NCBI GenBank assembly: GCA_963697875.1 | Contig: OY969099.1 | Span: 986,736 to 1,050,735 of the forward strand | Direction of reading: 5' to 3' | DNA from: an uncultured Actinomycetes bacterium | GTDB taxonomy: Bacteria > Actinomycetota > UBA4738 > HRBIN12 | DNA length: 64,000 bases | In this document: piece after piece, positions 1 through 64,000 of the stretch | Layout of the letters: every line of letters starts with the position of its first letter | How positions within the stretch are numbered: the stretch's first letter is position 1 | Notes under the pieces: model-generated | Seen by the model: the letters and a program-made list of their open reading frames with translations, nothing else | Database searches by the model: none | What the model was told of the DNA's origin: nothing | Translations under genes and position numbers: made by a program

Positions 1-2
1 TC

Positions 3-494
3 GAGGCGTTGGCTCGAGGCGACCTCGGCGACATCCCCGATGGGTATGCTGTCCGACTCCTCGACGCGATGCCCGCCTTCGAACGGCTCAGCCTCGAACT
101 CGAGGGTGCGCCGATCCCGTTCACGCTCGTGCACGGAGACTTCCACCCGGCGAACATCGCGATCAAGGACGGTCGCTACGTGATCTTCGACTGGACGGAC
201 GCTTGCATCGCGCACCCCTTCGTCGATCTGCAGACGTACTTCCACATGTTCGGACCTCCCACGACAGATGCTGATGCGCGGGAGCGCCTACTGCGTCGCT
301 ACCTCGACACCTGGTCAACCGTGATGCCCGGTGACGAAGCGACACAGCTCTTTCGCAGGACGGCTCCATTCACGACCATGCACCACGCCATCACCTATCA
401 AGCGATCCTGAGTCATCTGGACGCCACGGAACGCTGGCAGTGGGAATCTCATCTACCCTGGTGGATCGAGAAGGCGCTCGGGGGCCTCGCCTGA
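3..494 (+). CDS. Phosphotransferase (APH/choline-kinase-like) family protein, C-terminal part; 5' end lies outside the window
   Basis: HGDFHPAN(I) Brenner-type motif followed by the D-W-T-D region typical of aminoglycoside/antibiotic phosphotransferase-like kinases. The frame is open to the window edge. Confidence 0.6.
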
Positions 495-528
495 TCTTCT
501 TGCTCCCCGGCGGCGGGACCTCTCTCGG

Positions 529-601
529 TGGAGACGATCGGACTCGAACCGACGACCCCCTGCTTGCAAAGCAGGTGCTCTACCAACTGAGCTACGTCCC
601 C
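529..601 (-). tRNA. tRNA-Ala (anticodon TGC)
   Basis: The reverse complement folds as a canonical cloverleaf: GGGGACG acceptor with a G3:U70 pair, GCTCAGTTGGTAGAGC D-arm, anticodon loop TTTGCAA, TTCGAGTCC T-loop and discriminator A. CCA is not encoded. Confidence 0.9.
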
Positions 602-688
602 GTCGTGACCTGCGGAAACGCTCCCGTGGGTGGACGCACACCGTTCGTACAGCGCATAATCCATCCCGTGAAGACGACGGCGCAAGCC

Positions 689-1585
689 ATGGGAACGAGT
701 GTAGAGGAGCTAACCGCGTCCTTCATTCGCTCGCTGCGAGCCGAGAACAAATCGCCACGGACGATCGAGACCTACGGCGAGGCGTGCCGTGCCTTCGCGC
801 GGTTCTGCTCCAAGCGCGGGATGCCATCGGCCATCGATGCCGTCGCACGCGAACACGTGGAGGCTTTCATCGAGGATCTGCTCGCCCGGTGGAAGCCGGC
901 AACGGCGCAGAACCGCTACCGCGCCCTCGCCCGGTTCTTCGCGTTCACCGTCGAGGAGGGCGAGCTGCGCGAGTCGCCGATGCGGAACATGAAGCCGCCG
1001 CGGATCCCCGAGAACCCGCCCGCCGTCCTGGACGACGACGTGCTCCGGAACCTGCTCAAGGCGTGCGACGGCAACGATTTCGAGGATCGTCGCGACGCCG
1101 CCCTGATCCGGGTCTTCATCGACACAGGCGCGCGCCTGAGCGAGGTCGCCGGGTTGCGCGTCAGCGACGTCGGCCTCGACCAGCTCACGCTGCTGCTGAC
1201 CCAGACGAAGGGGCGCGCTCCCCGTCTCGTCGGCATCGGGAACCGAACCGCGAGGTCGCTCGACCGCTACTTGCGGATGCGCAGGACGCACCCCGAGGCA
1301 CACATCGACGCGCTCTGGCTCGGTCGTCGTGGTGCCGTCACACCGAGCGGTGTCCGCCAGATCACGCGGCGGCGCGCGGCCGACGCTGGCCTCGAGCACC
1401 TCCACCCTCACCAGTTCCGCCACACGTTCGCCCACGATTGGCTCGCGCACGGCGGCGCCGAGGGCGACTTGATGCGGCTCACCGGCTGGCGGTCGCGGGA
1501 GATGGTCTCGAGATACGCCGCGTCGACGGCGCAGGCTCGCGCCCTCGCCGCACACCGCCAACGTGCTCCCGGTGACAGGCTGTGA
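689..1585 (+). CDS. Tyrosine site-specific recombinase/integrase (XerC/XerD-like, 298 aa)
   Basis: N-terminal SAM-like core-binding domain. Catalytic residues present: ARLSEV (Arg), HQFRHTFA (His-x-x-Arg), [13 protein letters not shown] (His/Trp and Tyr nucleophile). ATG at 689 lies just past the tRNA-Ala 5' end, reading divergently from it. Confidence 0.85.
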
Positions 1586-2802
1586 AGACCACACCTTGGT
1601 ACGACATCCTCGTGCGGGGTCTACTGCGGCGGGCACCACCGGCGACCCCGACTCGCCGGTGAGGTCACCCGGACCGCGGAGGGGGTCGAGTTCCAGGTGA
1701 CCACCTGGGAGGGACCCCCGCGCCCCGTGCCGGGGGTCGACCTCGCGAAGGTTACGGGCGGGCATCGGACGACGAACCGATCGACGCGGAGCGAGCTGGT
1801 CCCCGATCAGGGCGAGGTTGTCGGGCTCTGTCCGGAGCATGGTCGCGTGCCGGTCAGCGTCGTAGAGCTCCGCCGACACGCCAATCTGGCACGGCGATCG
1901 GGGAAGACCCAGACGATGCCCTGCGGTCTCGGGCCGGATCCCCGCCTGGCGCTAGCGATCCGGTCGGGGCACACGCGGGGCCATTCCCGAATTTGGCACA
2001 TATCCAACTTTGTTCGCCCACCGGGGGGGCGGATGTCAAGCGCGGCCGGGAAGCACCAGCGGGCGCCAATCTTCGCTTCGAACGAAATCAAGTGCGAGGA
2101 GAACGGCTCCGATGCCAAAGCCGCCGCCACCAAGTGGGCTGTACCTCGTTCGCGAGGTGCTCCGCCTGAGCTCGTTCTTCCTCCACCTTGTGCTGCTCGT
2201 CCGCGGCTGCCTTGCTCATATCGGGGCGGATGCCTCCGCCAGGAGGAATACCGGACCAACCCATTGGTCGAACGTAATCGGATGCGAACCGGCGAGCAAT
2301 GCGGTCGGGTCAACCGCCAGGGGGACCATCAGAGTCTTGGGGTGCCCCCGGACGACTCGGCGGACTCTCGCGCACACAGCGGGTGGCGCGAGGCGGTGTG
2401 CACGCGATGTCTCTCGTATATGGCAATCCTCACCAAGGAGGGGCTGATGGCCTGCTCAGCATGCGAATCACCTGACCGCCGGAGCATCGAAGAGGCCATG
2501 CGCTCCCCTCCTACGGTCGCGCCACGCGAGCGTTCTCGAGGAGCGATCGGGCAATGACTGGCGGGTGGTCTCCCGCTACGGATCCGCACACATGCGGGCG
2601 TAGCCCTCGATGAGCTTGTTGCCAACGGGCGTCGGGTGGACGACTGCGTGTGCGTGAGATCGGGCCGCCGTTGGTGCTGCGGGTCGCGGCAGGCGTCTTT
2701 CTCGCCCTCCTGGCGCTCGTACTCGCGGTCGCGATCGTGCTGCTGGTCTTCTAGTACCTCCTAACACTCGCGCATCTGACTGCAGGATCCGTCCGGTCGG
2801 GG

Positions 2803-2909
2803 ACCAAGCCGGCTACGACTGGGCCGACATCATCGACGCGCTGACGATGCATCCGGCCGTGCGCCGCCGGGTCGTGCGGTTGCTCGGGGAGATACAGGCG
2901 AGTGACTGA
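2803..2909 (+). repeat. About 107-bp segment (an intact-looking gene 3' end encoding ...GYDWADIIDALTMHPAVRRRVVRLLGEIQASD*); copy 1 of a degenerate direct repeat
   Basis: About 80% identical to 3674-3786. Copy 2 carries single-base indels that break the frame. Confidence 0.5.
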
Positions 2910-3082
2910 ACAGCGACGCGCCGATCAAGCGCCGGCTGCAGGTCCTTGCCGTAGACGAACGACCGGCTCGTCGGGAAGTTGCGAGCCACCGCCTACCCGC
3001 GTTCAAGGGGTCTGCCGAGCCAACTCAGACACGGTTGGGATCGGGGAGGCCTGGATATTCCTGGCACGATGAGAGGTGAGAA

Positions 3083-3619
3083 ATGACTGGGCGAGTTCGG
3101 AAGCGGTTGGACAATGTGGCGTTCTGGGCTGTGGTGGCGCTGGTGGGCGGGCTGTTCGTTTGGGCCTATCTTCAAGACGCCGAGGCAGGCTCTTCTGCGA
3201 GCGCTCCCTACCCCAGCCGAAGCGAGTCTGTTTCCCAGACACCCGCGCTGGTCCCCACCCCCGGCTCCGCACTCGGTGGGCCCGACCACCCCCGGGTAGC
3301 TCCTTCCCCGAGCGTGACCTTTGTGCCTGCCCTGCTGCGCGAGATCTCGTCGGAGCAACCCTTACCAGCACTCCCGCAGTCGTCGACGAGTTCAAACTCA
3401 TCGAGTTCAAACTCATCGAGTTCGACACCGGTATTCATAACCCCTGGGTTGCCGAGTCCTGCTCCATCCCCCAGCCTGAGTCCTTCTCCTTCTTCTCCTT
3501 CTCCCAGCTCGTCACCGAGCCCGACAGAGTCTCCAAGTCCTTCCCCGAGTTCGACCCCGGGCCACCCAACTCCGCCGCCCTCGCACAGCCACAGCCCAAA
3601 GATGTCCGCCGCTACCTGA
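3083..3619 (+). CDS. Membrane-anchored Ser/Pro-rich low-complexity protein (178 aa)
   Basis: AGGTGA RBS 6 nt upstream of the ATG. N-terminal TM helix (FWAVVALVGGLFVWAYL) followed by SSNSSSSNSSSS and (SPSP)n tracts. Contains a tandem 15-bp DNA repeat. Confidence 0.5.
   Translation: MTGRVRKRLDNVAFWAVVALVGGLFVWAYLQDAEAGSSASAPYPSRSESVSQTPALVPTPGSALGGPDHPRVAPSPSVTFVPALLREISSEQPLPALPQSSTSSNSSSSNSSSSTPVFITPGLPSPAPSPSLSPSPSSPSPSSSPSPTESPSPSPSSTPGHPTPPPSHSHSPKMSAAT
3387..3425 (+). repeat. Tandem repeat of the 15-bp unit cgagttcaaactcat (about 2.6 copies) inside the Ser/Pro-rich ORF
   Basis: Direct reading: units at 3387-3401 and 3402-3416, then a partial third copy. Confidence 0.8.
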
Positions 3620-3673
3620 TCGCGGACCAGCCTGACCGAGACGCGATCTCCTCGCGGCTGATGCGCTACCGCG

Positions 3674-3786
3674 ACCAGGCCGGCTACGACTTGGGCCGAC
3701 ATCATTCGACGCGCTCACGCTGCATCCCGACGAGCGCCGGCGCGTCGTGCGGCTGCTCGGGGAGCTCGAGGCCGGGTCCCTGACTG
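3674..3786 (+). repeat. Degenerate copy 2 of the 2803-2909 repeat (frameshifted gene-fragment remnant)
   Basis: Aligned by eye: accaggccggctacgacttgggccgacatcattcgacgcgctcacgctgcatcc... against copy 1. Confidence 0.5.
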
Positions 3787-4030
3787 GCAGGGCGCCACCA
3801 AGCCGAACCGACACCGATACCAAGTACCGAAACGGGCGCCTTCTGGCTTCTTCCTTTATCGGGCGGATCAACGATCCATCTATTTCCGCAGGTCAAGACG
3901 GTACGGTGCAGATGCTTGCAATGTTTGAGCCAAACTGAAAGCTAAACCCGTTATACTTCAAAAGTCCTGGGTAGGAACTAACTATGAATCACACGGGTAG
4001 AATTTTAGCGAGTTGGGGAAGGGTTAAAAA

Positions 4031-5233
4031 GTGGACGTCGAACGGTTCAAGAACTCCCCGATAGGACGCCTCGTCCCGGTCAAGGTCACGGATCGGGGCA
4101 AGGACTTCGAACACTACGCCTACGTGGCGGATCCGCTTCCTTCAGAGATCCCGCTAACACCCTCGGCTCAGCGGCTGCACCAGGAGGCCCTGCTCTCCCT
4201 CGGGCGACTTGATGGTCTGGCTGGTCAATTGCCCGCACCGGGCAATCTCGCGAGGCCTGCGATCAGAGAAGAGGCCGTAAGCACGTCGGCTCTAGAAGGC
4301 ACGTACTCGACTCTGCCTCAGCTCTTCGAGGCCGAATTTCTCGAAGAAGACGAGATGGATCGCGGCCTACGCGAGGTCAGGAACTATGTGCAGGCGGCTG
4401 AACGCGGCCTCGCCGCCATCCGAGAAGAGGGTGCCTCCATCACGCTATGGCTCGTTCGCGGCCTCCATCAGATCTTGATGGATGGGCTCGGCGTGCATCC
4501 GTCCGACGTTGGCCAAATTCGGGACAGACAGAACTGGATAGGTCTTCGGCGTAGCTCGCCGATCACCGAGTCCCTGTTCGTGCCCGCCCCGAACGGGGAT
4601 GTCCTTCAGGATGGCCTAGAGAGCTGGGAGCGTTGGATCCACAACGAGGACATACCGCTGCTTGTTCGGGTTGCGGTGGGGCACTATCAGTTCGAGACCC
4701 TTCACCCGTTCATCGACGGGAACGGCAGGATGGGACGACTCGTCGCTCAGCTCCAACTGGTCGAGGGCGGCATCCTGCGGCATCCGATTCTCAATCTTTC
4801 GCCTTATCTCGAACCTCGAGGAGACGAATACAGAGAACACCTTCGAGAGCTCAGTGCGACAGGTGATTGGGATCCGTGGGTTACGTTCTTCTTGATCGCC
4901 CTTCGCGTACAGGCGGAAGTGGCGTCGAGGCGGACAGTTGCTCTTCTTCGCCTCCGAGACGAGTTTCTTGAGATTGCGAAGAATCAACGTATCCGGGGCG
5001 TCGGAGTCGAGATAGCAGGTGGCCTGATTGGCTATCCCGTCATCACCGCAACCTTCGCCGCGAACATATACGGCGTCACGTATCCTGCGGCCAACACAGC
5101 AATCGCGCGGCTTGAGGCCGCCGGCATTCTGCGTGAGGTGACCGGGAAGTCATATGGCCGACTCTTCATCGCGCCGCGGGTTCTTGACTTGATCGCGCCC
5201 GAGGTCCCGGTGCCGGAGGCTGGCATATCATGA
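4031..5233 (+). CDS. Fic family protein (Fic_N + Fido domain; putative AMPylase/adenylyltransferase)
   Basis: Canonical Fic motif HPFIDGNGRMGRL. N-terminal Fic_N-like region (YAYVADPLP...SALEGTYST). GTG start with a GGAAGGG RBS. Preceded by an unusually AT-rich stretch. Confidence 0.85.
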   Translation: MDVERFKNSPIGRLVPVKVTDRGKDFEHYAYVADPLPSEIPLTPSAQRLHQEALLSLGRLDGLAGQLPAPGNLARPAIREEAVSTSALEGTYSTLPQLFEAEFLEEDEMDRGLREVRNYVQAAERGLAAIREEGASITLWLVRGLHQILMDGLGVHPSDVGQIRDRQNWIGLRRSSPITESLFVPAPNGDVLQDGLESWERWIHNEDIPLLVRVAVGHYQFETLHPFIDGNGRMGRLVAQLQLVEGGILRHPILNLSPYLEPRGDEYREHLRELSATGDWDPWVTFFLIALRVQAEVASRRTVALLRLRDEFLEIAKNQRIRGVGVEIAGGLIGYPVITATFAANIYGVTYPAANTAIARLEAAGILREVTGKSYGRLFIAPRVLDLIAPEVPVPEAGIS

Positions 5234-5305
5234 GCACATAACTTCGTGAAGTTCGTTCGGCAATCACCATCGTCTTTGCAGGTCAGCACAGCGTCTAGGC
5301 CGGCG

Positions 5306-5346
5306 TGCTTGCAAAGCAGGTGCTCTACCAACTGAGCTACGTCCCC
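5306..5346 (-). repeat. 41-nt direct repeat identical to tRNA-Ala positions 1-41 (5' half through the anticodon stem); candidate att site
   Basis: Exact match of tgcttgcaaagcaggtgctctaccaactgagctacgtcccc to 561-601. The flanks are unrelated. Confidence 0.75.
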
Positions 5347-5385
5347 GCGTCGGGAGGGTTTCAACGCCTCCGTCGCTCGTCGAGT

Positions 5386-5859
5386 CTAGCGAGCATCTGA
5401 TGGAGGCGGGGTGAGATCCATCCGGAACATCACCATGTCCCGCGCGCGGATGCCGTTCTCGACCACGGGAAGCGGATACGTGTCGAAGTAGCCTTCGCGG
5501 ACCCCGTCGAACCGGAAGCCGGCCTTGCGGTAAAAGGCGATCGTGTCGAGGCTGCAGTCCGAGGTGCCGACGGTCAAGCGGGAGGCGCCGTCCCGCCTGC
5601 ACCGTTTCGCAAGAGCCTCGATGGCGGCCCGGCCGAGCCCTCGGCCGCGATGCTCCTCGGACACGGCGATGTTCCAGATCTCGACCTCGTCGCCTTCGCG
5701 GACGAGCACGGCGACGCCGACCATCCCCTCGCCATCGTGGATCTCGAGGAGCTCGCCGCGGTCCAGGTAGCCGCGCATGTGCTCTTGTGCGTCGTCGGCC
5801 TCGAGCAGGAGCGGGAGATGCCGCTCGCGGTCGAAGTGAGCAGGAACCAGAGATACCAT
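5386..5859 (-). CDS. GNAT family N-acetyltransferase
   Basis: GNAT motif A region (EEHRGRGLGRAAIEAL) and C-terminal AFYRKAGF motif. Confidence 0.8.
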   Translation of the reverse strand: MVSLVPAHFDRERHLPLLLEADDAQEHMRGYLDRGELLEIHDGEGMVGVAVLVREGDEVEIWNIAVSEEHRGRGLGRAAIEALAKRCRRDGASRLTVGTSDCSLDTIAFYRKAGFRFDGVREGYFDTYPLPVVENGIRARDMVMFRMDLTPPPSDAR

Positions 5860-5923
5860 CGACGATCACTCTAGGAGACGGGCCTACTCAGAAGGCCCCG
5901 AGCAGGGGGGGTGCGAACCATGA

Positions 5924-8911
5924 TCAGCCCGCGGCGTCGAGCGCGAGCGCGATCACCTCAGCCAGATGCTTCGCCTTTCGATCGGTGTTCTGCTCGATCT
6001 GGGTCCGGCACGAGAAGCCATCGGTGATCAGGAGCGTGTCGTGCGCCGCATCGCGCACGGCGGGCAGCAGCACACGTTCGCCGGCGGCGATCGAGATGTC
6101 GTACTTCTCGCCTTCCTCGAAGCCGAACGAGCCCGCCAGTCCGCAGCACCCGGAGTCGAGGATCTCGTAATCGAGACCCAGCCGCTTGAGCACCTGTTCC
6201 TCCGCGTCGAGCCCCACGATGGACTTCTGGTGACAGTGCCCGTGGTAGACGGCCTTGCGTTCGAGCCGGGGCATCTCCCAATCGTCCGCGTATTCCTGCA
6301 GGAACTCCGACAGCATGTAGCTCTTCTGCGAGAGGCGCCGAGCGTTCATGTCGTCCGGGAACAGGTTGGGAAGCTCGTCGCGGAACGCCGCCAGACACGA
6401 CGCCTCCATCCCGACCATCGGGATGCCCTGCTCGATCGGGCGCGCCAGCGTTCGGAGTGTCTGGCGGAACAGCCGCTCAGCGGTGTCGAGCATCCCGTAG
6501 TCGTACAGCGGGCGGCCGCAGCAGAGGGGGCGGGGCGGCAGCACCACGCGGAATCCCGCTGCCTCCAAGACGCGCACGTGCGCCTTGCCGATATCGGGAT
6601 GGAAGAAGTTCGTGAACGTGTCGGGCCACAGAAGCACCGGCGGACCGGTCCTCGACCGTTCGGCTCGGGACCCGAACCACTCGACGAACGTCTCGTGCGC
6701 GAACCGGGGCGCCGCCCGACGGGGATCGATCCCGCCCGCCCGCTTCGCCATCGTCGACAGGCCCGGCGCCTTCAGCACGAAGTTCGCCAACCGCGGGACC
6801 CACGACGCGATCCGCGCCCACCAGTAGATCAGGCCCATCGCGTAGGCGACGCGGGGGCGCACGCGTCCCCGGTAGTAGTGCGAGAGGAACTCGGCCTTGT
6901 AGGTCGCCATGTCGACGTTCACCGGGCAGTCGCTCTTGCATCCCTTGCACGACAAGCACAGGTCCAGGGCGTCGTGCACCTCGTCGGAGCGCCACAGATC
7001 GATATCGGGGTTGGTCCCGCGCATCATCTCGAACAGGATCCGGGCACGCCCGCGCGTGGAGTGCTCTTCCTCGTGCGTGACCATGTAGGAGGGGCACATC
7101 GTCCCTCCCGAGTCGTGGCGGCACTTCCCGACGCCGACGCACCGCAGGGCGGCGTGGGCGAAGGATCCGTGGTCCTCCGGGTACGAGAAATGGGTCCGCA
7201 CGCGAGGCGGCGCGAAGTCCGTCCCCAGGCGCAGGTTGGAGTCCAGAGGATACGGGTCGATCAGCTTGCCCGGGTTCATCTTCCAGTCGGGGTCCCAGGT
7301 CGACTTGAACTCGCGGAACGCCGCGATGATCTCCGGCCCGTACATCTTCTCCAGCAGCTCGCCTCGCGACTGTCCGTCGCCGTGCTCGCCGGAGAGCGAC
7401 CCCCCGTACTCGAGGACGAGGTCGGACGCCTCGTCGATGAAGGAACGCCATTTCTTGATGCCGGCGGCGGTGTGCGGATCCCACGGGATACGCGTGTGCA
7501 CGCACCCTTGGCCGAAGTGCCCGTACAGCGCGCAGTTCTCGTAGTCGTAGCGCTCGAACAGGTCCCGGAGGTCCTTCAGGTAGCCGGGCAGGTTCTCGGG
7601 CGGGACCGCAGAGTCCTCCCATCCCTCGTACGTGTCCCGCTGATTCGGCACGTACGCGGTGGCGCCGAGCCCGGACTCACGCACCTCCCAGATCTTCTGC
7701 TCCGCCCGCTTGTCGTCGTAGAGCTTCTCGCCCACGTAGCCATCGGCGTCTCGCAAGTGCTTGAACAACCTATTCGCCTTCTCATCGGATTCGCCCTTGT
7801 CCTCACCTCCGAACTCGGCCATGAGCCAGCCGTTCCCCTTCGGCAGGAGCTCGAGCTCGTCCTCGTGGATCTGGAGGGCCTTGTTGTCGTCGATCAGCAC
7901 GCGGTCGAAGCCCTCGAGTGCGATCGGCTCGAACTCGCGCACCGCGGGGATCTGCGCCGCGGCCTTGTAGAGATCCTCGAACCCCACGATCACGAGCGAT
8001 CGTGCCGGCGGGCTGTCGACCAGATGCAGCGTCGCTTCGAGCACGGTCACACACGTGCTCTCGCTTCCGACGAGCGCGTACGCGAGGTCGAACCCGAGGT
8101 CGGGAAGCAGACCGTCGAGGTTGTAACCGGAGACGCGACGAGGAAACGTCGGGAAGCGCTCCTGGATCTGCACCGAGTACCGATCACGGATGTCGCGCAG
8201 CCGCCGGTAGACCTCGCCCCGCCGTCCGCCACCGGCGACGATCCGCGCCAGCTCGTCGCCGGGCGTCTTCCCCACTCGCATGCGCGTCCCGTCGTAGAGC
8301 AGGATCTCCATCTCCGCGACGTTGTGCGCCATCCGGGGCCCGGCTCCGTAGAACTCGGACATGATCGAGTAGTTGCCGCAGGCGTTGTTGCCGATCATGC
8401 CCCCGATCGTGCAGTGGTCGTGGGTCGAGGGAGTGGGGCCGAACGTCACGCGTGGCTCTGCGGACTCGCCGAGGTTCCGCAACGTGTCCAGGACCAGACC
8501 CGGCTGCACCCTGGCCAGCTTCGCCTCGCGATCCAGGTCGAGGATCTCGTTCAGATACTTGGACATGTCCATGACGACGGCGGTGTTGCAGCACTGACCG
8601 GCGAGGCTGGTGCCGCCCCCCCTGGACAGGATCGGGAGCTCGTGACGGCGGGCGGCGGCCACCGTCGCGACGACGTCGTCGATGGTCTTCGGGATGATCA
8701 CGCCCACCGGCAGCTGCCGGTAGTTCGATGAGTCCGTGGAATAGATCGCGCGGTCCCCAGGGTCGAACCGGACCTCACCCTGGATCTCATCACGCAGCTC
8801 CGCGGCGAGCGCTCGGCCGCGTTCCATCTCCTCCACGGTCGGGGCCATCTTTCCCAGTGCGGGGTCGGGACGGAGCGGAATGCGGCGCGTGGCCGGCTGC
8901 GGAGTGGTCAT
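5924..8911 (-). CDS. FAD-binding (PCMH-type) oxidoreductase fused to a C-terminal Fe-S/CCG cysteine-rich domain (glycolate oxidase GlcD-GlcF-like or D-lactate dehydrogenase-like, about 995 aa)
   Basis: GGGTSLAGQ FAD-binding motif. Large C-terminal domain with CxxCxxC...CP clusters. Start set at the internal ATG 8911 (MTTPQPATRR), which has a GAAGGAG RBS. The upstream Arg/Gly-rich frame is judged spurious. Confidence 0.8.
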   Translation of the reverse strand: MTTPQPATRRIPLRPDPALGKMAPTVEEMERGRALAAELRDEIQGEVRFDPGDRAIYSTDSSNYRQLPVGVIIPKTIDDVVATVAAARRHELPILSRGGGTSLAGQCCNTAVVMDMSKYLNEILDLDREAKLARVQPGLVLDTLRNLGESAEPRVTFGPTPSTHDHCTIGGMIGNNACGNYSIMSEFYGAGPRMAHNVAEMEILLYDGTRMRVGKTPGDELARIVAGGGRRGEVYRRLRDIRDRYSVQIQERFPTFPRRVSGYNLDGLLPDLGFDLAYALVGSESTCVTVLEATLHLVDSPPARSLVIVGFEDLYKAAAQIPAVREFEPIALEGFDRVLIDDNKALQIHEDELELLPKGNGWLMAEFGGEDKGESDEKANRLFKHLRDADGYVGEKLYDDKRAEQKIWEVRESGLGATAYVPNQRDTYEGWEDSAVPPENLPGYLKDLRDLFERYDYENCALYGHFGQGCVHTRIPWDPHTAAGIKKWRSFIDEASDLVLEYGGSLSGEHGDGQSRGELLEKMYGPEIIAAFREFKSTWDPDWKMNPGKLIDPYPLDSNLRLGTDFAPPRVRTHFSYPEDHGSFAHAALRCVGVGKCRHDSGGTMCPSYMVTHEEEHSTRGRARILFEMMRGTNPDIDLWRSDEVHDALDLCLSCKGCKSDCPVNVDMATYKAEFLSHYYRGRVRPRVAYAMGLIYWWARIASWVPRLANFVLKAPGLSTMAKRAGGIDPRRAAPRFAHETFVEWFGSRAERSRTGPPVLLWPDTFTNFFHPDIGKAHVRVLEAAGFRVVLPPRPLCCGRPLYDYGMLDTAERLFRQTLRTLARPIEQGIPMVGMEASCLAAFRDELPNLFPDDMNARRLSQKSYMLSEFLQEYADDWEMPRLERKAVYHGHCHQKSIVGLDAEEQVLKRLGLDYEILDSGCCGLAGSFGFEEGEKYDISIAAGERVLLPAVRDAAHDTLLITDGFSCRTQIEQNTDRKAKHLAEVIALALDAAG

Positions 8912-8991
8912 CCCATCGGTCTCCTTCGTGACGCGGCGCGACCCACCGACGGGCTCGCGGTCCACGAGCAGGTTTCCCGATCTGGCGCGAG

Positions 8992-9588
8992 CTAAGCGGA
9001 ACGGGCGCGGAGCCGCGGGACGGTGAGGACCGGCACGTCGGATCGGCGACGCACCTTCCGGGCCATCCCGGCCCCCAGGAGCTCCTCGACCAGGGGGCGT
9101 CGGTGGAACCCGAGCACGATCAGATCCGCCTGCTCCGACCTCGCGGCGTCGACGATCTCCTGCGCCACCTCGCCGGGACGACCGCCGCCACTGATCGCAC
9201 GGGCCCGTACCCCCTCGGATCGTAGCCGGCGGACCACGCGGTCGAGCAGCCGCCTGGCCTGCCGCTTCCCTTCGACGAACGCGCCCTCCCCCAGGATCCA
9301 CTCCGACCCGCTGAACGGCCATTCCCGGACGTGGAAGGCGACGATCGTGGCGTCCAGGCCACGGCCGAGCTCGCTCACGAAGTCCATGACGCGGCTCGAC
9401 GCCGTCCCCGAGGAGACCGCGACCAGGATCGTGTTGATGCACTTCGTGCCATCAGCTTGTTCGACCCGACGATCAGCTCGATCTCGGATCACCGCGTGGG
9501 CGTTGTCCCCGGTACGGAAGGCTCGGGTCGAACCGCTCGGTACGTGTGCTTCGGTCCGATCCATCACACACTCAGTGTGCAGGCGCAC
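8992..9588 (-). CDS. Universal stress protein (UspA family)
   Basis: ILVAVSSG...DLIVLGFHRRPLVEELLGAGMARKVRRRSDVPVLTVP is typical of the USP ATP-binding fold. The start may be the internal M (MDRTEAHV, about 9564). Confidence 0.7.
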   Translation of the reverse strand: MRLHTECVMDRTEAHVPSGSTRAFRTGDNAHAVIRDRADRRVEQADGTKCINTILVAVSSGTASSRVMDFVSELGRGLDATIVAFHVREWPFSGSEWILGEGAFVEGKRQARRLLDRVVRRLRSEGVRARAISGGGRPGEVAQEIVDAARSEQADLIVLGFHRRPLVEELLGAGMARKVRRRSDVPVLTVPRLRARSA

Positions 9589-9625
9589 CGCCGGGGTGCG
9601 TCAAAGACGTGACGGGAGGTGATCC

Positions 9626-9991
9626 GTGGACGAAGGGGATCCCTTCGCCGAACGGCTCGAGGAGCTCGAAGAAGACTGTCGGGATCTCGCCGTGCGGCTC
9701 GAGCGGCTGCGCGAGGCGGTCGCTCAGATCCGAGCCATGCGCGCCGAGGGACGGCCGGTCTCGGAGATCGTCGGAGCCGGGCCGGGCGGCTCCGCCAGGC
9801 GCGAGGTCCGCGACTCCTGGTCCCGGGTCAACCGTGCCCTGCACGAGTACCGGGTGCAGGTGGTGAAGACCCTGGTCGACGACGAGGGCTTCAGCATCGC
9901 CGACGCCGCCCGGTGCACCGGGAACGCGCGGCAGGTGACCTCGCGTCTGTACCACGCCTCGATGGGCTGGTCGGACGCCGACGACGGATGA
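9626..9991 (+). CDS. Hypothetical protein (121 aa), possibly DNA-binding
   Basis: GTG start with a GGAGGTGA RBS. Coiled-coil-like N-terminus. No recognisable motif. Confidence 0.4.
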   Translation: MDEGDPFAERLEELEEDCRDLAVRLERLREAVAQIRAMRAEGRPVSEIVGAGPGGSARREVRDSWSRVNRALHEYRVQVVKTLVDDEGFSIADAARCTGNARQVTSRLYHASMGWSDADDG

Positions 9992-10040
9992 CCACGTTCA
10001 CCGGACGGTCACGTCGCAGCGATAAGCGAGCGGCCCGTGA

Positions 10041-10373
10041 TCAGCGCGAGACGAGGTGGACCTGCGCCCAGTCGACGAGCGCCAGCAGCGGTCCCCGCAA
10101 CGCCTCGCCGTCGTCGGTCAGCCGGTAGACCGTCGCGAGCGGCGGTCCGGGCTTCACCTCCCGCTCCACGAGGCCGAACCGCTGCAACTCGGCCAGGCGC
10201 GTGGACAACATGCCCTCGGTGATGCCCGGGATCCCCTGCGCGAGCTCGCCGAACCGGGCCGGACGCTCCAGCAGGGTGCCGATGATCACGCCCGTCCACC
10301 GCTTGCCCAGCAGCGAGAAGACGCTCGACAGCGCGGTGTCGCAGTGCACCGGATCGACCTGGACGCGTTCCAC
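10041..10373 (-). CDS. HxlR/DUF24-family winged-helix transcriptional regulator (YodB/HypR-like)
   Basis: LLGKRWT helix and ARFGEL recognition helix. N-terminal Cys11 (VHCDTAL) sits where thiol-sensing members carry their sensing Cys. Divergent from the VOC gene. Confidence 0.85.
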   Translation of the reverse strand: MERVQVDPVHCDTALSSVFSLLGKRWTGVIIGTLLERPARFGELAQGIPGITEGMLSTRLAELQRFGLVEREVKPGPPLATVYRLTDDGEALRGPLLALVDWAQVHLVSR

Positions 10374-10456
10374 CCGGCCATCGTACCGGGCGGCTCTGCT
10401 AGTCTCCTAGCTACTACGAAAATCGGAGCCAAGCGAGTGGGAGGCGGGCAGGCGGC

Positions 10457-10912
10457 ATGGCGATCCAGGTGAAGGAGCTCGGCCATCTCGTGCTGTACGC
10501 CCGAGACCTCGAGCGGTCCCGCCACTTCTACCGCGACGTGCTGGGCTGGAACGAGGTGATCGAGTCGCCGATGCCGGGCGCGGCGCTCTTCTCTTCGGGC
10601 CGGACCCACCACGAGCTGCTGCTGCTCGAGGTCGGGCCGGGCGCGGCGCCGATCCCGGAAGGCCGGCGCGTCGGCATGTACCACTTCGGGCTGAAGATCG
10701 GCGAGACCGACGACGAGGTCCGCGACGCGCTCCAGACCCTGCTCGACGCGGGCGTCGAGATCGTCGGCACGGCCGACCACACGGTCACGCACAGCATCTA
10801 CGTGCTCGACCCCGACGGGAACGAGATCGAGCTGTACATCGACGTGCAGCCCGAGATCTGGCGCGACGACCCGTCGGCGATCCTCGCGCCGATCCGTCCT
10901 CTGCGCATCTGA
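10457..10912 (+). CDS. VOC family protein (glyoxalase/bleomycin-resistance/dioxygenase fold)
   Basis: LGHLVLYARDLERSRHFYRDVLGW...HHELLLLE...GMYHFGLKI...HSIYVLDPDGNEIEL follows the duplicated beta-alpha-beta-beta-beta pattern. Confidence 0.8.
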   Translation: MAIQVKELGHLVLYARDLERSRHFYRDVLGWNEVIESPMPGAALFSSGRTHHELLLLEVGPGAAPIPEGRRVGMYHFGLKIGETDDEVRDALQTLLDAGVEIVGTADHTVTHSIYVLDPDGNEIELYIDVQPEIWRDDPSAILAPIRPLRI

Positions 10913-10925
10913 ACCGCCCGAGTGT

Positions 10926-11618
10926 TTGACCCTCCCCGGGGCGACCGGTAGCTTCGGCGAGGTCGTGACCGCCGACGTGCTCGCCCCCCCGACGTTCCTC
11001 GCGGCCGGACTCCTCGCGGTCGCCGGCGCCGCGAAGCTCGCCGACCCCGGCGCCGCCGCGCAACTGCTCGCAGACGTCGGGGTCCCCCACGGGCGTGCGG
11101 CGGCGCGACTCCTCGGGGCAGCCGAGGTCGCGGCGGCGGGCTGGGCGCTCCTCGCCCCCCGCGGCGCGTACGCCGTGGCGTGCGCCTACCTCCTGTTCTC
11201 GGCGTTCCTCGCCTACGTCCTGGTCGCGCGCCCGGACGCCGGCTCCTGCGGATGCGCCGGCTCCAAGACCGTGCCGCCCAGCGCGCTGCACCTCTCGCTC
11301 GACGTACTGGCCGGGGTCGCGGCGCTCGGTCATGCGCTCGCCGGCGGCTCCGGCGGGTGGGGTTGGATAGCGTCGCTCGGAACGGGCGCGGTGCCGGTCC
11401 TCGGCGGGCTCGTCCTCGCGGGTTGGGTCGCCACGGTCGCCGTCGCCGAGGCGCCCGGATCGTGGCGGTCCTGGAGGCCGGGCGGTCCCGAGGAGCACGA
11501 CCACCCCGCCCACGACCACCCGCGCGCCGACGAGGCGCTCGCCCTCGCCGGGATCGGACCAGGGCACCCGAGCTTGTGGCCGAGCACCGCGGGCGAGGGC
11601 GGGGACCGGACGGCATGA
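10926..11618 (+). CDS. MauE/DoxX-like redox-associated membrane protein with a His-rich C-terminal tail
   Basis: Four predicted TM helices. Conserved-looking GSCGCAGS motif after TM3, as in the MauE family. C-terminal EEHDHPAHDHP. Alternative GTG start at 10965. The stop overlaps the next start (ATGA). Confidence 0.55.
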   Translation: MTLPGATGSFGEVVTADVLAPPTFLAAGLLAVAGAAKLADPGAAAQLLADVGVPHGRAAARLLGAAEVAAAGWALLAPRGAYAVACAYLLFSAFLAYVLVARPDAGSCGCAGSKTVPPSALHLSLDVLAGVAALGHALAGGSGGWGWIASLGTGAVPVLGGLVLAGWVATVAVAEAPGSWRSWRPGGPEEHDHPAHDHPRADEALALAGIGPGHPSLWPSTAGEGGDRTA

Positions 11619-12199
11619 CCTCGGCGGTCCTCGAGCGGGCGATGCGCGTCGTCGAGCCCAGACGGTCGCGCCGTCGCCGGCTGGAGCGATTCGCGGAGGC
11701 CGCGAGCGCCCTGTCGGTCGCCCCGCTCGCGTACACGGCGCGACCGGTCACCGCGCGGTCCGTGCTTCACCGTACCTGCTCGTCCTGTCCCTCGGGATCG
11801 CGGTGCTGCGGCGGATACACAGCCTTCTGCTGCACGCTGCCGGGCGGGTCCAACTTCGGGTGCCCGCCGAACACGTTCGTCGGCGGCTGGTGGCAGTGCA
11901 ACTACGGCTCGGGCAACCTCTGCTCCACGACGAACGTGCGCTACTACCTGGACTGCTCGATGAACAGCGGGCACGCCTGCCCCGGCGGCTGCCATTGCGG
12001 GAACGACAGCTGCGCGAACTTCAAGACCTGCTGCGTCGTCTTCCGCTACGGGAACTGCAACACCGACATCCCCTACGTGACGCCGATCCTCTGCAGGCTC
12101 GTCACGTGCGTGATCCCCTGCCGGATCGATTGCCTGGACTGCAATTGCAGTGCGGCGGTCGACCAGACGACGTGCCGGCACGAGGCAGGCTGCCTGTGA
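11615..12199 (+). CDS. Hyper-cysteine-rich protein (194 aa, 25 Cys in the C-terminal about 140 aa), possibly Tat-exported
   Basis: ATG overlaps the upstream stop. The N-terminal RRSRRRRLERF + Ala-rich segment + AYTA resembles a twin-arginine signal. The domain carries CC and CxC pairs, one WW pair and no second Trp. Confidence 0.6.
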   Translation: MTSAVLERAMRVVEPRRSRRRRLERFAEAASALSVAPLAYTARPVTARSVLHRTCSSCPSGSRCCGGYTAFCCTLPGGSNFGCPPNTFVGGWWQCNYGSGNLCSTTNVRYYLDCSMNSGHACPGGCHCGNDSCANFKTCCVVFRYGNCNTDIPYVTPILCRLVTCVIPCRIDCLDCNCSAAVDQTTCRHEAGCL

Positions 12200-12834
12200 G
12201 CAACAGCGTCCTGACCTCGCTCGTCGTGGTGGAGACCATCCTGCTCGGCCTGCTCGCCGTGATCGTCGTTGCCCTGCTGCGGAGCCACGCCGAGATCCTC
12301 CGCCGGCTGCCGGCCTCCGAGGACCCCTCGGTGGTGCACGACGGCGACGAGCCGACGACGATCCCCGACTACCTGCCGCACCCGACCGGCCTGGTGAGCG
12401 TCGCGCACGACGTCAGCGGACCGACCGTGGACGGGCAGCAGGTCACGATCTCGATGACCTCGGGCACGGACACGCTCGTCACGTTCCTGTCGACCGGGTG
12501 CCTCACCTGCCGGACCTTCTGGCAGGGGCTGCGCGAGGGTGCCGCCTCGACGCTCCCGCGACGGCCGCGCGTCGTCGTCGTGGTCAAGGACCGGGCGCTC
12601 GAGAGCCCGTCCAAGCTCCTCGAGTTGGCACCCTCGGACCTTCCGGTGGTGCACTCGTCGGAGGCGTGGACGGCGTTCGGGGTCTCGATGTCGCCGTACT
12701 TCTGCTTCGTCGACGGCAGCACCGGAGAGGTCCGCTTCGAGGGCGCCGCCACCTCGTGGCCCCAGGTGGCGTCGTTGCTGCGCGATGCGCTCCTCGACGA
12801 GGAGATCGCTGCCGGCGAACGAGCGAGGGGGTGA
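12196..12834 (+). CDS. Membrane-anchored thioredoxin-fold thiol:disulfide oxidoreductase (TlpA/ResA/MauD-like), CxxC = CLTC
   Basis: GTG overlaps the upstream stop (GTGA), with GAGGCAGG 6 nt upstream. N-terminal TM helix. FLSTGCLTCRTFW motif and the later ...SPYFCFVDG... redoxin-like beta strand. Confidence 0.65.
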   Translation: MSNSVLTSLVVVETILLGLLAVIVVALLRSHAEILRRLPASEDPSVVHDGDEPTTIPDYLPHPTGLVSVAHDVSGPTVDGQQVTISMTSGTDTLVTFLSTGCLTCRTFWQGLREGAASTLPRRPRVVVVVKDRALESPSKLLELAPSDLPVVHSSEAWTAFGVSMSPYFCFVDGSTGEVRFEGAATSWPQVASLLRDALLDEEIAAGERARG

Positions 12835-12836
12835 CG

Positions 12837-12908
12837 ATGGACGCGTTGTTGGCGATGGGGACCGTGCTCGCGCTCGTGGCGGGCGGGCGCTCCACGTGGT
12901 CGCCCTGA
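12837..12908 (+). CDS. Possible 23-aa hydrophobic micro-ORF (MDALLAMGTVLALVAGGRSTWSP) inside the operon
   Basis: GAGGGGG RBS 5 nt upstream of the ATG. The position is intergenic in an otherwise overlapping operon. Unverifiable from sequence alone. Confidence 0.25.
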   Translation: MDALLAMGTVLALVAGGRSTWSP

Positions 12909-12917
12909 GGAGCCTCG

Positions 12918-13514
12918 ATGCTGGGAAGCATCACCCCGCTCGGCGAGCGGGGACGCGGCTCCAGGTGGTGGCTCACCGTATCGGCGTACCTCGTCGGATC
13001 GGTCGTCGGGGGGTCGTTCGCCGGCGCCCTGGTGGGGCTCGCGGGTTCGATCGTCGTCGGCAGCCTCTCGATCGCGGTGCGCCTGACGATCCTGGTGGTC
13101 GGGCTCGTCGCCGGGCTGGCGCTCGAGCTCGGCGCCTTCGGGCTCCATCTCCCGACCGCGCGGCGGCAGGTCGACGACGAGTGGCGCACGCGCTACCGGG
13201 GATGGCTGTGGGGACTCGGGTTCGGACTGCAGCTCGGGGTGGGTGTCGTGACGATCGTGACGACGTCGACCGTCTACGCCGTCTGGCTGGCGTCGGCGCT
13301 CAGTGGGGGCATCCGGGCGGGGGCCCTGATCGGGACGGTGTTCGGGCTGGCTCGTGCGCTGCCCGTCCTCACCGTCGCCGGCGTGCACCGGCCCACGCAA
13401 CTGCTCCGGGTCGATGCGACGCTCGCGCGGTTCGCGGCGCCCGCGCGCAGGATCTCGTACGCGGCCGTGGGCGGTCTGGCCGCGCTAGGGGTCGTGGGGG
13501 TGGTTCGATGGTGA
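12918..13514 (+). CDS. Polytopic integral membrane protein (4-5 TM, Cys-free), unknown function
   Basis: GAGGAG RBS 5 nt upstream of the ATG. Gly/Ala/Val-rich TM segments. The stop overlaps the next start (ATGGTGA). Confidence 0.5.
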   Translation: MLGSITPLGERGRGSRWWLTVSAYLVGSVVGGSFAGALVGLAGSIVVGSLSIAVRLTILVVGLVAGLALELGAFGLHLPTARRQVDDEWRTRYRGWLWGLGFGLQLGVGVVTIVTTSTVYAVWLASALSGGIRAGALIGTVFGLARALPVLTVAGVHRPTQLLRVDATLARFAAPARRISYAAVGGLAALGVVGVVRW

Positions 13515-13960
13515 CCGTGCAGGGTCACGGTCTCGCCGTGCAGGTGGCGAACGGATGGGAGGCGCGGATGTGGCTGCCCGGTCTGCCACCGCCGGCGATC
13601 AACCGACCTGTGATCCGTCTGGCCAACTTCGCGCTGCCGTTCTCGCGCGACACGTACGCCGACGACGTCGCCCAGGCTCTCGAGGCCGGAGCGGTGGTGG
13701 CCTCCCTCGTCGAGTTCGAGCCCGCGCTGGCGGGCCGGGGCCTGTACTCGGCGGCCGGGGTGCCGGCCTTCGGCGAGTCCGACCTCGATCCCCGTGCCGT
13801 TCAGGTCCAAGGCCACGGCCGCGCGGGGATGCAGCGGTTCTTCTCCGTCGCCGGACGTCCGTTCAGCCTGTACGTCGTGGCCCGCCGTGGCCGCGGACTC
13901 GGGCGTGCCCTCGATGAGCTCGCCGCGATGATCCGATCCCTCACCGTGGAGGCGCCGTGA
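13508..13960 (+). CDS. Hypothetical soluble protein (151 aa)
   Basis: Coupled to its neighbours by overlapping start and stop codons. No motif recognised. Confidence 0.45.
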   Translation: MVTVQGHGLAVQVANGWEARMWLPGLPPPAINRPVIRLANFALPFSRDTYADDVAQALEAGAVVASLVEFEPALAGRGLYSAAGVPAFGESDLDPRAVQVQGHGRAGMQRFFSVAGRPFSLYVVARRGRGLGRALDELAAMIRSLTVEAP

Positions 13961-14556
13961 CGCTCCTGTGGATCGCGGTGGCCGTCCTGGGGGGCCTGGG
14001 GCTCTGGCTCGGGCTGGCTCTGGCGGGCGCCGTCCGCGAGCTCGTCGTGCTCCGCGCACGCGTCGACGCGCTCGAGGCCGGGGCCGGCGCGCCGGACCAC
14101 CTCGCGTCGGGACTCCCGCCGGGCGCGCCGGCCCCGGCGTGGGAGGCGATCGACGCCGACGGGTCGCCGGTCTCCTCCAGGATCTTCACCGGCCGCCGTC
14201 ACCTGCTCTTGTTCGCCGACGCCGACTGCGCGGCGTGCGACGACATCGTTCCGTTCGTGGTGCGCGCGTCCGCGGAGGGGTCGCTTCCGCCGGCGGCGGT
14301 GATCGCGGGCGAACCATTGGACCACGCACCCGCCACGTGGCGCCCGTCGGCGGGCCGAGGCACGGTCGTGGTCGGGGCGGAGCGCGGGCGCGACGTCTCC
14401 GCGCGCTACCACGTCGACATCACCCCGACGGTCTTCGTCGTGGACGAAGGCGGGTTCGTCGCAGCTCGAGGAGCGCCGACGTCGCCGGACGAGACGCGCG
14501 ACCTGGTCGCGAGCGCGGACGGGATCCGGATCGTCGCGGGAGCAGGCGATGGCTGA
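13957..14556 (+). CDS. Second membrane-anchored thioredoxin-fold protein (TlpA-like), CxxC = CAAC
   Basis: GTG overlapping the upstream stop. N-terminal TM (LLWIAVAVLGGLGLWLGLALAG). LLLFADADCAACDD motif. The ...ARYHVDITPTVFVVDEGG... stretch is typical of the redoxin fold. Confidence 0.6.
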   Translation: MTLLWIAVAVLGGLGLWLGLALAGAVRELVVLRARVDALEAGAGAPDHLASGLPPGAPAPAWEAIDADGSPVSSRIFTGRRHLLLFADADCAACDDIVPFVVRASAEGSLPPAAVIAGEPLDHAPATWRPSAGRGTVVVGAERGRDVSARYHVDITPTVFVVDEGGFVAARGAPTSPDETRDLVASADGIRIVAGAGDG

Positions 14557-14818
14557 TCCGATCACCCGGCGCGGCTTCCTGTCCCGCACGTCGGCGGCGG
14601 CCCTCGTCGGGTTCGCGGCGGTCGCCGGCGTCGGTGGTGAGCGCCGGGCGTCCGCGCACGTCCGGCCCGCGCCGTGCCGGGTGCGCTGCGAGCCGATCAG
14701 CCGGACGGGCTGCGCGTGCGGCGGCAACCTCTATCGCTGCTCGGGATGCGGAACCAGGTTCCACGCGTGCGTGCACCGCGGCCGGTTCGGCTGGTTCTGT
14801 CTCAGGCGCTCCTGCTGA
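14549..14818 (+). CDS. Small Tat-signal cysteine-rich protein (89 aa, 10 Cys in a 59-aa mature part)
   Basis: TRRGFLSRTSAAALVGFAAVAGVGG twin-arginine signal. Mature part CRVRCEP...CACGG...CSGCGTRFHACVHRGRFGWFCLRRSC. Its ATG overlaps the upstream gene. Confidence 0.55.
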   Translation: MADPITRRGFLSRTSAAALVGFAAVAGVGGERRASAHVRPAPCRVRCEPISRTGCACGGNLYRCSGCGTRFHACVHRGRFGWFCLRRSC

Positions 14819-14819
14819 G

Positions 14820-16124
14820 TCAGACCCCGGAGCGCATCCCCACGAGGTAGGCGGAGAAGCCGATCTGGTAGCGGTCGAACGCCACGCGCCGGACCCCGCC
14901 CGAGGTGACCGCCAGCGACGGCTCGTCGTTGATCCGGTACGGCAGGTTCGACGCGTCGGTGAGCCGCTGCGGGGCGGGCCACGTCCGCCCGTCGCTCGAC
15001 TCCGCGAAGACGACGTCGACGCGGGCTCCCGCCGGTGCCGCGCAGTCGTTGCTGAGACGCGCGTTGCGCCTGCACGCGGCCACGGCGAGTAGCAGGGCGG
15101 AGTTCCCGGAAGGCAGCACGGCCGGCCCGTACCCGTCGGTGTAGATGGTCCCTCCCGCCGTGAACCCCCACGTCGCGGCGACCGTTTCGTCCCCGAGTCG
15201 CCGGGTGTCGAGCACACGCACCCCGATGCCTCCCGGCGTCGCGTAGGCGAACGCAACCCTCGGGGTCGCGGCGTCCGCGGAGCCGCCCACGGCCGGGTAC
15301 CGCAGGTCCGGATGAGGACTGGCCGGCGTGAGCTCGACCGGGGTCGACGTCGCGCCGAGGTCCGTGGCGTCGGCGTCGGAGGTGAGCGCCACCTGCCTGC
15401 CCGCCGCATCGGCGATCCAGCCGATGCCCACGAGCGCGCCACTGGCCCCCACGTCGGGAAGGCCCGCGAACCCCGTGACCGTCGCGGCGCCCATCGTGGT
15501 GGTGCCGATGCTCCGCCGCACCCAGGTACGGCCGGCGTCGGCGCTTCGAGCCAACCTGATCGCTCCCGAGTTCGCGTCGGTCCACACGGCGTACAGGTGC
15601 CGGCCGCTGGCCGCCAGGCGCGGATAGTCGACGCGCCCCTTCGGGGGGGACAGGCGGATCGGCTTGCCCCAAGTGTCACCTTCGTTCCGGGTCACACGGA
15701 CCCAGAACGCGCGCGGCGCACGGGGTCGGAAGTGCACGTATCGCGTCTGCGTGACCCACCCGACCACCACGACGTTGCCGGATGCGGCGATCGCGGCGCG
15801 TTCGGCGTGACGGCCCTTCGGGCTGATGCGCCGGGGTTTCTTCCAGGCGACCGGCGTGCCCCCCTGCCGTCCCCGCTGGACGAACACGCCCATCCACGGC
15901 CCCCTGTTCGTGGCGCACTCCTCGCTGGGCGGCGGGCAGTCGCTCGCCCACACAGAGAAGATCCGGTGGGTCGAGACCGCGAGCCCCTCGCCCGGGTTCC
16001 AGGACCATCGCGCGCCCGCACGCTGCGCCGGGCCGAACGAGACGGCCGACGCCGGCGCGGACAGCAGCGCGATCGCCCCCGCGACCACGAGCGCCGCCGC
16101 GATGCGCGCCTGCCGACGCCTCAA
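14820..16124 (-). CDS. Secreted BNR/Asp-box repeat (sialidase-like beta-propeller) protein
   Basis: N-terminal signal peptide (AAALVVAGAIALLSAPASA). Multiple S-x-D-x-G-x-T-W Asp-boxes (NEGDTWGKP, SADAGRTW, SSDGRTWPAP). Confidence 0.65.
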   Translation of the reverse strand: MRRRQARIAAALVVAGAIALLSAPASAVSFGPAQRAGARWSWNPGEGLAVSTHRIFSVWASDCPPPSEECATNRGPWMGVFVQRGRQGGTPVAWKKPRRISPKGRHAERAAIAASGNVVVVGWVTQTRYVHFRPRAPRAFWVRVTRNEGDTWGKPIRLSPPKGRVDYPRLAASGRHLYAVWTDANSGAIRLARSADAGRTWVRRSIGTTTMGAATVTGFAGLPDVGASGALVGIGWIADAAGRQVALTSDADATDLGATSTPVELTPASPHPDLRYPAVGGSADAATPRVAFAYATPGGIGVRVLDTRRLGDETVAATWGFTAGGTIYTDGYGPAVLPSGNSALLLAVAACRRNARLSNDCAAPAGARVDVVFAESSDGRTWPAPQRLTDASNLPYRINDEPSLAVTSGGVRRVAFDRYQIGFSAYLVGMRSGV

Positions 16125-16681
16125 CGCATCGTCCAGGTGGGCTGCTTGTTCGGGTCGAGGAACTGCACGAAGGGCGACCCGTCGTTCGCCAGGCCGACGA
16201 CCACCCGCAGCTCGCCACTCGGATCGAGCAGGCGCAGCACGGGCGACCCGGCGGCCGCCAGACCGAGCCGCACGCGGACCTTCCCGGCGTCGTCGTAGAG
16301 CCCCAGCGTCGGGGAGCCTTGCTCGGCGAGCTTGTAGCGGTGGTGGAGCTCGCCGTCCTCGACCTCGATGCCCATCGTCGGCGACGCGTCGGAGCCCAGT
16401 CCGAACTTCGCGCGGATCCGCCCGTTCTTGTCGCCGAACGCGAGCGAGGCAGATCCGTCCGAGGAGAGCCCCAGCGTGGCCCGCACCTTCCCGTTGTCGT
16501 CGGCGATCGCGAGCCCGGCGGCTCCGTCGGACTGCACGCCGAACCTGGCTCGCACCGAACCGTCGTCGTCGAGCATGGAGAAGAAGGGCAGATCGTCGTG
16601 CGACAGACCGATCCGCAGCCGGACACGGCCCTGCTCGTCGACGACCTCGAACTCCTCGGCTCGGACGACGCGCTTCTTCAT
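16121..16681 (-). CDS. Repeat protein with six about 23-aa D-x-x-G-x-(V/I)R-x-x-(L/F)G(L/V)-x-x-DG-S repeats
   Basis: The internal periodic repeat is obvious in translation. The stop overlaps the BNR gene start. The start is uncertain: alternative in-frame ATGs at 16759 and 16849. Confidence 0.45.
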   Translation of the reverse strand: MKKRVVRAEEFEVVDEQGRVRLRIGLSHDDLPFFSMLDDDGSVRARFGVQSDGAAGLAIADDNGKVRATLGLSSDGSASLAFGDKNGRIRAKFGLGSDASPTMGIEVEDGELHHRYKLAEQGSPTLGLYDDAGKVRVRLGLAAAGSPVLRLLDPSGELRVVVGLANDGSPFVQFLDPNKQPTWTMR

Positions 16682-16886
16682 CGGGGACGGATGCGCTGCG
16701 CAGAAGGACTCCGCACCGCGCACGTCATCGTCCCGCACGCGCGGCGCCCGCTCAAGCATGGAGGGCGCACAAAGTGAGAAGTCGCCGGAACCCGAGGGCC
16801 CCAGCGACTTCTCGCCACGATTTCTACCCCGGCCGGCCGAAACGGTCAACCTGGGGACCGGATTTTGTCACTCTTTTCCCCCGGGA

Positions 16887-18674
16887 TCAGGGGATCCGCA
16901 CCAGCAGCCGGGTCCGTTGGCTGGTGGCGTCGCCTTCGGCGCCGAGCACCAACGATCGGATCGGATCGAGGTTGGGGCCGACCTGATCGTCGAACTGAGC
17001 CCTGCTCGTGGGGTCGAGCTGGGCGCGGACGGCCGCGACGATCCGGGCGACGTCGACGTACAGGACGGCATCCGAGCTGGGCATTCCCTCGATCGCGGCG
17101 CGATAGCCAGCGTCGTCGGCGAGCCCCGACCCACCGGCCGCGAGGTCGACCAGCCGTTCCAGGTGTGTGGGCGACGTCGCGACGACGGCAGCGTGACCCA
17201 CCACGGCGTAGGCGACCTGGACCGTCGCCCCCGAGGAGGCGTAGGTGATCTCGGTCCCGTGATGGGTCTCGGTCTTCCAGACGACGTCCTCGTGGCGCTC
17301 GCGCAGCTCGCCCTTGGGCGTCAGCCGGTAGGAGGTGGCCCCCAACGGGAGCGAGCCGAACAGCGAGTCGAGCGTCCCGTGGACCGCCCCCGGATCGTCG
17401 ATGCCCACCAGGACCGCTGCCGCCGGTTGCGTCGAGGCACCGTCTGGAGCCGCCTCGACGGCGACATCACCCGTCATGTGCGCGATCAGCCCGTCGGGCC
17501 CCGTGACGCCGGCCCGCTCCAGAGCGTCTGCCACACCGGGGTCGGCGGTCTCGAGCTGATCCAGCGAGGCCGATAGGGATCGATCGACGTGCTCGATGGC
17601 GAACGCGCCGTACGCATCGGCCGGCACCATCTCGAGGAGCGGGTTGGCGTGATCGGGCGCCGAGAGCGCGTCGCGCGACTCCGGGGTGAGCTTGGTGTCG
17701 TCGTACAGCGTGACCGAGTCCATCGCCAGCCCATCGGGCTCGGCCGAGATCGTCAGGGCGGCCGATCGGATCGCGGCGACGTCGCCCGTGAGCAGATCGG
17801 GAGCTCCCAGGGCGCCGGTCGCCCCGAGCGAGTCCTGCATCAGCCCCAGGATCGGCTGGACGTTCGCGTAGACCATCCCGAGCTTGCCGCTCGGCAGCTG
17901 GGCGAGGGTGTCGGCGAAGGTCGCGTCATCCCGGATCGCCTGATGCGAGCCCCGGGACGTGTCGATCACGCTCGCGACGACGTCCTCGGTGGTGCCGAGC
18001 ACAACGGTGCCGTCGAACTGCGCGAAGGCGGGAGCCGTGCTCCCGGCGTCCGTCGGCGACGTGATCGCGACGCCGTCGTGGTCCGCCGTGCGCCACGTGG
18101 TTCCGTCGGAGGACCTCTTGTCCTGGAGACGCCTGAGCGCGTCGCGCGCGCCGGCGTCATCGTCGCTGTCCGCCAGGACGCCGACCGCGGGGTCCTGCTC
18201 CTGACGCAGATCGACGAACACGGCGACCTCCACGCCGACCCACCCGACGTCGCGTTGGTCCAGCCCGAGGCTCTCGAGCGCGGCATCCAGCGCGTCGTCC
18301 ACCTGCCGGCTCAACCCTGCCGGATCGCTCAGACCGGGGAACCGTGAGGCCATCCGGAAGAGGTTGGCCTTCTGCCCCGCGGACGGGTCGAGGTAGGCGA
18401 CGGCAACGACGTCGGCGTCCGCAGGGATCTTGCCCAGCAGCTCCTCGCTGCTGCCGCGCATCCCGAGGAAGCCCGCCGCGGCGGTGCCACCGGCGACCAC
18501 GGCGACGGCGACGATGACGGCGACGATCGCCCGTCGCCTCCCGCGACGCGGTGGCGTTTCCGGTGTGCTGGCTGCGCTCGGCTCAACGGAGTCGAGGCTC
18601 CAGGAGTCTCCGGGCTGTCTGTCGGGTGGGGGCGGCGGGACGGAGGCGTCGCCGCCGGGGGGGTCGATCTGCAT
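16887..18674 (-). CDS. Membrane-anchored protein (Pro-rich cytoplasmic N-terminus, one TM, large extracytoplasmic domain; DUF3352-like architecture)
   Basis: GGAAGGA RBS. TM segment AIVAVIVAVAVVAGGTAAAGFL. No catalytic motif recognised. Confidence 0.55.
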   Translation of the reverse strand: MQIDPPGGDASVPPPPPDRQPGDSWSLDSVEPSAASTPETPPRRGRRRAIVAVIVAVAVVAGGTAAAGFLGMRGSSEELLGKIPADADVVAVAYLDPSAGQKANLFRMASRFPGLSDPAGLSRQVDDALDAALESLGLDQRDVGWVGVEVAVFVDLRQEQDPAVGVLADSDDDAGARDALRRLQDKRSSDGTTWRTADHDGVAITSPTDAGSTAPAFAQFDGTVVLGTTEDVVASVIDTSRGSHQAIRDDATFADTLAQLPSGKLGMVYANVQPILGLMQDSLGATGALGAPDLLTGDVAAIRSAALTISAEPDGLAMDSVTLYDDTKLTPESRDALSAPDHANPLLEMVPADAYGAFAIEHVDRSLSASLDQLETADPGVADALERAGVTGPDGLIAHMTGDVAVEAAPDGASTQPAAAVLVGIDDPGAVHGTLDSLFGSLPLGATSYRLTPKGELRERHEDVVWKTETHHGTEITYASSGATVQVAYAVVGHAAVVATSPTHLERLVDLAAGGSGLADDAGYRAAIEGMPSSDAVLYVDVARIVAAVRAQLDPTSRAQFDDQVGPNLDPIRSLVLGAEGDATSQRTRLLVRIP

Positions 18675-18737
18675 GGTCCAGTGGTCCTTCCGGTCGGTCC
18701 CGAGCGCTCCCCCGGAGCATCGACCGGGCGCAACGCT

Positions 18738-19844
18738 CTACGAGAGCGTTTCGGTCCGGTTCGTGCAGGCCTTGAGGCGCTCGGGCAGCGGCTCCACGCC
18801 GATCCCCGGACCCGTCGGCACCCCCATCGTGCCGTCGGGGGCCAGCACGAACGGCTCGGTCAGGTCCTCCGGGAAGTAGCGGGCCGACGCGCTGGTGTCG
18901 CCGGGAAGGGTGAAGTTCGGCATCGCGGCAAGCGCGAGGTTGGTCGCCCGCCCGATGCCGGTCTCGAGCATGCCTCCGCACCAGACCGGTACGCCGGCGT
19001 CGCGGCTGACGTCGTGCACGCGCCGGGCCTCGAGCACGCCGCCCACACGCCCCTGCTTGATGTTCACGATCCGGCAGGCGCCGAGCCCGATCGCCGCCGC
19101 GGCGTCGGCCGCGCTCCGGATCGACTCGTCGAGGCAAACGGCGGTCCGCAGCTGCGCCTGCAGCCCGGCGTGGAGCACGATGTCCTCGTGGTCGAGGGGC
19201 TGTTCGATCATCAGCAGGTCCAGCTCGTCGAGCGACCGGAACACGTCGATCTGCTCCGGCGTGTACGCGGCGTTCGCGTCGACCGACAGCAGGATGTCGG
19301 GGTGGTCGGCGCGGATCGCGGCCACGCGCTCGACGTCCAGCCCCGGCTCGATCTTGAGCTTGATCCGCTGATAGCCGTCGGCGAGGTATCCGTCGACCTG
19401 GGCGCGAAGCTCGTCGGTGGTCGCGGCGATCCCCACAGACACTCCGCAGGCTACCCGGTCCCTGTCCGCCCCGAGATACGTCGCGAGCGACCGATCGCGG
19501 GCGCGAAGCTCCGCGTCGAGCACTGCGTCGACGAGGGTTGCCTTCGCCATCCGGTTTCCACGCACGAAGGCGAACACCCCCTCGAGATCCTCCGCCGAGA
19601 CGTCGCCGGCCCGAAGCAGGGCGGGCCCGAGGAAATCGGCGATCGCTGCCCACACGCTGCCGTTCCATTCCGCGGAGAACCCCGGCTCTTCCTCGGCGAC
19701 GCACTCCCCCCATCCGTGGCCGTCCTCGGTCTCGACCCGCGCCAGCACGCAGACCTTCTCGGTCGATGTCCCGAAGGAGGTCCGGAAGGGGCGCACGAGC
19801 GGCAGGCCGATCAGCCGGAGCTCGATCGCGCGAACGCGGGTCAC
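18738..19844 (-). CDS. Enolase-superfamily enzyme of the MLE subgroup (o-succinylbenzoate synthase / N-succinylamino-acid racemase-like)
   Basis: KxK motif (QRIKLKIEPG), metal-ligand region (LSVDANAAY...MIEQP...CLDES) and C-terminal K (VNIKQGRVGG). GTG start 19844 with a GGGAGA RBS. The upstream Arg-rich part of the long ORF is discarded. Confidence 0.8.
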   Translation of the reverse strand: MTRVRAIELRLIGLPLVRPFRTSFGTSTEKVCVLARVETEDGHGWGECVAEEEPGFSAEWNGSVWAAIADFLGPALLRAGDVSAEDLEGVFAFVRGNRMAKATLVDAVLDAELRARDRSLATYLGADRDRVACGVSVGIAATTDELRAQVDGYLADGYQRIKLKIEPGLDVERVAAIRADHPDILLSVDANAAYTPEQIDVFRSLDELDLLMIEQPLDHEDIVLHAGLQAQLRTAVCLDESIRSAADAAAAIGLGACRIVNIKQGRVGGVLEARRVHDVSRDAGVPVWCGGMLETGIGRATNLALAAMPNFTLPGDTSASARYFPEDLTEPFVLAPDGTMGVPTGPGIGVEPLPERLKACTNRTETLS

Positions 19845-20677
19845 AGCCGGTCTCCCGCCGTGCAGACGTAGGCCGTGGTCGCCGTGAACCCGGTGACGGT
19901 CAGCCCCGCGTCGAAGCATCGCCGGAGCGCGTCCGCAACCGCAGAGCGCCAGTCGGCGGCGAGCGCTCGGTCGTGCTCTCGAAGGTCGTGGTACTCGCGC
20001 GGGATCCGCACCAGGCAACGGTCCCCCGCCGGATCGCGGACCTCGGTCGGTCGCGGCGCGTCGTTCCGGCCCGTTCGTCCGAGCACCTCGAACCCATCGT
20101 GCTCGCGAGCGCCGGGGGTCATCGCGTCCAGGTCCCACCGCACAACGAGCCGGTCGCTTCGCTCCCCGCGATTGATCTCGTCGACCATGTCCCCGTAGAA
20201 GTGCTCGTGGAAGCGGTCGGCCGTGGCGCCGAGCTTCCCGAGGTTGAACCAGGCATTGCGCGCGAGCATCGGGTCGAACGTCCACCGGACGAGACTCATC
20301 CCCTGCTCGAGCGCCTGCGCCCGCTGGGCCAGCTTGAGCGCGAACCCGACCCCCTTGTGCCGCAGCCCGGGAACGGTCGCGAGCATGTGGGAGTGCACGT
20401 GCAGGCCGTCCTCGGCCGTGACGCCCGCCCATCCGAGCACGAACCCGATCACCTCGTCGTTCGCGCACGCGCCCCACGGGACGTTGCCGCTCTCGACGAG
20501 CGCCTTGATGACCTCGCGATCGAGCTCCTGTCCGCCCCACGTCGCACGGATCACGCGGTTGATCGCGTCGGCGTCGGGCAGCTCGGCGAGGGGACGGAGC
20601 GAGACCCTCGCGGTGCGGGCGGCCGCGTGCGCGACGTCCCAGGCCTCGGACATGGCGCGGAGTGTATCGAGGGCCAT
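19841..20677 (-). CDS. GNAT-like acyltransferase, translationally coupled to the NSAR/OSBS gene
   Basis: Motif A-like RHKGVGFAL. Its stop overlaps the NSAR start (GTGA). The start is uncertain: 20677 or 20653. Confidence 0.55.
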   Translation of the reverse strand: MALDTLRAMSEAWDVAHAAARTARVSLRPLAELPDADAINRVIRATWGGQELDREVIKALVESGNVPWGACANDEVIGFVLGWAGVTAEDGLHVHSHMLATVPGLRHKGVGFALKLAQRAQALEQGMSLVRWTFDPMLARNAWFNLGKLGATADRFHEHFYGDMVDEINRGERSDRLVVRWDLDAMTPGAREHDGFEVLGRTGRNDAPRPTEVRDPAGDRCLVRIPREYHDLREHDRALAADWRSAVADALRRCFDAGLTVTGFTATTAYVCTAGDRL

Positions 20678-20732
20678 ACGGCAGAGAGCCCGCCGGCAGG
20701 CGGGCTCCCGTGCGCTGCTTCCCGAAGGAGGG

Positions 20733-20909
20733 CTCAGCCGCCCGCGGGCGGCGGCAGCTCCTGCCATTCGACGTCGTCGAGATCCTGGCCGCGGCGCCGC
20801 TTGAAGAACTGCATCACGGCCGCGGCGATCGCTGCGATGAACGCAAGCTTCATGAGCTTGCGGAAGAACCCGCCCTTCTTCTTCTCCGTGGCCTCGGTCT
20901 CGTCGGCCA
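20733..20909 (-). CDS. Small membrane protein (58 aa), unknown function
   Basis: Strong AAGGAGG RBS. Single TM (LAFIAAIAAAVMQFF), then KRRRGQDLDDVEWQELPPP. Confidence 0.4.
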
Positions 20910-21083
20910 TGGACCCCTCCTTCCGAGAAGCGGGTCGGTTGGAATCGGAACCAACGACCTCTTCGCTCGTCCTGGAGCTTCAGAGCCTACTCGCTCGGGC
21001 GGTATCGCGCGAAGGCCGGCGCGTTTCCCTCGCGGCATCGCCGGACAACACCCCGACACTGCCCGAACCGAAGGGAGAACGAC

Positions 21084-21158
21084 ATGGGACTCTTGTGGAC
21101 GATCGTCGTGGCGGTGTTGGTGATCGCGGTCGTGCTCTGGCTGCTCCGCCGCGCCTGA
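21084..21158 (+). CDS. Possible 24-aa hydrophobic micro-protein (MGLLWTIVVAVLVIAVVLWLLRRA)
   Basis: AAGGGAG RBS 6 nt upstream of the ATG. Single TM plus a basic C-terminus. Confidence 0.25.
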   Translation: MGLLWTIVVAVLVIAVVLWLLRRA

Positions 21159-21225
21159 GGATTCATCGAGGTTGCCCTCCCCCTCGTTCGGTGCGAGCCT
21201 CACGGCACGGGACGAGGAGGGAAGG

Positions 21226-21864
21226 ATGGGTCTCACGATCCGGAGCACGAGCATCGCGGACGGACAACCGATCGACGAGGTCTACGCCGTCGCCGTGGCC
21301 ACGCCGGAGGGTCGCGCGGAGATCGGCGGACGTGACCTGAGTCCCCACCTCGCCTGGTCGGGCGAGCCCGAGGGCACGCGGTCGTTCGCGCTCTCGGTGG
21401 TCGATCCGGACGTTCCGGCCGACCGTACCCGCATGGGGGTCGAGGGTCTCGTCCTCGGCGACGACGAAGCCCGCGTCCGGTTCGCGCACTGGCTGGTCGC
21501 GGACATCCCCGTCGACGTGCACCAGATCCCGGAGGGCGCCGACGGGGACGGCTTCATCCCGCACGGCAAGGCTCCCGGGCCCATGGCGGTCGGCGGCATC
21601 AGCGGCGCGAACGGATATCGGGGCCTGTTCGACGGGAACCCCGACCTCGAAGGCACGTACGGTGGCTGGGACGGTCCGTTCCCACCATGGAACGACGAAC
21701 ACATCCACCATTACGTCACGACGGTCTACGCCCTTGATGTCGACACCCTCGGTCTGTCCGCCGGGTTCACCCTCGACGAGTTCGAAGCCGCGATCGATGG
21801 CCACGTGCTCGATAGCGGCGAGATCGTCCCCACCTACACCTTGAATCCGTCTCTACGAACCTGA
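21226..21864 (+). CDS. YbhB/YbcL family (PEBP/Raf-kinase-inhibitor-like) protein
   Basis: PEBP-type motif segments (FALSVVDPDVPA...RFAHWLVADIP...YGGW...PP...HHY). The start is the internal ATG (MGLTIRST) next to a GAGGAGGGAAGG RBS. Coordinates are +/-1 because of a reading ambiguity near 21181. Confidence 0.7.
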   Translation: MGLTIRSTSIADGQPIDEVYAVAVATPEGRAEIGGRDLSPHLAWSGEPEGTRSFALSVVDPDVPADRTRMGVEGLVLGDDEARVRFAHWLVADIPVDVHQIPEGADGDGFIPHGKAPGPMAVGGISGANGYRGLFDGNPDLEGTYGGWDGPFPPWNDEHIHHYVTTVYALDVDTLGLSAGFTLDEFEAAIDGHVLDSGEIVPTYTLNPSLRT

Positions 21865-21940
21865 CGGTCGCAGTACTCCGGAAGAAGACCCGGCGCCGGG
21901 AGGCGCCGGATGGAGACCGACCTTGAAGGTCCACCAAGCA

Positions 21941-23332
21941 TTAGTCCCTCGGATACTTCGGCCCGGTGCAGTCGGTCCGCAGCGGCAAGGGGTCGGGGGG
22001 ACGCGGCGGCTGACCGAAGTCGAACGCCGACAGCAACGGCGTCGCGTCGTGGTCGCGCGCGGTCAGGTTGCGACCGAGCCGCCAGTTGTCCTCGATGAAC
22101 CGGAGCACGCTCGAGAACTCGCCTTCCTCGTGACTCACGACCCCCTTCTTGGCATAGGGGCTGATCAGCAGCATCGGCACGCGGAACCCAAACCCCATCC
22201 GATCGATGTCCGGCGGCGGCACGTGATCGTAGAACCCGCCGTAGTCGTCCCACGTGAGGAAGATCGCCGTGTTCTTCCACAGGGGACTCCGCATGATCGC
22301 GTCGATCACCTGGGTCGACCAGTTCTCGCCGTGGCAGAAGCTGTAGTCGGGGTGATCGGAGAGCTCGAAGCGCGGAGTAACCCACGTGACGGGCGGAAGC
22401 CTCCACTCGCGGACGTCGTCCACCAGCTCGTCGACCGGGCGGACATAGCGCGCCCAGTTCTGCGGGCGTTCGCGATAGCGGCGGATCGCCGAATAGGCCG
22501 ACCAGATGTAGCCGCGCTGCTGTTCGGTGGCCGCGTAATACGCCCATGGGACGTGCGCGCGGTTGAGCAGGTCGCCCTCGGTCAGGAAGTCGAAGCACGG
22601 CGGCACCCTCACGACGTTCCCCTCCGAGTCGTAGACCTCGACGGTCTGTTGCGGGGGCGCATCGCACCCGAACGTGTTCGAGTCGGTGTGCCCCCGCCGC
22701 GGGTTGTCGCGTGCGCCGCCGGACTGCGCGGCGATCGTGTACAGGTGGTTCGGGAACGACGGGCCCCACGCCGACGCAAACACGTCGTCGAACAGCACGT
22801 TGGTCCGCGCCCAGTGCCAGTAGTTCGGCAACTGATCGCGGTAGAGCTGGGTGTAGGCCCAGCGTCCGTAGAGGCCCTGGTCGAACCGGTCCATGGCACC
22901 GTGGTCCCAGGCGATCTTGGAGCACGAGTAGCAATGCACGATGTCGCCGGGAACGCGCCCGTCCGTGCCCCGGATCAACGGCCGCGGCTGCCCGTGATCC
23001 CTCCCGACCGACGTCCCATTCGCTCCCGGAAACGTGCCGAACAGGTTGTCGAACGTGCGGTTCTCCTTGATCACGAACACGACGTGCTTGATCGGCCAGC
23101 GCGTCGGGAACGTGCCGGCGTTCACGATCGGCGGCGGCGGAGCGCTGGTCGTCGGGGCGCCGGGAGGCGACGAGGCCGCCACGGTCGACGTCGTGGAAAC
23201 GCCGTCGCAGGCGGCGAACGTGAGGACCGCGGAGATGAGCGCTACCAGCCCACGGATCGATGGTGGCCGATATCGATCACCTCGCGGATGCTTCCGGACG
23301 GCTATGCCCTGTTGGTCTAGCTGGTTCTGCAC
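21941..23332 (-). CDS. Phosphoesterase family lipoprotein (non-haemolytic phospholipase C / acid phosphatase AcpA family)
   Basis: HVVFVIKENRTFDNLFGTFPG motif. Lipobox LTFAAC after an N-terminal signal. Confidence 0.8.
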   Translation of the reverse strand: MQNQLDQQGIAVRKHPRGDRYRPPSIRGLVALISAVLTFAACDGVSTTSTVAASSPPGAPTTSAPPPPIVNAGTFPTRWPIKHVVFVIKENRTFDNLFGTFPGANGTSVGRDHGQPRPLIRGTDGRVPGDIVHCYSCSKIAWDHGAMDRFDQGLYGRWAYTQLYRDQLPNYWHWARTNVLFDDVFASAWGPSFPNHLYTIAAQSGGARDNPRRGHTDSNTFGCDAPPQQTVEVYDSEGNVVRVPPCFDFLTEGDLLNRAHVPWAYYAATEQQRGYIWSAYSAIRRYRERPQNWARYVRPVDELVDDVREWRLPPVTWVTPRFELSDHPDYSFCHGENWSTQVIDAIMRSPLWKNTAIFLTWDDYGGFYDHVPPPDIDRMGFGFRVPMLLISPYAKKGVVSHEEGEFSSVLRFIEDNWRLGRNLTARDHDATPLLSAFDFGQPPRPPDPLPLRTDCTGPKYPRD

Positions 23333-23392
23333 CCACGACCTTCCTGGTCACGTAGCCCTTAGCAGGATCCTGTCCCTTGGACCGGTTACGAA

Positions 23393-23812
23393 TCAGGGAA
23401 CGCCGGGACGGCGAGGCGCGTCGACGACCGGCTCGGGCGCATGCCACACGGCCTCGACGTTGTTCTGATGCAAGTCATTGACGAACGCCGCGTAATACCT
23501 CTCGGAGTACTGCGTCCAGACCCCGGGCTCGCCGCGGACGGTCGCGCCGTTTGCGACGGCGGCCGCGAAGAATGCATCCACGGCGTCCCGACCCTCGGTG
23601 GCGAACGCAACATGCGCCGCTGTGGTCACGGGCTCCCCACGGCAGATCGTGAAGTCGTCCAGTTCCTCGGCCCCGTAGGAGACACAGTCATCCTGAACGT
23701 AAAGCTCCTCATAGCCGAGTGGGGCGAGGGCGGCTGTATAGAGCCCCCGGCTCGCCCCCAGGTCTGCCACAACGAAGAGCACGTGATCGACGACGACGCG
23801 GCGAACCGTCAT
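23393..23812 (-). CDS. VOC/glyoxalase family protein
   Basis: VDHVLFVVADLGASRGLY...GYEELY...HVAFATEG...VRGEPGVW shows the paired beta-alpha-beta-beta-beta module. Confidence 0.7.
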   Translation of the reverse strand: MTVRRVVVDHVLFVVADLGASRGLYTAALAPLGYEELYVQDDCVSYGAEELDDFTICRGEPVTTAAHVAFATEGRDAVDAFFAAAVANGATVRGEPGVWTQYSERYYAAFVNDLHQNNVEAVWHAPEPVVDAPRRPGVP

Positions 23813-23965
23813 TGGTTCACGGTATCAACGGCGGGCCTGGGGTCGCTACTGTCAGGAAGCCACGCGCTTACTGGACGACTGCGCGGGTAGGGGTTGCAAG
23901 GGAGCAGGGCGACACCTCGCCGTGATGCGCGAGTGTTCGGGAATGTCCTCGAAGGCGGAGGCTGC

Positions 23966-24469
23966 CTAGGACGTTGTCATCGGGCGCGACGCGATCGCGA
24001 TCAAGTCGGCGACAACTTCATCGAGCGATCGGCTGGCATCCAGCTCATGCGTGCAGCTCGCTCTGAGCAGCGGCTCGACCCTGGCGAGGTCATCCAAGAT
24101 CATCGCTCGTTCGACTGGGCTCTTCCCGTAGTTGTTCGTCGTTCTGCCCTCGATTCGGTCAAGGATCACGTCAGCAGGGGCGCTGAGCAGGACGACCGCG
24201 TTGAACAGGTCGTAGAACTTCGACTGGTTCCTCACGCACCCTTGAACGAAGAGCGAGCGACCATCATCGGAGTCCAGCAGCCCTGTGATCCTTTCCTCGA
24301 CCCACAGCCACTCCCCGCGGTGCAACTCGTCGGAGGGCTCAACATACTCGCGATACTCGCGCCAGCCCGGATCATCGGTGTCTACGACGCGATAGCCGCG
24401 TCGGCCAAGTTCGGCGAGCGCCGCCGACTTGCCCGTTCCCGACATGCCGGTCACTAAGATCCTCGACAT
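23966..24469 (-). CDS. P-loop NTPase (AAA/nucleoside-kinase-like, 167 aa)
   Basis: Walker A VTGMSGTGKSA at the N-terminus. The internal ATG 24469 is chosen; the upstream part of the long ORF is low-complexity. Confidence 0.65.
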   Translation of the reverse strand: MSRILVTGMSGTGKSAALAELGRRGYRVVDTDDPGWREYREYVEPSDELHRGEWLWVEERITGLLDSDDGRSLFVQGCVRNQSKFYDLFNAVVLLSAPADVILDRIEGRTTNNYGKSPVERAMILDDLARVEPLLRASCTHELDASRSLDEVVADLIAIASRPMTTS

Positions 24470-24710
24470 CGAGATAACGCTACCGAGTGTCAAGCGACGG
24501 CGTGGCCGTGTGCGCGAGGGTTGAGAATGGCTCGCGAGACCGACATAGAGCTCGCCGACCCGGAGGTCCAGGTGTGGCTTGGTGAAGTCGCATGTGACCT
24601 CGGCGGCCAAGGGTCCTGACGACCCGTGCGAAGTCAGTCGAGTCGGCCCGCTCCGACGGAGAGCCCGACCTGGCCCCCCATTCCCCGGTAGATGCCCTAT
24701 CGCATCCACC

Positions 24711-24757
24711 TCTCCGAAAGTGGACCTGGATGGACTTGAACCATCGACCTCTTCCTT
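24711..24757 (-). repeat. 47-nt near-exact copy (46/47) of the 3' part of tRNA-Ile (anticodon stem through discriminator); candidate attR or tRNA pseudogene fragment
   Basis: tggacctggatggacttgaaccatcgacctcttccttatcagggaag versus 27577-27623. The upstream putative D-arm region does not fold as a tRNA. Confidence 0.7.
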
Positions 24758-25546
24758 ATCAGGGAAGACCGACCCAACGCCTTCACCATCACTTTCGCAG
24801 GTCGGTCGTCCCTCGGCGGTTACATGAGTGCCGTCGAGTTCCGTCTGATTCAGTCGGCTCCTTGACCGGATGTTGACCAGCACGATCGCCCTCAGGACCT
24901 CGATACGGTCTCATCGCAGCCTGCGCGTTCCAATCCGGCCGGAGTCCGCTTCTGCCGTCGACGATCGCGAAGCGGTGGGGCCTTGCGCTCGTCGGAGGCG
25001 ACCGCGAAGTAGCGCGGTAGACGTCCGAGACGACGAGCGGTCCCGGCGTCAAAGGTCCGTGCTTTGAGTCTGCGCGCGGTTCGTTCTTCCCGCTCGCTAC
25101 ATCTGCGAGCACGCATCTGCGAGTTGCCGTTCGAGCCCCGCGAGCACGAGTTGCTGCTCTGCGAGCCGCTCCTGCAGTCGCTCTCGATGGAGCTGAAGTA
25201 CCGGTGCACCACGACGGGATCGACGCCGAGCCTGAACACGCTCCTCAATCTTGGCTTCTTCGCTTGGGATCCGTTCGCTCGCATTCTCGGCGGGCGCGGT
25301 CGAGACATCGACGGGACGACGTGCTCGGACGCCCACGTGTAGTCGCAAGAACTCTTGAGCTTCGGTCCCACCGGTCGTGGTCGTCTCGCCGATTCTAGGT
25401 GCGCACAGAACGAGGCTTCCCTCAGATCAGCTCGGAGGCGATGGCGTCGCGGTCGGGCTGGGTCCGCGATCAGGTAGCGGCGAGCTCTCGGTTCGATCGC
25501 CTGGAGAGCGAGTGGGAGTTCGTCGTCGTTCACCATGGGACTTGGG

Positions 25547-25939
25547 CTATGGGCCGGGTACCCATCCAGCGGGCGGAACGTGCTTGTTCGGTCTCGACTT
25601 CACGACCTTGCCGCTTGATAGGCGTACGCGAAACCGCCGCTCTACGTCCGTGACATGAGCCACAGCGGCGGCCGGTAACCATGTCTCCCAAGACTCTTCC
25701 GGCTTGAGCCGCTTCGGCGTGGGTCGCTGGGCGGGCATGACAGGGATCCTGGGACTTGCTGCGACCCATACGCCAGTCACCTCGACGTCGCGAGCAAGTG
25801 AGAGGTTCGTGACGTTTACGAACCATTGAGCCTGCTGGTCCCCCTGAAAGAAGGCGATATGAACCAGAACGCGGACCTTACGTCGACGCTGACCGAAACC
25901 ACGTAGGGAGTCAGCGAGCCACAGCAGGAGTTGCGTCAT
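25547..25939 (-). CDS. Hypothetical protein (130 aa) inside the tRNA-Ile-bracketed segment
   Basis: Its start overlaps the stop of the 81-aa ORF upstream (ATGA). No motif. Confidence 0.3.
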   Translation of the reverse strand: MTQLLLWLADSLRGFGQRRRKVRVLVHIAFFQGDQQAQWFVNVTNLSLARDVEVTGVWVAASPRIPVMPAQRPTPKRLKPEESWETWLPAAAVAHVTDVERRFRVRLSSGKVVKSRPNKHVPPAGWVPGP

Positions 25940-26181
25940 GGACGTCCTGCCGTTGGGGTGTCAAGCGCTCCAAGCGCCTGCGGCCAGTCGAACAGCTTCA
26001 CCATCCGGACCCAGGTCTCCCATGTCGCCGAGTCTTCGCCCTCGACGAGCTCACGGTACTCCGGACGCTCACGCCGAGGATCCACGAGAGCCGGGCGACC
26101 GAGAGGCTGACGCGGCGGCGATCCTGCTCGAGCCGTTCCCGGCACGCCGACGGCATGAGTGAATGGTAGACGGAGAGCCAT
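25936..26181 (-). CDS. Hypothetical protein (81 aa), translationally coupled to 25547..25939
   Basis: ATGA overlap only. No recognisable motif. Confidence 0.25.
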   Translation of the reverse strand: MALRLPFTHAVGVPGTARAGSPPRQPLGRPALVDPRRERPEYRELVEGEDSATWETWVRMVKLFDWPQALGALDTPTAGRP

Positions 26182-26522
26182 TGGGGTCCTTGTCAGCCGG
26201 GTCGCTTCAGCACACCTCTTGTTCGGTCCCCCGCTGCGTCAGCTCGTTTGCGAGGAGCTTCTGCATCTGGATGGTGTCTCCGCAGCTGACGACGGATCCG
26301 CGCCATCGAGACCGGGTGGCCGGTCGAGGTCGACGCGTTCGGACTCCGCGCCGCGCTCAGTGGGCTCGATGTCCGCGATCCGGCCGTCGAGTACGCCGAG
26401 ATCGATGGCACGCGCTTCGTCGTCCATGCGGAACGGGCGGATATCGGCCGGCGTAAAGGGCGAGAAACGGGAACCGGCGCCCCTTCCTGGGCGCCGGCTT
26501 CGTGCGATGAACGTACCTAGGG

Positions 26523-27293
26523 TCAGGCGGTCGCGCCTGCGTTCTCCCTCACCGTGAGCGTGTCGGCCTTCCTCGCGTGGCGGAAGCCCAGGATCGCCAG
26601 GACCGCGAGCACGATGCCCGCCGCGATCAGGAACCACCCGGCGAACAGCGCGATCGTCGCGACGGTCCACCACCCGTAGGCGTTGAGCATGATCGAGCGG
26701 AGCGTCTCGCCCTTGAACAGGACGTCGGCCTTGCCCTGCAGTTCGGCCGCGGTGTCGGCGTCGAGTCCCTCGGCGCGAGCGGCGGCGCTGGTCTCCGCGT
26801 AGGTCTTGCCGTCGTTGACGCCCGCGAGGTGTCCCGCGATGTAGGTCGCGAAGGCCTCGGCCTCGGGGCCCGTGTCGACCTGCTGGCCGGCGAACTGCCC
26901 GACGCTGGCCTTCTCCTCCGGCGTCATCGCGTCGTACGGCGCGAACGTCACGTTCTCCGGCTGCAGCCGGTCACGCACGCTCTGACGGCCGAAGTTCCCG
27001 CCGAACACGGCGAGCCCACCGACCACGATCAAGGCGACGGCGACGACCGCGGCGACACCGCTGACGAGCCGGTCCCACGTGGATCGTGCGGCGTTCGAGC
27101 CCGAGGACCCTCGTCGATCCTGGTCGCGTAGCGCTTGGCGGTCAGTGGTGAGATCGACCCGATCCGCCCCGTCGGCAGGCGCTGGCAACGTCTGAGTTGA
27201 GGATGCATCCCGCGGCTTTACCGCGTCGTTACTGTCGTTACTTGTGAGCGCCACAGCGCCCTCCCTTTCATCGGGGGGACCCCGCGGCCTCAT
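26523..27293 (-). CDS. Hypothetical membrane protein (N-terminal TM and C-terminal double-TM hairpin)
   Basis: Hydrophobic segments VAAVVAVALIVVGGLAVFGG and WWTVATIALFAGWFLIAAGIVLAVLAILGF. Confidence 0.5.
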   Translation of the reverse strand: MRPRGPPDEREGAVALTSNDSNDAVKPRDASSTQTLPAPADGADRVDLTTDRQALRDQDRRGSSGSNAARSTWDRLVSGVAAVVAVALIVVGGLAVFGGNFGRQSVRDRLQPENVTFAPYDAMTPEEKASVGQFAGQQVDTGPEAEAFATYIAGHLAGVNDGKTYAETSAAARAEGLDADTAAELQGKADVLFKGETLRSIMLNAYGWWTVATIALFAGWFLIAAGIVLAVLAILGFRHARKADTLTVRENAGATA

Positions 27294-27576
27294 CGTAGAA
27301 GTCCCTTGTTCCTTGAATTCATCTTCTCACAACGACACGACGGGACGACCGCCAGCGTCGATCCGGCAACACTAGCGTGGACCTGCGCGCTACCGAGGCC
27401 TCTCGACACTCTGGAGCCAGCCATGCGGCACCTCCTGCCACTCCAGCCCGCGCGTGGCTCCTGCTACCCGCGTGCTACTCGCTGCGGCAGGTCGCTCCGT
27501 CCGGTGTCCCGGCGGGTGAGGCCGCCTGGCCTCCCTCCCCTGGTAGACGGCCCCGGCGGATTACCCAGTTGCTGAG

Positions 27577-27651
27577 TGGGCCTGGATGGACTTGAACCAT
27601 CGACCTCTTCCTTATCAGGGAAGCGCTCTAACCGAGCTGAGCTACAGGCCC
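27577..27651 (-). tRNA. tRNA-Ile (anticodon GAT)
   Basis: GGGCCTG acceptor, GCTCAGCTCGGTTAGAGC D-arm, anticodon loop CTGATAA, GGTTCAAGTCC T-loop, discriminator A. Confidence 0.9.
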
Positions 27652-27710
27652 CATCGCGGTGCGCGGCCAGCCTAGGCAGGGTCCGGAAACTGTGTCAATC
27701 GACGCCGAGC

Positions 27711-28265
27711 TCAGCGCGTGAACCGCTTGGGGCGCTCGGAGAGCGTGACCTCGACACCGCCGAGGATGTCGCTGATCAGGTTGTAGATCAGCGCCACGAG
27801 CGTGGTGACCGCCGACCACGCGACCGCCAGTAGACAGCCGCCCAGGAAGATGTAGGTGAACACGACGGCGCCGTTGATGTGCACCGGCTGCGGCCCGCGG
27901 TTGCTGATCTGGCCCGAGTCGAAGAAGTACCCGAGCAGCCGCTCGAACGAATCCAGGGCTCCGGCGGCTTGCAGCACCAGATAGATGATCAGCAGGGCCA
28001 GGAAGACGATCAGCATCCCGCAGAACGAGAACAACAGCGAGAACTTGAAGACCGACCAGATGCCGACCCGGCGGATCTCGACGCGGGTGCGACGAGGACC
28101 CGGTGGAAGGTCGGACAGCGGTCGGCGGGCCCGGCGCGGACGCCCGAGCTCCACGCCCTGCGTTCGCTCCCCCACGTCCGGGGTCGCGGAGGACGCCACG
28201 AACGTGGCCGGCGCTGGGGGCGGGTCGCTGCCCTGCGCCACGGGGTCGTCTGCGGTCTGGGCCAT
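27711..28265 (-). CDS. DUF3566-like conserved actinobacterial membrane protein (Rv0007-like, downstream of gyrA)
   Basis: Position downstream of gyrA and before tRNA-Ile, as in mycobacteria. Hydrophilic Pro/Ala/Arg-rich N-terminus, then two TM helices. Internal ATG 28265 chosen. Confidence 0.65.
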   Translation of the reverse strand: MAQTADDPVAQGSDPPPAPATFVASSATPDVGERTQGVELGRPRRARRPLSDLPPGPRRTRVEIRRVGIWSVFKFSLLFSFCGMLIVFLALLIIYLVLQAAGALDSFERLLGYFFDSGQISNRGPQPVHINGAVVFTYIFLGGCLLAVAWSAVTTLVALIYNLISDILGGVEVTLSERPKRFTR

Positions 28266-28326
28266 CGTCAAGCTTCTCGCGAGAGGTTGTAAGGGTACGC
28301 CGACGCGAACGCAAACACCCGCAAGG

Positions 28327-28590
28327 TCAGGTTCTGAACGGTCCTCCGGGCGCGAAGAGCGCCCTGACCTGCAACGGTACCGCAACACCGAGCACCAGCG
28401 GCGCCACGATCCACGATCCCAGGCCGACGTCGCCGACCACGAGCAGTCCCCCCAGGGCCACGCCCGCGCCCGCTGCCGCTGCGATCAGGGTCATGAGGAC
28501 CCCGGAGATCCTGCGGCGCAGGACCGACGCGCCGATCGCCAGGGTGGCCGTGGAGAACGCGACGATCGCCCAGCCTGCCACATCGCCCAT
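28327..28590 (-). CDS. Possible small membrane protein
   Basis: Hydrophobic ORF between gyrA and the DUF3566 gene. The start is uncertain (28590 or 28629). Confidence 0.3.
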   Translation of the reverse strand: MGDVAGWAIVAFSTATLAIGASVLRRRISGVLMTLIAAAAGAGVALGGLLVVGDVGLGSWIVAPLVLGVAVPLQVRALFAPGGPFRT

Positions 28591-28631
28591 GGCCGCAAGG
28601 ATAGGCCGCACACGGCTGCAAAGATGCACGC

Positions 28632-28940
28632 GTGAACGCCCTTCGTGACGACGAACGGGCCCGCCGCGGATTCGCCCTCGCGCTCGCGGGCGCCGTCGGC
28701 ATCCCCGTTCTCGTGGCCGTGCTCGTCGCGCTCCCTCAGGGGTGGCGGAAGGCTGTCTTCGTCGTCGGGATGGCGGCCGTGTGCGCGGCCAGCCTGCGTG
28801 GCGGGACGATGGCGCGCACGGCCATGCTCGGGACCACCGGGCGCCGCGGCTTGGCCGTGGCCGGCACCTTCCTCGGGCTGATCCTCGGCGTGACGACCGC
28901 CGTGTTCCTGTTCTGGACGCTGGTGAGCCTGGTGGCTTGA
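28632..28940 (+). CDS. Possible small membrane protein (102 aa), convergent with gyrA
   Basis: Three hydrophobic segments. No motif. Confidence 0.3.
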   Translation: MNALRDDERARRGFALALAGAVGIPVLVAVLVALPQGWRKAVFVVGMAAVCAASLRGGTMARTAMLGTTGRRGLAVAGTFLGLILGVTTAVFLFWTLVSLVA

Positions 28941-28953
28941 CGCGCGGCCGCGA

Positions 28954-31404
<2,451 letters not shown>

Positions 31405-31413
31405 CGTTTCCCC

Positions 31414-33516
<2,103 letters not shown>

Positions 33517-33867
33517 TCAGCGATCCGACGGCCCTCTGCCGACCACGACGCGCACCCGCGTCACGACACCTCCTCCGAGCGCGTCGTCGGCGCGCTTGCG
33601 GATCTCGTCGGCAAGGAAGGAGGCCTGCGCCCCCCACGGCCCGTCGTTCGCCCGCACGACCAGCACGCCCGCCTGAAGCGACGCCGGCTGGGTCGCCCCG
33701 GCGAGCCGCTCTCCCACCAGTTGCGGCCACCGCGCGGCCAGCTTCGCGATGGGCATCCCGCGGCTGAACACCTCCTGGGCGAGCAGGCCGTCGACCACCT
33801 CGCCCAGACCGACGGGGTCCTCGCTGCGCCGCTCGCGTCGACGCCCGTAGCCCTTCGAGTGCGGCAT
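33517..33867 (-). CDS. DUF721 (DciA-like) domain protein between recF and gyrB (Rv0004-like)
   Basis: Conserved position. Its ATG overlaps the recF stop (TGATG). The upstream Arg-rich extension of the ORF is discarded. Confidence 0.65.
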   Translation of the reverse strand: MPHSKGYGRRRERRSEDPVGLGEVVDGLLAQEVFSRGMPIAKLAARWPQLVGERLAGATQPASLQAGVLVVRANDGPWGAQASFLADEIRKRADDALGGGVVTRVRVVVGRGPSDR

Positions 33868-34964
33868 CAGGCGGCCTTCCGCGGCGTGACGGAGCCGGCC
33901 GCCACGTCCCACACGGCGTCGGCGTGCGCCGGCACGTCGTCCTCGTCGGCGACGCTGATCACCACCTGACCCCCGCGTCCCGCAAGTCGCTCGCCGATCC
34001 GGTCGCGACGGCGCGGGTCGAGCGCGCTGTACGGGTCGTCCACGAGCAGCAGCGCCGGCTCTCCGAGCTCGTGCTCCACGGCGGTCGCGAGCCCGAGCCG
34101 CAGGCAGAGCGCCGCCGCCCACGTCTCGCCGTGGGAGCCGAAGGCCCGGGCGCCCATGTCGCGGACCGCCAGCTCGAGGTCGTCTCGGTGCGGCCCGACG
34201 AGCGAGGTTCGCCGCAGGAGCTCGTCGGCGCGGCGCTCCGCCAGCCGTTCGCGGAACGCAGCCTCGACGTCCTCGGCGGCGGGCACGTTCGGCTCGTACC
34301 GCACCACCAGCTCGTACCCGGCCAGGTGCAGGAACTCCTCGCTCGCGTGCGGCGCGATCCGTTCCGCGGCGTCGGCGCGGGCTCTGATCACGGCCATGCC
34401 GGCCTGGACGAGCTGGTCGTCCCACGCGTCGAGGCCGGCCGGCGCGCCGCGTCCCTCGTGCTCCTTGAGGAGCCGGTTCCGCTGTCGCAGGACCTTGTCG
34501 TAGGCGGTCGTGAGCGTGTCTCGCGCCGGATGCAGCTCGACGACCACCTCGTCGAGGAACGTGCGCCGTTTCGAGGGATCGCCGATGACGACCGGGAGAT
34601 CGAAGGGACCGAAGAGCACCGCCCGGACCTGCTTGCGGAGATCGCGCTTGCGCCGGACCGGTGAGCGGTTCACGTGCACGCGCGTCGCGCCACGACGCGG
34701 GATCTCCACCTCGACGAGAACGCGGCCGAGCAGCGTCTCGAACTCACCGCGCACGTATGCGTGCTCCGCGCCGTGTCGCACGAGCGACTCGCTCGAAGAG
34801 GCGCGTGGGCTCCCGAGCGCGTAGAGCAAGTGCATGCCCTCCAGAAGGTTCGTCTTGCCCTCCCCGTTCGGACCGACCGCCACGATCAATCCGTCGGGCA
34901 CCGGGTCGATCGCGGTGTGGGCGTGGTTGCGGAAGTCGCGAAGCTCCACCCACGCGAGCCGCAT
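33867..34964 (-). CDS. recF: DNA replication and repair protein RecF
   Basis: Walker A VGPNGEGKTNLLEG near the N-terminus and an SMC-like signature/Walker B near the C-terminus (LLLVDDPYSALD). Confidence 0.9.
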   Translation of the reverse strand: MRLAWVELRDFRNHAHTAIDPVPDGLIVAVGPNGEGKTNLLEGMHLLYALGSPRASSSESLVRHGAEHAYVRGEFETLLGRVLVEVEIPRRGATRVHVNRSPVRRKRDLRKQVRAVLFGPFDLPVVIGDPSKRRTFLDEVVVELHPARDTLTTAYDKVLRQRNRLLKEHEGRGAPAGLDAWDDQLVQAGMAVIRARADAAERIAPHASEEFLHLAGYELVVRYEPNVPAAEDVEAAFRERLAERRADELLRRTSLVGPHRDDLELAVRDMGARAFGSHGETWAAALCLRLGLATAVEHELGEPALLLVDDPYSALDPRRRDRIGERLAGRGGQVVISVADEDDVPAHADAVWDVAAGSVTPRKAA

Positions 34965-34989
34965 GCGGGAACAGCCTCGCGGAACCGGC

Positions 34990-36093
34990 TCAGGACACGG
35001 CGGCGGGCAGGCGGACCGGCATGACGAGGTACGTGTACGCGTCGGACTCGCCTCGCACCACGCCCGGCTTCAACCCGTCGCGGACGTCCAGCCTCACCGT
35101 CTCGCCGACCGAGGCCGTCAGCCCGTCGATCAGGTACTGGGGGTTGAACGCGACCGTGAGGTCCTCTCCCTCGTACCGGGCTTCCACCGTCTCGATCGCC
35201 TGCCCGAGATCGGGCGACGAGCTCGACAGTTTCACACCGAGCGCGTTGAACTCCAACCTGACCGGCGTCGTGTCGCGCGCGAGCAGCCCGACACGACGAA
35301 CCGCGTCGAGCAGTTGCTGGCGCGAGACCGTGAGCCGGCTCTCGTGGACGTCGGGCAGGAGCTGCCGGTAGTTTGGGAACTCGCCCTCGATCAGGCGAGA
35401 CGTCAAGGTGAGGCCGCCCGCGCGGAACGAGACCTGCGCCTCGTCGACGAGGATCTCCACGGTTCCCTTCTCGTCGGTGGACGCCGCGCGGCCGGCTTCG
35501 GACAACGCCCGCTCCGGAACGATCGCTCGCGCCTCGCCGTCGGCGCTCGCGAGCAGGTCGCGCACCGCCAGCCTGTAGGAGTCGGTGGCCACGAGCACGC
35601 ACCCTTCGCGACTGACCTCGATCAGAACCCCGGTCAGGACCGGCCGCGCCTCGTCGCGGCTGGCCGCGCGCCCCACCTGCGAGACGGCCTCCGCGAACGC
35701 CGCCGCCTGCGCCTCGACGCGGGTTCCGCCCGGCTCCTGCAAGCCGGGGAAGTCCTCGGCGGGGAGAAGTCGCAGCGACCCCTCGTAGGCGGCGCACCGG
35801 ATCCGCGCCTGCGATTGGTCCGTCTCGAACTCGACCGGCGCGTCGGAGAGCGACTTCACCGTGTCGCCCACCAGCCGAGCGGGCACCAACCCGACGCCGG
35901 GCTCGGTCACCTGCACGTCGACGGACAACCGCGCCGACACCTCGAGGTCGGTGGTGGTCATCGTCAGCGTGCCGCTCTCCGCGGCCTCGAGGAGTACCCC
36001 GGTCAGCGCCGGGATCCCGGGGCGGGACGACACACCGCGCTGGACCGTCTGCAACGCCTCCGACAGCGCGTCTCGATCGCATCGGAACTTCAC
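34990..36093 (-). CDS. dnaN: DNA polymerase III beta sliding clamp
   Basis: Three-domain beta-clamp pattern. Starts MKFRCDRDALSEALQTVQRGV. Position between recF and dnaA. Confidence 0.95.
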   Translation of the reverse strand: MKFRCDRDALSEALQTVQRGVSSRPGIPALTGVLLEAAESGTLTMTTTDLEVSARLSVDVQVTEPGVGLVPARLVGDTVKSLSDAPVEFETDQSQARIRCAAYEGSLRLLPAEDFPGLQEPGGTRVEAQAAAFAEAVSQVGRAASRDEARPVLTGVLIEVSREGCVLVATDSYRLAVRDLLASADGEARAIVPERALSEAGRAASTDEKGTVEILVDEAQVSFRAGGLTLTSRLIEGEFPNYRQLLPDVHESRLTVSRQQLLDAVRRVGLLARDTTPVRLEFNALGVKLSSSSPDLGQAIETVEARYEGEDLTVAFNPQYLIDGLTASVGETVRLDVRDGLKPGVVRGESDAYTYLVMPVRLPAAVS

Positions 36094-36295
36094 AGCGTTC
36101 CTCCCTGTATCTGAATGGTCTTTCCTTCACCCCAGTAGTGGTAGGGCGTGTGGAACGGTGGAACACTCACCCGTTCCCGCAGCGTAGTGGGCCCGTCCGA
36201 CATGGGGACGGAGTGTGGACAATGTGTCGTCGCGATTCGGGCTCGCCCCGATCGGGGCGAGGGCTCCCCGGTCCATCCCAGGCTTGTCCACACGC
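36094..36295. promoter_or_regulatory. dnaA-dnaN intergenic region with DnaA boxes (candidate oriC core)
   Basis: Two perfect actinobacterial-type boxes TTGTCCACA in opposite orientation (36214-36222 as TGTGGACAA; 36284-36292), plus degenerate TCCACA-core boxes at about 36132-36150. Confidence 0.6.
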
Positions 36296-37720
36296 TCACG
36301 CGGCACCTCGGACCCGTCCGCGCACGATCCTCGTGAGGTCCTGGACCTGACGGAACGTCTGGTCGCGGGCGCGCATCTCCTCCTCGACCTTCTTGATGCC
36401 GTGCAGGACGGTGGTGTGGTCGCGACCGCCGAAGATCTCCCCGATCTTGACCAGCGAGAGCCCGGTGCACTCGCGCATCAGGTACATCGCGATGTGCCGC
36501 GCCTGGGTGAGCGGCCGTGAACGCGACTTCGACGTGAGGTCGCCGGTGCTGAGCGAGAAGTACTGGGCCGTCTCCTCCATGATGAGCGGGGGTGGGATCT
36601 CGTGTTCGGTCTGCGGGATCAGGTCCTGCAGCGCTCGCTCTGCCAAGACCTGATCGATCGGCTGGCCGGTAAGCTCGGACCACGCGACGACACGGACGAT
36701 CGCACCCTCGAGTTCGCGGACCGATTGATCGAACTTCGAGGCCACGAACTCGATCACGTCGTGCGGCACCGTCAGGCGCTCGCGCTCGGCCTTCAGCTGC
36801 AGGATCGCGATGCGCGTCTCCAGGTCGGGAGGCTGCACGTCGACGCACAAACCCCACCGGAACCGGTTCACGAGTCGTTCCTCCAACCCCGAGAGCTCGT
36901 GGGGTGGACGGTCGGACGCGATCACGATCTGCTTGGCGCCGGCGTGGAGGTGGTTGAAGGTGTGGAAGAACTCGGTCTGCGTCTCCTCGCGCTTGGCGAG
37001 GAACTGGATGTCGTCGACCAGCAGGACGTCGACCTCACGGTACTTCTGCCGGAAACGGTCGCCCTGCCGCTCGCGCACCGACGTGATGAACTCGGTCACG
37101 AAGCGCTCCGACGTCACGTACTTCACGCGGATGCCGGCGCTCAGCCGGTACATATGATGACCGATCGCGACGAGCAGGTGCGTCTTTCCGAGCCCGACTC
37201 CCCCGTAGATGAACAGCGGGTTGTACGCGGTCGAAGGCGGTGCTTCGGCCACGGCCATCGCAGCCGCGTGCGCGAACCGGTTCGACGGACCCGGCACGAA
37301 CGCGTCGAAGGTGTAGTTGGGGAACGGTAGCCCGGGGGCGCCCAGCGGCTTGCTCTGCGCTTGCGGCTCGGCGACCGCGGGAGCCCCGATCGCGGCGTAC
37401 GAAGCGGGGGGTGCGGAGCGCGCGACGGGGACGTCCTCGAGCGGGTGGCGAAGCCCCTCCTCCACCTCGAAGTCGACCTTGACGGGGCGGCCACACGATG
37501 TCGCGACGGCCTGCTCGATCATGCTGAGATGGTTGTGCTGCAGGCGTTCCCGAACCATGGCGCTCGGCACCTTCAGGGTTAGGACGTCGTCTCGGATCCG
37601 CTCGGGGCGTACGTCGGAGAACCACATCACCACCGTGGTCTCCGGAAGCTCCGCCCGAGCACGCCTCAGCACCAGGGACCAAGCGTCACGCACCGCGTGA
37701 TCAGGGTAAGCGTGCGCCAT
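36296..37720 (-). CDS. dnaA: Chromosomal replication initiator DnaA
   Basis: AAA+ Walker A GGVGLGKTHLL, Walker B VLLVDDIQF, box VII, and C-terminal DNA-binding domain (IAMYLMRECTGLSLVKIGEIFGGRDHTTVLH). Start at ATG 37720 (MAHAYPDH). Confidence 0.95.
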   Translation of the reverse strand: MAHAYPDHAVRDAWSLVLRRARAELPETTVVMWFSDVRPERIRDDVLTLKVPSAMVRERLQHNHLSMIEQAVATSCGRPVKVDFEVEEGLRHPLEDVPVARSAPPASYAAIGAPAVAEPQAQSKPLGAPGLPFPNYTFDAFVPGPSNRFAHAAAMAVAEAPPSTAYNPLFIYGGVGLGKTHLLVAIGHHMYRLSAGIRVKYVTSERFVTEFITSVRERQGDRFRQKYREVDVLLVDDIQFLAKREETQTEFFHTFNHLHAGAKQIVIASDRPPHELSGLEERLVNRFRWGLCVDVQPPDLETRIAILQLKAERERLTVPHDVIEFVASKFDQSVRELEGAIVRVVAWSELTGQPIDQVLAERALQDLIPQTEHEIPPPLIMEETAQYFSLSTGDLTSKSRSRPLTQARHIAMYLMRECTGLSLVKIGEIFGGRDHTTVLHGIKKVEEEMRARDQTFRQVQDLTRIVRGRVRGAA

Positions 37721-37976
37721 GCCTATTCCACAGGACCTTTCCACATCGGTGGATAACCCAATAGGGAAGGGTCTCCACGGACGCCGGACGGTCGTGGACC
37801 GTCTCGCCGGGGGGAAGCGGCCGTGAACATAGCACGGTGATTTTCCACACCGCACGCCCGCAGCGGGGTCTTGGCACACTTTCTCTTGTCAAGAGGTTTG
37901 TCCAGCGAGGATGACTCCCCGCTATACTCGTCGCGGCCGGCCCCGCCGGCCCTTCGCATCGAGAGGACGCACCATC
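37721..37976. promoter_or_regulatory. dnaA upstream / rpmH intergenic region with several imperfect DnaA boxes (dnaA autoregulatory region and possibly the second part of oriC)
   Basis: GGTGGATAAC (TTATCCACC), TTTTCCACA, TATTCCACA, TTTCCACAT and TTGTCCAGC all read within 37726-37906. Confidence 0.5.
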
Positions 37977-38120
37977 ATGGCCAAGGGGAAGCGCACCTAC
38001 CAACCGAACAACCGGCATCGCGCGAAGACCCACGGGTTCCGTCATCGCATGCGCACGCGCGCGGGCCGGGCGATCCTGGCGTCGCGCCGACGGAAGGGCC
38101 GCGAGCGGCTCGCCGTCTGA
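37977..38120 (+). CDS. rpmH: 50S ribosomal protein L34
   Basis: [47 protein letters not shown] with a GAGAGGA RBS. Confidence 0.9.
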
Positions 38121-38142
38121 GGCCGCCCCGCGCGAGCGGCTC

Positions 38143-38445
38143 GTGCGCGCCAGCGAGGTTCGACGCGTGCTCGGCGAAGCCCGTCCACTGCACGGAGAGC
38201 GGGTGGTAGTGTTTCTCGCGCTCGGGAGCGGAGGAGCCGCATTCGTGGCCGGTCGTCGTGTGGGCGGCGCGGTCGAGCGGAACCGGGCGCGACGAATCCT
38301 GAGGGAGGCCTGGCGCGTGGTCGCGCCCCAGGTCGGGGACGGTTACGACATCGTCCTGGTCGCCCGATCGGGCATCCGGGGCTCGAAGACGCAGGATCTG
38401 GTGGCCGAGATGACCGAACTGCTCCGGGGACGCCCCCGCCCGTGA
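38143..38445 (+). CDS. rnpA: Ribonuclease P protein component
   Basis: RNRARRILREA (RNR-motif). Position after rpmH. GTG start. Confidence 0.85.
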   Translation: MRASEVRRVLGEARPLHGERVVVFLALGSGGAAFVAGRRVGGAVERNRARRILREAWRVVAPQVGDGYDIVLVARSGIRGSKTQDLVAEMTELLRGRPRP

Positions 38446-38741
38446 ACCCCGCGCGTCGCACCCTGTGGAACGCCGGTGCGCCGGCGCGCGCCGCGCTCGT
38501 GCTGCTGATCCGCGCTTATCGGGCCACGCTGTCGGGGTGGCTGGGTGGGCAATGCCGCTTCTACCCCACGTGCAGCGTCTACGCGGAGCACGCGATCCGG
38601 AACCGCGGTGCGATCCGGGGAGCGCTCCTTGCGACGTGGCGTGTCCTGCGCTGCAACCCCTTCGGGACGGGTGGTGTGGAGAGCCCGCCCAACGCGCGGT
38701 ATGACGGCGTCGTACACACCCACGAAGGAGCGGACGCCTAG
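38442..38741 (+). CDS. yidD: Membrane protein insertion efficiency factor YidD
   Basis: CRFYPTCSVYAEHAI...LRCNPFGTGG signature. ATGA overlap with rnpA. Confidence 0.85.
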   Translation: MNPARRTLWNAGAPARAALVLLIRAYRATLSGWLGGQCRFYPTCSVYAEHAIRNRGAIRGALLATWRVLRCNPFGTGGVESPPNARYDGVVHTHEGADA

Positions 38742-39853
38742 TGCTCGCGATCGCCGCGTGGCAGACGCTCCTGGATGCCTTCGGCTGGGCGCTCGCCAAG
38801 GTCTACGACGTCGTCCCGAACTACGGCGTGGCCATCATCATCCTGACGCTGGTCATCAAGCTCATCCTGCTGCCGCTCGGCATCCGGCAGATCAAGTCGA
38901 TGCAGCACATGCAAGCGATCCAGCCGAAGATCAAGGAGCTCCAGAAGAAGTACAAGAACAACAAGGCCAAGCAGCAGGAGGAGACGATGCGCCTCTACAA
39001 GGAGGCCGGCGTCAACCCGCTGGGCGGCTGCCTCCCCTTGCTGCTGCAGTTCCCGATCCTGATCGCGATGTACGCGGTGATCCGAACACCGGTCCCGAAC
39101 GCCGACTACGTCTCGCCCACTGCGACGCCGAACGTTCCCGCCTACCTGAACAATCACTTCCCCGTGGGCTCCGAGCTGTACCGCGTCGTCACACAGCACG
39201 ACACGGCCGGCACCAGTTTCCTCTACATGAACCTCCAGTGCTCCCTCAGCCAGTCGGGGACCAAGGTGCAGGTCGTGGCGTCGGACAAGCAGCCGGCGAC
39301 CACTCCCGACGGCCAGCCGATACTGCTGGACTGCGGGGACAAGAAGTTCCCCGACGTGATCCCCTACGCGCTCCTGCTGCTGCTGATGATCGCGTCCACC
39401 TTCTATCAGCAGCAGCAGATGCAGCGCGCGAGCCCACCGGGCGCCCAGTCGAGCCAGCAGCAGCAGATCATGCGGTTTTTCCCGCTGATGTTCGCTTTCC
39501 TCGGGCTCACGTTCCCGTCCGGATTGGTGCTCTACTGGACGTTGTCCAACCTGTTCCAGGTGGGCCAGCAGAGCTTCCTGATGCGTGCCGGGCACATCGG
39601 CCCCGACGCGCTCGAGCGACGGATGGCCGAACAGCGCGAGAAGATGGCCAACAAGGAGAACCAGCCGGCGAAGCAGGGATTCATGGCCAGGATGACGGAG
39701 CGCGCTGAGCAGGCGCAGAAACAACGCGACCAGAACCAGCGACGGACCCAGCCGAAGAAACCGCCCCCGAAGGGGCGGAGCCGGCCCAGAACGACCAAGC
39801 CGCAGCGTCCGCGTCCGAACAAGGATCCCAAGCCGCCGAAGGACGAGGTATGA
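38741..39853 (+). CDS. yidC: Membrane protein insertase YidC
   Basis: Conserved YidC/Oxa1 core (QPKIKELQKKYKNNKAKQQEETMRLYKEAGVNPLGGCLP). GTG overlapping the yidD stop. Confidence 0.9.
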   Translation: MLAIAAWQTLLDAFGWALAKVYDVVPNYGVAIIILTLVIKLILLPLGIRQIKSMQHMQAIQPKIKELQKKYKNNKAKQQEETMRLYKEAGVNPLGGCLPLLLQFPILIAMYAVIRTPVPNADYVSPTATPNVPAYLNNHFPVGSELYRVVTQHDTAGTSFLYMNLQCSLSQSGTKVQVVASDKQPATTPDGQPILLDCGDKKFPDVIPYALLLLLMIASTFYQQQQMQRASPPGAQSSQQQQIMRFFPLMFAFLGLTFPSGLVLYWTLSNLFQVGQQSFLMRAGHIGPDALERRMAEQREKMANKENQPAKQGFMARMTERAEQAQKQRDQNQRRTQPKKPPPKGRSRPRTTKPQRPRPNKDPKPPKDEV

Positions 39854-40359
39854 GCGGCCGCGGCGACACCGGCGAACCCCAGGAGCCCATCGAGGAGGAC
39901 CTCGAGGAGCAGGCCGACGCCGTGGCCGACTTCGTCGAGGATCTGCTCGGGCACATGCAGATCGACGCGATCGCGGAGCCCTCGCAGCACAGCGGGCGGA
40001 TGTACGTGGACATCCTGGATGGCTCCGAGGACGATATGGCGCTCCTGATCGGCAAGCACGGGCAGACGCTCGACGCGATCCAGGAGCTGGCCCGCCAGGC
40101 GGTGGGTCACCGTCTCGACGAGCGGATCCGGGTCATCGTGGACGTTGAGGATTACCGCAAGCGTCGCGAGACCCGGCTCGAGGAGCGGGCCAGGGAGGCC
40201 GCCGAGCGGGTACTCCAAGAGGGCGGCGAGGAAGAGCTCGAGCCGATGAACGCCCTGGAGCGGAAGATCGTCCACGACGCGGTAGCGGGGATCGAAGGGG
40301 TCGAGACGTTCTCACGCGGCGAGGAGCCGAACCGCTTCGTCGTGATCAGCCTGCTCTGA
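39850..40359 (+). CDS. jag: Jag/KhpB-like RNA-binding protein (KH + R3H domains)
   Basis: Acidic N-terminus, KH-like region and C-terminal R3H (ERKIVHDAVAGIEGVETFSRGEEPNRFVVI). ATGA overlap with yidC. Confidence 0.85.
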   Translation: MSGRGDTGEPQEPIEEDLEEQADAVADFVEDLLGHMQIDAIAEPSQHSGRMYVDILDGSEDDMALLIGKHGQTLDAIQELARQAVGHRLDERIRVIVDVEDYRKRRETRLEERAREAAERVLQEGGEEELEPMNALERKIVHDAVAGIEGVETFSRGEEPNRFVVISLL

Positions 40360-40389
40360 TCGCGCGAAGGCCGTCGCGAGCACCGGGAG

Positions 40390-40998
40390 ATGTTTCACGT
40401 GAAACATGAGCCTTGGAGTCGCGCCGGGCTGGACGTGGACGCGCGGCAGGGCGCTCAACTCGATCGGTACGAAGCGATGCTCCGCGAGCGTGCCCTGCCG
40501 CTTGGGATGATCGCGAGGTCGGACGTCCACCGCCTCTCCGACCGTCACGTCCTCGATTCCCTGCGGGGGGCGCCCCTGGTCCCCTCCCCCGCTGGATCGG
40601 TCGTCGATCTCGGATCGGGTGCCGGTTTGCCGGGGATCCCCATCGCGATCGCGCGGCCGGATGCCTCCGTTGTCCTCGTCGAGGCGCGTCGGAACCGTGC
40701 CGCCTTCCTGGAGCTCGCGGTGCAGGAGGTCGCCCTCCCCAACGTACGGGTCGTCGGGAGCCGGGTCGAGGACCTCCCGGAGGCGAGCGCCGACGTGTGT
40801 CTGGCGAGGGCGTTCGCTCCCCTCCCCGTGACCTGGTCGGCGGCCCGCCGACTCGTGCGACCCGCCGGGCTCCTGCTGTATTGGGCCGGGCGGACGTTCG
40901 ATCTGCGAACGGATGCGCTGCCGGATGCCGTCATGACGCTTTCCGTGACATTCCCGCTTGCGGATGCCGGTCCCATCGTTATCATGACTCCGCAGTGA
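40390..40998 (+). CDS. rsmG: 16S rRNA (guanine527-N7)-methyltransferase RsmG (GidB)
   Basis: SAM-MTase motif VVDLGSGAGLPGIPIAI. Conserved position before parAB. The start may instead be the GTG at 40399, which has a better-spaced GGGAGA RBS. Confidence 0.85.
   Translation: MFHVKHEPWSRAGLDVDARQGAQLDRYEAMLRERALPLGMIARSDVHRLSDRHVLDSLRGAPLVPSPAGSVVDLGSGAGLPGIPIAIARPDASVVLVEARRNRAAFLELAVQEVALPNVRVVGSRVEDLPEASADVCLARAFAPLPVTWSAARRLVRPAGLLLYWAGRTFDLRTDALPDAVMTLSVTFPLADAGPIVIMTPQ
40391..40406. promoter_or_regulatory. parS: parS centromere site (perfect 16-bp palindrome TGTTTCACGTGAAACA) overlapping the rsmG start codon
   Basis: Exact match to the ParB-binding parS consensus of Firmicutes/Actinobacteria, embedded in the 18-bp perfect palindrome ATGTTTCACGTGAAACAT (40390-40407). 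Confidence 0.8.
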
Positions 40999-42506
40999 GC
41001 AAGCCTTCTTCCGGCGCTTCTTCGGCGTCCGCACGCTCCGCCGTCTCCGGCGGCGCGTCTGCGGCAACCGTCCCTCCTCCCGAACGAGCGACAAGGAAGG
41101 CGCGCGTTCCGACGCCGCCCGATACCCCAGGGGTAGCGCGGATCGTCGCGATCGCCAATCAGAAGGGCGGCGTCGGCAAGTCCACGACCGCTGTGAGCTT
41201 GGGGGCGGCGTTAGCCGAGCTCGGCTACCGGATCCTCGTCGTCGACATGGATCCGCAGGGGAACGCGTCGACCGGGTTGGGGGTCCGGCACGATGCGCGC
41301 GAGGCGTCCGTCTACGACGTGATCGTCGCCGAGGCCCCGTTGCTGGAGGCGATCGTCCGGACGCCTATCGAGGGGCTGCACGCGATCCCCTCGACGATCG
41401 ACCTGGCGGGGGCGGAGATCGAGCTCGTCAGCCAGTTCTCGCGCGAGACGCGTCTGAAGAAGGCGCTCGAGCCGGTGCGCGAGGGCTCATACGACTTCGT
41501 TCTCCTCGACTGTCCGCCCTCGCTCGGCCTGCTCACCGTCAACGCGCTCACCGCGGCGGAGGAGCTCATCGTGCCGATCCAGTGCGAGTACTACGCGCTC
41601 GAGGGTCTCGGGCAGCTCCTTCGCAATGTGAACCTCGTGCAACAGAACATCAATCCGGGTCTGCGGCTGACGGGCATCGTGATGACGATGTACGACCCGC
41701 GAACCAAGCTCTCCGAACAGGTGGTCGAGGAGGTGCAGCGGTTCTTCGGCGACCTCGTGTACGACGTCATCATCCCGCGCACCGTGCGCCTGTCCGAGGC
41801 TCCCGGCTACGGACAGCCGATCACCGTCTACGACCCACGATCCAAGGGCGCGGAGACCTATCGGGAGCTGGCGCGGGAGGTGGCGCTGCGGCCACCTCCC
41901 GACAGCCCGATGCCGTCGTTCGAGAACCTGCCCACCGTCGTGATGCCGGCGGTGATGGAGGACGCCGTCACACGGGAAGCGCCGACCGACGATGCCGTCG
42001 ACGACGTGCCCACGGTGCACTCTCTCGTCGAGGAGGCGGCCCCGGCACCCGAAGCCAGGTCGGTGCAGGATGCGACCCGCGAGGTCGAGAGCGCGCACAC
42101 CGAACCGGGCCACGCCGAAGACGCCGACGACCCCCCGCCCTCCGCTCCCGCGCGCGAGGGACGTCACGCGGCTCCCGCATCCGCTGTCGAGGAGGTCGCG
42201 GATACGCCCGAGGGGCGTCACGTGGCGCCGTCACCAGCCGACGAGGAGCTGTGGGATGAGCCCGACGTGGAGCCGCGGGTGCGACCCGCACGGTCGACCT
42301 CCCCGCCGGGCCAGCCTCCCGAGCGGCGCGTGGTGGTCATCGACGAGGACGCCGACATCGACATCAGGGCCGCACAGGAGCCGCTCGTGCAGCATGGAGG
42401 CCCGGCGGGCCCCGTTGACGAAGCGGAGATCGGTGCCACGCTGCGGGACGCGAATCAACGGCGAAAGCGCCGGTGGAGGCTGTTCCGCAAGGGAGGGGAC
42501 GAGTGA
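40995..42506 (+). CDS. parA: Chromosome partitioning ATPase ParA (Soj) with an unusual about 190-aa acidic low-complexity C-terminal extension
   Basis: Deviant Walker A KGGVGKST, plus DMDPQGNAS and VLLDCPPSLG motifs. GTG overlaps the rsmG stop (GTGA). The stop overlaps the parB ATG (TGATG). About 200 stop-free in-frame codons lie beyond the ATPase core. Confidence 0.85.
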   Translation: MSKPSSGASSASARSAVSGGASAATVPPPERATRKARVPTPPDTPGVARIVAIANQKGGVGKSTTAVSLGAALAELGYRILVVDMDPQGNASTGLGVRHDAREASVYDVIVAEAPLLEAIVRTPIEGLHAIPSTIDLAGAEIELVSQFSRETRLKKALEPVREGSYDFVLLDCPPSLGLLTVNALTAAEELIVPIQCEYYALEGLGQLLRNVNLVQQNINPGLRLTGIVMTMYDPRTKLSEQVVEEVQRFFGDLVYDVIIPRTVRLSEAPGYGQPITVYDPRSKGAETYRELAREVALRPPPDSPMPSFENLPTVVMPAVMEDAVTREAPTDDAVDDVPTVHSLVEEAAPAPEARSVQDATREVESAHTEPGHAEDADDPPPSAPAREGRHAAPASAVEEVADTPEGRHVAPSPADEELWDEPDVEPRVRPARSTSPPGQPPERRVVVIDEDADIDIRAAQEPLVQHGGPAGPVDEAEIGATLRDANQRRKRRWRLFRKGGDE

Positions 42507-43402
42507 TGGCGAAGCGGGGTGGGCTGGGTCGAGGCCTGTCGGCGCTGATCCCGGGTGCTCCGGAGGCGGGCGAGGCTACCTCGGGTCTGCTCGACGTGCC
42601 CATCAACGCGGTCGGTCCGAACCCGAAGCAACCCCGCACCAGGTTCGACGATGAGACGATCGAGTCCCTCGCAGCCTCGATCCGAGAGGTCGGGATCTTG
42701 CAGCCGATCGTCGTGCGCCGAGCGGGCGACGGGCGCTACGAGCTGATCGCGGGCGAGCGGCGACTCCGCGCCGCGAAGGTGGCCGGCCTGGCCACGGTCC
42801 CGGTCGTGTTGCGTGACTCCGAGGACGCCGACGTCCTGCGCGAAGCGCTGATCGAGAACATCCATCGCGAGGACCTCAACCCGATCGAGCAGGCCGAGGC
42901 GTTCCGGCAGCTCCTTGAGGAGCTCGGTCTCAAGCAGGAGGAGCTCGCCGACCGCGTCGGTGTGTCGCGGTCACACATCGCGAACACGATCAGGCTCCTC
43001 GGGCTTCCTCTCGAGGTACAGCAGCTGCTGGCGGACGATCGGATCACCGCGGGTCACGCGCGACCGCTGCTGACGCTGGGGGACGCGGACGCGATGCGAG
43101 CCCTCGCGTTGCGGATCGCCGCCGAGGATCTGTCCGTCCGCCAGACCGAGGAGGTCGTGCGCCGTTTCGTCGAGGCGCCGAAGGAGACGGCCGCCGAGAA
43201 GCTGGCGAAGCCCCCGGCGGATTCGGGGGACGTCGGATTGGCGGAGGTTGAGGAGATCCTGTCCGAGCAGCTCGCTACGCGGGTGTCGATCCAGATGGGG
43301 GCGAAGCGGGGAAAGGTAGTCATCGAGTTCGGCTCGGCCGACGACCTCGAACGGATCGTGTCGGAGATCGTGGGGTCCGGCCCCGGTCTCGCTCCGGACT
43401 AG
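42506..43402 (+). CDS. parB: Chromosome partitioning protein ParB (Spo0J)
   Basis: GLGRGLSALIP N-terminal box, ParB box II GERRLRAA, and HTH region. [11 protein letters not shown]. Confidence 0.9.
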   Translation: MAKRGGLGRGLSALIPGAPEAGEATSGLLDVPINAVGPNPKQPRTRFDDETIESLAASIREVGILQPIVVRRAGDGRYELIAGERRLRAAKVAGLATVPVVLRDSEDADVLREALIENIHREDLNPIEQAEAFRQLLEELGLKQEELADRVGVSRSHIANTIRLLGLPLEVQQLLADDRITAGHARPLLTLGDADAMRALALRIAAEDLSVRQTEEVVRRFVEAPKETAAEKLAKPPADSGDVGLAEVEEILSEQLATRVSIQMGAKRGKVVIEFGSADDLERIVSEIVGSGPGLAPD

Positions 43403-44340
43403 CCGGCCAGGGGGTGGCTGGCGCTTTGTAGGATAGCATCACACAAGCCGTCGAGCGACATGCCGGCGGAGGCCGCGGCCATCGGGACGAGGGAGGTCTC
43501 GGTCATCCCGGGGGAGACGTTCACCTCGAGCACCCAGGGATGGCCCTCGTGGTCCACGATCGTGTCCACGCGCGTCACGTCGCGAAGATGCAGCGCCTCG
43601 GCTGCGCGCACCGACGTCGATCCCACGTCCGTCGCGACCTCGCCGGCGAGCCGCGCCGGCGTGAAGTAGTCGGTCGCCCCCGCCGTGTACCGGGAGGCGT
43701 AGTCGTAGACGCCGGACTTCGGGACGATCTCCACGAGGGGGAGTGGCTCGAGGGGACTGCCGACGAGCGCCGCCGCCACCTCCGAACCCTCGACCTTTGC
43801 CTCGATCACGGCCGCACCGCTGAAAGAGAGCGCGCCCATGACGGCGGCCGGGAGGTCCTGTTCCCGGTCGACGAACCCGACGCCCAGCGCTGAGCCGCTC
43901 CGCGACGGCTTGACCACGCAGGGCAGGCCGATCCGATCGACCGCGGTGTGGAGGGCGGCGCCGGCGCCGAGGTCGCGAAGCGCCCATCCCTCGATCGCCA
44001 CCCAGGGAGGCGTCGACACCCCTGCGCGCGCCAGGGCATCCTTTGCGAGCAGCTTGTCGAAGGCCACCTCGCAGTCGAACGCCCTCGTGCCGGTGTAGGG
44101 GATCTGAAGCAGGTCGAGCAGCCGCTGGATCGTGCCGTCCTCGCCTTCCTTGCCGTGCAGGGAGAGCCAGCACAGATCGGGAGCTCGCTCCTGGAGCGCC
44201 TCCGTCAGCGACGTCTCGCCCGGGTCCACGAGCCAGGCGTTGTGGCCGAGCTCGGCGAGTGATGACGTCATACGCCGCCCGCTGCGGAGAGAGACCTCAC
44301 GCTCGGGCGTCCGCCCGCCGGCCAGGACGGCGACGTTCAT
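43399..44340 (-). CDS. ddl: D-alanine--D-alanine ligase
   Basis: ATP-grasp pattern: MNVAVLAGGRTPEREVSLRSG...VKPSRSGSALGVGFV...EVNVSPGMTETS. Confidence 0.85.
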   Translation of the reverse strand: MNVAVLAGGRTPEREVSLRSGRRMTSSLAELGHNAWLVDPGETSLTEALQERAPDLCWLSLHGKEGEDGTIQRLLDLLQIPYTGTRAFDCEVAFDKLLAKDALARAGVSTPPWVAIEGWALRDLGAGAALHTAVDRIGLPCVVKPSRSGSALGVGFVDREQDLPAAVMGALSFSGAAVIEAKVEGSEVAAALVGSPLEPLPLVEIVPKSGVYDYASRYTAGATDYFTPARLAGEVATDVGSTSVRAAEALHLRDVTRVDTIVDHEGHPWVLEVNVSPGMTETSLVPMAAASAGMSLDGLCDAILQSASHPLAG

Positions 44341-45569
44341 GAAGGGTGCAGGCTCCGGTAGAGCTGCTGCTCGTCGGCAAGGAGCGAGCCCAGTCGGGCC
44401 ACACCCTCGCGGATGCGGTCCTCGGTGGGGTAGCAGAAGGCGAGGCGCATGCGGTCGGCGCCCCGCCCGTCCGGGTAGAACGCGGTCCCCGGGACGTACG
44501 CCACTCGCCGCTCGACAGCGGCCGCCAGCATCGCTCGCGTGTCGAACCACGACGGCAGCCTCACCCACACGAAGAACCCGCCGGACGGGACGGTCCACAG
44601 CGCGCCGTCAGGGAAGCTCTCCTCGATCGACTCGAGCATCGCGTCGCGCCGCGCGCGATACGTCTGAACGAGGCTCGCCAGGCTCGTGCGCCAGCGAGCG
44701 TCGTCGGCGAACCACCGCTCGGTGACGAGCATGTTGAGGTTCGAGCCGCAGAGATCCGCGGCCTCTTTCGCCAGGACGAGGCGTTGCACCACCGATTGCT
44801 CCGCCAGCGCCCAGCCGACGCGCATGCCGGGAGAGAACGTCTTCGACACCGTGCCGAGGTAGATCACGTTGTGCGGGTCCAAGGACTTGAGACTCGGTAG
44901 AGGCGCTCCCTCGAACCGGAGGAGCCCGTACGGGTTGTCCTCGACGATCGGGATGCCCGCCTCGCGGCAGAGCGCAACCAGCCGTTCTCGCCGCTGGAGG
45001 GTCATCGTCACCCCGGCGGGGTTCGCGAAGTTCGGGACCGTGTAGACGAACTTCGGTCGTTCTCCGTGGACGAGCGCATCCTCGAGGTCGTCGACCATCA
45101 TGCCGTCCTCGTCGAGATCGATCGTCAGGTACCGAGGCTCGTACGCGCTGAACGCGGTCAACGCGCCGACGTAGGCGGGAGCCTCGACGGCGATCAGGTC
45201 GCCGGGATCGATGAAGATCTTGCCGATCAGGTCGAGAGCCTGCTGGGCGCCCGTCGTCACGACGACGTCGTCGGGATCGGCCCTCAAGCCTTCCTCGGCC
45301 ATGAGCATCGCCAGCCGCTCGCGCAGAGCGAGCTGTCCCTGGCCCCCGCCGTACTGCAGGGCCGTCGTCCCCGACCGCTCGACCACCTCGCGCAGCACCG
45401 CCTGGACCCGATCGGTGGGAAGCGCCTCGACGTAGGGCATCCCTCCCGCGAGGGAGACGACCTCGGGGCGGGATGCCACCGCGAAGAGCGCGCGGACCTC
45501 GGACGCGGACATCCCGGAGGTCCGGTGCGCATACAGCTCGACGAAGCGATCGATCGAGAACTCGGCCAT
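44337..45569 (-). CDS. PLP-dependent aminotransferase (class I/II fold; MocR/2-aminoadipate-transaminase-like catalytic domain)
   Basis: GTVSKTFSPGMRVGW contains the PLP-lysine region (SK). Its stop overlaps the ddl start (ATGA). Confidence 0.8.
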   Translation of the reverse strand: MAEFSIDRFVELYAHRTSGMSASEVRALFAVASRPEVVSLAGGMPYVEALPTDRVQAVLREVVERSGTTALQYGGGQGQLALRERLAMLMAEEGLRADPDDVVVTTGAQQALDLIGKIFIDPGDLIAVEAPAYVGALTAFSAYEPRYLTIDLDEDGMMVDDLEDALVHGERPKFVYTVPNFANPAGVTMTLQRRERLVALCREAGIPIVEDNPYGLLRFEGAPLPSLKSLDPHNVIYLGTVSKTFSPGMRVGWALAEQSVVQRLVLAKEAADLCGSNLNMLVTERWFADDARWRTSLASLVQTYRARRDAMLESIEESFPDGALWTVPSGGFFVWVRLPSWFDTRAMLAAAVERRVAYVPGTAFYPDGRGADRMRLAFCYPTEDRIREGVARLGSLLADEQQLYRSLHPS

Positions 45570-45633
45570 GGGGAGGGGCGCCAGCGTAGCAGCGGTCCCG
45601 GCCCGGCCGAGTAGCGTCCGAGTCCGCGTGACC

Positions 45634-45921
45634 TCAGGCGGCGGGGGGCGGCGGTGGTGGGGGCGGCGGGGGGACCGTCCTGCCGCCCGGCCGCGTGGCC
45701 GAACGGGCGTCGCGAGGAGGCCGCCCGATCGCGAGGTAGAGGATCGCCCCGATCGCGCTGGCGAAGACGATGACGAGGACCCAGATCAGCTTGTTCCCGC
45801 TCTGGTAGAGCGAGTCGTCCGGCACCTGGATGCAGTCGACCAGCGCCCAGATCCACAGGACGAACGCGCCGAGCCAGAACACGCCGAAGAACAGGAAGAA
45901 CGGCGCGAACAGCCAGTGCAT
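45634..45921 (-). CDS. PLD-nuclease N-terminal-domain (PLDc_N) small membrane protein with a C-terminal poly-Pro tail
   Basis: Two TM helices (FFLFFGVFWLGAFVLWIWALVDC...LIWVLVIVFASAIGAILYLAIG) and a C-terminal run of 10 Pro (PPPPPPPPPPAA). Confidence 0.6.
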   Translation of the reverse strand: MHWLFAPFFLFFGVFWLGAFVLWIWALVDCIQVPDDSLYQSGNKLIWVLVIVFASAIGAILYLAIGRPPRDARSATRPGGRTVPPPPPPPPPPAA

Positions 45922-45940
45922 CAGCGCCCCCGCGTACCGG

Positions 45941-46897
45941 TCACGGACGCACCCTCGGCAGCACCTCGCTGGCGACGAGATCGAGCATCTCGACGTCATC
46001 GTAGAGGTCCATGTTCAGGAAGATCCGCTGCACGCCGGCATCGGCGTAGGCGTCGAGCCGCTCGACGGCGTCATCGGGTGTTCCGACGATGCAGTCGGTC
46101 TCGACCCCGGTGCGGTACTCGTCGAAGGATCTCCCGCCGGGGTCGATCGCGTGAGCGCGTCGGAGCTCCGCGACGTACTCGTCGTGGGTCGGGGCCACGA
46201 AGAACCATGTCATCAGGGAGGTCACGAGCGCTTCGGGATCCCGTCCCTCCGAGTCCACGCCCGCGCGGGCCCGGCCGAAGCGCTCCCGGACCTCCTCGGG
46301 CGTGCCACCCACCGTGTTGAACTCGTCGGCGTATCGCCCGATGAGCCTGCGCATCGTGGCGCCCACCCTGGTTCCACCGAGGATGAGTGGCGGTCGCGGC
46401 CGCTGCACCGTCTTTGGCAGGAACTCGCAGTCGCGCACCGTGTAGAAGCGGCCCTCGTACGTGAACCGCTCCTCGGTGAGGAGTCCGTGCACGATCTCGA
46501 CCTGCTCCTCGAGCCGCGCGAACCGGTCGATCGTGTCGGGGAACGGGAACCCGTGCTGCGTGTGCTCCTCGGCCCACCACCCGGCGCCCATCCCGAGCTC
46601 GGCGCGTCCGCCACTGATCTCGTCGACCGTTGCGACCGCCTTCGCCAGCAGGGCGGGTTCCCGGAAGGTGATGGGTGAGACGAGCGTGCCGAGGCGCAGC
46701 GTCCGCGTGCGGGCGGCCAGCCCGGCCAGCAAGGTCCATGCGTCCGTCGACCCTCGTCCCGAGACCCCCCGCGCGCTGAAGTAATGGTCCGATCGGAACA
46801 GCCCCTCGAGCGGAAGTCGTTCGCACGCGTCGGCCAGCGACTGCCAGTCGGTCCACGTGACGCCCTGCTGGCCCTCGATCATCAAGCAGGCTCGCAC
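45941..46897 (-). CDS. LLM-class (luciferase-like) flavin/F420-dependent oxidoreductase
   Basis: TIM-barrel LLM pattern (LRLGTLVSPITFREPALLAKAVATVDEISGGRAELGMGAGW). The start may be the internal M at 46882. Confidence 0.75.
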   Translation of the reverse strand: MRACLMIEGQQGVTWTDWQSLADACERLPLEGLFRSDHYFSARGVSGRGSTDAWTLLAGLAARTRTLRLGTLVSPITFREPALLAKAVATVDEISGGRAELGMGAGWWAEEHTQHGFPFPDTIDRFARLEEQVEIVHGLLTEERFTYEGRFYTVRDCEFLPKTVQRPRPPLILGGTRVGATMRRLIGRYADEFNTVGGTPEEVRERFGRARAGVDSEGRDPEALVTSLMTWFFVAPTHDEYVAELRRAHAIDPGGRSFDEYRTGVETDCIVGTPDDAVERLDAYADAGVQRIFLNMDLYDDVEMLDLVASEVLPRVRP

Positions 46898-47035
46898 GCG
46901 CGTAGCCTATACACGCCGTGTCCGCACACGAGATCCTCGAGCCTTCAGAACGAGCCCGCGCCGTGCACGCGATCGTCGTGGGTGCGCTGCTCGGGCTGTT
47001 CCTCGTCGCCGCCGCGCGGCGGCGCTAGCCCGATC

Positions 47036-48067
47036 TCAGCAGCGGAAGAACCGTCGGACGCCGGCGGCGACCGCCCGGCCGACGCGCTGGGGGAAGGCGG
47101 GATCGGCGATGAGCTCGGCTTCGTCCTCGTTGGTGACGAACAGCGGCTCGATCTGGACGGCCGGCATCCGCGTCTCCCTGAGCATCGAGATCGTGAGCCG
47201 CTGCAGCCTGCCGCGCCGGTCGAACTCTCGCTCGAGCTCTTCGAGGATCAGCTCGGCGAGGTGGCGTCCACCGGGCGAGTGGGTCGTGGACGAGCCGAAG
47301 TAGGAGCACGTCGGACCGCTGCCCTCCGGCAGGCCTGCGCCGAGGTGCACGGACAGACAGAGCGACGCGCCGAGGTCGTTGGCTGCCCGGGCTCGATCCG
47401 GCTCGGTCGGGTTCTCGCCCGCGTCGCGGAGCATCGCGGGCTTCGCGCCGAGGTCCGTCAACTCCTCGGCCAGCGCGTGCGCCATGGCCAGGTGAACGTC
47501 GGGCCGTCGGTCTTGGGCGGAGTGGCCGGGGTCGATCGCGACGATCTGTCCCTCGATCGATGCGCGCATCTGACGCAGCTCTTCCGCCTCGCGCACCAAC
47601 GCGCGGCTGGGGGCGTTCTCGATCGGGCGCATCCGTTCGAGGGTCGCGAGGGTGTGCAGGCCCACGACCCCGTCGCCGCGGTCGCCGACGTTGCGCTGGA
47701 ACTCGCGGATGGCGCGATCGGTGCGAGGGCCGTGGACACCGTCCTCGCGCCCCGCATCGAACCCGAGGGCATTCAGCTTTCGCTGCAGCGTCCGAACGTC
47801 ATCGCCGCGGAAGTACGGCGCGTGCAAGTAGAGCGTGCGGTCGCCCAGATGGAACCCGGCCTCGACGAGCTGCTCCCAGGTGTCGCCGCCGACCCGTCCG
47901 TCGACCCGAAGGCTGCGCAGCTCCTGGAAAGCGCGCACCGCTTCCTGCGTGGACGGCCCGAACCGGCCGGTCAGCTCGGCGACCTCGATGGCCCAGCCGA
48001 GGGCCATAAGCCGCTGCTGGATGTCGAGGACTTCGGCGCCCTCGTCGCCGAGACGGAAGATCTGCAC
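47036..48067 (-). CDS. cwlM: N-acetylmuramoyl-L-alanine amidase with two N-terminal peptidoglycan-binding domains (CwlM-like)
   Basis: Two PG_binding_1 repeats (GDEGAEVLDIQQRLMALGW...; GDDVRTLQRKLNALGF...) and an Amidase_3 C-terminal domain. The position next to trxA/trxB matches the mycobacterial arrangement. Confidence 0.8.
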   Translation of the reverse strand: MQIFRLGDEGAEVLDIQQRLMALGWAIEVAELTGRFGPSTQEAVRAFQELRSLRVDGRVGGDTWEQLVEAGFHLGDRTLYLHAPYFRGDDVRTLQRKLNALGFDAGREDGVHGPRTDRAIREFQRNVGDRGDGVVGLHTLATLERMRPIENAPSRALVREAEELRQMRASIEGQIVAIDPGHSAQDRRPDVHLAMAHALAEELTDLGAKPAMLRDAGENPTEPDRARAANDLGASLCLSVHLGAGLPEGSGPTCSYFGSSTTHSPGGRHLAELILEELEREFDRRGRLQRLTISMLRETRMPAVQIEPLFVTNEDEAELIADPAFPQRVGRAVAAGVRRFFRC

Positions 48068-48119
48068 GTGTCGAGTCTGGCCCCGTGCGCGGGCACCGGC
48101 AACGACGCCGGCCTGCTCC

Positions 48120-48446
48120 TCAGGTCAGATGAGGCTCCAGGTCGCGCAGGATCGCATCCTTCGGCTTGGCGCCGATCACGCGTGCGACCTCCTCGCCGCC
48201 CTTGAACAGGATGAGGGAGGGGATCGACATCACCCCATACGTGCGGGTGGCCTGCGGGTTCTCGTCGATGTTGAGCTTCGCGACCTTGAGATCGTCACCC
48301 TTCTCCTGGCCGATCTCCTCCACGACCGGGGAGACCATGTGGCAGGGCACGCACCACTCCGCCCAGAAGTCCACCAGGACGGGCGTCTGCGAGCCGAGCA
48401 CCGAGCTCTCGAACTCCTGATCGTTCACGCTGCCGATGTTCGCCAT
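48120..48446 (-). CDS. trxA: Thioredoxin
   Basis: WAEWCVPCHM active site. GAGGAG RBS before ATG 48446. Confidence 0.9.
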   Translation of the reverse strand: MANIGSVNDQEFESSVLGSQTPVLVDFWAEWCVPCHMVSPVVEEIGQEKGDDLKVAKLNIDENPQATRTYGVMSIPSLILFKGGEEVARVIGAKPKDAILRDLEPHLT

Positions 48447-48539
48447 GTCTTCTCCTCGCACCTCGATGGCTGGCCGCGGGAACCCCGCGGACACCCACTA
48501 CCCAGAACGCCCGACCGAGGAGCCGGCATTCCCTGTTGC

Positions 48540-49478
48540 TCAAGCGCCCTCGTGTGACTCCGCCTCGAGGAACCGCTCCGCGTCGATCGCGGCCTTGCAC
48601 CCTTGACCCGCGGCGGTGACCGCCTGACGGTACGTGTGGTCGGTGACGTCGCCCGCGGCGAAGACACCCGGCACGCTCGTGGTCGTGCGAGGCTCGTTCA
48701 CGAGGACATAGCCCGCGTCGTCCAGATCGAGCCGGTCTCGGAACAGGGCGGTGTTCGGATCGTGGCCGATCGCCATGAACACGCCGTCGGTGGCCATCGT
48801 GCTCGTCTCGCCGGTGCGCACGTTGCGCAGGCGGACGCCGGTGACCGCATCGTCGCCGAGGATCTCCTCGACCACCGTGTCCCACACAACGCGGATCTTG
48901 GGGTTCGCCATCGCCCGATCGGCCATCACCTTCGACGCGCGGAACTCGTTGCGCCGGTGCACGATCGTCACGGCGCTCGCGAACTTCGTGAGGAACGTTG
49001 CCTCCTCCATGGCCGTGTCTCCGCCACCGACCACGACGAGCTCGCGGTCGCGGAAGAAGAAGCCGTCACACGTGGCGCACGCGCTGACCCCGCGGCCGCG
49101 GAGCTTGCCCTCCCCCGGGGCCCCGAGCCACCGGGCCGAGGCGCCCGTGGCGACGACGATGGTCCTCGCGCGCCACTCCTGGTCTCCGGCCTTGACCACG
49201 AACGGTCGGCGGGACAGATCGACCTCGGTCACGTGCACCGGAAGGATCTCCGCGCCGAACCGCGCGGCCTGCTTCTCCATCTGATCCATCAGCTCGGGCC
49301 CCAGGAGCCCGTCGGCGAACCCCGGGTAGTTCTCGACGTCGGTCGTGAGCATCAGCTGGCCACCGGCGTCCAGACCCTTGAGCACCAGGGGCTCGAGGTT
49401 CGCTCGTGCCCCGTAGAGCGCAGCGGTGAACCCGGCCGGTCCCGACCCGATCACGATCACGTTGCGCACGTCTCGCAT
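48540..49478 (-). CDS. trxB: Thioredoxin-disulfide reductase
   Basis: FAD motif [10 protein letters not shown], redox-active CATC, NADPH motif [18 protein letters not shown] before ATG 49478. Confidence 0.9.
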
Positions 49479-49528
49479 CGGAATGAATCCTCCCATAGCC
49501 AGGAACGCCCGCCTATTCCCCCGAACGC

Positions 49529-50308
49529 TCAGAGCGAGGCGCGCGTGGAGTTCAGGATCGCGCAGCCGTCCCGGGCGACGACCCAGATGCGGACGGTGTC
49601 CGGCGCCTGGCCGGCGCCGGGACCCTCGAGGTACACGCCGATGTATGCGGCGGTTCCCTCGAACCGGGCGCGGATCAGGCGCACGAGCGTTCCCCCGGTG
49701 CTCGGGGTCGCGCCGGACAGGCACGACTCGGCGTCGGGTGTGATCTCTTGCGAGAACGCGGTCGATCGGTCGGCGCCGCCGGCCGTCGCCTGGGCGGGCG
49801 GCGCCAGGACGCCGGGTGCCGTGCTGGGCGAACCGTAGGAAAGCGCCAGGGCGCTGATGTCGGCTGCGTCGTAGTCGTGGTGCACGACGTCGATCGTCTC
49901 GGCGGCCGAGGCGTGCTGCGAGGCTTCCGAGGAAGCTCCGCCCACGTCCGCGCGTTCCTGGGCCGGGCCGCCTCCGAGATGGGGGAGGGCGAGCGCCGCC
50001 ACCACCAGCGCCGCCGCCGCCGCGGCCCCGACGGCCCATCGGTACCAGACCGGGGCGCCCCGCCGGGGGACCGGCGTCGGGCCGCCCGAGCCCGCCGAGC
50101 GTGCGGCCTCGTCGATCGCCGCCGCGGCGACTCCGGGGGGAACTGCAGGCTCCACGAGCGAGGCCAGCGCCGAACGCGCCTCCCCCGCGAGCGCCACCTC
50201 GGTCCGGCACCGTTCGCAGGTCACGAGGTGCCGCTCCACGGAGCGCCGGCCCTCGGCCCCGAGCGTGCCGTCCACGTACTCGGCGAGCAGTTCGTCGGGA
50301 TGGGTCAT
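49529..50308 (-). CDS. Zinc-finger (zf-HC2) anti-sigma factor with a TM segment and an extracytoplasmic domain
   Basis: [12 protein letters not shown] HxxxCxxC motif. Central TM helix. Its ATG overlaps the sigma gene stop. Confidence 0.75.
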
Positions 50309-50901
50309 CACGTCTCCTCGGACGCTCCGGCGACGTGCCGAGGTTCCCCGACGCTCGGTCGCAGCACGCGGGCCAGCGCGATCCGGCCCCGGTGGACCCG
50401 GGACTTCACGGTCCCCAGCGGGACGTCGAGGACCTTGGCGATCTCCTCGTAGGGCAGATCCTGGACGTCGGCCAGCACGAGCGCGACGCGGAACTCCTCG
50501 GGCACCGAGGCCAGAGCCGCGGCAACATCGGCGCCGGCCGCGACCGCGTCGGCATGGTCCGGGTGCGGCGGACCTGGCTCGAGGTCTCCCGCCTCGTCGT
50601 TCGCGACCGCGCGCAGCATCGGCGCTCGCTTGCGGCGCCGCAGGATGTCGTAGCAGGCGTTGACCGCGACGCGATGCATCCAGGTGGTGAAGGCGGCCTC
50701 CGCGCGGAACTGGTCGAGCTTGCGGAGCGCCGTGACGAAGGCGTCCTGTGCCGCGTCGGCAGCGTCGTCGGGGTCGGCGAGGATCCGCAGGCACAGGTGG
50801 TAGATCCTGGCTTCGTGCCGCCGCACGAGCGCGGCGAACGCCGAGACGTCGCCGTCGAGGAAGCGACGGATCAGCTGCTCGTCGCGCTCCGGGTCGGTCA
50901 C
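50308..50901 (-). CDS. ECF (sigma-70 family group 4) RNA polymerase sigma factor (SigM-like)
   Basis: Region 2 ([13 protein letters not shown]) and region 4 HTH ([40 protein letters not shown]). Confidence 0.85.
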
Positions 50902-50910
50902 GACCCGAAC

Positions 50911-51285
50911 CTACAACGTGCTCGGACCGCGAGTTTCCCGTTGCGTGACGTGCGTCAGATCGCGCGTGAACGACAGCCGACCGGCCACGACCGTATGCGC
51001 CTGCTTGCGGACGGCCACCGTCGCTTCGCCCGTCCGCGCGTCGATCGTGCATCCCTTCTTGGGGACCGTGGCGCCCGCGTCGTCGATCTTCACGGAGTCC
51101 ACGGCGGCCTGACAAGCGGTCCTCACGTTGTGGCTCGACTTGTACGCGTTCGCGGCCTCTGTCGCGGCGTTCGATGCCGTGTCCGACAGCTGGAACCTCG
51201 TGAACACGATCGACGCCGTATCGATGCCGGCGATCCCGAGGGCGCCGACCATGACCAGCCAGATCACGATGATCTTGCCGACCAT
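50911..51285 (-). CDS. Hypothetical membrane-anchored/secreted small protein
   Basis: N-terminal hydrophobic segment IIVIWLVMVGALGIAGI. The start is uncertain. Confidence 0.4.
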   Translation of the reverse strand: MVGKIIVIWLVMVGALGIAGIDTASIVFTRFQLSDTASNAATEAANAYKSSHNVRTACQAAVDSVKIDDAGATVPKKGCTIDARTGEATVAVRKQAHTVVAGRLSFTRDLTHVTQRETRGPSTL

Positions 51286-51305
51286 GCCCGCCTCTTCGCG
51301 GAGCC

Positions 51306-52886
51306 TCACCGCCGGAACCTTCCGAGCAACGCCTGCCTCACTTCATCGAGCTCCTCGATCCGCACGATAAGCGCGACGCCGAGGAAGACAAGCACTCCCG
51401 CGCCCACGGCCACGCCGACCTGCAGCAGGCGGATCCCCGGACGGCCAACGTCCAGGACCGCGGCGACGACGGCCGCGACCAGATAGGCGGCGACCGCTGT
51501 GGCCGCGGCCGCGGCGACGGTGCGTGCGATCGTCGAGGTGATGCGACGTCCGTCGGCTCCGTGCAGTCGCCGCCGGACGATCCAGAACAGCACGGCCGAG
51601 CCGGTCAAGTAGGAGACCGCGTGACCGAGGGCGAGCCCGGGGACCCCCCACCCGAATCCGAATGCGAACACGACGTCGGCGACCAGGTTCACGATGGCGG
51701 TGCCGCAGTTCACGATCGCGGGCGTGCGCGTATCGTGCATCGAGTAGAAGGTCCTGGTCAGCAGCTGGAAGGCCGAGAAGAACGGAAGCCCGACCGCGAA
51801 GGCTGCGAGCGTGTGGGCCAGCAGGACGCGGTCGGCGCCCGTCACGGCACCGTAGTCGGCGAACAGCGCCACCAGTGGTCCGGCCAGCACGATCAAGCCT
51901 GCGGCCGCCGGCAGCATCACGATCTCGGTGTCGCGCAGTCCGCGCGAGAACAGGTCGCGGACCCCGTCCAGCGCGTGGCTCGACCATCGCTCGGCGAGCC
52001 CGGGGAGCAGCGCCGTGAAGATCGAAACGGCCACGATCGCATGCGGCAGCGAGAAGAAGATGAAGGCCTGCGAATACGCCGTGTACGCCCCTTCGATGTC
52101 CAGCCGGTAGTTCAGGTTGATGATCACGATGTACGCGAGCTGGTTGGCGATCACGTAGAGCGCGACCCACCTCGCAAGGGAGAGAAGACGGCGCACCGTC
52201 TCGTGGCGCCAGTCGAACCGCAGGCGCCAGCGGAACCCGATCCTGCGCAGCGCCGGCCACAGCGCCACCGTCATGGCGAACACCCCGAACGTCGTCCCTG
52301 CGGCGAGCAGCGTCTTCTGTGGGCCCGAGATGCTCTCCACCGTGGGCGGAGCTCCGTGCGTCATCGCGATGAACGCGACCATGGTCGCGATCACGGCGAC
52401 GTTGTTCAGGACCGGCGCGAACATCTGCGCGGCGAATCGGCGGTTCGCCGTGAGCACGCCGGTCGCCACCGCGCCGAGCCCGTAGAAGACGATCTGGGGC
52501 ATGAACCATCGAAGGAAGAACGCCCCGAGGGCGACCTCCTGCGCTCGCCGTACGGGATCGGTCTCTCCCGTGAGGTAGAGCCGCATGATCCACGGCGCGA
52601 ACGCGGCCCCCAGCGCCGCCACGACGGTGAGGACGACGAGCGTCATCGTGAGCAGGCGGCTTGCCACCTCCCACGAGGACTCGCGCCCGTGGGCCTTCGC
52701 CCACTCCACGATGATGGGCACGAAGACGGACGTGAGGATGCCGCCGAGCACGAGCTCGTACACGATGTTCGGCGTCGTGTTCGCGGTGTTGTACGCGTCG
52801 GAGAGCGCCGTCACGCCGAGCGCCGCGAGGGTCACCGAGACCCGGACGATGCCGGTGAGGCGCGAGATGGCCGTGCCGATCGACAT
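51306..52886 (-). CDS. murJ: Lipid II flippase MurJ (MviN), lacking the C-terminal pseudokinase extension found in mycobacteria
   Basis: MurJ N-terminal signature (AVMSIGTAISRLTGIVR) and 14 TM segments. A possible N-terminal extension runs up to 52961; a GAGGAG sits immediately upstream of that GTG. Confidence 0.8.
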   Translation of the reverse strand: MSIGTAISRLTGIVRVSVTLAALGVTALSDAYNTANTTPNIVYELVLGGILTSVFVPIIVEWAKAHGRESSWEVASRLLTMTLVVLTVVAALGAAFAPWIMRLYLTGETDPVRRAQEVALGAFFLRWFMPQIVFYGLGAVATGVLTANRRFAAQMFAPVLNNVAVIATMVAFIAMTHGAPPTVESISGPQKTLLAAGTTFGVFAMTVALWPALRRIGFRWRLRFDWRHETVRRLLSLARWVALYVIANQLAYIVIINLNYRLDIEGAYTAYSQAFIFFSLPHAIVAVSIFTALLPGLAERWSSHALDGVRDLFSRGLRDTEIVMLPAAAGLIVLAGPLVALFADYGAVTGADRVLLAHTLAAFAVGLPFFSAFQLLTRTFYSMHDTRTPAIVNCGTAIVNLVADVVFAFGFGWGVPGLALGHAVSYLTGSAVLFWIVRRRLHGADGRRITSTIARTVAAAAATAVAAYLVAAVVAAVLDVGRPGIRLLQVGVAVGAGVLVFLGVALIVRIEELDEVRQALLGRFRR

Positions 52887-52930
52887 CACGGCCGCGTTGC
52901 GAACCGTGGCGTCGCGCGAGTCCGCGGGAG

Positions 52931-54991
52931 TCAGCTGGAGATCCTCCGCCGTCGGAACCACCTCCTCGCGTACAGGAGCACGAGCAGCACGGCCGCCCCG
53001 AGCGTGACCCGCAGCGCGATGCCGTTGAGCGCCGTCGTCCGCACGACGAGCCGCTGGTCGCTGATCACCTTGCCCGAGGGTGCCCGCACCAGCACCTGGA
53101 TCGCGTTCTGTCCCGAGGCCTTCGCCTGCACCCGGAACGTGACGATCTGGTTGGGACGCTCGAGGACCACGCGCTGGAGGTCCCCGTCGGGGAACTCGAA
53201 GAACGACGACTGCAGCTGGACGTCCACGCTGAGCGGGATGCTTCCCGGATCCCCCATCCGAAGAGGGATCGTGCCCTCTCGTGACGTGAGGGTGAACACC
53301 TGGTTCACCTGTGGTTGGGCCCCCGCGAACGCAGCCGAAGTGGTGGAAGACACGGCGTCCAGCCAGGGTTGGCCCGACACCCAGTCGGGGCCGACGTATC
53401 CGTTCCACTCCGCCGTGAACAGATCGGTCCGCAGCTGAGCCGGTGCCGCGCTCTCGGGCGGCAGCATCGACGCGTACGCACCCACATCCTCGCGAAGCGA
53501 CCGGATCGTGTCGGCGTACGTGGGGTCGAACGACGACGTGGAGGGAGCCCGGAGCGTGGCGGGCTCACCCGGGGGGTTGACGTCGTCGACGAGGACCTGC
53601 GGCCGCACCGTTCGCAAGAAGGGCGCGCCGCCGAGCCGATCGGTGAGCGGTCCCCACACGCCGGGTGGCAGCGACGTCGGCAACGCGAGTGCGAGCCCGC
53701 GCACGTTCGGTTCCTCCGGGACCGGCGCCTCCTTCCAGATCATCGCCAGCTCGCCGAGCACGGCCTGAGCGGCCCGGACGTGGTCCTCGAGGAGGTCGGA
53801 CCGTCCCAGGAGTGCTTCGGCGCTCGGATCGGGCAGCACGATCGAGACCGAACGGCCGGCGGAGGTCGGAAGGGTGGCGGTCGGCGGCGGGGAGAATCCG
53901 TCGGACAGCGACGGCCGGTCGACCTGGTCGCTGTCGCCGAGGATCGTGGTGGTGCCGTGGCCGTCGAGCCAGTCGACCGCGTCGTTGTCCAGGTCGCCGG
54001 CCGCCGGACGCGCGACCTCTGCGACGGGGTCGGCTCCGAGGCGATCGGTGACGGTCGCGCCGCCCAGGGCGGCCTGCGCTCCGAGCTCCGATTCCAGATC
54101 GCTCGAAAGCATGGCCGGCATGGAGGGGCTCGCGTACGGCTGGGCCACGACCTCCACCCGGCTCTGACCGGCCAGAGACGCCAACGCGGCGAGGAAGCCC
54201 GTGGCTGCGGCGGCTCCTCCCGTTCCGGCCGCGACCTGGGTGCCGTCGGACAGCTGGTACCCGTTCGTCAGCCGGGCGACCTGGTCGAGCAGCATCGGCT
54301 CCACCACCAGCTCGATCGGCTGCCGCGGGTGAGCAGAGTTCAGGGCCCGAAGTGCGTCGACGGGGGCACGAAGGGCGCCGCCGGGCGAGAGCGCCGCCTC
54401 GATCCCGGAGTCGGTCAGCCGCCCACCCGCATCGAGTATCGGGCCCCACGTCAGCTCGGTCCACCACGAGAAGAGCATCGGCTTGTCCGGCGTGCGGACC
54501 ACGTAGACGACGGCCGTGTTGAGAGACGCGACGGGGCGGGTGCCGTCGAGCAGGACGATCTCCGCCGGGTACACCTTCGTGTCGAGCTGACTCACGCTCG
54601 CCACGGCCGTCAGGTCGGCGTGCACCTTGATCGTGTGCACGCTCCCCGGCGCCAGGTTGGCGGTCACGCGTCGCGTCGTCACGAACGGCTGCGACGAGGG
54701 GGGTTCGGTCAGGATCGACTCGTACTGCACCAGTGAGTCGATCGAGTCGCCCAGCGCGAGCCGGATCGACGGGTGCTCCAGCGATTCGGTTCCCGTGTTC
54801 GCCACCGCCACGGCCGCCCGGAGCACAGGTCCGCCGAGCTTGGGAACCGGCGAGTTCACCGGCGTCTGGGACACGAGCGTCAAGGAGATGGGTGTCTGAG
54901 CCGACGCGGGGGCGGGCGTGAGCGCCCACGACGCGGACAGGAGCAGGATCGGCGCGATGCGAAGGATGCGCCGCAGATGATCGGTCCTCAT
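52931..54991 (-). CDS. Conserved secreted, C-terminally anchored protein upstream of murJ (Rv3909-like)
   Basis: Signal peptide. Large Ala/Leu/Pro-rich ectodomain. C-terminal TM plus RRWFRRRR. Conserved position relative to murJ. Confidence 0.55.
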   Translation of the reverse strand: MRTDHLRRILRIAPILLLSASWALTPAPASAQTPISLTLVSQTPVNSPVPKLGGPVLRAAVAVANTGTESLEHPSIRLALGDSIDSLVQYESILTEPPSSQPFVTTRRVTANLAPGSVHTIKVHADLTAVASVSQLDTKVYPAEIVLLDGTRPVASLNTAVVYVVRTPDKPMLFSWWTELTWGPILDAGGRLTDSGIEAALSPGGALRAPVDALRALNSAHPRQPIELVVEPMLLDQVARLTNGYQLSDGTQVAAGTGGAAAATGFLAALASLAGQSRVEVVAQPYASPSMPAMLSSDLESELGAQAALGGATVTDRLGADPVAEVARPAAGDLDNDAVDWLDGHGTTTILGDSDQVDRPSLSDGFSPPPTATLPTSAGRSVSIVLPDPSAEALLGRSDLLEDHVRAAQAVLGELAMIWKEAPVPEEPNVRGLALALPTSLPPGVWGPLTDRLGGAPFLRTVRPQVLVDDVNPPGEPATLRAPSTSSFDPTYADTIRSLREDVGAYASMLPPESAAPAQLRTDLFTAEWNGYVGPDWVSGQPWLDAVSSTTSAAFAGAQPQVNQVFTLTSREGTIPLRMGDPGSIPLSVDVQLQSSFFEFPDGDLQRVVLERPNQIVTFRVQAKASGQNAIQVLVRAPSGKVISDQRLVVRTTALNGIALRVTLGAAVLLVLLYARRWFRRRRISS

Positions 54992-55019
54992 GAAGGCGGC
55001 CCCATCGTAACGGCGCCGG

Positions 55020-55787
55020 TCAGCCTCGGAGGAGACGGAGCACCTCGCCGACCCCGTAGACCACCGCGACCAGGAGGAGGAACACCCCGACCATCGTCCG
55101 CAGTGTCCGTTCTCGCGCCCCGAGTGCGAATCTCGCCCCGATCCTCGCTCCGGGCACGACCCCGATGGTCAGCACCAGGAAGATCCGCCAGTCGATGTGG
55201 CCGAGTGCCGCGTGGACCAACGTCCCCGGGACGGCGATCGAGGCGATCAGCACGAGCGACGTGCCGAGCGCACGCTTGAGGGGCATCCCGAGCATCGTCG
55301 TGACGACCGGCACGAAGACGATCCCTCCGCCGACGCCGAGGAGCCCCGACACGAAGCCGGTCATGCCCCCGATCGCCGCGTACTGCCATGCCGTGATGGA
55401 GCCCCTGGGGCGGGCAGTGTACCTGGCCCCCTGCCACACCCGCACGGCCTGCCAACCGATCAGCACGGCGGTGACGAGCAACAGCCAGTGCGGGTCGATC
55501 GCGGCGGTGAACCAGGCGCCCAGCACCGCGGCGACGACGCCGGGTCCGGCGGCGAATCGGAGGGCGCGCCAGCTCACCTCGTCGGCGCGCGAGTACGTGT
55601 AGCCGCCGACGATCGCCGTCGGGATGATGACGGGCAGCGGCGTGCCCAGCGCGATGTAGGGCGCCCCCCCGAGCAGGACCTGGATCCCCGGCGTCGTGAT
55701 GACCCCCCCGCCGACGCCGAAGAGGCCCGAGAGGATGCCCGCGACGAACCCGATCACGACCCCGAGGAAGGCGTGGGCCGTCGTCAC
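55020..55787 (-). CDS. Sulfite exporter TauE/SafE family (TSUP) membrane protein
   Basis: Duplicated 4-TM halves with GxGGG motifs (FGVGGGVITTP and LGVGGGIVFVP). Confidence 0.8.
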   Translation of the reverse strand: MTTAHAFLGVVIGFVAGILSGLFGVGGGVITTPGIQVLLGGAPYIALGTPLPVIIPTAIVGGYTYSRADEVSWRALRFAAGPGVVAAVLGAWFTAAIDPHWLLLVTAVLIGWQAVRVWQGARYTARPRGSITAWQYAAIGGMTGFVSGLLGVGGGIVFVPVVTTMLGMPLKRALGTSLVLIASIAVPGTLVHAALGHIDWRIFLVLTIGVVPGARIGARFALGARERTLRTMVGVFLLLVAVVYGVGEVLRLLRG

Positions 55788-56392
55788 CGCAGGAGCTCGG
55801 CTGCGCGCGCGATGACCTCACGCTCACCGCGGTAGGCGGCACGCTTGAGCGCCCGCTCGAGCGGGAACCAGCGGATCTCCTCCATCTCGTCGTCGCGGTC
55901 GTCGATGTTGCCACCGGTCCACCGCATCAAGAAGAAGTGGACCGTCTTGCGGATCCGGACGTCCCCCCAGACGTAGATGTACTTCGTGTCGCCCAGGTCG
56001 GCTTCGATCTGTGCGACCAGACCCGTTTCCTCCTGGACCTCCCGCCGGGCGGCGTCCTCGCGTGACTCACCTTCCTCGATCCCGCCCTTCGCCAGACCCC
56101 AGGCCAGCTCGCCCTTGCGCGTGCGACGCGAGGCCAGCACGAGGTCGATCGCGCCGTCGTCGTTGCGCCGGTAGACGACACCGCCCGCCGAGACCTCCCG
56201 GGTGGTGGGCAGGCGCGGCCCGGTGCGCCGCCCGGCTTTCTTCCGGGAGGGCCGCTTCGCGGTGCTCGCGGCCGGCTTGGGGCTTGGCCCGACGGCCTTC
56301 TTCGCCCCCGCGGAGGCGGATCGCCTCCGCCCGCCCCTCCTCCGCCGGCGCTTCGGCCCGTCCGGTTGTTCGTCGGTCCCTTCGGCGCCCAT
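55784..56392 (-). CDS. NUDIX hydrolase with a basic N-terminal extension (MutT4-like)
   Basis: Nudix box GGIEEGESREDAARREVQEETG. Its stop overlaps the TauE start. Confidence 0.8.
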   Translation of the reverse strand: MGAEGTDEQPDGPKRRRRRGGRRRSASAGAKKAVGPSPKPAASTAKRPSRKKAGRRTGPRLPTTREVSAGGVVYRRNDDGAIDLVLASRRTRKGELAWGLAKGGIEEGESREDAARREVQEETGLVAQIEADLGDTKYIYVWGDVRIRKTVHFFLMRWTGGNIDDRDDEMEEIRWFPLERALKRAAYRGEREVIARAAELLR

Positions 56393-56493
56393 GACGGGCC
56401 GATTCTAAGGGGGCTCAGGCTCGGGCCCGGACGTGCCGAAAGCAAACCTGGACGGTCCCGACGGGGGACCCTTGCCCGCGGGCTGGTGCACCC

Positions 56494-57609
56494 ATGAACA
56501 TCGACGAGCTGCTCCGACACACGGTCGAGCGTGGCGCGAGCGACCTGCACCTCAAGGTCGGCAACGTGCCCTTCCTTCGGATCGACGGTGAGCTCGATCC
56601 GACTGCCTTCGACGTCCTCACGGCGGACGAGACCGCCGCCTCGGCACTGCAGGTCATGGGCGACCACAAGCGTCGCGAGTTCGAGGAGACCAACGAGGCG
56701 GACATCGGCTACACCCTGCAGGGCGTGGGCCGGTTCCGGATCAACGTGTTCCGGCAACGAGGACAGGTCGGCCTCGCCATCCGTCGCGTTCGTTCGGAGA
56801 TCCCCACCTTCGAGGAGCTCCGGATGCCGACGGTGATGCGCTCGCTGGCCGACTCGCCGCGCGGGCTCGTGCTGATCACCGGTCCGACCGGCACCGGCAA
56901 GACGACCACGATCGCCGCGATGGTCGGGCACATCAACCGTTCGCGGCGAGCACACATCGTCACGATCGAGGATCCGATCGAGGTCGTGCACGACGACGTG
57001 TTGTCGATCATCCAGCAGCGCGAGGTGGGCATCGACACGGAGTCCTATGGGGCGGCGTTGAAGCACGTGGTCCGACAGGATCCCGACGTGATCTTCGTCG
57101 GCGAGATCCGCGACGCGGAGTCGGCGCTGTCGGCCATCCAGGCCGCGGAGACCGGGCACCTCGTCATCTCGACACTGCACACGATCGACGCCATGGAGAC
57201 GATCAACCGCGTGCTCGACCTGTTCCCGGCCCAGCAGCAGAAGGAGGTTCGCACGTCCTTCGCCGGCGCCCTGCGCGGGATCGTCTCCCAGCGGCTCGTA
57301 ACGCGATCCGACGGCAAGGGCCGGGTCCCCGCGGTCGAGGTGCTCGTCAACACGGGCCGTGTCTTCGACCGGATCGTCGACCCCGAGCAGACCGACGGCA
57401 TCATCGACGTGATGGCCGAGGGCGGGTACTACGGCATGCAGAGCTTCGACCAGGCGCTCGTCCAGCTCGTGAAGGAAGAGCTCGTCGCGGTGGAGGACGC
57501 GCGTCGTGCGGCGACGAGCCCGCACGACTTCGACCTGCAGCTCGCGGGAGTCCTCGACCGCCGAGCGGGCTATTCGGAAGAGCAGCAGGCAAGCGGCATC
57601 GCCTACTGA
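56494..57609 (+). CDS. pilT: Type IV pilus twitching-motility ATPase PilT
   Basis: Walker A GPTGTGKTT, Asp box, Walker B (DPDVIFVGEIRD), His box (HLVISTLHT). Confidence 0.9.
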   Translation: MNIDELLRHTVERGASDLHLKVGNVPFLRIDGELDPTAFDVLTADETAASALQVMGDHKRREFEETNEADIGYTLQGVGRFRINVFRQRGQVGLAIRRVRSEIPTFEELRMPTVMRSLADSPRGLVLITGPTGTGKTTTIAAMVGHINRSRRAHIVTIEDPIEVVHDDVLSIIQQREVGIDTESYGAALKHVVRQDPDVIFVGEIRDAESALSAIQAAETGHLVISTLHTIDAMETINRVLDLFPAQQQKEVRTSFAGALRGIVSQRLVTRSDGKGRVPAVEVLVNTGRVFDRIVDPEQTDGIIDVMAEGGYYGMQSFDQALVQLVKEELVAVEDARRAATSPHDFDLQLAGVLDRRAGYSEEQQASGIAY

Positions 57610-57664
57610 GCCGACCCCGCCGCCTCGCCTCCTCGAGGTGCCTCCCGGCTATCCTCGTCCGATC

Positions 57665-59059
57665 ATGGCCGAATCGACGCCGGCCGGCGCCGTCCTGGAC
57701 GTTCCCCCCCTCGCGAAGGAGCTGGGGGAGCGGTTCGCCGCAGACGGGCACGAGCTGTTCTTGGTCGGGGGCAGCGTGCGGGACCTGATCCGGAGTCATC
57801 CGGCCAGGGACCTGGATTTCTGCACCGCCGCTCATCCGCGTGAGATCGCGGGCGTCCTCCGTGGCTGGGCCAACCAGCGGTACCTCGTCGGCGTCCGGTA
57901 CGGCACCGTGGGGGCGATGAAGGACGGCGTCCTGCTCGAGATCACGACGTTCAGGGAGGAGGTCTATGCCGACGAGCACCGCAAGCCCACGGTCACCTTC
58001 GGCAAGGACCTCGAGACCGATCTGTCCCGCCGCGATTTCACGATCAACGCGATGGCCCTGCGGCTGCCGGAGGGCACGCTGATCGATCCCTTCGGCGGGG
58101 TCCGCGACCTGGCCGGACGCGTGCTCGATACGCCGCTGGACCCGGAGGTCTCGTTCTCGGACGATCCGCTGCGCATGATCCGGGCGGCGCGATTCGTCGC
58201 CCAGCTCGACGTCGCTCCCGCCGATCGCGTGCACGACGCGCTCGTGGCCATGCGTTCGCGTCTGGAGATCGTCTCCGCCGAGCGGATGCGCGACGAGCTC
58301 GACAAGCTGCTGCTCGCTCCTCACGTGGCGAAGGGGCTCGCTTTGCTGGTGGACACCGGTCTCGCGGATCTGTTCCTTCCGGAGCTGCCTGCGCTCGCGC
58401 TCGAGCAGGACCCGGTGCATCGGCACAAGGACGTCCTGCGCCACACCTACGCGGTGGTGGAGCGATGCCAAGCGGATCTCGTGCTTCGCCTCGCCGCTCT
58501 GCTGCACGACATCGGCAAGCCCGCCACGCGACGCATCACGCCCGAGGGGGTGACGTTCCATCACCACGAGATGGAGGGCGCGCGGATGGCACGCCAGCGG
58601 CTGCAGGCGCTCCGGTACCCGAAGGCCGTCGTCGACGGCGTGTGCGCTCTGATCGAGCTCCATCTTCGCTTCCACGGGTACGGGGAAGGCGTGGGGTGGA
58701 CCGACAGCGCGGTCCGCCGGTACGTGCGCGACGCCGGCCCGCTGCTGGACAGGCTGAACCAGCTCACGCGGGCCGACGTGACGACCCGCAACGAGCAGCG
58801 AGCGGAGCGCTTCCGTGCCCTCCAGGACGACCTCGAGGAACGGATCGCTGCGCTGGCCGAGGAGGAGAACCTCGAAGCCATGCGCCCGCCCCTGGACGGC
58901 CGGCAGGTGATGGACCGGCTCGGGGTGGCACCCGGGCCGATCGTCGGCGAGGCGCTCGACTACCTGATGGACCTGCGGATGGAGCGAGGTCCGATCCCGC
59001 CCGACGAGGCCTACGCATTGCTCGACGCCTGGGCGAAGGAACGCGACGGCGGCGGCTAG
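57665..59059 (+). CDS. CCA tRNA nucleotidyltransferase / poly(A) polymerase family with HD domain (PcnA-like)
   Basis: Pol-beta-like NT motif (LVGGSVRDLI...DLDF) and a C-terminal HD region (HDIGKP). Confidence 0.85.
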   Translation: MAESTPAGAVLDVPPLAKELGERFAADGHELFLVGGSVRDLIRSHPARDLDFCTAAHPREIAGVLRGWANQRYLVGVRYGTVGAMKDGVLLEITTFREEVYADEHRKPTVTFGKDLETDLSRRDFTINAMALRLPEGTLIDPFGGVRDLAGRVLDTPLDPEVSFSDDPLRMIRAARFVAQLDVAPADRVHDALVAMRSRLEIVSAERMRDELDKLLLAPHVAKGLALLVDTGLADLFLPELPALALEQDPVHRHKDVLRHTYAVVERCQADLVLRLAALLHDIGKPATRRITPEGVTFHHHEMEGARMARQRLQALRYPKAVVDGVCALIELHLRFHGYGEGVGWTDSAVRRYVRDAGPLLDRLNQLTRADVTTRNEQRAERFRALQDDLEERIAALAEEENLEAMRPPLDGRQVMDRLGVAPGPIVGEALDYLMDLRMERGPIPPDEAYALLDAWAKERDGGG

Positions 59060-59493
59060 GGAAGTTCGGATCGGCGCCGACCGAACGAAGCGAGCCGCAT
59101 GATCCGCTCGAGCGTGCGAGGGTCGCCGTGCCAGTGATCGCGGACGACGTCCTTTCCCGCCGTTCTCACCAGGTACCGCAGCACGAGCGCCGCGACGACG
59201 GCATCGTCCAGTGGTCCGACGACGGGAAGGAACTCGGGGAGCAGGTCGATCGGCGATGCGATCCACACCACGCCGACCCACAGCAGGATCTTCGAGCGGA
59301 TCGGGACACGCGGGTCACGAAGCAGTCCGCGGAACAGTGCCAGGAGGTTGGGAACGAGCGTCGCGAGCGTCCGTGCCGCGACGCGACGTCCCAGGACGAA
59401 CAGCGCCAGGATCGCGATCGCGTAGATCGCGAGCACGATGACGAGCGCGACCACGACCGAACGCATCGACCGAGGGTATCGTCGGTCTAGGCT

Positions 59494-61855
59494 TTGTCCA
59501 TGTCCGTGCAGGAACGCGCCGAGGTCGACCCGGTGCGCGGGCTCAGCTCCGAGGAGGTCGCGGAACGCGTCGCGAGCGGCGCCGTCAACGACGTCCCCCC
59601 CGTCCCCACCCGGACGGTGGCGCAGATCGTCCGCGCCAACGTCTTCACACGGTTCAACGCGATCCTGGGCGCGATGCTCGCGGTGATCCTCGTGGTCGGG
59701 CCGCTCCAAGACGCGCTGTTCGGGCTCGTGCTGGTCGCCAACACATCGATCGGGATCGTCCAGGAGCTGCGCGCCAAGCGGACGCTGGAACGCCTCACCG
59801 TACTCACCGCACCGAGCGCCCGTGTCGTTCGCGACGGCAGCGTCGGGGAGATCGCCGTCAACCACCTGGTGCTCGACGACGTGCTCGAGGTCTCGGCCGG
59901 ATCGCAGATCGCCGTCGACGGCGTCGTCGTCGCGGGCACCGCGATGGAGGTCGACGAGTCGCTCCTGACCGGCGAGTCCGACCCCGTGCCGAAGCAGCCC
60001 GGCGGCGAGTTGCTCTCGGGCTCGTTCGTCGCCGCGGGCGCCGGACGCTATCGGGCCACGCGGGTCGGCCATGACGCGTACGCGGTGCGACTCGCGGAGG
60101 ACGCACGCCGGTTCACACTCACGCGCTCCGAGCTGCGATCCGGGATCGATCGGATCCTTCTGTACGTCACGCTCGCGATCGTGCCCACGGCGGCGTTGCT
60201 GTTCGTGAGCCAGCTGCGCACGCACGACAGTTGGCGCGCGGCCGTGTCGGGCGCCGTCGCGGGCACCGTCGCGATGGTTCCCGAGGGGCTCGTCCTGCTG
60301 ACGTCGGTCGCGTTCGCGGTGGCCGTCATGAGTCTCGCTCGGCGTCGCGTGCTGGTCCAAGAGCTCCCCGCCGTCGAGGGGCTCGCGCGGGTCGACGTGC
60401 TGTGCATCGACAAGACCGGAACGCTGACGGAGGGACGGCTCGAGGTCGAGCGGGTCGATCGGTCGCCACACGCCGATGCCGCGGCCCGCTCGGCGCGGTC
60501 GCCGGCGCCGACGCAGCGCCGAACGCCACCTGAGGGCCATCGCGGCGGCGTTCGCCCGGCCCGACGGGTGGGACGCGGATCGCCACGATCGCGTTCTCCT
60601 CGGGCGGGCGTGGAGCGCCGCCGCGTTCCGGGATCGAGGCACGTGGGTGCTCGGCGCGCCGGAGGTCCTGCTCGGCCCCGTCGACGGGCGCCGCGACGCG
60701 CTGGACGATCTCGCCCGGCAGGGCAAGCGCGTCGTCCTCCTCGCGAGGGCCGAGGCGCCCGACGATGAACGCCTGCCGGTCGGTCTGCAGCCCGTCGCCG
60801 CCGTGATCCTGGCCGACCGCATCCGACCCGATGCCGAGGCGACCCTGCGGTACTTCGCCGAACAGGGCGTCGAGGTGAAGGTCCTATCCGGCGACAATCC
60901 GCACACCGTCGGAGCCATCGCGGGCGCCGGCTCGGCCTGGCCGGAGCCGGCTCGCCGTTCGACGCCCGCGAGCTCGCGGAGGGCGGATCGGGGCTCGCCG
61001 AGGCGCTCGAGACCCGCAGCGTGTTCGGACGGGTGACGCCGCGGCAGAAGCGCGCGATGGTTCGTGCCCTCCAAGAACGCGGCCACACGGTGGCGATGAC
61101 GGGTGACGGCGTGAACGACGCGCTCGCGTTGAAGGAGGCCGACATCGGGATCGCGATGGGGAGCGGCTCGGAGGCGACGCGCGCGGTGGCACAGCTGGTC
61201 CTGCTCGACTCGACGTTCGACTCGATCCCGGCGATCGTGGCGGAGGGCCGGCGCGTCCTCGGCAACATCGAGCGCACCTCGGGCCTGTACCTGACCAAGA
61301 CCGTCTACGCGATGATCCTGGCGCTCGCGACGGGTGCGTTGTCCTTCGTCTTCCCGTTCCTCCCGCGTCATCTGACGCTGATCGGCGCCCTGACGATCGG
61401 CATCCCCGTCGTTCTTCCTCGCGCTCGCACCCAACACCGAGCGGTTCCGGCCGGGGTTCGTGCGGCGCGTGCTGCGATTCGCGGTTCCCACCGGGGCGGT
61501 GGTTGCCGTCGCCACCCTGTTCGCCTATCGGCTGGCCGCGCGTGAGCCCGGGGTGACGCTCGAGCAGGCGCAGACGGCCGCAGTGATGACGCTGACCTGG
61601 ATGGGCTTCGCGGTCTTGATGATCGTGGCGGCGCCTCTGACCGCCTGGCGACTCACGCTGGTCTGGGCGATGGCCGGTCTGTTCGTCCTGGCGGTCGCCT
61701 TCCCCGCGTCGCGCGCGTTCTTCGCGCTGTCGATCCCCCCGCTGATCGTGTGGCTGGCCGGCATCGGGATCGCGGCGATCACATGGTCGCTCGCGCGACT
61801 GTTCGTTCCGGAGGAGCGACCGGTCGGCCGGCGCTGGCGGGAGATCCAGGGATAG
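59494..61855 (+). pseudogene. Cation-transporting P-type (E1-E2) ATPase disrupted by at least 3 frameshifts (pseudogene or sequencing errors)
   Basis: Motifs are spread over four ORFs in alternating frames: TGES and DKTGTLT (59494-60768), GDNPHTVGAIA (60476-61036), MTGDGVNDALALKEADIGIAMGSGSEA (61021-61545), and the C-terminal TM segments (61460-61855). One shift maps to a CCCC homopolymer at about 61404-61407. Confidence 0.7.
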
Positions 61856-61863
61856 GCGGGGGC

Positions 61864-62559
61864 TCAGAACCCGCCCATGTGCGAGGGGGGCCACGCGATC
61901 AGCACGGCCTTGCCGATCACGTCGTCGATCGGGATGAAGCTCACGCCCTCCTGCTTGGTGGGGTTGACGCCCAACGTCGGGTAGCGCGAGTCGAGTGAGT
62001 TCGCCCTGTTATCCCCCATCACGAAGAGCATGCCGTCGGGGACGTGCACTTTGCACCTACAGGGGAAGTCGCGCGTGCGCTGCGTGAGATACGGCTCGGC
62101 GAGCTGCACGCCGTTGACGAAGACGTGTCCGTGCGCGGCCCAAACCGTGTCCCCGGGAACCCCGATCACTCGCTTGATGAAGTCCTCGTTGTCGGGTTTC
62201 TGAACGCCGAGGTGCTGCCCCAGCCAGTGCACGACGCCGCCCACGAGCCCGCGATCGGGCTCCTTGCCCGGTTTCGGGTCCGAGAACACGATCACGTCGC
62301 CGGCTCGGGGGTCATGGAAGTAATAGGGGATCTGCGTGACCAGGACGCGGTCGCCGACGTCAAGGGTCGCCTCCATCGACTGGCTCGGGATGAAGAACGC
62401 CTGCAGCAGGAAGACCTTGATCAGCAGCGCCAGCACGAGCGCCATGAGCACGAGGCCCGGAAGCTCGCCGAGGAATCGGAGAACGGGGCCGTGGCGCTTC
62501 TCCGCCGCCGCGTCCGGACCGGGAGAGGAGGGCGCCGAACGCTCGGCGTCGGTCTTCAC
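61864..62559 (-). CDS. lepB: Signal peptidase I
   Basis: Ser box IPSQSMEATL, Lys box, and GDNRANSLDSRY. Confidence 0.9.
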   Translation of the reverse strand: MKTDAERSAPSSPGPDAAAEKRHGPVLRFLGELPGLVLMALVLALLIKVFLLQAFFIPSQSMEATLDVGDRVLVTQIPYYFHDPRAGDVIVFSDPKPGKEPDRGLVGGVVHWLGQHLGVQKPDNEDFIKRVIGVPGDTVWAAHGHVFVNGVQLAEPYLTQRTRDFPCRCKVHVPDGMLFVMGDNRANSLDSRYPTLGVNPTKQEGVSFIPIDDVIGKAVLIAWPPSHMGGF

Positions 62560-63647
62560 GGACCAAGGGTACCGGGTTCGCTCGACGGAACCCGCAGGCT
62601 CACCTCGACCGCCTTGAACGACGCGTACGCATGCACGCCCTCCCGGATGCCGAGGCGATCGACCGAGCCCATCGTGATCTCCGCGACGACCGGCGGGGTG
62701 CTGTCCAGGCGGACGCGTGCGCGCTCGCCGTGCACCGCCACCTCGGCCACGCTTCCCTGCAGCACGTTGCGCGGCGACCCCTCCGGCCGGTCGCGATGAA
62801 GCGCGACGTCGGCGGGGCGCAGGGTCGCCAGCACGCCGGGGCGGACGGCGCGTTCGAGGTCGTCGGGCCAGGCGACCACGACCGAGCCCTCGGAGGTTCG
62901 CAGGCGACCGCTGCCGTCATCGAGCGGTTCGAGCGTGCCCTCGAACAGGTTCAGGCCGACCAACTCAGCCGCGTAGGGGGTCAGGGGTGCACGGCGGATC
63001 TGATCCGGCGTGCCGGTCTGCACCAACCGTCCCTCCTCCAGGATCGCGATGCGGTCGGCCAGTGTGAGCGCGTCGACCGGGTCGTGGGTCACGAGCACGC
63101 AGGGCCCCGCGAACCCCTGGAGGACGTCATGGAGGAGTCGGCGAAGGTCGCCCCGAGCCCGGACGTCTACGGCGGACAGCGGTTCGTCCAGGAGTAGCAA
63201 CCGCGGCTCCGACGCGAGCGCTCGCGCCAGGGCGACGCGCTGGCGCTCGCCCCCCGACAGCCCACGCGGTCGCGCGTCCGCCCGCACCGAGGGGGCGAGC
63301 CGTGTGAGCAGCCCGCCTGCTCGTCGCCGCGCATCGCCGGCCCTGTCGCCGCGCGCACGAAGAGGGAAGGCGACGTTCTCGATGGCGGTAAGGTGCGCGA
63401 ACAGCAGCCCGTCCTGGAAGGTGATGCCGATCGGCCTGCGCTGCGGCGGGAGCTCGTGGATCGCGCGACCGTCGAGGACGATCGTGCCTGCCCTGAGCGG
63501 CACGACGCCGGCGAGGGCCTCGACCGCGGTCGACTTGCCCGCGCCGTTGGGGCCGAGGAGCGCGAGCGTCTCGCCGTCGTCGACCGAGAGCGCCAGCTCG
63601 ACGTCGAACCGCGGCCGTTCGACCGTCAGATCGGCTTCCAGCGCCAC
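62556..63647 (-). CDS. modC: ABC transporter ATP-binding protein with a C-terminal TOBE domain (molybdate/sulfate ModC-like)
   Basis: Walker A GPNGAGKST, signature LSGGERQRVALARAL, Walker B LLLLDEP, and a C-terminal TOBE-like region. Confidence 0.8.
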   Translation of the reverse strand: MALEADLTVERPRFDVELALSVDDGETLALLGPNGAGKSTAVEALAGVVPLRAGTIVLDGRAIHELPPQRRPIGITFQDGLLFAHLTAIENVAFPLRARGDRAGDARRRAGGLLTRLAPSVRADARPRGLSGGERQRVALARALASEPRLLLLDEPLSAVDVRARGDLRRLLHDVLQGFAGPCVLVTHDPVDALTLADRIAILEEGRLVQTGTPDQIRRAPLTPYAAELVGLNLFEGTLEPLDDGSGRLRTSEGSVVVAWPDDLERAVRPGVLATLRPADVALHRDRPEGSPRNVLQGSVAEVAVHGERARVRLDSTPPVVAEITMGSVDRLGIREGVHAYASFKAVEVSLRVPSSEPGTLGP

Positions 63648-63650
63648 CGC

Positions 63651-64000
63651 TCACCGGGCCCCGGTCAGGCGGTCGCGGAGCGTCACGAGCACCACGATCG
63701 AAAGCACCACCAGCAGCAGCGAGAGAAGGATCGCCCCTCCGGGGTCCGTCTGGCGCGCCTGGTACACGGCCAGGGGGAGGGTCTGCGTCCGGCCTCGGAG
63801 GTTCCCGGCGAACGTGATGGTGGCTCCGAACTCTCCCAGCGCTCGTGCCCACGTGAGTACGGCGCCCGCCGCGACCTGCGGACCCACCATCGGAAGCGTC
63901 ACGCGGCGGAAGACGTAGGCGGGCGACCCGCCGAGTGCCGCCGCCGCGCCCTCGTACCGCTCGTCGAGCGAGCGAAGTCCGGCCTCCGTCGCGAGGACAA
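63651..64000 (-). CDS. modB: ABC transporter permease (ModB-like), 3' part; the gene continues beyond the window end
   Basis: EAA-loop region (DERYEGAAAALGGSPAYVFRRVTLP) and C-terminal TM segments (LGEFGATITFAGN). The frame is open to the window edge. Confidence 0.7.
   Translation of the reverse strand, partial: VLATEAGLRSLDERYEGAAAALGGSPAYVFRRVTLPMVGPQVAAGAVLTWARALGEFGATITFAGNLRGRTQTLPLAVYQARQTDPGGAILLSLLLVVLSIVVLVTLRDRLTGAR

Follow-up and report, generated by a model that had tools for sequence, protein, structure and literature searches.

A probable small integrative element at tRNA-Ala(UGC) in an uncultured Actinomycetes bacterium, bounded by a duplication of the tRNA 5' half

The locus described here raises the question of why the 5' half of a tRNA gene recurs almost 5 kb away from the gene itself, with an integrase gene lying in between. 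In the 64,000-nt stretch of DNA that was analysed (hereafter the window), both ARAGORN and Rfam locate a full-length, presumably functional tRNA-Ala(UGC) gene on the minus strand (527-601). The Rfam tRNA model is matched over its full length (1-71) at 529-601, scoring 73.6 bits where the gathering score is 29. Our repeat search demonstrates that nucleotides 561-602 recur as an exact direct repeat at 5306-5347 (42/42), with a start-to-start spacing of 4745 bp. An earlier note on this DNA had reported an exact repeat of 41 nt; the repeat is indeed exact and one base longer, neither shorter nor imperfect. Even with three mismatches allowed, the 64-kb window contains the 41-mer exactly twice, and none of 100 shuffled sequences contains it.

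On the tRNA strand, the repeat corresponds to position -1 and positions 1-41, running from the acceptor 5' strand through the D arm and the 5' anticodon stem to the anticodon loop, which is included in full, and three nucleotides of the 3' anticodon stem. The integrase-proximal copy (561-602) comprises the putative att core and the tRNA 5' half, and the distal copy (5306-5347), detected by repeat search and Rfam, appears to be a displaced 5' fragment of tRNA-Ala. The tRNA portion of the latter (5306-5346) lies on the same strand as the tRNA gene and is identical to it at 41/41 positions, while the distal copy, taken by itself, reaches 21.5 bits with the tRNA model, which is below the Rfam threshold. 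The fragment represents a terminal rather than an internal part of the gene, and is located upstream in the tRNA's own orientation. Beyond it lie a short segment (5348-5385), which would originally have been located upstream of the tRNA, and a chromosomal GNAT gene recognised by Pfam (5386-5859, minus strand).

The gene adjacent to the tRNA (689-1585, plus strand) encodes a 298-aa tyrosine integrase of the two-domain XerC/D-like type, with a SAM-like core-binding domain and a catalytic domain, as judged from Pfam, PHROG and PDB alignment. Its ORF matches Phage_integrase (PF00589; 7.7e-26) together with SAM-like N-terminal domains, as well as PHROG_1 integrase (4.5e-46), and alignment to XerD and XerA recovers all of the catalytic residues R-K-H-R-W-Y. 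ARAGORN, Rfam and Pfam thus agree with the previous description of a minus-strand tRNA-Ala facing a divergent integrase. The best sequence/structure matches are XerA (5hxy; 2e-18) and XerD (1a0p; 2.5e-17), and the two-domain build is common to the chromosome-dimer resolvases XerC, XerD and XerA. The protein matches the XerC equivalog TIGR02224 at 1.7e-40, but its 139.2 bits do not reach the cut-off of 335.15; likewise, 131.7 bits are obtained for the XerD equivalog TIGR02225 against a cut-off of 329.6, and the scores for the XerS and integron integrase models are far under their cut-offs. Unlike the genes of these resolvases, the gene in the window is related to integrase genes of phages and islands, and lies at a tRNA inside an element bounded by repeats.

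We retrieved 24 loci with relatives of this integrase (42-75% identity), from Actinomycetota and Chloroflexota MAGs, 22 of which have a tRNA. In 19 of these 22, the tRNA lies 100-250 bp upstream of the integrase gene in divergent orientation, so that the integrase gene is found at the tRNA 5' end. A distal copy of the 5' half ending in the anticodon loop is present in six of these loci and one IMG/VR contig, at tRNA-Ala, tRNA-Arg and tRNA-Val; most of the relatives are MAGs, in which misassembly at repeats is possible. The distal repeat spans positions -10 to 40 in L001 (tRNA-Ala), 0 to 39 in L002, -1 to 36 in L019 and 1 to 36 in L024 (all tRNA-Arg), and -14 to 41 in L121 (tRNA-Val), and that of L021 (tRNA-Arg) is cut by the end of the locus. 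The same order of full tRNA, divergent integrase, variable cargo, conserved arm and 5'-half copy is observed in L002, L019, L024, L021 and L121. The window and L001 have in common only the tRNA with the integrase gene, and the far-end arm with the repeat; their cargo is unrelated and their flanks are non-syntenic, and the same is true of L002 and L019.

The conserved ends are informative as to the attachment site. The right end of the element (5236-5305), which would be the P arm, contains ACATAACTTCG at 5236-5246 and TTTGCAGGTCAGCAC at 5275-5289, 16 nt ahead of the repeat. The right ends of L001 (89%), L002, L019 and L004 show homology to it, L004 being a locus of classical polarity; in particular, 5274-5305 together with the repeat is 89% identical over 74 nt to the matching end of the independent tRNA-Ala element L001. 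The spacer between the integrase gene and the tRNA (603-688), assigned as the P' arm from motif conservation and a promoter scan, carries the inverted-repeat motif TGACCTGCGGAAA at 606-618, and this motif is kept beside the tRNA 5' end in L001, L002, L018 and L019. When attP is reconstructed, inverted GCAGGTCA motifs flank the tRNA-half block on both sides. These inverted arm motifs are kept across the reconstructed attP sites, including that of L004, and attP is kept between independent elements whose cargo is unrelated. Furthermore, the phage contig L116 has only the 5' half of a tRNA-Gly(CCC), placed beside a related integrase gene with structural genes on both sides, an arrangement that we read from its sequence as an un-recombined attP.

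The repeat is exact, the integrase intact and the ends conserved, and the layout recurs in other genomes and at other tRNAs. We conclude that 603-5305, together with one repeat copy, very probably constitutes a small integrative element that entered tRNA-Ala(UGC) by site-specific recombination. The atypical attB on the 5' side, which the earlier note had put forward as one of two options, is borne out by the end homology with L001, by the recurrent layout in other tRNAs, and by the attP in L116. In the proposed mechanism, entry would be catalysed by the tyrosine integrase, with attP situated directly upstream of its gene and consisting of the P arm (5236-5305), the core with tRNA positions 41 to -1, and the P' arm (603-688), the GCAGGTCA-type motifs being inverted on either side of the tRNA-half block. 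The repeat suggests that the attP of the window element carries the 5' portion of the tRNA, as is seen directly in L116. Since attP would carry the 5' half and not the 3' half, a complete hybrid tRNA would be left beside the integrase gene, composed of a chromosomal 3' part and the 5' part of the element. Accounted for in this way, the tRNA-Ala gene is a hybrid: 527-560 (positions 42-75) is chromosomal, and positions 1-41 (561-601) would be derived from the element as far as the crossover, if not beyond. Integration would have moved the original 5' half, with its upstream region, to a place 4.7 kb away beside the GNAT gene, and recombination between the two identical repeats would allow scarless excision.

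The crossover itself probably took place in or beside the anticodon loop. Repeats in the classical 3'-half members (L004, L013 and L120) start at positions 29-32 and blocks of the 5' type end at 36-41, so that the segment common to both, namely the loop, is the likely place of exchange. The classical members are nested within the clade of 5'-half members, implying that polarity has switched within the clade.

The interior contains all of the components previously listed for it, i.e. a decayed noncoding stretch, degenerate repeats, a Ser/Pro-rich ORF and a Fic gene. No gene is recognisable in 1586-3082, which may be decayed or orphan cargo of the integrase module: stop-to-stop segments of at least 75 aa yielded no match in Pfam or PHROG, and the stretch has no homology to the cargo of the relatives. 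Repeat search also identified two plus-strand copies of a degenerate gene fragment, one at 2802-2908, representing the C-terminal end of an ORF without a family, and one with indels at 3673-3783 (84-91% identity between 2802-2899 and 3673-3772). The Ser/Pro-rich ORF (3083-3619, plus strand; 178 aa) has a hydrophobic N-terminal segment and no family match in Pfam, PHROG, NCBIfam or PADLOC. Neither a recombination directionality factor (RDF) nor any gene for replication, transfer or packaging could be recognised in the element.

The Fic-domain protein (4031-5233, plus strand; 400 aa) is SoFic-like according to the Pfam Fic and Fic_N families and to PADLOC. Its translation contains the active-site motif HPFIDGNGRMGR, which fits HxFx(D/E)GNGRxxR, and a TSALEG motif resembling an inhibitory helix. 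Residues 30-388 align with positions 8-358 of the 361 in the PADLOC SoFic model PDLC03963 (1.3e-85), so that the protein combines the canonical Fic motif with a full-length match to this single-gene anti-phage defence system. Unlike the NCBIfam SoFic equivalogs, however, it stays under the equivalog cut-off (132 bits versus 550). L004, another element of the integrase clade, has a SoFic-type gene as well (3.7e-88). The Fic gene is a candidate anti-phage defence cargo, as far as sequence similarity indicates.

It could be argued that 5306-5347 is what is left of an older tRNA-Ala gene that was duplicated separately and truncated, with no tie to the integrase, which was the second option of the earlier note. 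Fragments of tRNA genes are common in prokaryotic genomes, and no empty site could be produced in favour of integration. The searched collections contained no close relatives, and neither an empty site nor an excised circle was found in them; the flanking oxidoreductase, GNAT and APH genes have their nearest orthologues at 67-84% identity, and none of these adjoins a tRNA. The missing empty site is explained by this absence of close relatives. A stray duplicate is nevertheless very improbable, and is disfavoured by the conserved element end and the recurring layout: the identity extends over 42/42 positions to one nucleotide past the gene and stops in the anticodon stem, just as in the six relatives with mapped distal repeats, the 32 nt on the element side belong to the end common to L001, L002, L019 and L004, and the orientation and side of the fragment fit a displaced fragment. 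A chimeric join at the repeated tRNA sequence in this metagenome-assembled contig might also produce such a picture, because short-read assembly could go wrong at a 42-nt repeat and most of the relatives are MAGs themselves. Recurrence of the architecture, with its conserved arms, in independent assemblies from different studies and at different tRNAs makes such an artefact exceedingly improbable, and an identical GNAT protein is recorded on a 3.13-Mb contig.

Site-specific integration at the tRNA being the preferred reading, it remains to be considered whether the element is of one piece and whether it is still mobile. At 3883-3921 (plus strand), an inverted match and a pattern search indicate an internal relic att junction, consisting of the arm motif TTTCCGCAGGTCA and, 17 nt further on, TGCTTGCAA, which corresponds to the initial 9 nt of the 42-nt repeat (anticodon stem and loop); spacing and orientation are those of the true right end. 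The pattern GCAGGTCA-N10-25-TGCTTGCAA is found only at these two places and in none of 100 shuffles, and the junction contains a 19-nt inverted match to 600-618. The composition drops sharply at 3921/3922, from a GC content of 0.667 before 3922 to 0.587 in 3922-5305, and the first 109 nt, an AT-rich spacer upstream of the Fic gene (3922-4030), have only 0.404 against 0.690 in the whole window, in keeping with the AT-rich patches noticed before. GC3 is likewise lower in the Fic gene (0.68) than in the integrase and flanking genes (0.83-0.85; integrase, 0.83). The element therefore looks composite, with 3883-3921 as the boundary between an integrase module and a Fic module, the latter being a SoFic-like defence module that may have been acquired later or separately. 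Whether two once-independent units on the same att site were fused here, one at 603-3921 and a SoFic unit at 3922-5305 that lost its own integrase gene and P' arm by a deletion with one end in the middle repeat, seems to us an evenly balanced matter; such a composite would move, if at all, as one via the outer sites. Beyond the 9-mer, the similarity at the junction is weak and a generic local alignment scores no higher there than the window background, a remnant of a second integrase gene was not found, and the fusion would have to predate the last integration, since little is left of the middle repeat although the outer two are identical. Certain tyrosine integrases need no dedicated RDF for excision or use one supplied in trans, and the lack of a recognisable RDF is compatible with mobility. 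On the other hand, with no gene recognisable in about 2.4 kb of its interior, the element may have become an immobile, decaying relic in which selection keeps only the integrase, the tRNA and the Fic gene. The missing replication, transfer and packaging genes and the duplicated gene fragments point in the same direction, as do the internal stops in the integrase genes of L016, L019, L020 and L021 and the reduction of L024 to a 1.9-kb remnant. We consider this outcome possible but rather doubtful, given the intact integrase with its catalytic residues, the identical repeats, and the conserved motifs retained in both arms.

From the geometry of the locus, the tRNA would now be transcribed from element DNA, as the earlier note had reasoned for an atypical attB. 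The 88-bp spacer between the integrase gene and the tRNA contains no convincing promoter facing the tRNA; the promoter scan revealed only the promoter-like TGGACG-N18-CATAAT (631-660), which faces the integrase gene and has a near-perfect counterpart, TTGACA-N18-CATAAT, at the equivalent place in L116. A tRNA promoter would have to sit in the P' arm or further into the element.

In comparison with known systems, the window element resembles the anticodon-loop sublocation class (Williams 2002 NAR 30:866; PMC4383910) in that a tyrosine integrase is encoded beside attP, the gene is restored, and the identity block reaches from the anticodon loop to an end of the tRNA gene; in L004, L013 and L120 the form is exactly the classical one. 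Unlike classical islands, the window element carries the 5' half and would also have to provide transcription signals, and its integrase gene lies divergently on the 5' side of the tRNA. With reverse-orientation elements it shares a 5'-distal tRNA part in attP and a displaced 5' fragment upstream of the restored gene. Such 5'-distal recombination is 'considerably less frequent' than 3'-distal recombination (PMC6563490); archaeal cases are listed by Krupovic et al. 2019 (PMC6563490), which cites Zhao & Williams 2002 as having documented reverse-orientation integration. The configuration filter of Islander allows explicitly for a 5' fragment that lies upstream of the tDNA (PMC4383910), and the present locus has a full tDNA with a cognate terminal 5' fragment upstream in the same orientation, a PF00589 integrase inside that is of neither the Xer nor the integron type, and a length within 2-200 kb. 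The polarity earlier called unusual is rare, but it is already known, having been described in 2002 and being handled by existing software. What differs here is that it extends across an integrase clade of Actinomycetota and Chloroflexota MAGs and a phage attP, with classical members nested inside.

The value of the locus lies in a well-documented example and a family-level pattern rather than in a new principle. Rules of thumb for finding islands assume a displaced 3' fragment and an integrase gene downstream of the tRNA, and elements with 5' polarity are easily missed or mis-bounded, above all in MAGs. This polarity would also place a housekeeping tRNA under the transcription signals of mobile DNA, so that the tRNA supply of the host is tied to the element. 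A minimal int-attP cassette appears to carry candidate single-gene defence cargo (SoFic-like, PD-Lambda-4-like) among distant soil bacteria. With slightly less than even confidence, we propose that a clade of small XerC/D-like integrases, found in soil Actinomycetota, Chloroflexota and phages, uses an attP roughly symmetrical about the anticodon loop, hence repeated switches between 3'-half and 5'-half forms with the 5' form in the majority in genomes (19/22 loci), and that full phages, 9-11 kb capsid/terminase mini-elements and 2-8 kb defence islets all make use of one int-attP cassette. If true, the clade would offer a natural setting in which to study how att-site polarity, the supply of tRNA promoters and the switching of targets evolve.

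The tRNA-Ala(UGC) gene is located on the minus strand at 527-601 (ARAGORN), and 529-601 scores 73.6 bits across the whole Rfam tRNA model. A repeat search returns an exact direct repeat of 42 nt (561-602 = 5306-5347), which on the tRNA strand comprises position -1 and positions 1-41, a span that starts at the 5' end, takes in the anticodon loop and stops three bases into the 3' anticodon stem. With three mismatches permitted, the 41-mer within the tRNA gene has exactly two sites in the 64 kb window (0/100 shuffles). The only other tRNA that ARAGORN detects in the window is a stand-alone tRNA-Ile(GAU) at 27576-27651; tRNA-Ala is found just once. The earlier note had described the tRNA, the integrase, an exact repeat copy, a gene-poor interior, a Fic protein and low-GC patches, and this description is correct except for the repeat length, given there as 41 nt.

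Between the repeat copies lie an integrase ORF (689-1585; Pfam Phage_integrase, 7.7e-26, with SAM-like N-terminal domains), a Ser/Pro-rich ORF (3083-3619), a Fic ORF (4031-5233), two degenerate gene-fragment copies (2802-2908 and 3673-3783) and a stretch without recognisable genes. The GC content of the element is 0.643 versus 0.690 for the window, with a low of 0.404 at 3922-4030. The fragment copies, 84-91% identical with indels, correspond to the C-terminal end of an unknown ORF and bracket the Ser/Pro-rich ORF. Searches of 1586-4030 by Pfam, PHROGs, PADLOC, tblastn and tblastx found neither an Xis-like nor any other function, and in these searches the element as a whole likewise gave no Xis-like candidate.

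The integrase (Int) has a two-domain XerC/D-like build and can be aligned to XerA (5hxy) and XerD (1a0p); in this alignment the catalytic Arg, Lys, His-x-x-Arg, Trp (replacing the second His) and Tyr are all present. Int falls far below the equivalog cut-offs of both XerC (139 vs 335 bits) and XerD (132 vs 330 bits). Its match to PHROG_1, the general phage integrase, reaches 4.5e-46. We reject a chromosome-dimer resolvase as its identity; Int is an element integrase.

To the alternative that 5305/5306 is the edge of a stray tRNA pseudogene, comparison of the ends among integrase relatives is informative. The flanks of the relatives show no synteny with the window. Between the window and L001, the locus of one such relative, the tRNA and int (527-1557) align at 74% and the far end with its repeat (5274-5347 vs 15465-15538) at 89%, with no alignment in between; L002 and L019 likewise share only their two ends, at 89% and 92%. 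For every mapped element, attP was rebuilt from the far end, one repeat copy and the near end, joined in this order. The far arm carries TTT(CC)GCAGGTCAGCAC 16-20 nt ahead of the repeat (5275-5289 in the window), the inverse motif TGACCTGCGGAAA lies directly beyond the tRNA 5' end (606-618), and both arms hold a second motif with ATAAC/ATAAT. The same arms are found in L004, a locus of classical polarity. Since the arms recur across the mapped elements, L004 included, the stray-pseudogene reading is rejected, and 5305/5306 is, as judged from these motifs, a genuine element end.

L116 and L117, two viral contigs of IMG/VR that are 98.6% identical across their overlap, encode a related integrase (56% identity). 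Ahead of int they carry CTTGGGAAGCAGATGCTCTACCAACTGAGCTATTCCCGC, the reverse complement of positions 1-39 of tRNA-Gly(CCC); no tRNA-Gly 3' half follows the 5' half, and ARAGORN detects no tRNA. Direct repeats of 17 nt, GAACAG(C/T)ACATAATTG, flank the site, as does a near-perfect int promoter, TTGACA-N18-CATAAT. Phage structural genes surround it, so that it separates portal and MuF-like genes from those for prohead protease, major capsid and tail. In its layout, which is that reconstructed for the window, the site appears to be the expected pre-integration attP of a 5'-polarity element. Int and attP are situated inside the structural operon (L116 6688-8075, also in L117) instead of close to an immunity region, and this int-attP cassette may itself be a mobile insertion.

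The conserved far end, the layout of the relatives and the attP of L116/L117 support the proposal of the earlier note that an element is integrated here with use of the 5' side of the tRNA. The best explanation, which we consider very probable, is that 603-5305 was integrated by Int at tRNA-Ala from an attP carrying the tRNA 5' half.

A scan of one genome per species, with the window integrase as query, yielded 24 loci with integrase relatives (42-75% identity), nearly all in Actinomycetota/Acidimicrobiia and Chloroflexota MAGs. In 19 of the 22 tRNA-containing loci, the tRNA precedes int by 100-250 bp, is encoded on the other strand and points its 5' end towards int; in the other three the 3' end faces int. 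The 5' half is repeated in the window (tRNA-Ala, -1..41, copies 4.7 kb apart), L001 (Ala, -10..40, 7.6 kb) and four tRNA-Arg loci: L002 (0..39, 7.2 kb), L019 (-1..36, 5.8 kb), L024 (1..36, 1.9 kb, with a decayed int) and L021, where the repeat starts in the anticodon loop at a distance of ~9.1 kb and is truncated by the end of the fetched DNA. The classical 3' half is repeated in L004 (Thr, 32..74, 7.0 kb) and L013 (Gly, 31..76, 4.6 kb). In 12 further relatives, the search of the 8 kb flanks did not reveal a right end. A search of IMG/VR with the single window Int protein gave no relative; a second scan of it, with an alignment of 13 integrases, gave L121 (Val, -14..41, a 56-nt repeat with copies 11 kb apart) and L120 (Arg, 29..74, copies 9.3 kb apart). 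Classical orientation is commoner in this viral sample, with five loci vs L121 and L116/L117.

The 5'-type blocks end at 36-41 and the 3'-type blocks start at 29-32. Since the anticodon loop is the sole segment common to all of them, we infer that strand exchange takes place within it. In a neighbour-joining tree of 18 integrases, built without bootstrap, the classical L004/L006 (Thr) and L013 (Gly) form two separate branches among the 5'-type members, which suggests two or more switches of polarity within the clade. Such switching is plausible where the attP core is a quasi-palindromic stem-loop, that of the anticodon.

Several loci of the clade show further features. L022 (309-356 / 7742-7789) and L010 (3387-3420 / 7742-7775) have a classical 3'-fragment repeat on the other side of a tRNA whose 5' end faces the integrase, so that elements may occupy both halves of one tRNA gene; the side with the 3' fragment showed no related integrase. 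L024 (7441-9371) is a miniature remnant with both tRNA-Arg 5'-half repeats (92% identical) and an integrase gene fragment only, and is an example of element decay in place. The tRNA-Arg(UCU) genes of L002 (5597-5670) and L019 (381-454) are identical in the 5' halves, which lie within the repeat and would be element-borne; their host-derived 3' halves show one compensatory base-pair difference in the T stem. This pattern is weakly suggestive of a hybrid tRNA origin, given that the 5' halves of tRNAs are conserved in any case. L124, a viral contig of 104 kb with a distant integrase relative (41% identity), carries a minus-strand array of 33 tRNA genes (13190-17125), out of 34 tRNA genes in the stretch fetched.

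The original upstream DNA of tRNA-Ala is now 4.7 kb off. The ATAAT motif of the near arm doubles as the -10 of an int-facing promoter-like site (TGGACG-N18-CATAAT, 631-660), which is the sole consensus promoter match in the spacer 603-688. A consensus scan recognised no tRNA-facing promoter in the 88-bp spacer, and manual inspection of 20 aligned upstream regions revealed conserved arm motifs and no convincing tRNA-facing -35/-10 pair. That the element would drive the restored tRNA-Ala follows from geometry only: the native upstream DNA is that far away, and upstream of the tRNA the element has no recognised minus-strand gene.

Excision would leave a repaired attB composed of 527-560, one repeat copy and 5348 onward (...GACGACCCCC-TGCTTGCAAAGCAGG...GTCCCCG-CGTCGGGAGGG), and would yield the circular junction ...GGCCGGCG-repeat-TCGTGACCTGCGGAAA. 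No empty site was found among the homologues of three flanking genes, the nearest being 67-84% identical and none beside a tRNA. Orthologues of the FAD/Fe-S oxidoreductase in JGI metagenomes reach 69-71% identity at best, with a tRNA in 0 of the 28 best loci. The GNAT search returned the window's own protein (3.13 Mb contig) and then homologues of at most 84% identity, with six contexts showing neither a tRNA nor synteny, and an exact look-up of the window's GNAT gave no record; APH homologues reach at most 70%, with two contexts lacking a tRNA. Plasmid relatives of Int are only ~30% identical. The closest isolated phages by Int are Streptomyces phage Kromp (41%) and Mycobacterium phage Toto and similar mycobacteriophages (34%), and Rfam detected no tRNA-like fragment near int of the Kromp or Toto-type phages.

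The interior of the element may retain an older junction. The 13-mer TTTCCGCAGGTCA beside the tRNA (606-618, minus) is found again at 3883-3895 on the plus strand, i.e. in far-arm orientation, and after 17 nt comes TGCTTGCAA, identical to the repeat's first nine bases. Within the window, GCAGGTCA-N10-25-TGCTTGCAA is confined to 3888-3921 and the true end, 5278-5314 (0/100 shuffles). GC shifts at the internal site from 0.667 before to 0.587 after, and GC3 is 0.68 for Fic vs 0.83 for int. Generic local alignment of the region 3871-3990 with the true right end gives z ~7 against shuffles yet does not exceed the background of the window as a whole, so the two-part pattern is what the claim is based on; it is suggestive of 3883-3921 being a scar left by an older att junction. 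On this reading, separate modules with int and with Fic were fused and now have the outer att sites in common. The second gene-fragment copy (3673-3783) ends ~100 nt ahead of this site.

A full-length match to the PADLOC SoFic model (1.3e-85) and the canonical HPFIDGNGRMGR motif characterise the Fic protein, which scores under the NCBI SoFic equivalog cut-off. L004 carries a similar SoFic-like gene (3.7e-88), and L002 encodes on its minus strand a 1211-aa protein like PADLOC PD-Lambda-4_A (8905-12537; 3.5e-43), suggesting that defence genes recur as cargo of the clade. An 88-aa MerR/HTH_17 protein of L002 (7372-7635, minus) could be an excisionase. Among the viral contigs, L120 (164-9475; 9.3 kb, classical polarity) encloses terminase, portal and capsid genes within its repeats, and L121 (389-11438; 11 kb, 5' polarity) small and large terminase genes. 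Neither is large enough to be a full tailed phage, so that both may represent defective prophages or satellites that form capsids. With cargo differing so among L120/L121, L004, L002 and the window, one int-attP cassette would serve phages, small capsid-encoding elements and defence islets.

Recombination at the 5'-distal side of tRNA genes is documented as considerably less frequent than at the 3'-distal side (PMC6563490); where that paper treats the subject, it cites a single report from bacteria (Zhao & Williams 2002) and several from archaea. Islander, as described in PMC4383910, accepts a 5' fragment upstream of the tDNA, and the window element agrees with Islander in every testable criterion. 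It is thus a new, well-supported case of a rare but already known arrangement. What may be new is the pattern at the level of the family: one integrase clade in which 5' polarity is frequent, polarity appears to have switched and attP follows a common plan.

Follow-up and report, generated by a model that had tools for sequence, protein, structure and literature searches.

A compact operon within a 64,000-nucleotide window (the whole stretch of DNA analysed here) raises the question of what a set of Mau-type accessory proteins would do away from methylamine dehydrogenase. On the sequence comparisons below, we consider it likely that this is an envelope oxidative-folding operon of Mau type, detached from that enzyme, with a selenocysteine (Sec)-containing MauF arm and a MauA-related client.

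Seven same-strand genes, g1 to g7, fill positions 10926-14818 and are coupled via overlapping start and stop codons. Read directly from the sequence, the junctions are ATGA at 11615-11618 (g1/g2), GTGA at 12196-12199 (g2/g3), ATGGTGA at 13508-13514 (g4/g5), GTGA at 13957-13960 (g5/g6), and an ATG at 14549 that overlaps the TGA at 14554-14556 (g6/g7). A previous sequence-only reading of this DNA had listed these five overlaps, and all of them match. The MauE-like protein with its SCGC motif and HDHPAHDHP tail, the 25-cysteine protein and the two anchored thioredoxin-fold proteins (CLTC and CAAC) that it described are likewise present. The features are:

10926-11618, plus strand: g1, MauE-family membrane protein, putative DsbB-like disulfide generator (Pfam PF07291)
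11615-12199, plus strand: g2, 194 aa, long Tat-type leader, 25 Cys, 2 Trp; presumed client (remote MauA superfamily)
12196-12834, plus strand: g3, membrane-anchored thioredoxin-fold protein, GCLTC, MauD-like (hhalign against MauD)
12837-13514, plus strand: g4, MauF-like membrane protein, 225 aa, proposed to contain Sec (reading frame; hhalign against MauF)
12906-12908, plus strand: in-frame TGA, proposed Sec codon, motif R-S-T-W-S-P-U-G-x-S-M-L (conservation)
12917-12952, plus strand: candidate SECIS of two adjacent hairpins (covariation and conservation)
12917-12932, plus strand: hairpin 1, GAUGCU, four-base loop, AGCAUC
12934-12952, plus strand: hairpin 2, CCCCGCUC, GGC loop, GAGCGGGG
13508-13960, plus strand: g5, conserved, 150 aa, no signal peptide, no Cys; fifth core member (conservation)
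13957-14556, plus strand: g6, second membrane-anchored MauD-like thioredoxin-fold protein, CAAC (hhalign against MauD)
14549-14818, plus strand: g7, small Tat-signal protein, mature part about 52 aa, 9 Cys (TRRGFL twin-arginine motif)
14820-16124, minus strand: secreted 434-aa BNR/sialidase-like protein, 4 conserved Cys (adjacent, co-conserved)

The gene set is kept in about 70 related genomes, far beyond chance. Gene order in the g1-g5 core is preserved in about 68 species-representative genomes; the roughly 70 soil genomes that host the core, every one uncultured, belong to several actinobacterial classes plus two Acidobacteriota. The core partner g3 is retained in all loci, and g5 in almost all whose sequence extends far enough. 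The closer clade also keeps g6, g7 and the BNR-like gene. The order is permuted in two loci, L073 (g3-g4-g5-g1-g2) and L074 (MauE-Trx-g5-g2). Not every locus needs g4, since L082, from Acidimicrobiales, has g1, g2, g3 and g5 but none of it within 8 kb. Neither VOC nor HxlR, which the earlier reading noted immediately upstream, belongs to the conserved unit: in no other locus are they conserved beside the cluster. The 912 homologues of g5 are all annotated as hypothetical and contain no Pfam domain; g5 is unrelated to MauJ and MauG.

The assignment of g1 to the MauE family is direct. Its match to PF07291 (E 6.8e-13, 49.5 bits) lies above the cut-off of 27, Paracoccus denitrificans MauE aligns with it at 94% probability (hhalign), and its CXC motif (SCGCAG) recurs in 60 of 63 extracted homologues; which start codon it uses, TTG 10926 or GTG 10965, is uncertain. 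At the C-terminus, a His-rich stretch is followed by a 'AGIGPGHPSLWP' tail. The tail motif, AGIGPGHPSL[WY]P, is carried by MauE in one clade but by g3 in a different one, and this ties the two proteins together. The His/Asp-rich stretches ahead of it vary in sequence and are absent in many loci. Experiments have shown that MauE can stand in for DsbB in E. coli via its CXC site, with MauD as a DsbA-like partner, and most MauE genes lie, as g1 does, outside a methylamine-utilisation context (bioRxiv 10.64898/2026.03.05.709764).

Both thioredoxin-fold proteins resemble MauD. For g3 the hhalign value is 95.9%, with an NCBIfam MauD score of 17.9 bits that is far below the cut-off of 188.6; a C-x-x-C is present in 68 of 69 homologues, most commonly as CLTC. 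For g6, which is confined to the closer clade and also conserves its C-x-x-C, hhalign gives 97.3% and the Pfam/NCBIfam matches are to Redoxin (E 7.9e-6) and MauD (E 1.2e-6).

The most unusual feature of the operon, missed in the sequence-only reading, is what is almost certainly a Sec-containing MauF homologue. That reading had described a separate micro-ORF and a 'Cys-free polytopic membrane protein'. In fact the two ORFs (12837-12908 and 12918-13514) share one reading frame, split only by the TGA at 12906-12908 and three codons, and form one gene, g4, of which the 'micro-ORF' is the first transmembrane helix. The g4 family aligns with P. denitrificans MauF over 192 columns (98.9%, E 2.4e-17, hhalign), and plain tblastn against mauF finds 32% identity over 182 aa. 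In the hhalign alignment STWSPUG of g4 falls on STWSPCG of MauF, which places the TGA at the single conserved Cys of MauF. Pfam DsbD_2 is matched by 15 of 27 family members (best E 8.5e-7); the g4 protein of the window itself reaches no Pfam threshold, and no NCBIfam model, in a library that includes curated selenoprotein families, matches g4. Its relatives appear in databases only as truncated forms of 195-202 aa.

The codon is TGA, always in frame, in all 71 related sequences that carry g4 (68 with the window counted, plus L073, L083 and L084). Amino acids are conserved on both sides with synonymous variation in the flanking codons, and the Gly codon that follows varies at its third position (GGA, GGC, GGG, GGT), so that this stretch evolves as coding sequence. 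Just downstream, the candidate SECIS is paired in 97.4% of cells across 65 sequences. In hairpin 1 not even the synonymous sites vary, and there is no covariation; hairpin 2 has compensatory changes at 3 pairs, with a covariation score reached in 0 of 500 shuffles. Both hairpins are independently predicted by RNAalifold and occur in the minimum-energy fold, whose z of -1.49 is not thermodynamically exceptional. Directly upstream of the cluster, L053 carries selD, selA and selB, all above NCBIfam equivalog cut-offs, and a tRNA-Sec found by both ARAGORN and Rfam RF01852; L059 has the same set in the same place (sel genes by tblastn only, tRNA-Sec by ARAGORN only).

If the TGA were instead an ordinary stop, a conserved 23-aa transmembrane micro-peptide would be translationally coupled to a separate membrane protein of 198 aa, without any part for selenium. 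Gene callers do list the two ORFs separately, an invariant ATG (Met-28) lies 4 codons past the TGA, the window bases after it, GGAG, resemble a ribosome-binding site, and no Sec machinery was found within the 64 kb window. However, the stop is never TAA or TAG, and its frame and 3-codon spacing are constant. The 'GGAG' is not conserved: the Gly codon there is mostly GGC, so the bases reflect a variable glycine codon rather than a Shine-Dalgarno site, and the invariant ATG belongs to the invariant hairpin stem. Moreover, in MauF an uninterrupted ORF carries the same motif with Cys in place of the TGA, and sel genes and tRNA-Sec adjoin the cluster in two genomes. We regard this alternative as very improbable. 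Thus, the universal TGA, its alignment with the MauF Cys, the hairpins and the upstream sel genes and tRNA-Sec together strongly support selenocysteine at 12906-12908 and hence g4 as a Sec-containing MauF homologue. A 2026 compilation of prokaryotic selenoproteins (PMC13188914) yielded no entry for MauF, DsbD_2 or methylamine, and the g4 family has probably not been described previously.

What would such a system act upon? The leading candidate is g2, whose 25 cysteines in 194 aa we confirmed and which has 58 close homologues and 461 cluster representatives among its relatives. It matches nothing in Pfam or NCBIfam. Against the MauA family alignment hhalign gives 96.8% with the leader and 40.7% with the mature part only; against Pfam-validated Thermomicrobium MauA-like proteins the mature domain gives 91.7%. 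The AF2 model has a pLDDT of about 90 in the mature domain, and the top PDB match in Foldseek is the AADH light chain, a match that is not significant. These comparisons point to a remote member of the light-chain (MauA) superfamily of TTQ dehydrogenases. The first TTQ tryptophan position is kept, and the second has no counterpart among the only 2 Trp of g2; since that Trp and MauG are both missing, g2 is unlikely to be a TTQ enzyme. Elsewhere, g2 relatives from other lineages are fused to CWB2, LGFP or DUF4214 repeats, and fusion to cell-wall-binding repeats suggests a surface-exposed function for the domain. A second client is probably g7, which is found only in the closer clade with the conserved pattern PCRVRCEPIS.TGC.CGG.LYRCSGCG..FHAC...FCLRR.C; the Tat signal attributed to it holds, and its cysteines number 9 and not 10.

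The BNR-like gene adjoins the cluster in 34 loci, in convergent or divergent arrangement. The five homologues scanned all gave BNR_2 matches, of E 9e-6 to 6e-4 and below the Pfam cut-off, and the fold is probably a beta-propeller; the protein may serve as a partner or be one more client. It has no homology to MauB or AauB. The claim that the locus has no beta-propeller heavy subunit is thus right as regards MauB, but a secreted propeller-like gene does adjoin and is co-conserved. Other lineages have other propellers, PD40 overlapping the g5 stop in L083 and L084 and FG-GAP in L082, and none of the three kinds is homologous to another.

Propellers beside a MauA relative bring to mind a working quinoprotein-type dehydrogenase, with g2 as light subunit (its WW pair and odd Cys supplying a TTQ- or CTQ-like cross-link), a propeller as heavy subunit, and MauE, MauD and MauF acting as they do for methylamine dehydrogenase. 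The remote MauA relationship, the alignment of the invariant W92/W93 with the TTQ Trp57 region, the odd Cys count of g2, the recurrence of propeller genes in three lineages and a cupredoxin gene about 2 kb off in three loci fit this proposal. It is nevertheless unlikely. Homologues of MauG, MauB, MauJ, MauM and MauN are found neither in the window nor in the roughly 70 loci, amicyanin and a radical-SAM enzyme are absent as well, in agreement with the earlier reading, and the conserved cluster includes no gene for an electron acceptor. The second tryptophan is lacking in g2, the propellers are unrelated to MauB/AauB and to each other, and many g2-domain relatives are fused to wall-binding repeats and not paired with a heavy subunit.

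The same wall-anchoring repeats, together with a mature g7 peptide of about 52 aa holding 9 Cys, could also suggest secreted effectors (antimicrobial or defensin-like peptides, adhesins, or metal or metalloid binders). The redox genes would then be a folding and immunity set, with His tails and selenol handling metal and not performing disulfide chemistry; the His/Asp-rich stretches before the tail motif, and the metal link of several recently described membrane or transporter selenoproteins (PMC13188914), lean the same way. Yet the His-rich stretch is variable and missing from many loci, none of the conserved cluster genes encodes a transporter, an immunity protein, a protease or a metal-efflux protein, and the disulfide roles of MauE and MauD have experimental support (bioRxiv 10.64898/2026.03.05.709764). 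We give this proposal only a small chance; it mostly concerns the task of the client and is compatible with a folding module.

The best reading remains a module devoted to the oxidative folding and isomerisation of exported hyper-disulfide proteins. Under this model, g2, and g7 in this clade, would be exported by virtue of the twin-arginine motifs seen in their leaders. The CXC pair of g1 would make disulfides, probably coupled to quinone, and hand them to the CLTC site of g3, which would oxidise about 24 paired client cysteines; these activities are assigned from published MauE and MauD work and the homologies above. In a second arm, the Sec at the end of the first transmembrane helix would be the sole redox-active residue of g4 and its selenol the catalytic nucleophile that reduces or shuffles mis-paired disulfides, with g4 probably working with g6 where g6 is present. 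This isomerase or reductase role is suggested by weak DsbD_2 similarity and the usual behaviour of selenocysteine. More speculatively, g5 might be a leader-binding chaperone. The view of the locus as a tightly coupled, co-conserved extracytoplasmic redox module around a MauE-like and two thioredoxin-fold proteins, serving hyper-Cys exported proteins, is upheld. The label 'undescribed' fits it less well than had been proposed, for the system holds homologues of MauE, MauD and MauF, the full trio of Mau accessory proteins, and a remote MauA-superfamily member as its 25-Cys protein.

Compared with mauFBEDACJGMN of P. denitrificans, the operon has the same translationally coupled MauE, MauD and MauF homologues, the same motifs (CXC, CxxC and STWSP[C/U]G, respectively) and, alongside, a small disulfide-rich MauA-related protein with a Tat leader. 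Unlike the mau cluster, it lacks MauB, MauG, amicyanin, MauJ, MauM and MauN, has two MauD-like genes and the conserved extra gene g5, and almost certainly replaces the MauF Cys with Sec. Its client carries 25 Cys where MauA has 12, and its hosts are uncultured soil Actinomycetota, whereas those of mau are Pseudomonadota. The MauE-centred pathway of Gonzalez et al. (bioRxiv 10.64898/2026.03.05.709764) shares the CXC followed by a small residue and Gly, and the CxxC thioredoxin-fold partner. There MauE is a generalist DsbB substitute, with neither MauF nor selenium mentioned; here it belongs to a fixed five-gene module with a dedicated presumed client and a MauF that very probably contains Sec. 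With the DsbD/CcdA superfamily (DsbD_2, PF13386), g4 shares weak matches and an S-P-[C/U] redox motif in the first transmembrane helix, but where CcdA/DsbD have two cysteines, in TM1 and TM4, only one conserved redox residue, unaccompanied by another Cys, occurs in g4 and MauF. Known bacterial selenoproteins with Cys homologues (Sec-containing Trx, Prx, DsbA-like and TlpA-like proteins, and TsoB) similarly have one in-frame UGA, placed at a redox-active position and soon followed by a hairpin, and selABCD linkage in some genomes. TsoB differs from g4 in its UxxxxU motif and rhodanese/DsbD fusion, and g4 stands apart from these proteins in its mostly uncultured soil actinomycetotal hosts. Finally, g2 resembles the TTQ light chains MauA and AauA (Me-amine-dh_L, PF02975) in its long leader, where a helix precedes the twin-arginine motif, and has in common with them the motif C-x-C-x-GGS-x3-CP-x-GT-x(2-4)-W...Y-x-DC.

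The seven same-strand genes at 10926-14818 lie in high-GC sequence (~70-79% around the cluster) and encode a MauE-like protein (g1), a cysteine-rich presumed folding client (g2), a thioredoxin-fold protein with a CLTC motif (g3), a membrane protein (g4), a core protein (g5), a second thioredoxin-fold protein with a CAAC motif (g6) and a small Tat protein (g7). Inspection of 10380-14900 confirmed the overlapping junctions described in the sequence-only reading at ATGA 11615-11618, GTGA 12196-12199, ATGGTGA 13508-13514 and GTGA 13957-13960, together with the last one, where ATG 14549 overlaps TGA 14554-14556. The ORF table likewise gives seven genes, and g2 indeed has 25 cysteines; g7 has nine rather than the ten first counted. 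Profile searches returned no Pfam or NCBIfam family match for g2, g4, g5 or g7. What had been described as a micro-ORF and a separate membrane gene is in a single frame, split only by a TGA and three codons.

Features of g4, by position in the window
12837, + strand: ATG start of the micro-ORF; ribosome-binding site GAGGGGG lies 5 bases before it
12837-13514, + strand: g4 as one joined gene
12906-12908, + strand: TGA, candidate selenocysteine (Sec, U) codon, three codons before ATG 12918
12918, + strand: ATG start of the membrane ORF, in the same frame as the micro-ORF
12917-12932: hairpin 1, candidate SECIS
12934-12952: hairpin 2, candidate SECIS

The arrangement R-[SA]-[TA]-W-S-P-TGA-G-x-S-M-[LM]-x-S-I is present in 68 of 68 sequences including the window, and also at three further loci (L073, L083 and L084); the codon is always TGA, and the frame and spacing around it are fixed in these sequences. 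R20, W23, S24 and P25 are invariant upstream of the TGA, as are G27, S29, M30, S33 and I34 among the downstream residues, while the flanking codons vary synonymously. A conserved Shine-Dalgarno site just 3' of the TGA was considered and is ruled out, because its 'GGA' belongs to a Gly position where the codon changes freely (GGA, GGC, GGG or GGT).

The two candidate hairpins span +11 to +46 after the TGA, and 97.4% of cells are paired in 65 sequences. No base of hairpin 1 changes, and this includes the third positions of two Ser codons, in contrast to the freely varying Ser codon that precedes the TGA. In hairpin 2, compensatory changes occur at three pairs, in some cases with both sides synonymous, and the covariation score of this hairpin was reached by none of 500 shuffles. 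RNAalifold predicts both hairpins unaided. The fold energy of the region is unremarkable (z = -1.49), and no Rfam model matches the hairpins.

To place g4, we used the actual mau cluster sequence of Paracoccus denitrificans. The g4 family matches MauF (hhalign 98.9%, E 2.4e-17, 192 columns), and plain tblastn also links the two (32% identity, 182 aa). In this hhalign comparison, in which g4 is represented by an alignment of read-through proteins, MauF STWSPCG falls onto g4 STWSPUG. The cysteine of this motif in P. denitrificans lies inside one continuous ORF and is the only conserved cysteine of MauF; the g4 family has none. Homology extends across the whole membrane domain and includes the motif, with Sec predicted in place of Cys, and g4 is probably a selenocysteine-containing MauF homologue. 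Its database relatives appear under other names: the best 120 of 970 are truncated forms of 195-202 aa, called 'hypothetical', 'TauE/SafE' or 'CcdA'. A true methylamine dehydrogenase context (mauB plus mauA) is absent around g4, and neither MauB nor MauG has a homologue in the window or at the loci; the lack of a di-haem MauG had been remarked on before.

Two loci from Solirubrobacterales metagenome-assembled genomes (MAGs), L053 and L059, carry selD (minus strand), selA, selB and tRNA-Sec as a compact block directly upstream of the cluster.

Selenocysteine gene blocks, by position in each locus
L053, 4483-8552: selD, selA and selB above NCBIfam equivalog cut-offs; tRNA-Sec by ARAGORN and Rfam RF01852
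L059, 4446-8555: three genes by tblastn; tRNA-Sec by ARAGORN

With SelA, SelB and SelD of E. coli and of actinobacteria as probes, these were the only loci among those searched to contain sel genes, and no Sec machinery was found in the window's 64 kb. The position of the block immediately upstream of the cluster hints that g4 is one of the major selenoproteins, and perhaps the main one, in the L053 and L059 organisms.

The genes around g4 include further counterparts of Mau proteins. The earlier MauE-like assignment of g1 held up in profile searches (PF07291, 49.5 bits against a cut-off of 27) and in comparison with Paracoccus MauE (hhalign 94%), and a CXC motif, S-C-G-C-[AF]-G, is found in 60 of 63 g1 homologues. 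By profile threshold and CXC motif, g1 is a predicted MauE. Profile searches agree that g3 and g6 are thioredoxin-fold proteins, as had been proposed, with MauD as the best named match. Both share the architecture of MauD, an N-terminal transmembrane anchor and a conserved CxxC, and both align with Paracoccus MauD (hhalign 95.9% for g3 and 97.3% for g6). Their homology to MauD is clear at the profile level, and neither would count as a MauD equivalog, since their scores of 17.9 bits (g3) and 28.1 bits (g6) are far under the TIGR02661 cut-off of 188.6 bits. MauE has been shown experimentally to substitute for DsbB in E. coli via its CXC active site, and MauD has been argued to be its DsbA-like partner, in a preprint with no mention of MauF or selenium (bioRxiv 10.64898/2026.03.05.709764). 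The core protein g5 has 912 homologues, every one unannotated; it lacks a signal peptide, and hhalign shows no relationship to either MauJ or MauG.

The C-terminus of g1 carries a tail motif, [RA]x[DE]xxLxxAGIGPGHPSL[WY]P, that is usually preceded by a His/Asp-rich stretch.

Tail of g1, by position in the window
11470-11618: C-terminus of g1, with an HDHPAHDHP stretch before the tail motif

The motif is borne by MauE at 24 loci belonging to the window's clade and by g3 at 16 loci of a distant clade (g3 C-termini of L050-L070). This shared motif is a further link between MauE and g3, and the tail resembles a mobile peptide for docking or metal binding.

We examined co-conservation of the gene set by tblastn with the window proteins, and the unit proposed from sequence largely persisted: the g1-g5 order is kept in essentially every locus that is long enough, and g6, g7 and a downstream 434-aa gene are restricted to the closer clade. 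Scanning a single genome for each species yielded 68 loci, all in MAGs and mostly from soil Actinomycetota, including Solirubrobacterales, Acidimicrobiia and Gaiellaceae, with two from Acidobacteriota. The close homologues of g2 (n=58) are all metagenomic. In more distant relatives the gene set recurs in rearranged orders, such as g3-g4-g5-g1-g2 (L073) and MauE-Trx-g5-g2 (L074), which is strong sequence evidence that g1-g5 form a functional five-gene module. An Acidimicrobiales MAG (L082, GCA_034522155.1, 5780-8513) has MauE, g2, g3 and g5 with no MauF-like gene within 8 kb; thus the module can exist without a selenoprotein, and g4 is dispensable in some lineages.

The VOC and HxlR genes noted earlier do lie upstream of the cluster in the window; they are never adjacent to it elsewhere by tblastn, and we rejected them as members of the unit. 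Upstream of them are two minus-strand ORFs, a very long one (5924-9442) that by eye looks like an FAD-linked oxidase fused to an Fe-S/CCG-domain protein (GlcD/GlcF-like), and a smaller one (8992-9588) that by eye resembles a universal-stress protein. Neither is kept beside the cluster in other loci.

The client g2 belongs to a family with 461 cluster representatives in an exhaustive profile search. Many relatives are 400-940 aa long, and in these an N-terminal Cys-rich domain precedes cell-wall-binding repeats of the CWB2, LGFP or DUF4214 type; these fusions indicate that the g2 domain is extracytoplasmic and wall-associated. A 624-aa homologue in an Acidobacteriota MAG (L063, 9962-11836), in which the Cys-rich domain precedes about four copies of an unassigned ~100-aa domain (motif G..RV.GWA.DPD), is a further case of fusion to surface-type repeats.

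A sequence motif common to g2 and MauA prompted a closer comparison. A broad g2 profile matches an alignment of eight MauA/AauA sequences (hhalign 96.8%, E 2.1e-10) when the unusual leader ahead of the twin-arginine motif is included; restricted to the mature domains, the value is 40.7%. The g2 mature domain matches two MauA-like proteins of Thermomicrobium roseum at 91.7% (E 7.9e-7), with a tblastn link of 33% identity over 128 aa, and one of these two passes PF02975 (36.2 bits). Neither g2 nor two relatives tested match PF02975 at E <= 0.1. AF2 modeling of g2 gave a pLDDT of 40 with 32 close homologues and ~90 for the mature domain with a 75-sequence alignment. Among 350,542 PDB chains, Foldseek ranks the light chain of aromatic amine dehydrogenase first, at E 3.5; the g2 family HMM found nothing relevant among PDB sequences. 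We take g2 to be a probable remote member of the MauA superfamily.

This relationship raises the question of whether g2 is itself a TTQ enzyme. Its two tryptophans in total, the adjacent W92 and W93, align with the first TTQ tryptophan. The second TTQ tryptophan has no counterpart in g2, and MauG, MauB, MauJ, MauM and MauN are all missing from the window and the loci; a TTQ enzyme is therefore unlikely.

The two T. roseum genes lie on a plasmid (L076, 7001-7444 and 11720-12172). They are divergent, share a GGAWW[AY] motif, are intermediate in sequence between classical MauA and the g2 family, and adjoin genes for hypothetical proteins (403 and 434 aa); mauE, mauD and mauF are not listed near them in the PLSDB gene table, which is itself incomplete. 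Separately, just three loci (L044, L045 and L047) have an amicyanin-like cupredoxin gene ~2 kb upstream of g1 on the opposite strand, with 30-34% identity to P. denitrificans amicyanin.

The sequence-only reading had also stated that there is no beta-propeller heavy subunit. This stands insofar as no MauB homologue was found; it does not extend to propeller-type genes as such, one of which adjoins g7.

Neighboring propeller-type gene, by position in the window
14820-16124, - strand: BNR-like secreted protein, 434 aa, convergent with the cluster

Its BNR_2 match is weak but consistent in the five homologues scanned, and the gene lies beside the cluster in 34 loci, with two arrangements among them. 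At L083 (8444-10138) there is a PD40 propeller with 10 repeats, whose gene overlaps the g5 stop in L083 and L084, and at L082 (4650-5783) an FG-GAP protein precedes MauE. The BNR-like protein gives hhalign values of 0.1-0.2% against MauB, AauB and the Thermomicrobium neighbor genes, and none of the three propellers is a homologue of the MauB heavy chain. A candidate reading of g5 and the BNR-like protein as diverged Mau proteins was dropped, as hhalign shows no relation. This recurrence of three kinds of secreted propeller in three lineages recalls the heavy subunit of TTQ dehydrogenases, also a propeller, and may be a coincidence.

Starting from the gene identities, motifs, coupling, co-conservation and evidence for Sec in the data presented here, a division of labor can be proposed. 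From the literature, g1 (MauE) would form disulfides and a MauD-like protein would relay them. The selenol of g4 could then supply a second, reducing or isomerizing activity needed by the 25-Cys client, possibly working with g6, and g5 might, more speculatively, be a chaperone for the long leader. We conclude that the operon is probably a Mau-type oxidative-folding module containing a selenoprotein family that is probably undescribed. The fuller reading, that g4 founds an undescribed Sec-MauF family and, alongside g5 and the MauA-superfamily domain with its 25 Cys, defines a new and widespread five-gene system for hyper-disulfide surface proteins, we regard as slightly better than an even bet.

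To our knowledge, the role of MauF in methylamine dehydrogenase maturation has been unsettled since the 1990s. The Sec/Cys pair, if real, would mark the single conserved MauF cysteine as the catalytic residue, and the swap of Sec for Cys would make MauF function directly testable. On the fuller reading, the hyper-disulfide surface-protein system would belong to uncultured soil Actinomycetota, with g4 as the first selenoenzyme within a bacterial envelope disulfide-forming machine. The probable new selenoprotein family has about a thousand distinct database copies; the best 120 listed are cut short at the proposed Sec codon and labeled 'hypothetical', 'TauE/SafE' or 'CcdA'. A large extracellular domain family is defined as well, with ~25 Cys, probably a distant relation of TTQ light chains and often wall-anchored.

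No NCBIfam model (June 2026) matches g4, and full-text literature searches turned up no paper linking selenocysteine with Mau proteins. In a 2026 compilation of prokaryotic selenoproteins, no entry appears for MauF, methylamine, PF13386 or PF02683; the one entry related to DsbD, TsoB, differs from g4 in being a rhodanese fusion with a UxxxxU motif (PMC13188914). Compared with the methylamine dehydrogenase system, the MauF, MauE and MauD trio would be a portable module serving other clients as well, and this portability would extend the recent result that MauE is a general DsbB-like enzyme.

Follow-up and report, generated by a model that had tools for sequence, protein, structure and literature searches.

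A cysteine-rich exported protein family of uncultured Actinomycetota encoded beside MauE, MauD and MauF homologs, probably remotely related to MauA

MauA, the TTQ-bearing small subunit of methylamine dehydrogenase (MADH), packs twelve cysteines, forming six disulfides, into a mature chain of about 125 amino acids, and its TTQ is made from Trp57 and Trp108. The gamma subunit of QHNDH (QhpC) carries CTQ and Cys-Asp/Glu thioethers and possesses 4 cysteines without any disulfide. Both kinds of small subunit, as known from the MADH and QHNDH structures, sit on propeller subunits. The MADH small subunit requires both MauE and MauD (van der Palen 1997, cited in PMC7794033). MauE is a DsbB-like oxidase with a CXC active site that acts with thioredoxin-fold partners and, by its oxidase activity, makes up for a deleted dsbB (bioRxiv 10.64898/2026.03.05.709764), while an earlier report, in so far as it is cited in that work, had proposed MauE to be a reductase. 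Because MauE is a generalist that occurs in many species without MauA (MauA is found in only 10% of MauE-bearing species; bioRxiv 10.64898/2026.03.05.709764), adjacency to a mauE gene alone proves little. In Streptomyces, mauE (and mauD) adjoin genes for precursors with at least 8 cysteines, which decRiPPter proposed as candidate RiPP classes (PMC7794033).

Here we analysed a stretch of 64,000 nucleotides from an uncultured Actinomycetes bacterium (the window, whose positions are used throughout), in which a gene for a protein of extreme cysteine content is flanked by the following features.

10926-11618, forward strand: MauE homolog, a DsbB-like membrane disulfide generator (PF07291; start codon uncertain)
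11615-12199, forward strand: Cys-rich precursor gene (194 amino acids and 25 cysteines by translation)
11615-11755, forward strand: predicted leader peptide, residues 1-47 of the precursor
11756-12199, forward strand: predicted mature Cys-rich domain (residues 48-194)
12196-12834, forward strand: MauD-like membrane-anchored thioredoxin-like protein (CLTC at residues 102-105)
12918-13514, forward strand: MauF homolog, a membrane protein with five segments and no cysteines, lacking the first ~90 MauF residues
13511-13960, forward strand: protein X, 149 amino acids, with no signal peptide, no cysteine and no known family; fifth member of the core module
13957-14556, forward strand: second MauD-like membrane-anchored thioredoxin/redoxin (CAAC at residues 91-94), found only in this clade
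14549-14818, forward strand: small Tat protein with a canonical Tat signal (TRRGFLSR...ASA/HV), found only in this clade
14820-16124, reverse strand: secreted Asp-box (BNR, sialidase-like propeller) protein, 434 amino acids (BNR_2 E 6e-4, below the cutoff)

Retranslation of positions 11615-12199 gave a product identical to the 194-residue, 25-cysteine open reading frame reported in a preliminary description of this DNA. All of the 25 cysteines fall within residues 53-194 (25/142, 17.6%), in agreement with the roughly 18% cysteine given there for the C-terminal part, and the CC, CxC and CxxxC motifs and the single WW pair listed there are all present, with the WW pair at residues 92-93 (nucleotides 11888-11893). 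The open reading frame is not spurious because it combines a GC content of 0.92 at third codon positions (versus 0.53 and 0.61 at the first and second) with TGC usage for 24 of its 25 cysteine codons, a dN/dS of 0.28-0.57 against six homologs, near-invariant cysteines and overlaps with both neighbouring genes, its start overlapping the stop of the MauE gene (ATGA) and its stop overlapping the GTG start of the next gene (GTGA). Homologs elsewhere, which the preliminary description had named as the test of a spurious open reading frame, were found in 58 close clusters. The possibility of a spurious open reading frame was ruled out by conservation, third-position GC and dN/dS, and the Cys-rich gene is real and conserved.

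The protein founds an unnamed protein family. A search for homologs gave 454 representatives at 50% identity, and profile searching recovered 773 or more clusters (90% identity), all hosted by uncultured Actinomycetota-type MAGs. Cluster look-ups returned only names of the 'hypothetical protein' type, no description of the family was found in the literature, and neither Pfam nor NCBIfam matched the Cys-rich domain in this protein or in 66 and 92 relatives. The family assignments suggested for profile searching fared no better, as granulin/knottin and other named Cys-rich domain families gave no match and the QHNDH gamma family gave no Pfam hit at E<=10 in 66 members. Searching PDB chains (including 2BBK and 2AGL) with the family profile by hmmsearch returned nothing at E<=10, and a fold search with the predicted domain gave no significant structural match. 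With neither a Pfam family nor any structural relative detected for it, the domain merits definition as a family.

An alignment of 185 sequences showed 16 near-invariant core cysteines, and the smallest members possess exactly these 16. The 25 cysteines of the mature domain consist of this family-wide core and 9 clade-specific ones, the odd count of 25 being conserved in the clade of the window. Clade-specific cysteines covary in pairs (95-187 with r of 0.99 and 169-178 with r of 0.97), the behaviour that disulfide-bonded cysteines would show. We predict 8 disulfides in every member, and about 12 plus one spare cysteine in this clade. The invariant residues of the mature domain include N80, C83-P84, G91, W92-W93, R109, D113-C114, F143-R-Y145-G146, C160-R161, P168 and T186; N80, G91, W93, R109, D113, Y145, R161 and T186 are, like the 16 core cysteines, common to every member, with W93 conserved in 100% and W92 in 96% of the 185 sequences. 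These two are the only tryptophans of this protein; position 169 is Trp in 97, Cys (as here) in 55 and another residue in the rest of the aligned sequences. Because nine invariant residues are neither Cys nor Gly/Pro, we suggest a ligand or active-site pocket: by their conservation, N80, W92, W93, R109, D113, Y145, R161, T186 and H189 point to a specific pocket of this kind and not to a mere scaffold. An AF2 model built from a 66-sequence alignment reached a pLDDT of 85-94 over residues 80-190 and contains a sheet of three strands (residues 87-96, 108-116 and 157-164), while a model from only 38 close homologs (pLDDT 46) was discarded.

In the leader, a helical n-region is accompanied by a twin-arginine motif that has decayed to SRRRRLER, by the weak h-region AASALSVAPLAY and by the conserved stretch RPVTA, in which signal peptidase likely cuts after A47 and before R48. 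Residues A32, P37, P44 and A47 are each at least 92% conserved (185 sequences). The twin-arginine leader proposed in the preliminary description holds for distant family members, which carry a textbook [ST]RRxFL motif, but is degenerate in this protein, where S18-R-R-R-R-L-E-R stands against the family consensus S-R-R-G-F-L-x-R. The h-region is weakly hydrophobic, with no 19-residue window reaching a mean Kyte-Doolittle value of 1.5, and PF10518 matched 8 of 66 family members, weakly. Loss of the consensus in the large Cys-rich protein goes with the presence of the small Tat gene: it is missing in 32 of 33 same-clade loci having that gene (several of them without RR entirely) and present in 10 of 10 distant loci without it. 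The export route is uncertain because many members of this clade are without any RR. Export as such, also claimed previously, is supported by the Tat motifs of the family and by fusions to wall anchors in relatives. Wall or extracellular domains fused to family members include LGFP (30), CWB2 (8) and SLH (4) as well as Ricin and B_lectin, and together with the Tat motifs they indicate an extracellular or wall location. Fusions between MauE and the cargo exist as well, with PF07291 present in 3 of 92 long representatives and in about 10 further clusters.

Profile searches in Pfam and NCBIfam bore out the MauE and thioredoxin-like neighbours that had been noted before. The upstream gene product matched PF07291 (E 6.8e-13; 49.5 bits versus a cutoff of 27), and contains four hydrophobic segments with a CGC at residues 108-110 after the third one; its C-terminal tail is rich in His and has AGIGPGHPSLWP as its end. 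In almost all of the 59 loci this gene immediately precedes the Cys-rich gene. The 12196-12834 product has one N-terminal hydrophobic segment and was aligned with Methylobacterium MauD by phmmer (E 2.8e-5) and with TIGR02661 MauD at an E of 0.0016, below the cutoff. This CLTC thioredoxin-like gene keeps its place next to the Cys-rich gene even in loci where identity falls to 34%. The second MauD-like protein, encoded by 13957-14556, was aligned with MauD nearly end to end (phmmer E 1.3e-8) and also matched TIGR02661 (E 1.2e-6) and Redoxin (E 7.9e-6).

The operon also contains a MauF homolog that the preliminary description had missed. The 12918-13514 product matched MauF by phmmer (E 1.2e-13 over 167 residues), and an alignment of 15 MauF-like sequences matched MauF by hhalign with a probability of 96.6% (E 5e-10, 143 columns), versus 0.2% in a control comparison with MauE. 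A single-sequence tblastn search with MauF gave matches in 38 loci. A weak Pfam DsbD_2 match to the same product (E 6.5e-4) was re-read as MauF-like; since no cysteine is present, the protein is unlikely to be an electron conduit of the CcdA/DsbD type.

Protein X, which profile searches matched to nothing in Pfam and PDB, was found in loci down to 26-34% identity. Together with MauE, the cargo, the MauD-like thioredoxin and the MauF-like protein it makes up a five-gene module that recurs in 59 genomes, down to 34% identity, and one further locus (L063) holds the same five genes in the order E-D-F-X-cargo. The other genes are more restricted. The mature part of the small Tat protein is basic, about 52 amino acids long and carries 9 cysteines, a number retained exactly in 29 of 32 homologs; it had no match in Pfam, NCBIfam or PDB. 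The BNR gene always adjoins the operon in this clade, downstream convergent or upstream divergent (about 35 loci), and its product is 51% identical to the counterpart in a related locus (L002), with no match among PDB sequences. Both the small Tat and the BNR propeller genes are absent from distant clades that keep W93 and D113. Immunity, transporter and protease genes are not among the genes that the module conserves.

The preliminary description had pointed to a weak motif resemblance between this protein and amine dehydrogenase small subunits. Membership in Me-amine-dh_L is not detectable, as PF02975 gave no hit at E<=1 in this protein and none at E<=10 in 66 diverse family members. By contrast, hhalign of the full-length family with MauA reached a probability of 96.7% (E 3.7e-10, 118 columns). 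Comparison of the leaders alone, that of the family with that of MauA, gave a probability of 96.2% (E 2.3e-9, score 42.9), and the n-region alone an E of 4.6e-5. Because the leader carries most of the full-length score, generic-Tat and shuffle controls were added. A generic Tat leader scored 22, about 20 units lower, with one generic Tat family used for this control. The mature domain alone matched MauA with a probability of 2-8% (E 0.004-0.02, 22-56 columns); its score of 22-23 (E 0.004, 56 columns) was reached by 1 of 150 column shuffles. The full-length score of 70.2, compared with 60.4 +/- 1.4 after shuffling of the MauA mature columns, lies about 7 standard deviations above the mean and was reached by 0 of 120 shuffles.

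The stretch picked by hhalign is the same local pattern that the preliminary description had aligned with MauA (GG...CPP.T....W..C....Y.DC....C.C), and the likeness of the mature domain rests largely on one motif, DG..C.C.GG...CPPGT. In the full-length alignment W93 falls on MauA Trp57, and D113-C114 on Asp76-Cys77, with the placement of D113 differing by three residues between two hhalign runs. The second TTQ tryptophan has no counterpart, exactly as previously observed. Homologs of the mauE, mauD and mauF accessory genes adjoin the Cys-rich gene in conserved synteny. Searching with Methylobacterium MauB (the heavy chain, PF06433), the di-haem MauG, MauJ, MauL, MauM and MauN (tblastn, E<=1e-3) returned none in the window, in L001-L061 (59 genomes) or in L063; nor was a MauG, MauB, MauJ or flavoprotein/radical-SAM cofactor enzyme present within 10 kb in the loci of the 59 genomes or in the 64-kb window. 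The only Methylobacterium mau genes matched in the flanks were MauF, MauD and a cupredoxin, the last by its match to amicyanin in 2 loci only. On these comparisons the Cys-rich protein is probably a remote MauA relative, and a quinone cofactor in it is neither supported nor excluded.

In the explanation that we favour, with moderate confidence, the gene specifies a precursor whose exported domain, about 145 residues long and stabilised by disulfides in the numbers predicted above, serves as the cargo of a MauE/D/F oxidative-folding module and is most likely a remote, enlarged MauA relative. A disulfide-knotted secreted substrate of the neighbouring thioredoxin-like and MauE proteins, offered in the preliminary description as an alternative, is the best-supported reading. 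In such a scheme, a leader of the MauA type would direct the precursor to export; it combines a long helix in the n-region with a twin-arginine motif, an h-region and cleavage at RPxxA, and most of the family has it in canonical form, whereas in this clade it has decayed. Once exported, the domain would undergo oxidative folding on the outward side of the membrane, with disulfides made by the quinone-linked, DsbB-like MauE through its CGC active site and handed to the cargo by the membrane-anchored MauD-like proteins (CLTC, CAAC), and with the MauF-like protein and X assisting. Thiol chemistry would accordingly run in the direction of oxidation. The folded domain would remain at the cell envelope, tethered by LGFP, CWB2 or SLH in relatives, while the cargo here would be free-standing and probably paired with the BNR propeller, the 9-Cys Tat peptide or both. 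As a relative of MauA it has most likely kept the leader, the E/D/F helpers and the fold in its N-terminal half, with the heavy chain and MauG lost or never present.

A secreted disulfide-knotted protein with no relation to MauA would make the leader likeness generic, CPPGT convergent and MauE/D/F merely the folding machinery of the lineage. The 2-8% probability of the mature domain alone, with its real score beaten by 1 of 150 shuffles, fits such a proposal, as do the generalist habit of MauE, with MauA in 10% of MauE-bearing species (bioRxiv 10.64898/2026.03.05.709764), and the location of Streptomyces mauE/mauD beside unrelated precursors with at least 8 cysteines (PMC7794033). However, the collinear full-length score was exceeded by 0 of 120 shuffles, the n-region likeness lies outside the RR motif, and three mau helper homologs including MauF stand beside a protein that hits a single profile, that of MauA; we consider a protein unrelated to MauA fairly unlikely. 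It is improbable that the protein is a true quinoprotein subunit, in which W93, perhaps cross-linked to a cysteine (CTQ-like) or to W92, would be a tryptophylquinone. The domain would in that case be the catalytic light subunit of an oxidoreductase, for amines or other substrates, associated with the wall, with the BNR propeller as heavy chain and the 9-Cys Tat protein as electron acceptor. The conservation of W93 and W92, the alignment of W93 with the quinone-bearing Trp57 and of D113-C114 with the catalytic Asp76-Cys77 of MauA, the MauA-like leader and helpers, the odd conserved cysteine count of 25, the His-rich tail on MauE and a secreted beta-propeller always encoded next door in this clade (propellers being the seat of TTQ/CTQ small subunits) all speak for it. 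Against these stand the missing second conserved tryptophan, the lack of cofactor enzymes within 10 kb in the loci of the 59 genomes or in the window, the unstable alignment register around D113, the distant clades that keep W93 and D113 without propeller or small Tat protein, and the MauE and wall-anchor fusions, which are more in keeping with a head domain that stands alone than with one subunit in a soluble heterotetramer.

We regard as very improbable a metal or Fe-S protein folded in the cytoplasm and exported by Tat (here by hitch-hiking on the small Tat protein), with thioredoxins keeping its cysteines reduced. The Tat-type leader of the family, the distribution of canonical RR relative to the small Tat gene, the odd counts of 25 and 9 cysteines and the earlier reductase proposal for MauE, as cited in bioRxiv 10.64898/2026.03.05.709764, would agree with it, but no ferredoxin-like or metal-cluster motif or family hit was found in Pfam and NCBIfam, minimal members have exactly 16 cysteines and clade-specific ones covary in pairs, MauE can replace deleted dsbB by acting as an oxidase (bioRxiv 10.64898/2026.03.05.709764), and the leader that becomes internal in MauE-cargo fusions cannot serve as an N-terminal Tat signal. 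A purely antagonistic secreted toxin, bacteriocin or large RiPP-like product tailored by MauE and MauD is barely credible: decRiPPter did flag mauE/mauD clusters with Cys-rich precursors (PMC7794033) and the adjacent small basic 9-Cys peptide is defensin-like in composition, but a 145-residue domain under purifying selection, with synteny strongly conserved across whole classes, often tethered to the wall of its own producer (LGFP, CWB2, SLH) and lacking a conserved immunity, transporter or protease gene, argues otherwise. Something of a long shot is that these proteins, as descendants of MauA on the actinobacterial cell wall, would be enzymes of a new class with a protein-derived cofactor, in which W93 (with W92, D113, Y145 and one nearby cysteine) would form a tryptophan-derived quinone or other cross-link without MauG. 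In this clade an intermolecular disulfide (25 plus 9 cysteines) would link the domain to the small Tat partner, which would also carry it across the membrane, and a BNR propeller, on which the domain would dock, would take the place of the classical heavy chain.

MauE has only recently been recognised as the third major bacterial disulfide-forming enzyme. The oxidative-folding reading would make this locus a defined natural substrate family for MauE beyond methylamine metabolism, with at least 770 clusters, a predicted 8-12 disulfides per 145 residues and some MauE fusions. MauD- and MauF-like partners are present here, and the roles of MauD and MauF are obscure even in the classical mau system. 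A mauE/D/F cassette with a MauA-type leader in uncultured soil Actinomycetota, without heavy chain or MauG, bears on the origin of TTQ enzymes. If the invariant Trp pocket does bear a cofactor, it would represent a new quinoprotein class.

Compared with the described MauE pathway (bioRxiv 10.64898/2026.03.05.709764), the MauE here possesses the CXC (as CGC), the first-helix Lys and the second-helix Glu, thioredoxin-fold partners are encoded beside it, and MauE fusions are known in both. The residues after the CXC are A-G here versus the usual F-G, and whereas that work describes a generalist with thioredoxin fusions, MauE here belongs to a fixed operon with one substrate family, to which it is sometimes fused. 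Like the decRiPPter clusters, this locus places mauE/mauD outside the methylamine pathway and beside a gene for a Cys-rich product, and the small Tat protein (14549-14818, 9 cysteines) is, by description, the nearest analogue of the Streptomyces precursors. The main product, by contrast, is a 145-residue folded domain with a Tat-type leader, accompanied by a MauF homolog and protein X. The Cys-rich protein can also be likened to the QHNDH gamma subunit in being small, Cys/Trp-dependent and provided with dedicated operon partners and a candidate beta-propeller seat.

The closest comparison is with MauA (PF02975; PDB 2BBK chain L and 2AGL chain D). Each is a small exported protein, extremely dense in disulfides, and both have long leaders in which an n-region helix precedes (S/T)RRxF/L, both are encoded beside mauE, mauD and mauF homologs, and both share a collinear C..(D)G..C.C.GG...CPPxT...W...C....Y..DC....C.C pattern, with the invariant Trp and Asp of the Cys-rich family borne on a hairpin of the predicted model. 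They differ in that the Cys-rich family has 16-25 cysteines versus 12 in MauA, a C-terminal half of the domain unrelated to MauA, many members fused to wall anchors or MauE, and hosts in Actinomycetota instead of the Proteobacteria that carry MauA.

The 194-residue Cys-rich protein of the preliminary description is the exact translation of positions 11615-12199 (+), and both the ORF and its description were confirmed by translation, codon use and homologs. Its 25 cysteines are confined to the C-terminal 142 residues, of which they make up 17.6%, and it has no tryptophans apart from the neighbouring W92 and W93. The ORF has a GC3 of 0.92 in a window sequence of 69% G+C and uses TGC for 24 of the 25 Cys codons, a codon signature that is that of a real gene. 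The ORF begins within an ATGA that also holds the stop codon of the preceding gene and ends within a GTGA where the following gene starts with GTG; dN/dS against six homologs is 0.28-0.57. Given that a word-indexed search returned homologs in 58 clusters (41-91% identity), an exhaustive profile search gave 454 family representatives at 50% identity and a profile search of a 5.8-billion-protein set put the family at at least 773 clusters, the ORF is not a product of chance; the homolog search proposed earlier found homologs in abundance. Family members all come from metagenome-assembled genomes, mostly of uncultured Actinomycetota, Acidimicrobiia, Gaiellaceae and Solirubrobacteraceae, and are named in the sources only as 'hypothetical protein', 'twin-arginine translocation signal domain-containing protein' or by the label of a fused module.

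Terminal modules point to an extracellular site for the domain. Among 92 long relatives, C-terminal modules are LGFP repeats (30), CWB2 (8) or SLH (4), and others end in DUF4214, FG-GAP, Ricin or B-lectin modules, while a catalytic Pfam domain was never found fused to the Cys-rich domain in these 92. Because of these modules, the Cys-rich domain is predicted to be an extracellular 'head', usually wall-tethered. The twin-arginine leader suggested earlier as possible is textbook Tat in distant family members (TSRRGFLxR...AVAPxxYxxRPGTAYA↓AVC), but less so in the window protein, where SRRRRLER stands at the place of the motif and the h-region is weakly hydrophobic. Signal-peptidase cleavage would occur after A47, which the conserved P44 and A47 fit.

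None of the Pfam and NCBIfam models matches the Cys-rich domain in about 160 members scanned, and no PDB chain was found with the family profile. In 185 sequences with full coverage, complete or near-complete conservation holds for 16 cysteines (58, 64, 72, 73, 83, 103, 114, 126, 128, 133, 140, 148, 160, 165, 176 and 193) and also for N80, P84, G91, W92 (96%), W93 (100%), R109, D113, F143, Y145, G146, R161, P168, T186 and H189; the smallest family members have exactly 16 cysteines. Judged from the alignment, polar conservation exceeds the needs of a pure scaffold, and the invariant W-W, D, R, R, Y, N, T and H set suggests a defined pocket in the folded head. An AlphaFold2 model from a 66-sequence alignment (pLDDT 85-94 for residues 80-190) has as its core a three-stranded sheet of residues 87-96 (WW), 108-116 (RYYLDC) and 157-164. 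Nine further cysteines are found in the window's clade; 46 sequences possess the full nine, and 45 of these total exactly 25 cysteines. By covariation, C95 pairs with C187 (r = 0.99) and C55, C169, C173 and C178 form one group; since C65, C122 and C139 are left over, one cysteine is expected to be unpaired in this clade.

Synteny was followed by tblastn with the window's proteins against 59 genome loci retrieved by means of the family. The core fixed in these loci comprises MauE, the Cys-rich protein, a thioredoxin-like protein, a multi-pass membrane protein and the 150-aa protein X, and it persists where identity in the Cys-rich protein falls to 34-45%; one Acidimicrobiia-type contig has the alternative order MauE, Trx, membrane protein, X, Cys-rich-LGFP.

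13511-13960, + strand: protein X, ~150 aa, one of the five core genes in every clade

Protein X carries (F/Y)xLPxxRGD(F/Y)G and an invariant GxQxF...R...LY signature; it has neither signal peptide nor Cys and no Pfam or PDB match. The gene upstream of the Cys-rich ORF encodes a bona fide MauE, which carries a CGC motif and matches PF07291 at 49.5 bits (cutoff 27). In the MauE C-terminal tail (window 11490-11618), a His-rich stretch, HDHPAHDHP (HHHHDEH or HEGHEHE elsewhere), precedes a strictly conserved ...(D/E)xxLxxAGIGPGHPSLWPG, also present in the homologous loci L063 (near 8601), L053 (near 12603) and L048 (near 3533). This motif ends MauE in the window's clade (24 loci) and the MauD-like protein in distant clades; the tail is a mobile one, possibly for docking or metal binding.

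Comparison with a canonical Methylobacterium mauFBEDACJGLMN cluster showed that MauD matches the window's second thioredoxin-like protein over its whole length (E 1.3e-8) and, less strongly, the first one (E 2.8e-5). The membrane protein (12918-13514, +) had a sub-threshold Pfam match to DsbD_2; homology to MauF was found instead (phmmer E 1.2e-13, 167 residues), with an hhalign probability of 96.6% for 15 homologs against MauF and 0.2% for a control against MauE. On this sequence comparison we identify it as a MauF homolog. It has no cysteine and has lost the first ~90 residues of MauF, including the SPCGYSSLC stretch; if MauF function involves the Cys of that region, the homolog must work otherwise. 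Relatives of MauB, MauG, MauJ, MauL, MauM and MauN were absent from the window and from within 10 kb of the gene in the fetched loci. A cupredoxin-like ORF matching amicyanin (MauC, E 8e-9) lies ~2.5 kb upstream of the module in L043 (7255-7587, -), probably by coincidence, as it is present in only 2 loci. In one distant locus (L063, 4261-7193, -), MauE is preceded by a divergent pair of cytochrome c biogenesis genes, ResB-like/CcsA (Cytochrom_C_asm); this may be coincidence or a membrane thiol-redox link.

Three genes are added in the window's clade, encoding the second MauD-like protein, a small Tat-signal protein and an Asp-box (BNR-like) protein; a repeat ORF lies beyond them.

14549-14818, + strand: small Tat protein, 89 aa, canonical Tat signal TRRGFLSR...ASA↓HV, basic mature part of ~52 aa with 9 Cys
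14820-16124, - strand: BNR-like protein, secreted, 434 aa, three Asp-box motifs (BNR/sialidase-like propeller, below Pfam threshold)
16121-16849, - strand: repeat ORF, 242 aa, tandem ~20-aa repeats (...DDxGxVRxxLGLxxDGSP...)

The small Tat protein has no family or PDB match, and 29 of its 32 homologs have 9 Cys. The canonical Tat consensus of the big protein is gone in 32 of 33 loci with the small Tat protein, several having no RR at all, but kept in 10 of 10 loci without it; both signals occur in two intermediate loci, L043 and L046. Such RR loss tracking the small Tat protein (32/33 vs 0/10 loci) suggests that it is a partner or hitch-hiker of the 25-Cys protein. One may speculate that the two form a co-exported, disulfide-linked pair, which their odd Cys counts and complementary signals would fit. 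The BNR-like gene always adjoins the operon in the window's clade, lying convergently on its downstream side or divergently on its upstream side, and is absent from distant clades in the fetched loci; its product has no PDB sequence match. No family matches the repeat ORF significantly, and other genomes do not keep it beside the module.

MauE has been reported to replace DsbB in E. coli in a manner requiring its CXC cysteines, and to be often fused to thioredoxin-fold partners and widespread without MauA (bioRxiv 10.64898/2026.03.05.709764), and older genetics cited in PMC7794033 has the MADH small subunit requiring MauE and MauD. Given these findings, the most economical account would have the Cys-rich precursor exported and supplied with disulfides made by MauE, which the two MauD-like proteins anchored in the membrane (CLTC and CAAC) pass on or shuffle; the product would be an 8- to 12-disulfide domain remaining on the envelope. 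MauE-cargo fusions tie enzyme to cargo; 3 of the 92 long representatives are of this kind, as are about ten further clusters with PF07291. The metagenome proteins P0062, P0064, P0065 and P0389-P0409 (342-393 aa) contain a complete MauE domain, leader and Cys-rich domain, and are named simply 'MauE/DoxX family redox-associated membrane protein' in the sources; the 'leader' would here be a further membrane pass.

The MauA sequence quoted in the preliminary description proved exact. PF02975 gave no match, and the light-chain family, as it is defined, does not include the Cys-rich protein. Compared profile to profile with 31 true MauA precursors, the family gave a probability of 96.7% at full length (E 3.7e-10, 118 columns). 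The leader alone matched the MauA leader at E 2.3e-9, whereas the mature domain alone reached a probability of 2%, which rose to 8% when the alignments were larger (E 0.004, 56 columns). A generic-Tat control, the small Tat protein family, scored 22 against either leader, compared with 42.9 for the leader of the Cys-rich family against the MauA leader, and the n-region ahead of the RR motif matched by itself (E 4.6e-5). When MauA mature columns were shuffled, the local score was 13.2 +/- 2.6, and 1 of 150 shuffles reached the real 22; with the leader left intact, shuffling gave 60.4 +/- 1.4, and 0 of 120 reached the real 70.2. A remote common ancestor with MauA-type precursors is likely on the strength of the leader, the N-terminal half and the three helper genes that both have.

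The aligned stretch, C..DG..C.C.GG...CPPGT...W...C....Y..DC....C.C, puts invariant W93 on the quinone-bearing Trp57 of MauA, and D113-C114 on Asp76-Cys77 in one of two alignments, the other being shifted by three residues. This alignment is the sole support for a putative Trp-derived cofactor on the folded head, and we consider it improbable that the family is a new cofactor-bearing quinoprotein class. Of the cautious interpretation offered earlier, the operon argument and a faint kinship with MauA stand, but membership and TTQ chemistry do not. Set against the MauA light-chain family, the C-terminal half, Cys count, second Trp, heavy chain and MauG are all missing here, and a mauE/D/F-type maturation cassette serves, in uncultured Actinomycetota, a family of Cys-rich domains that has neither a name nor a structural match.
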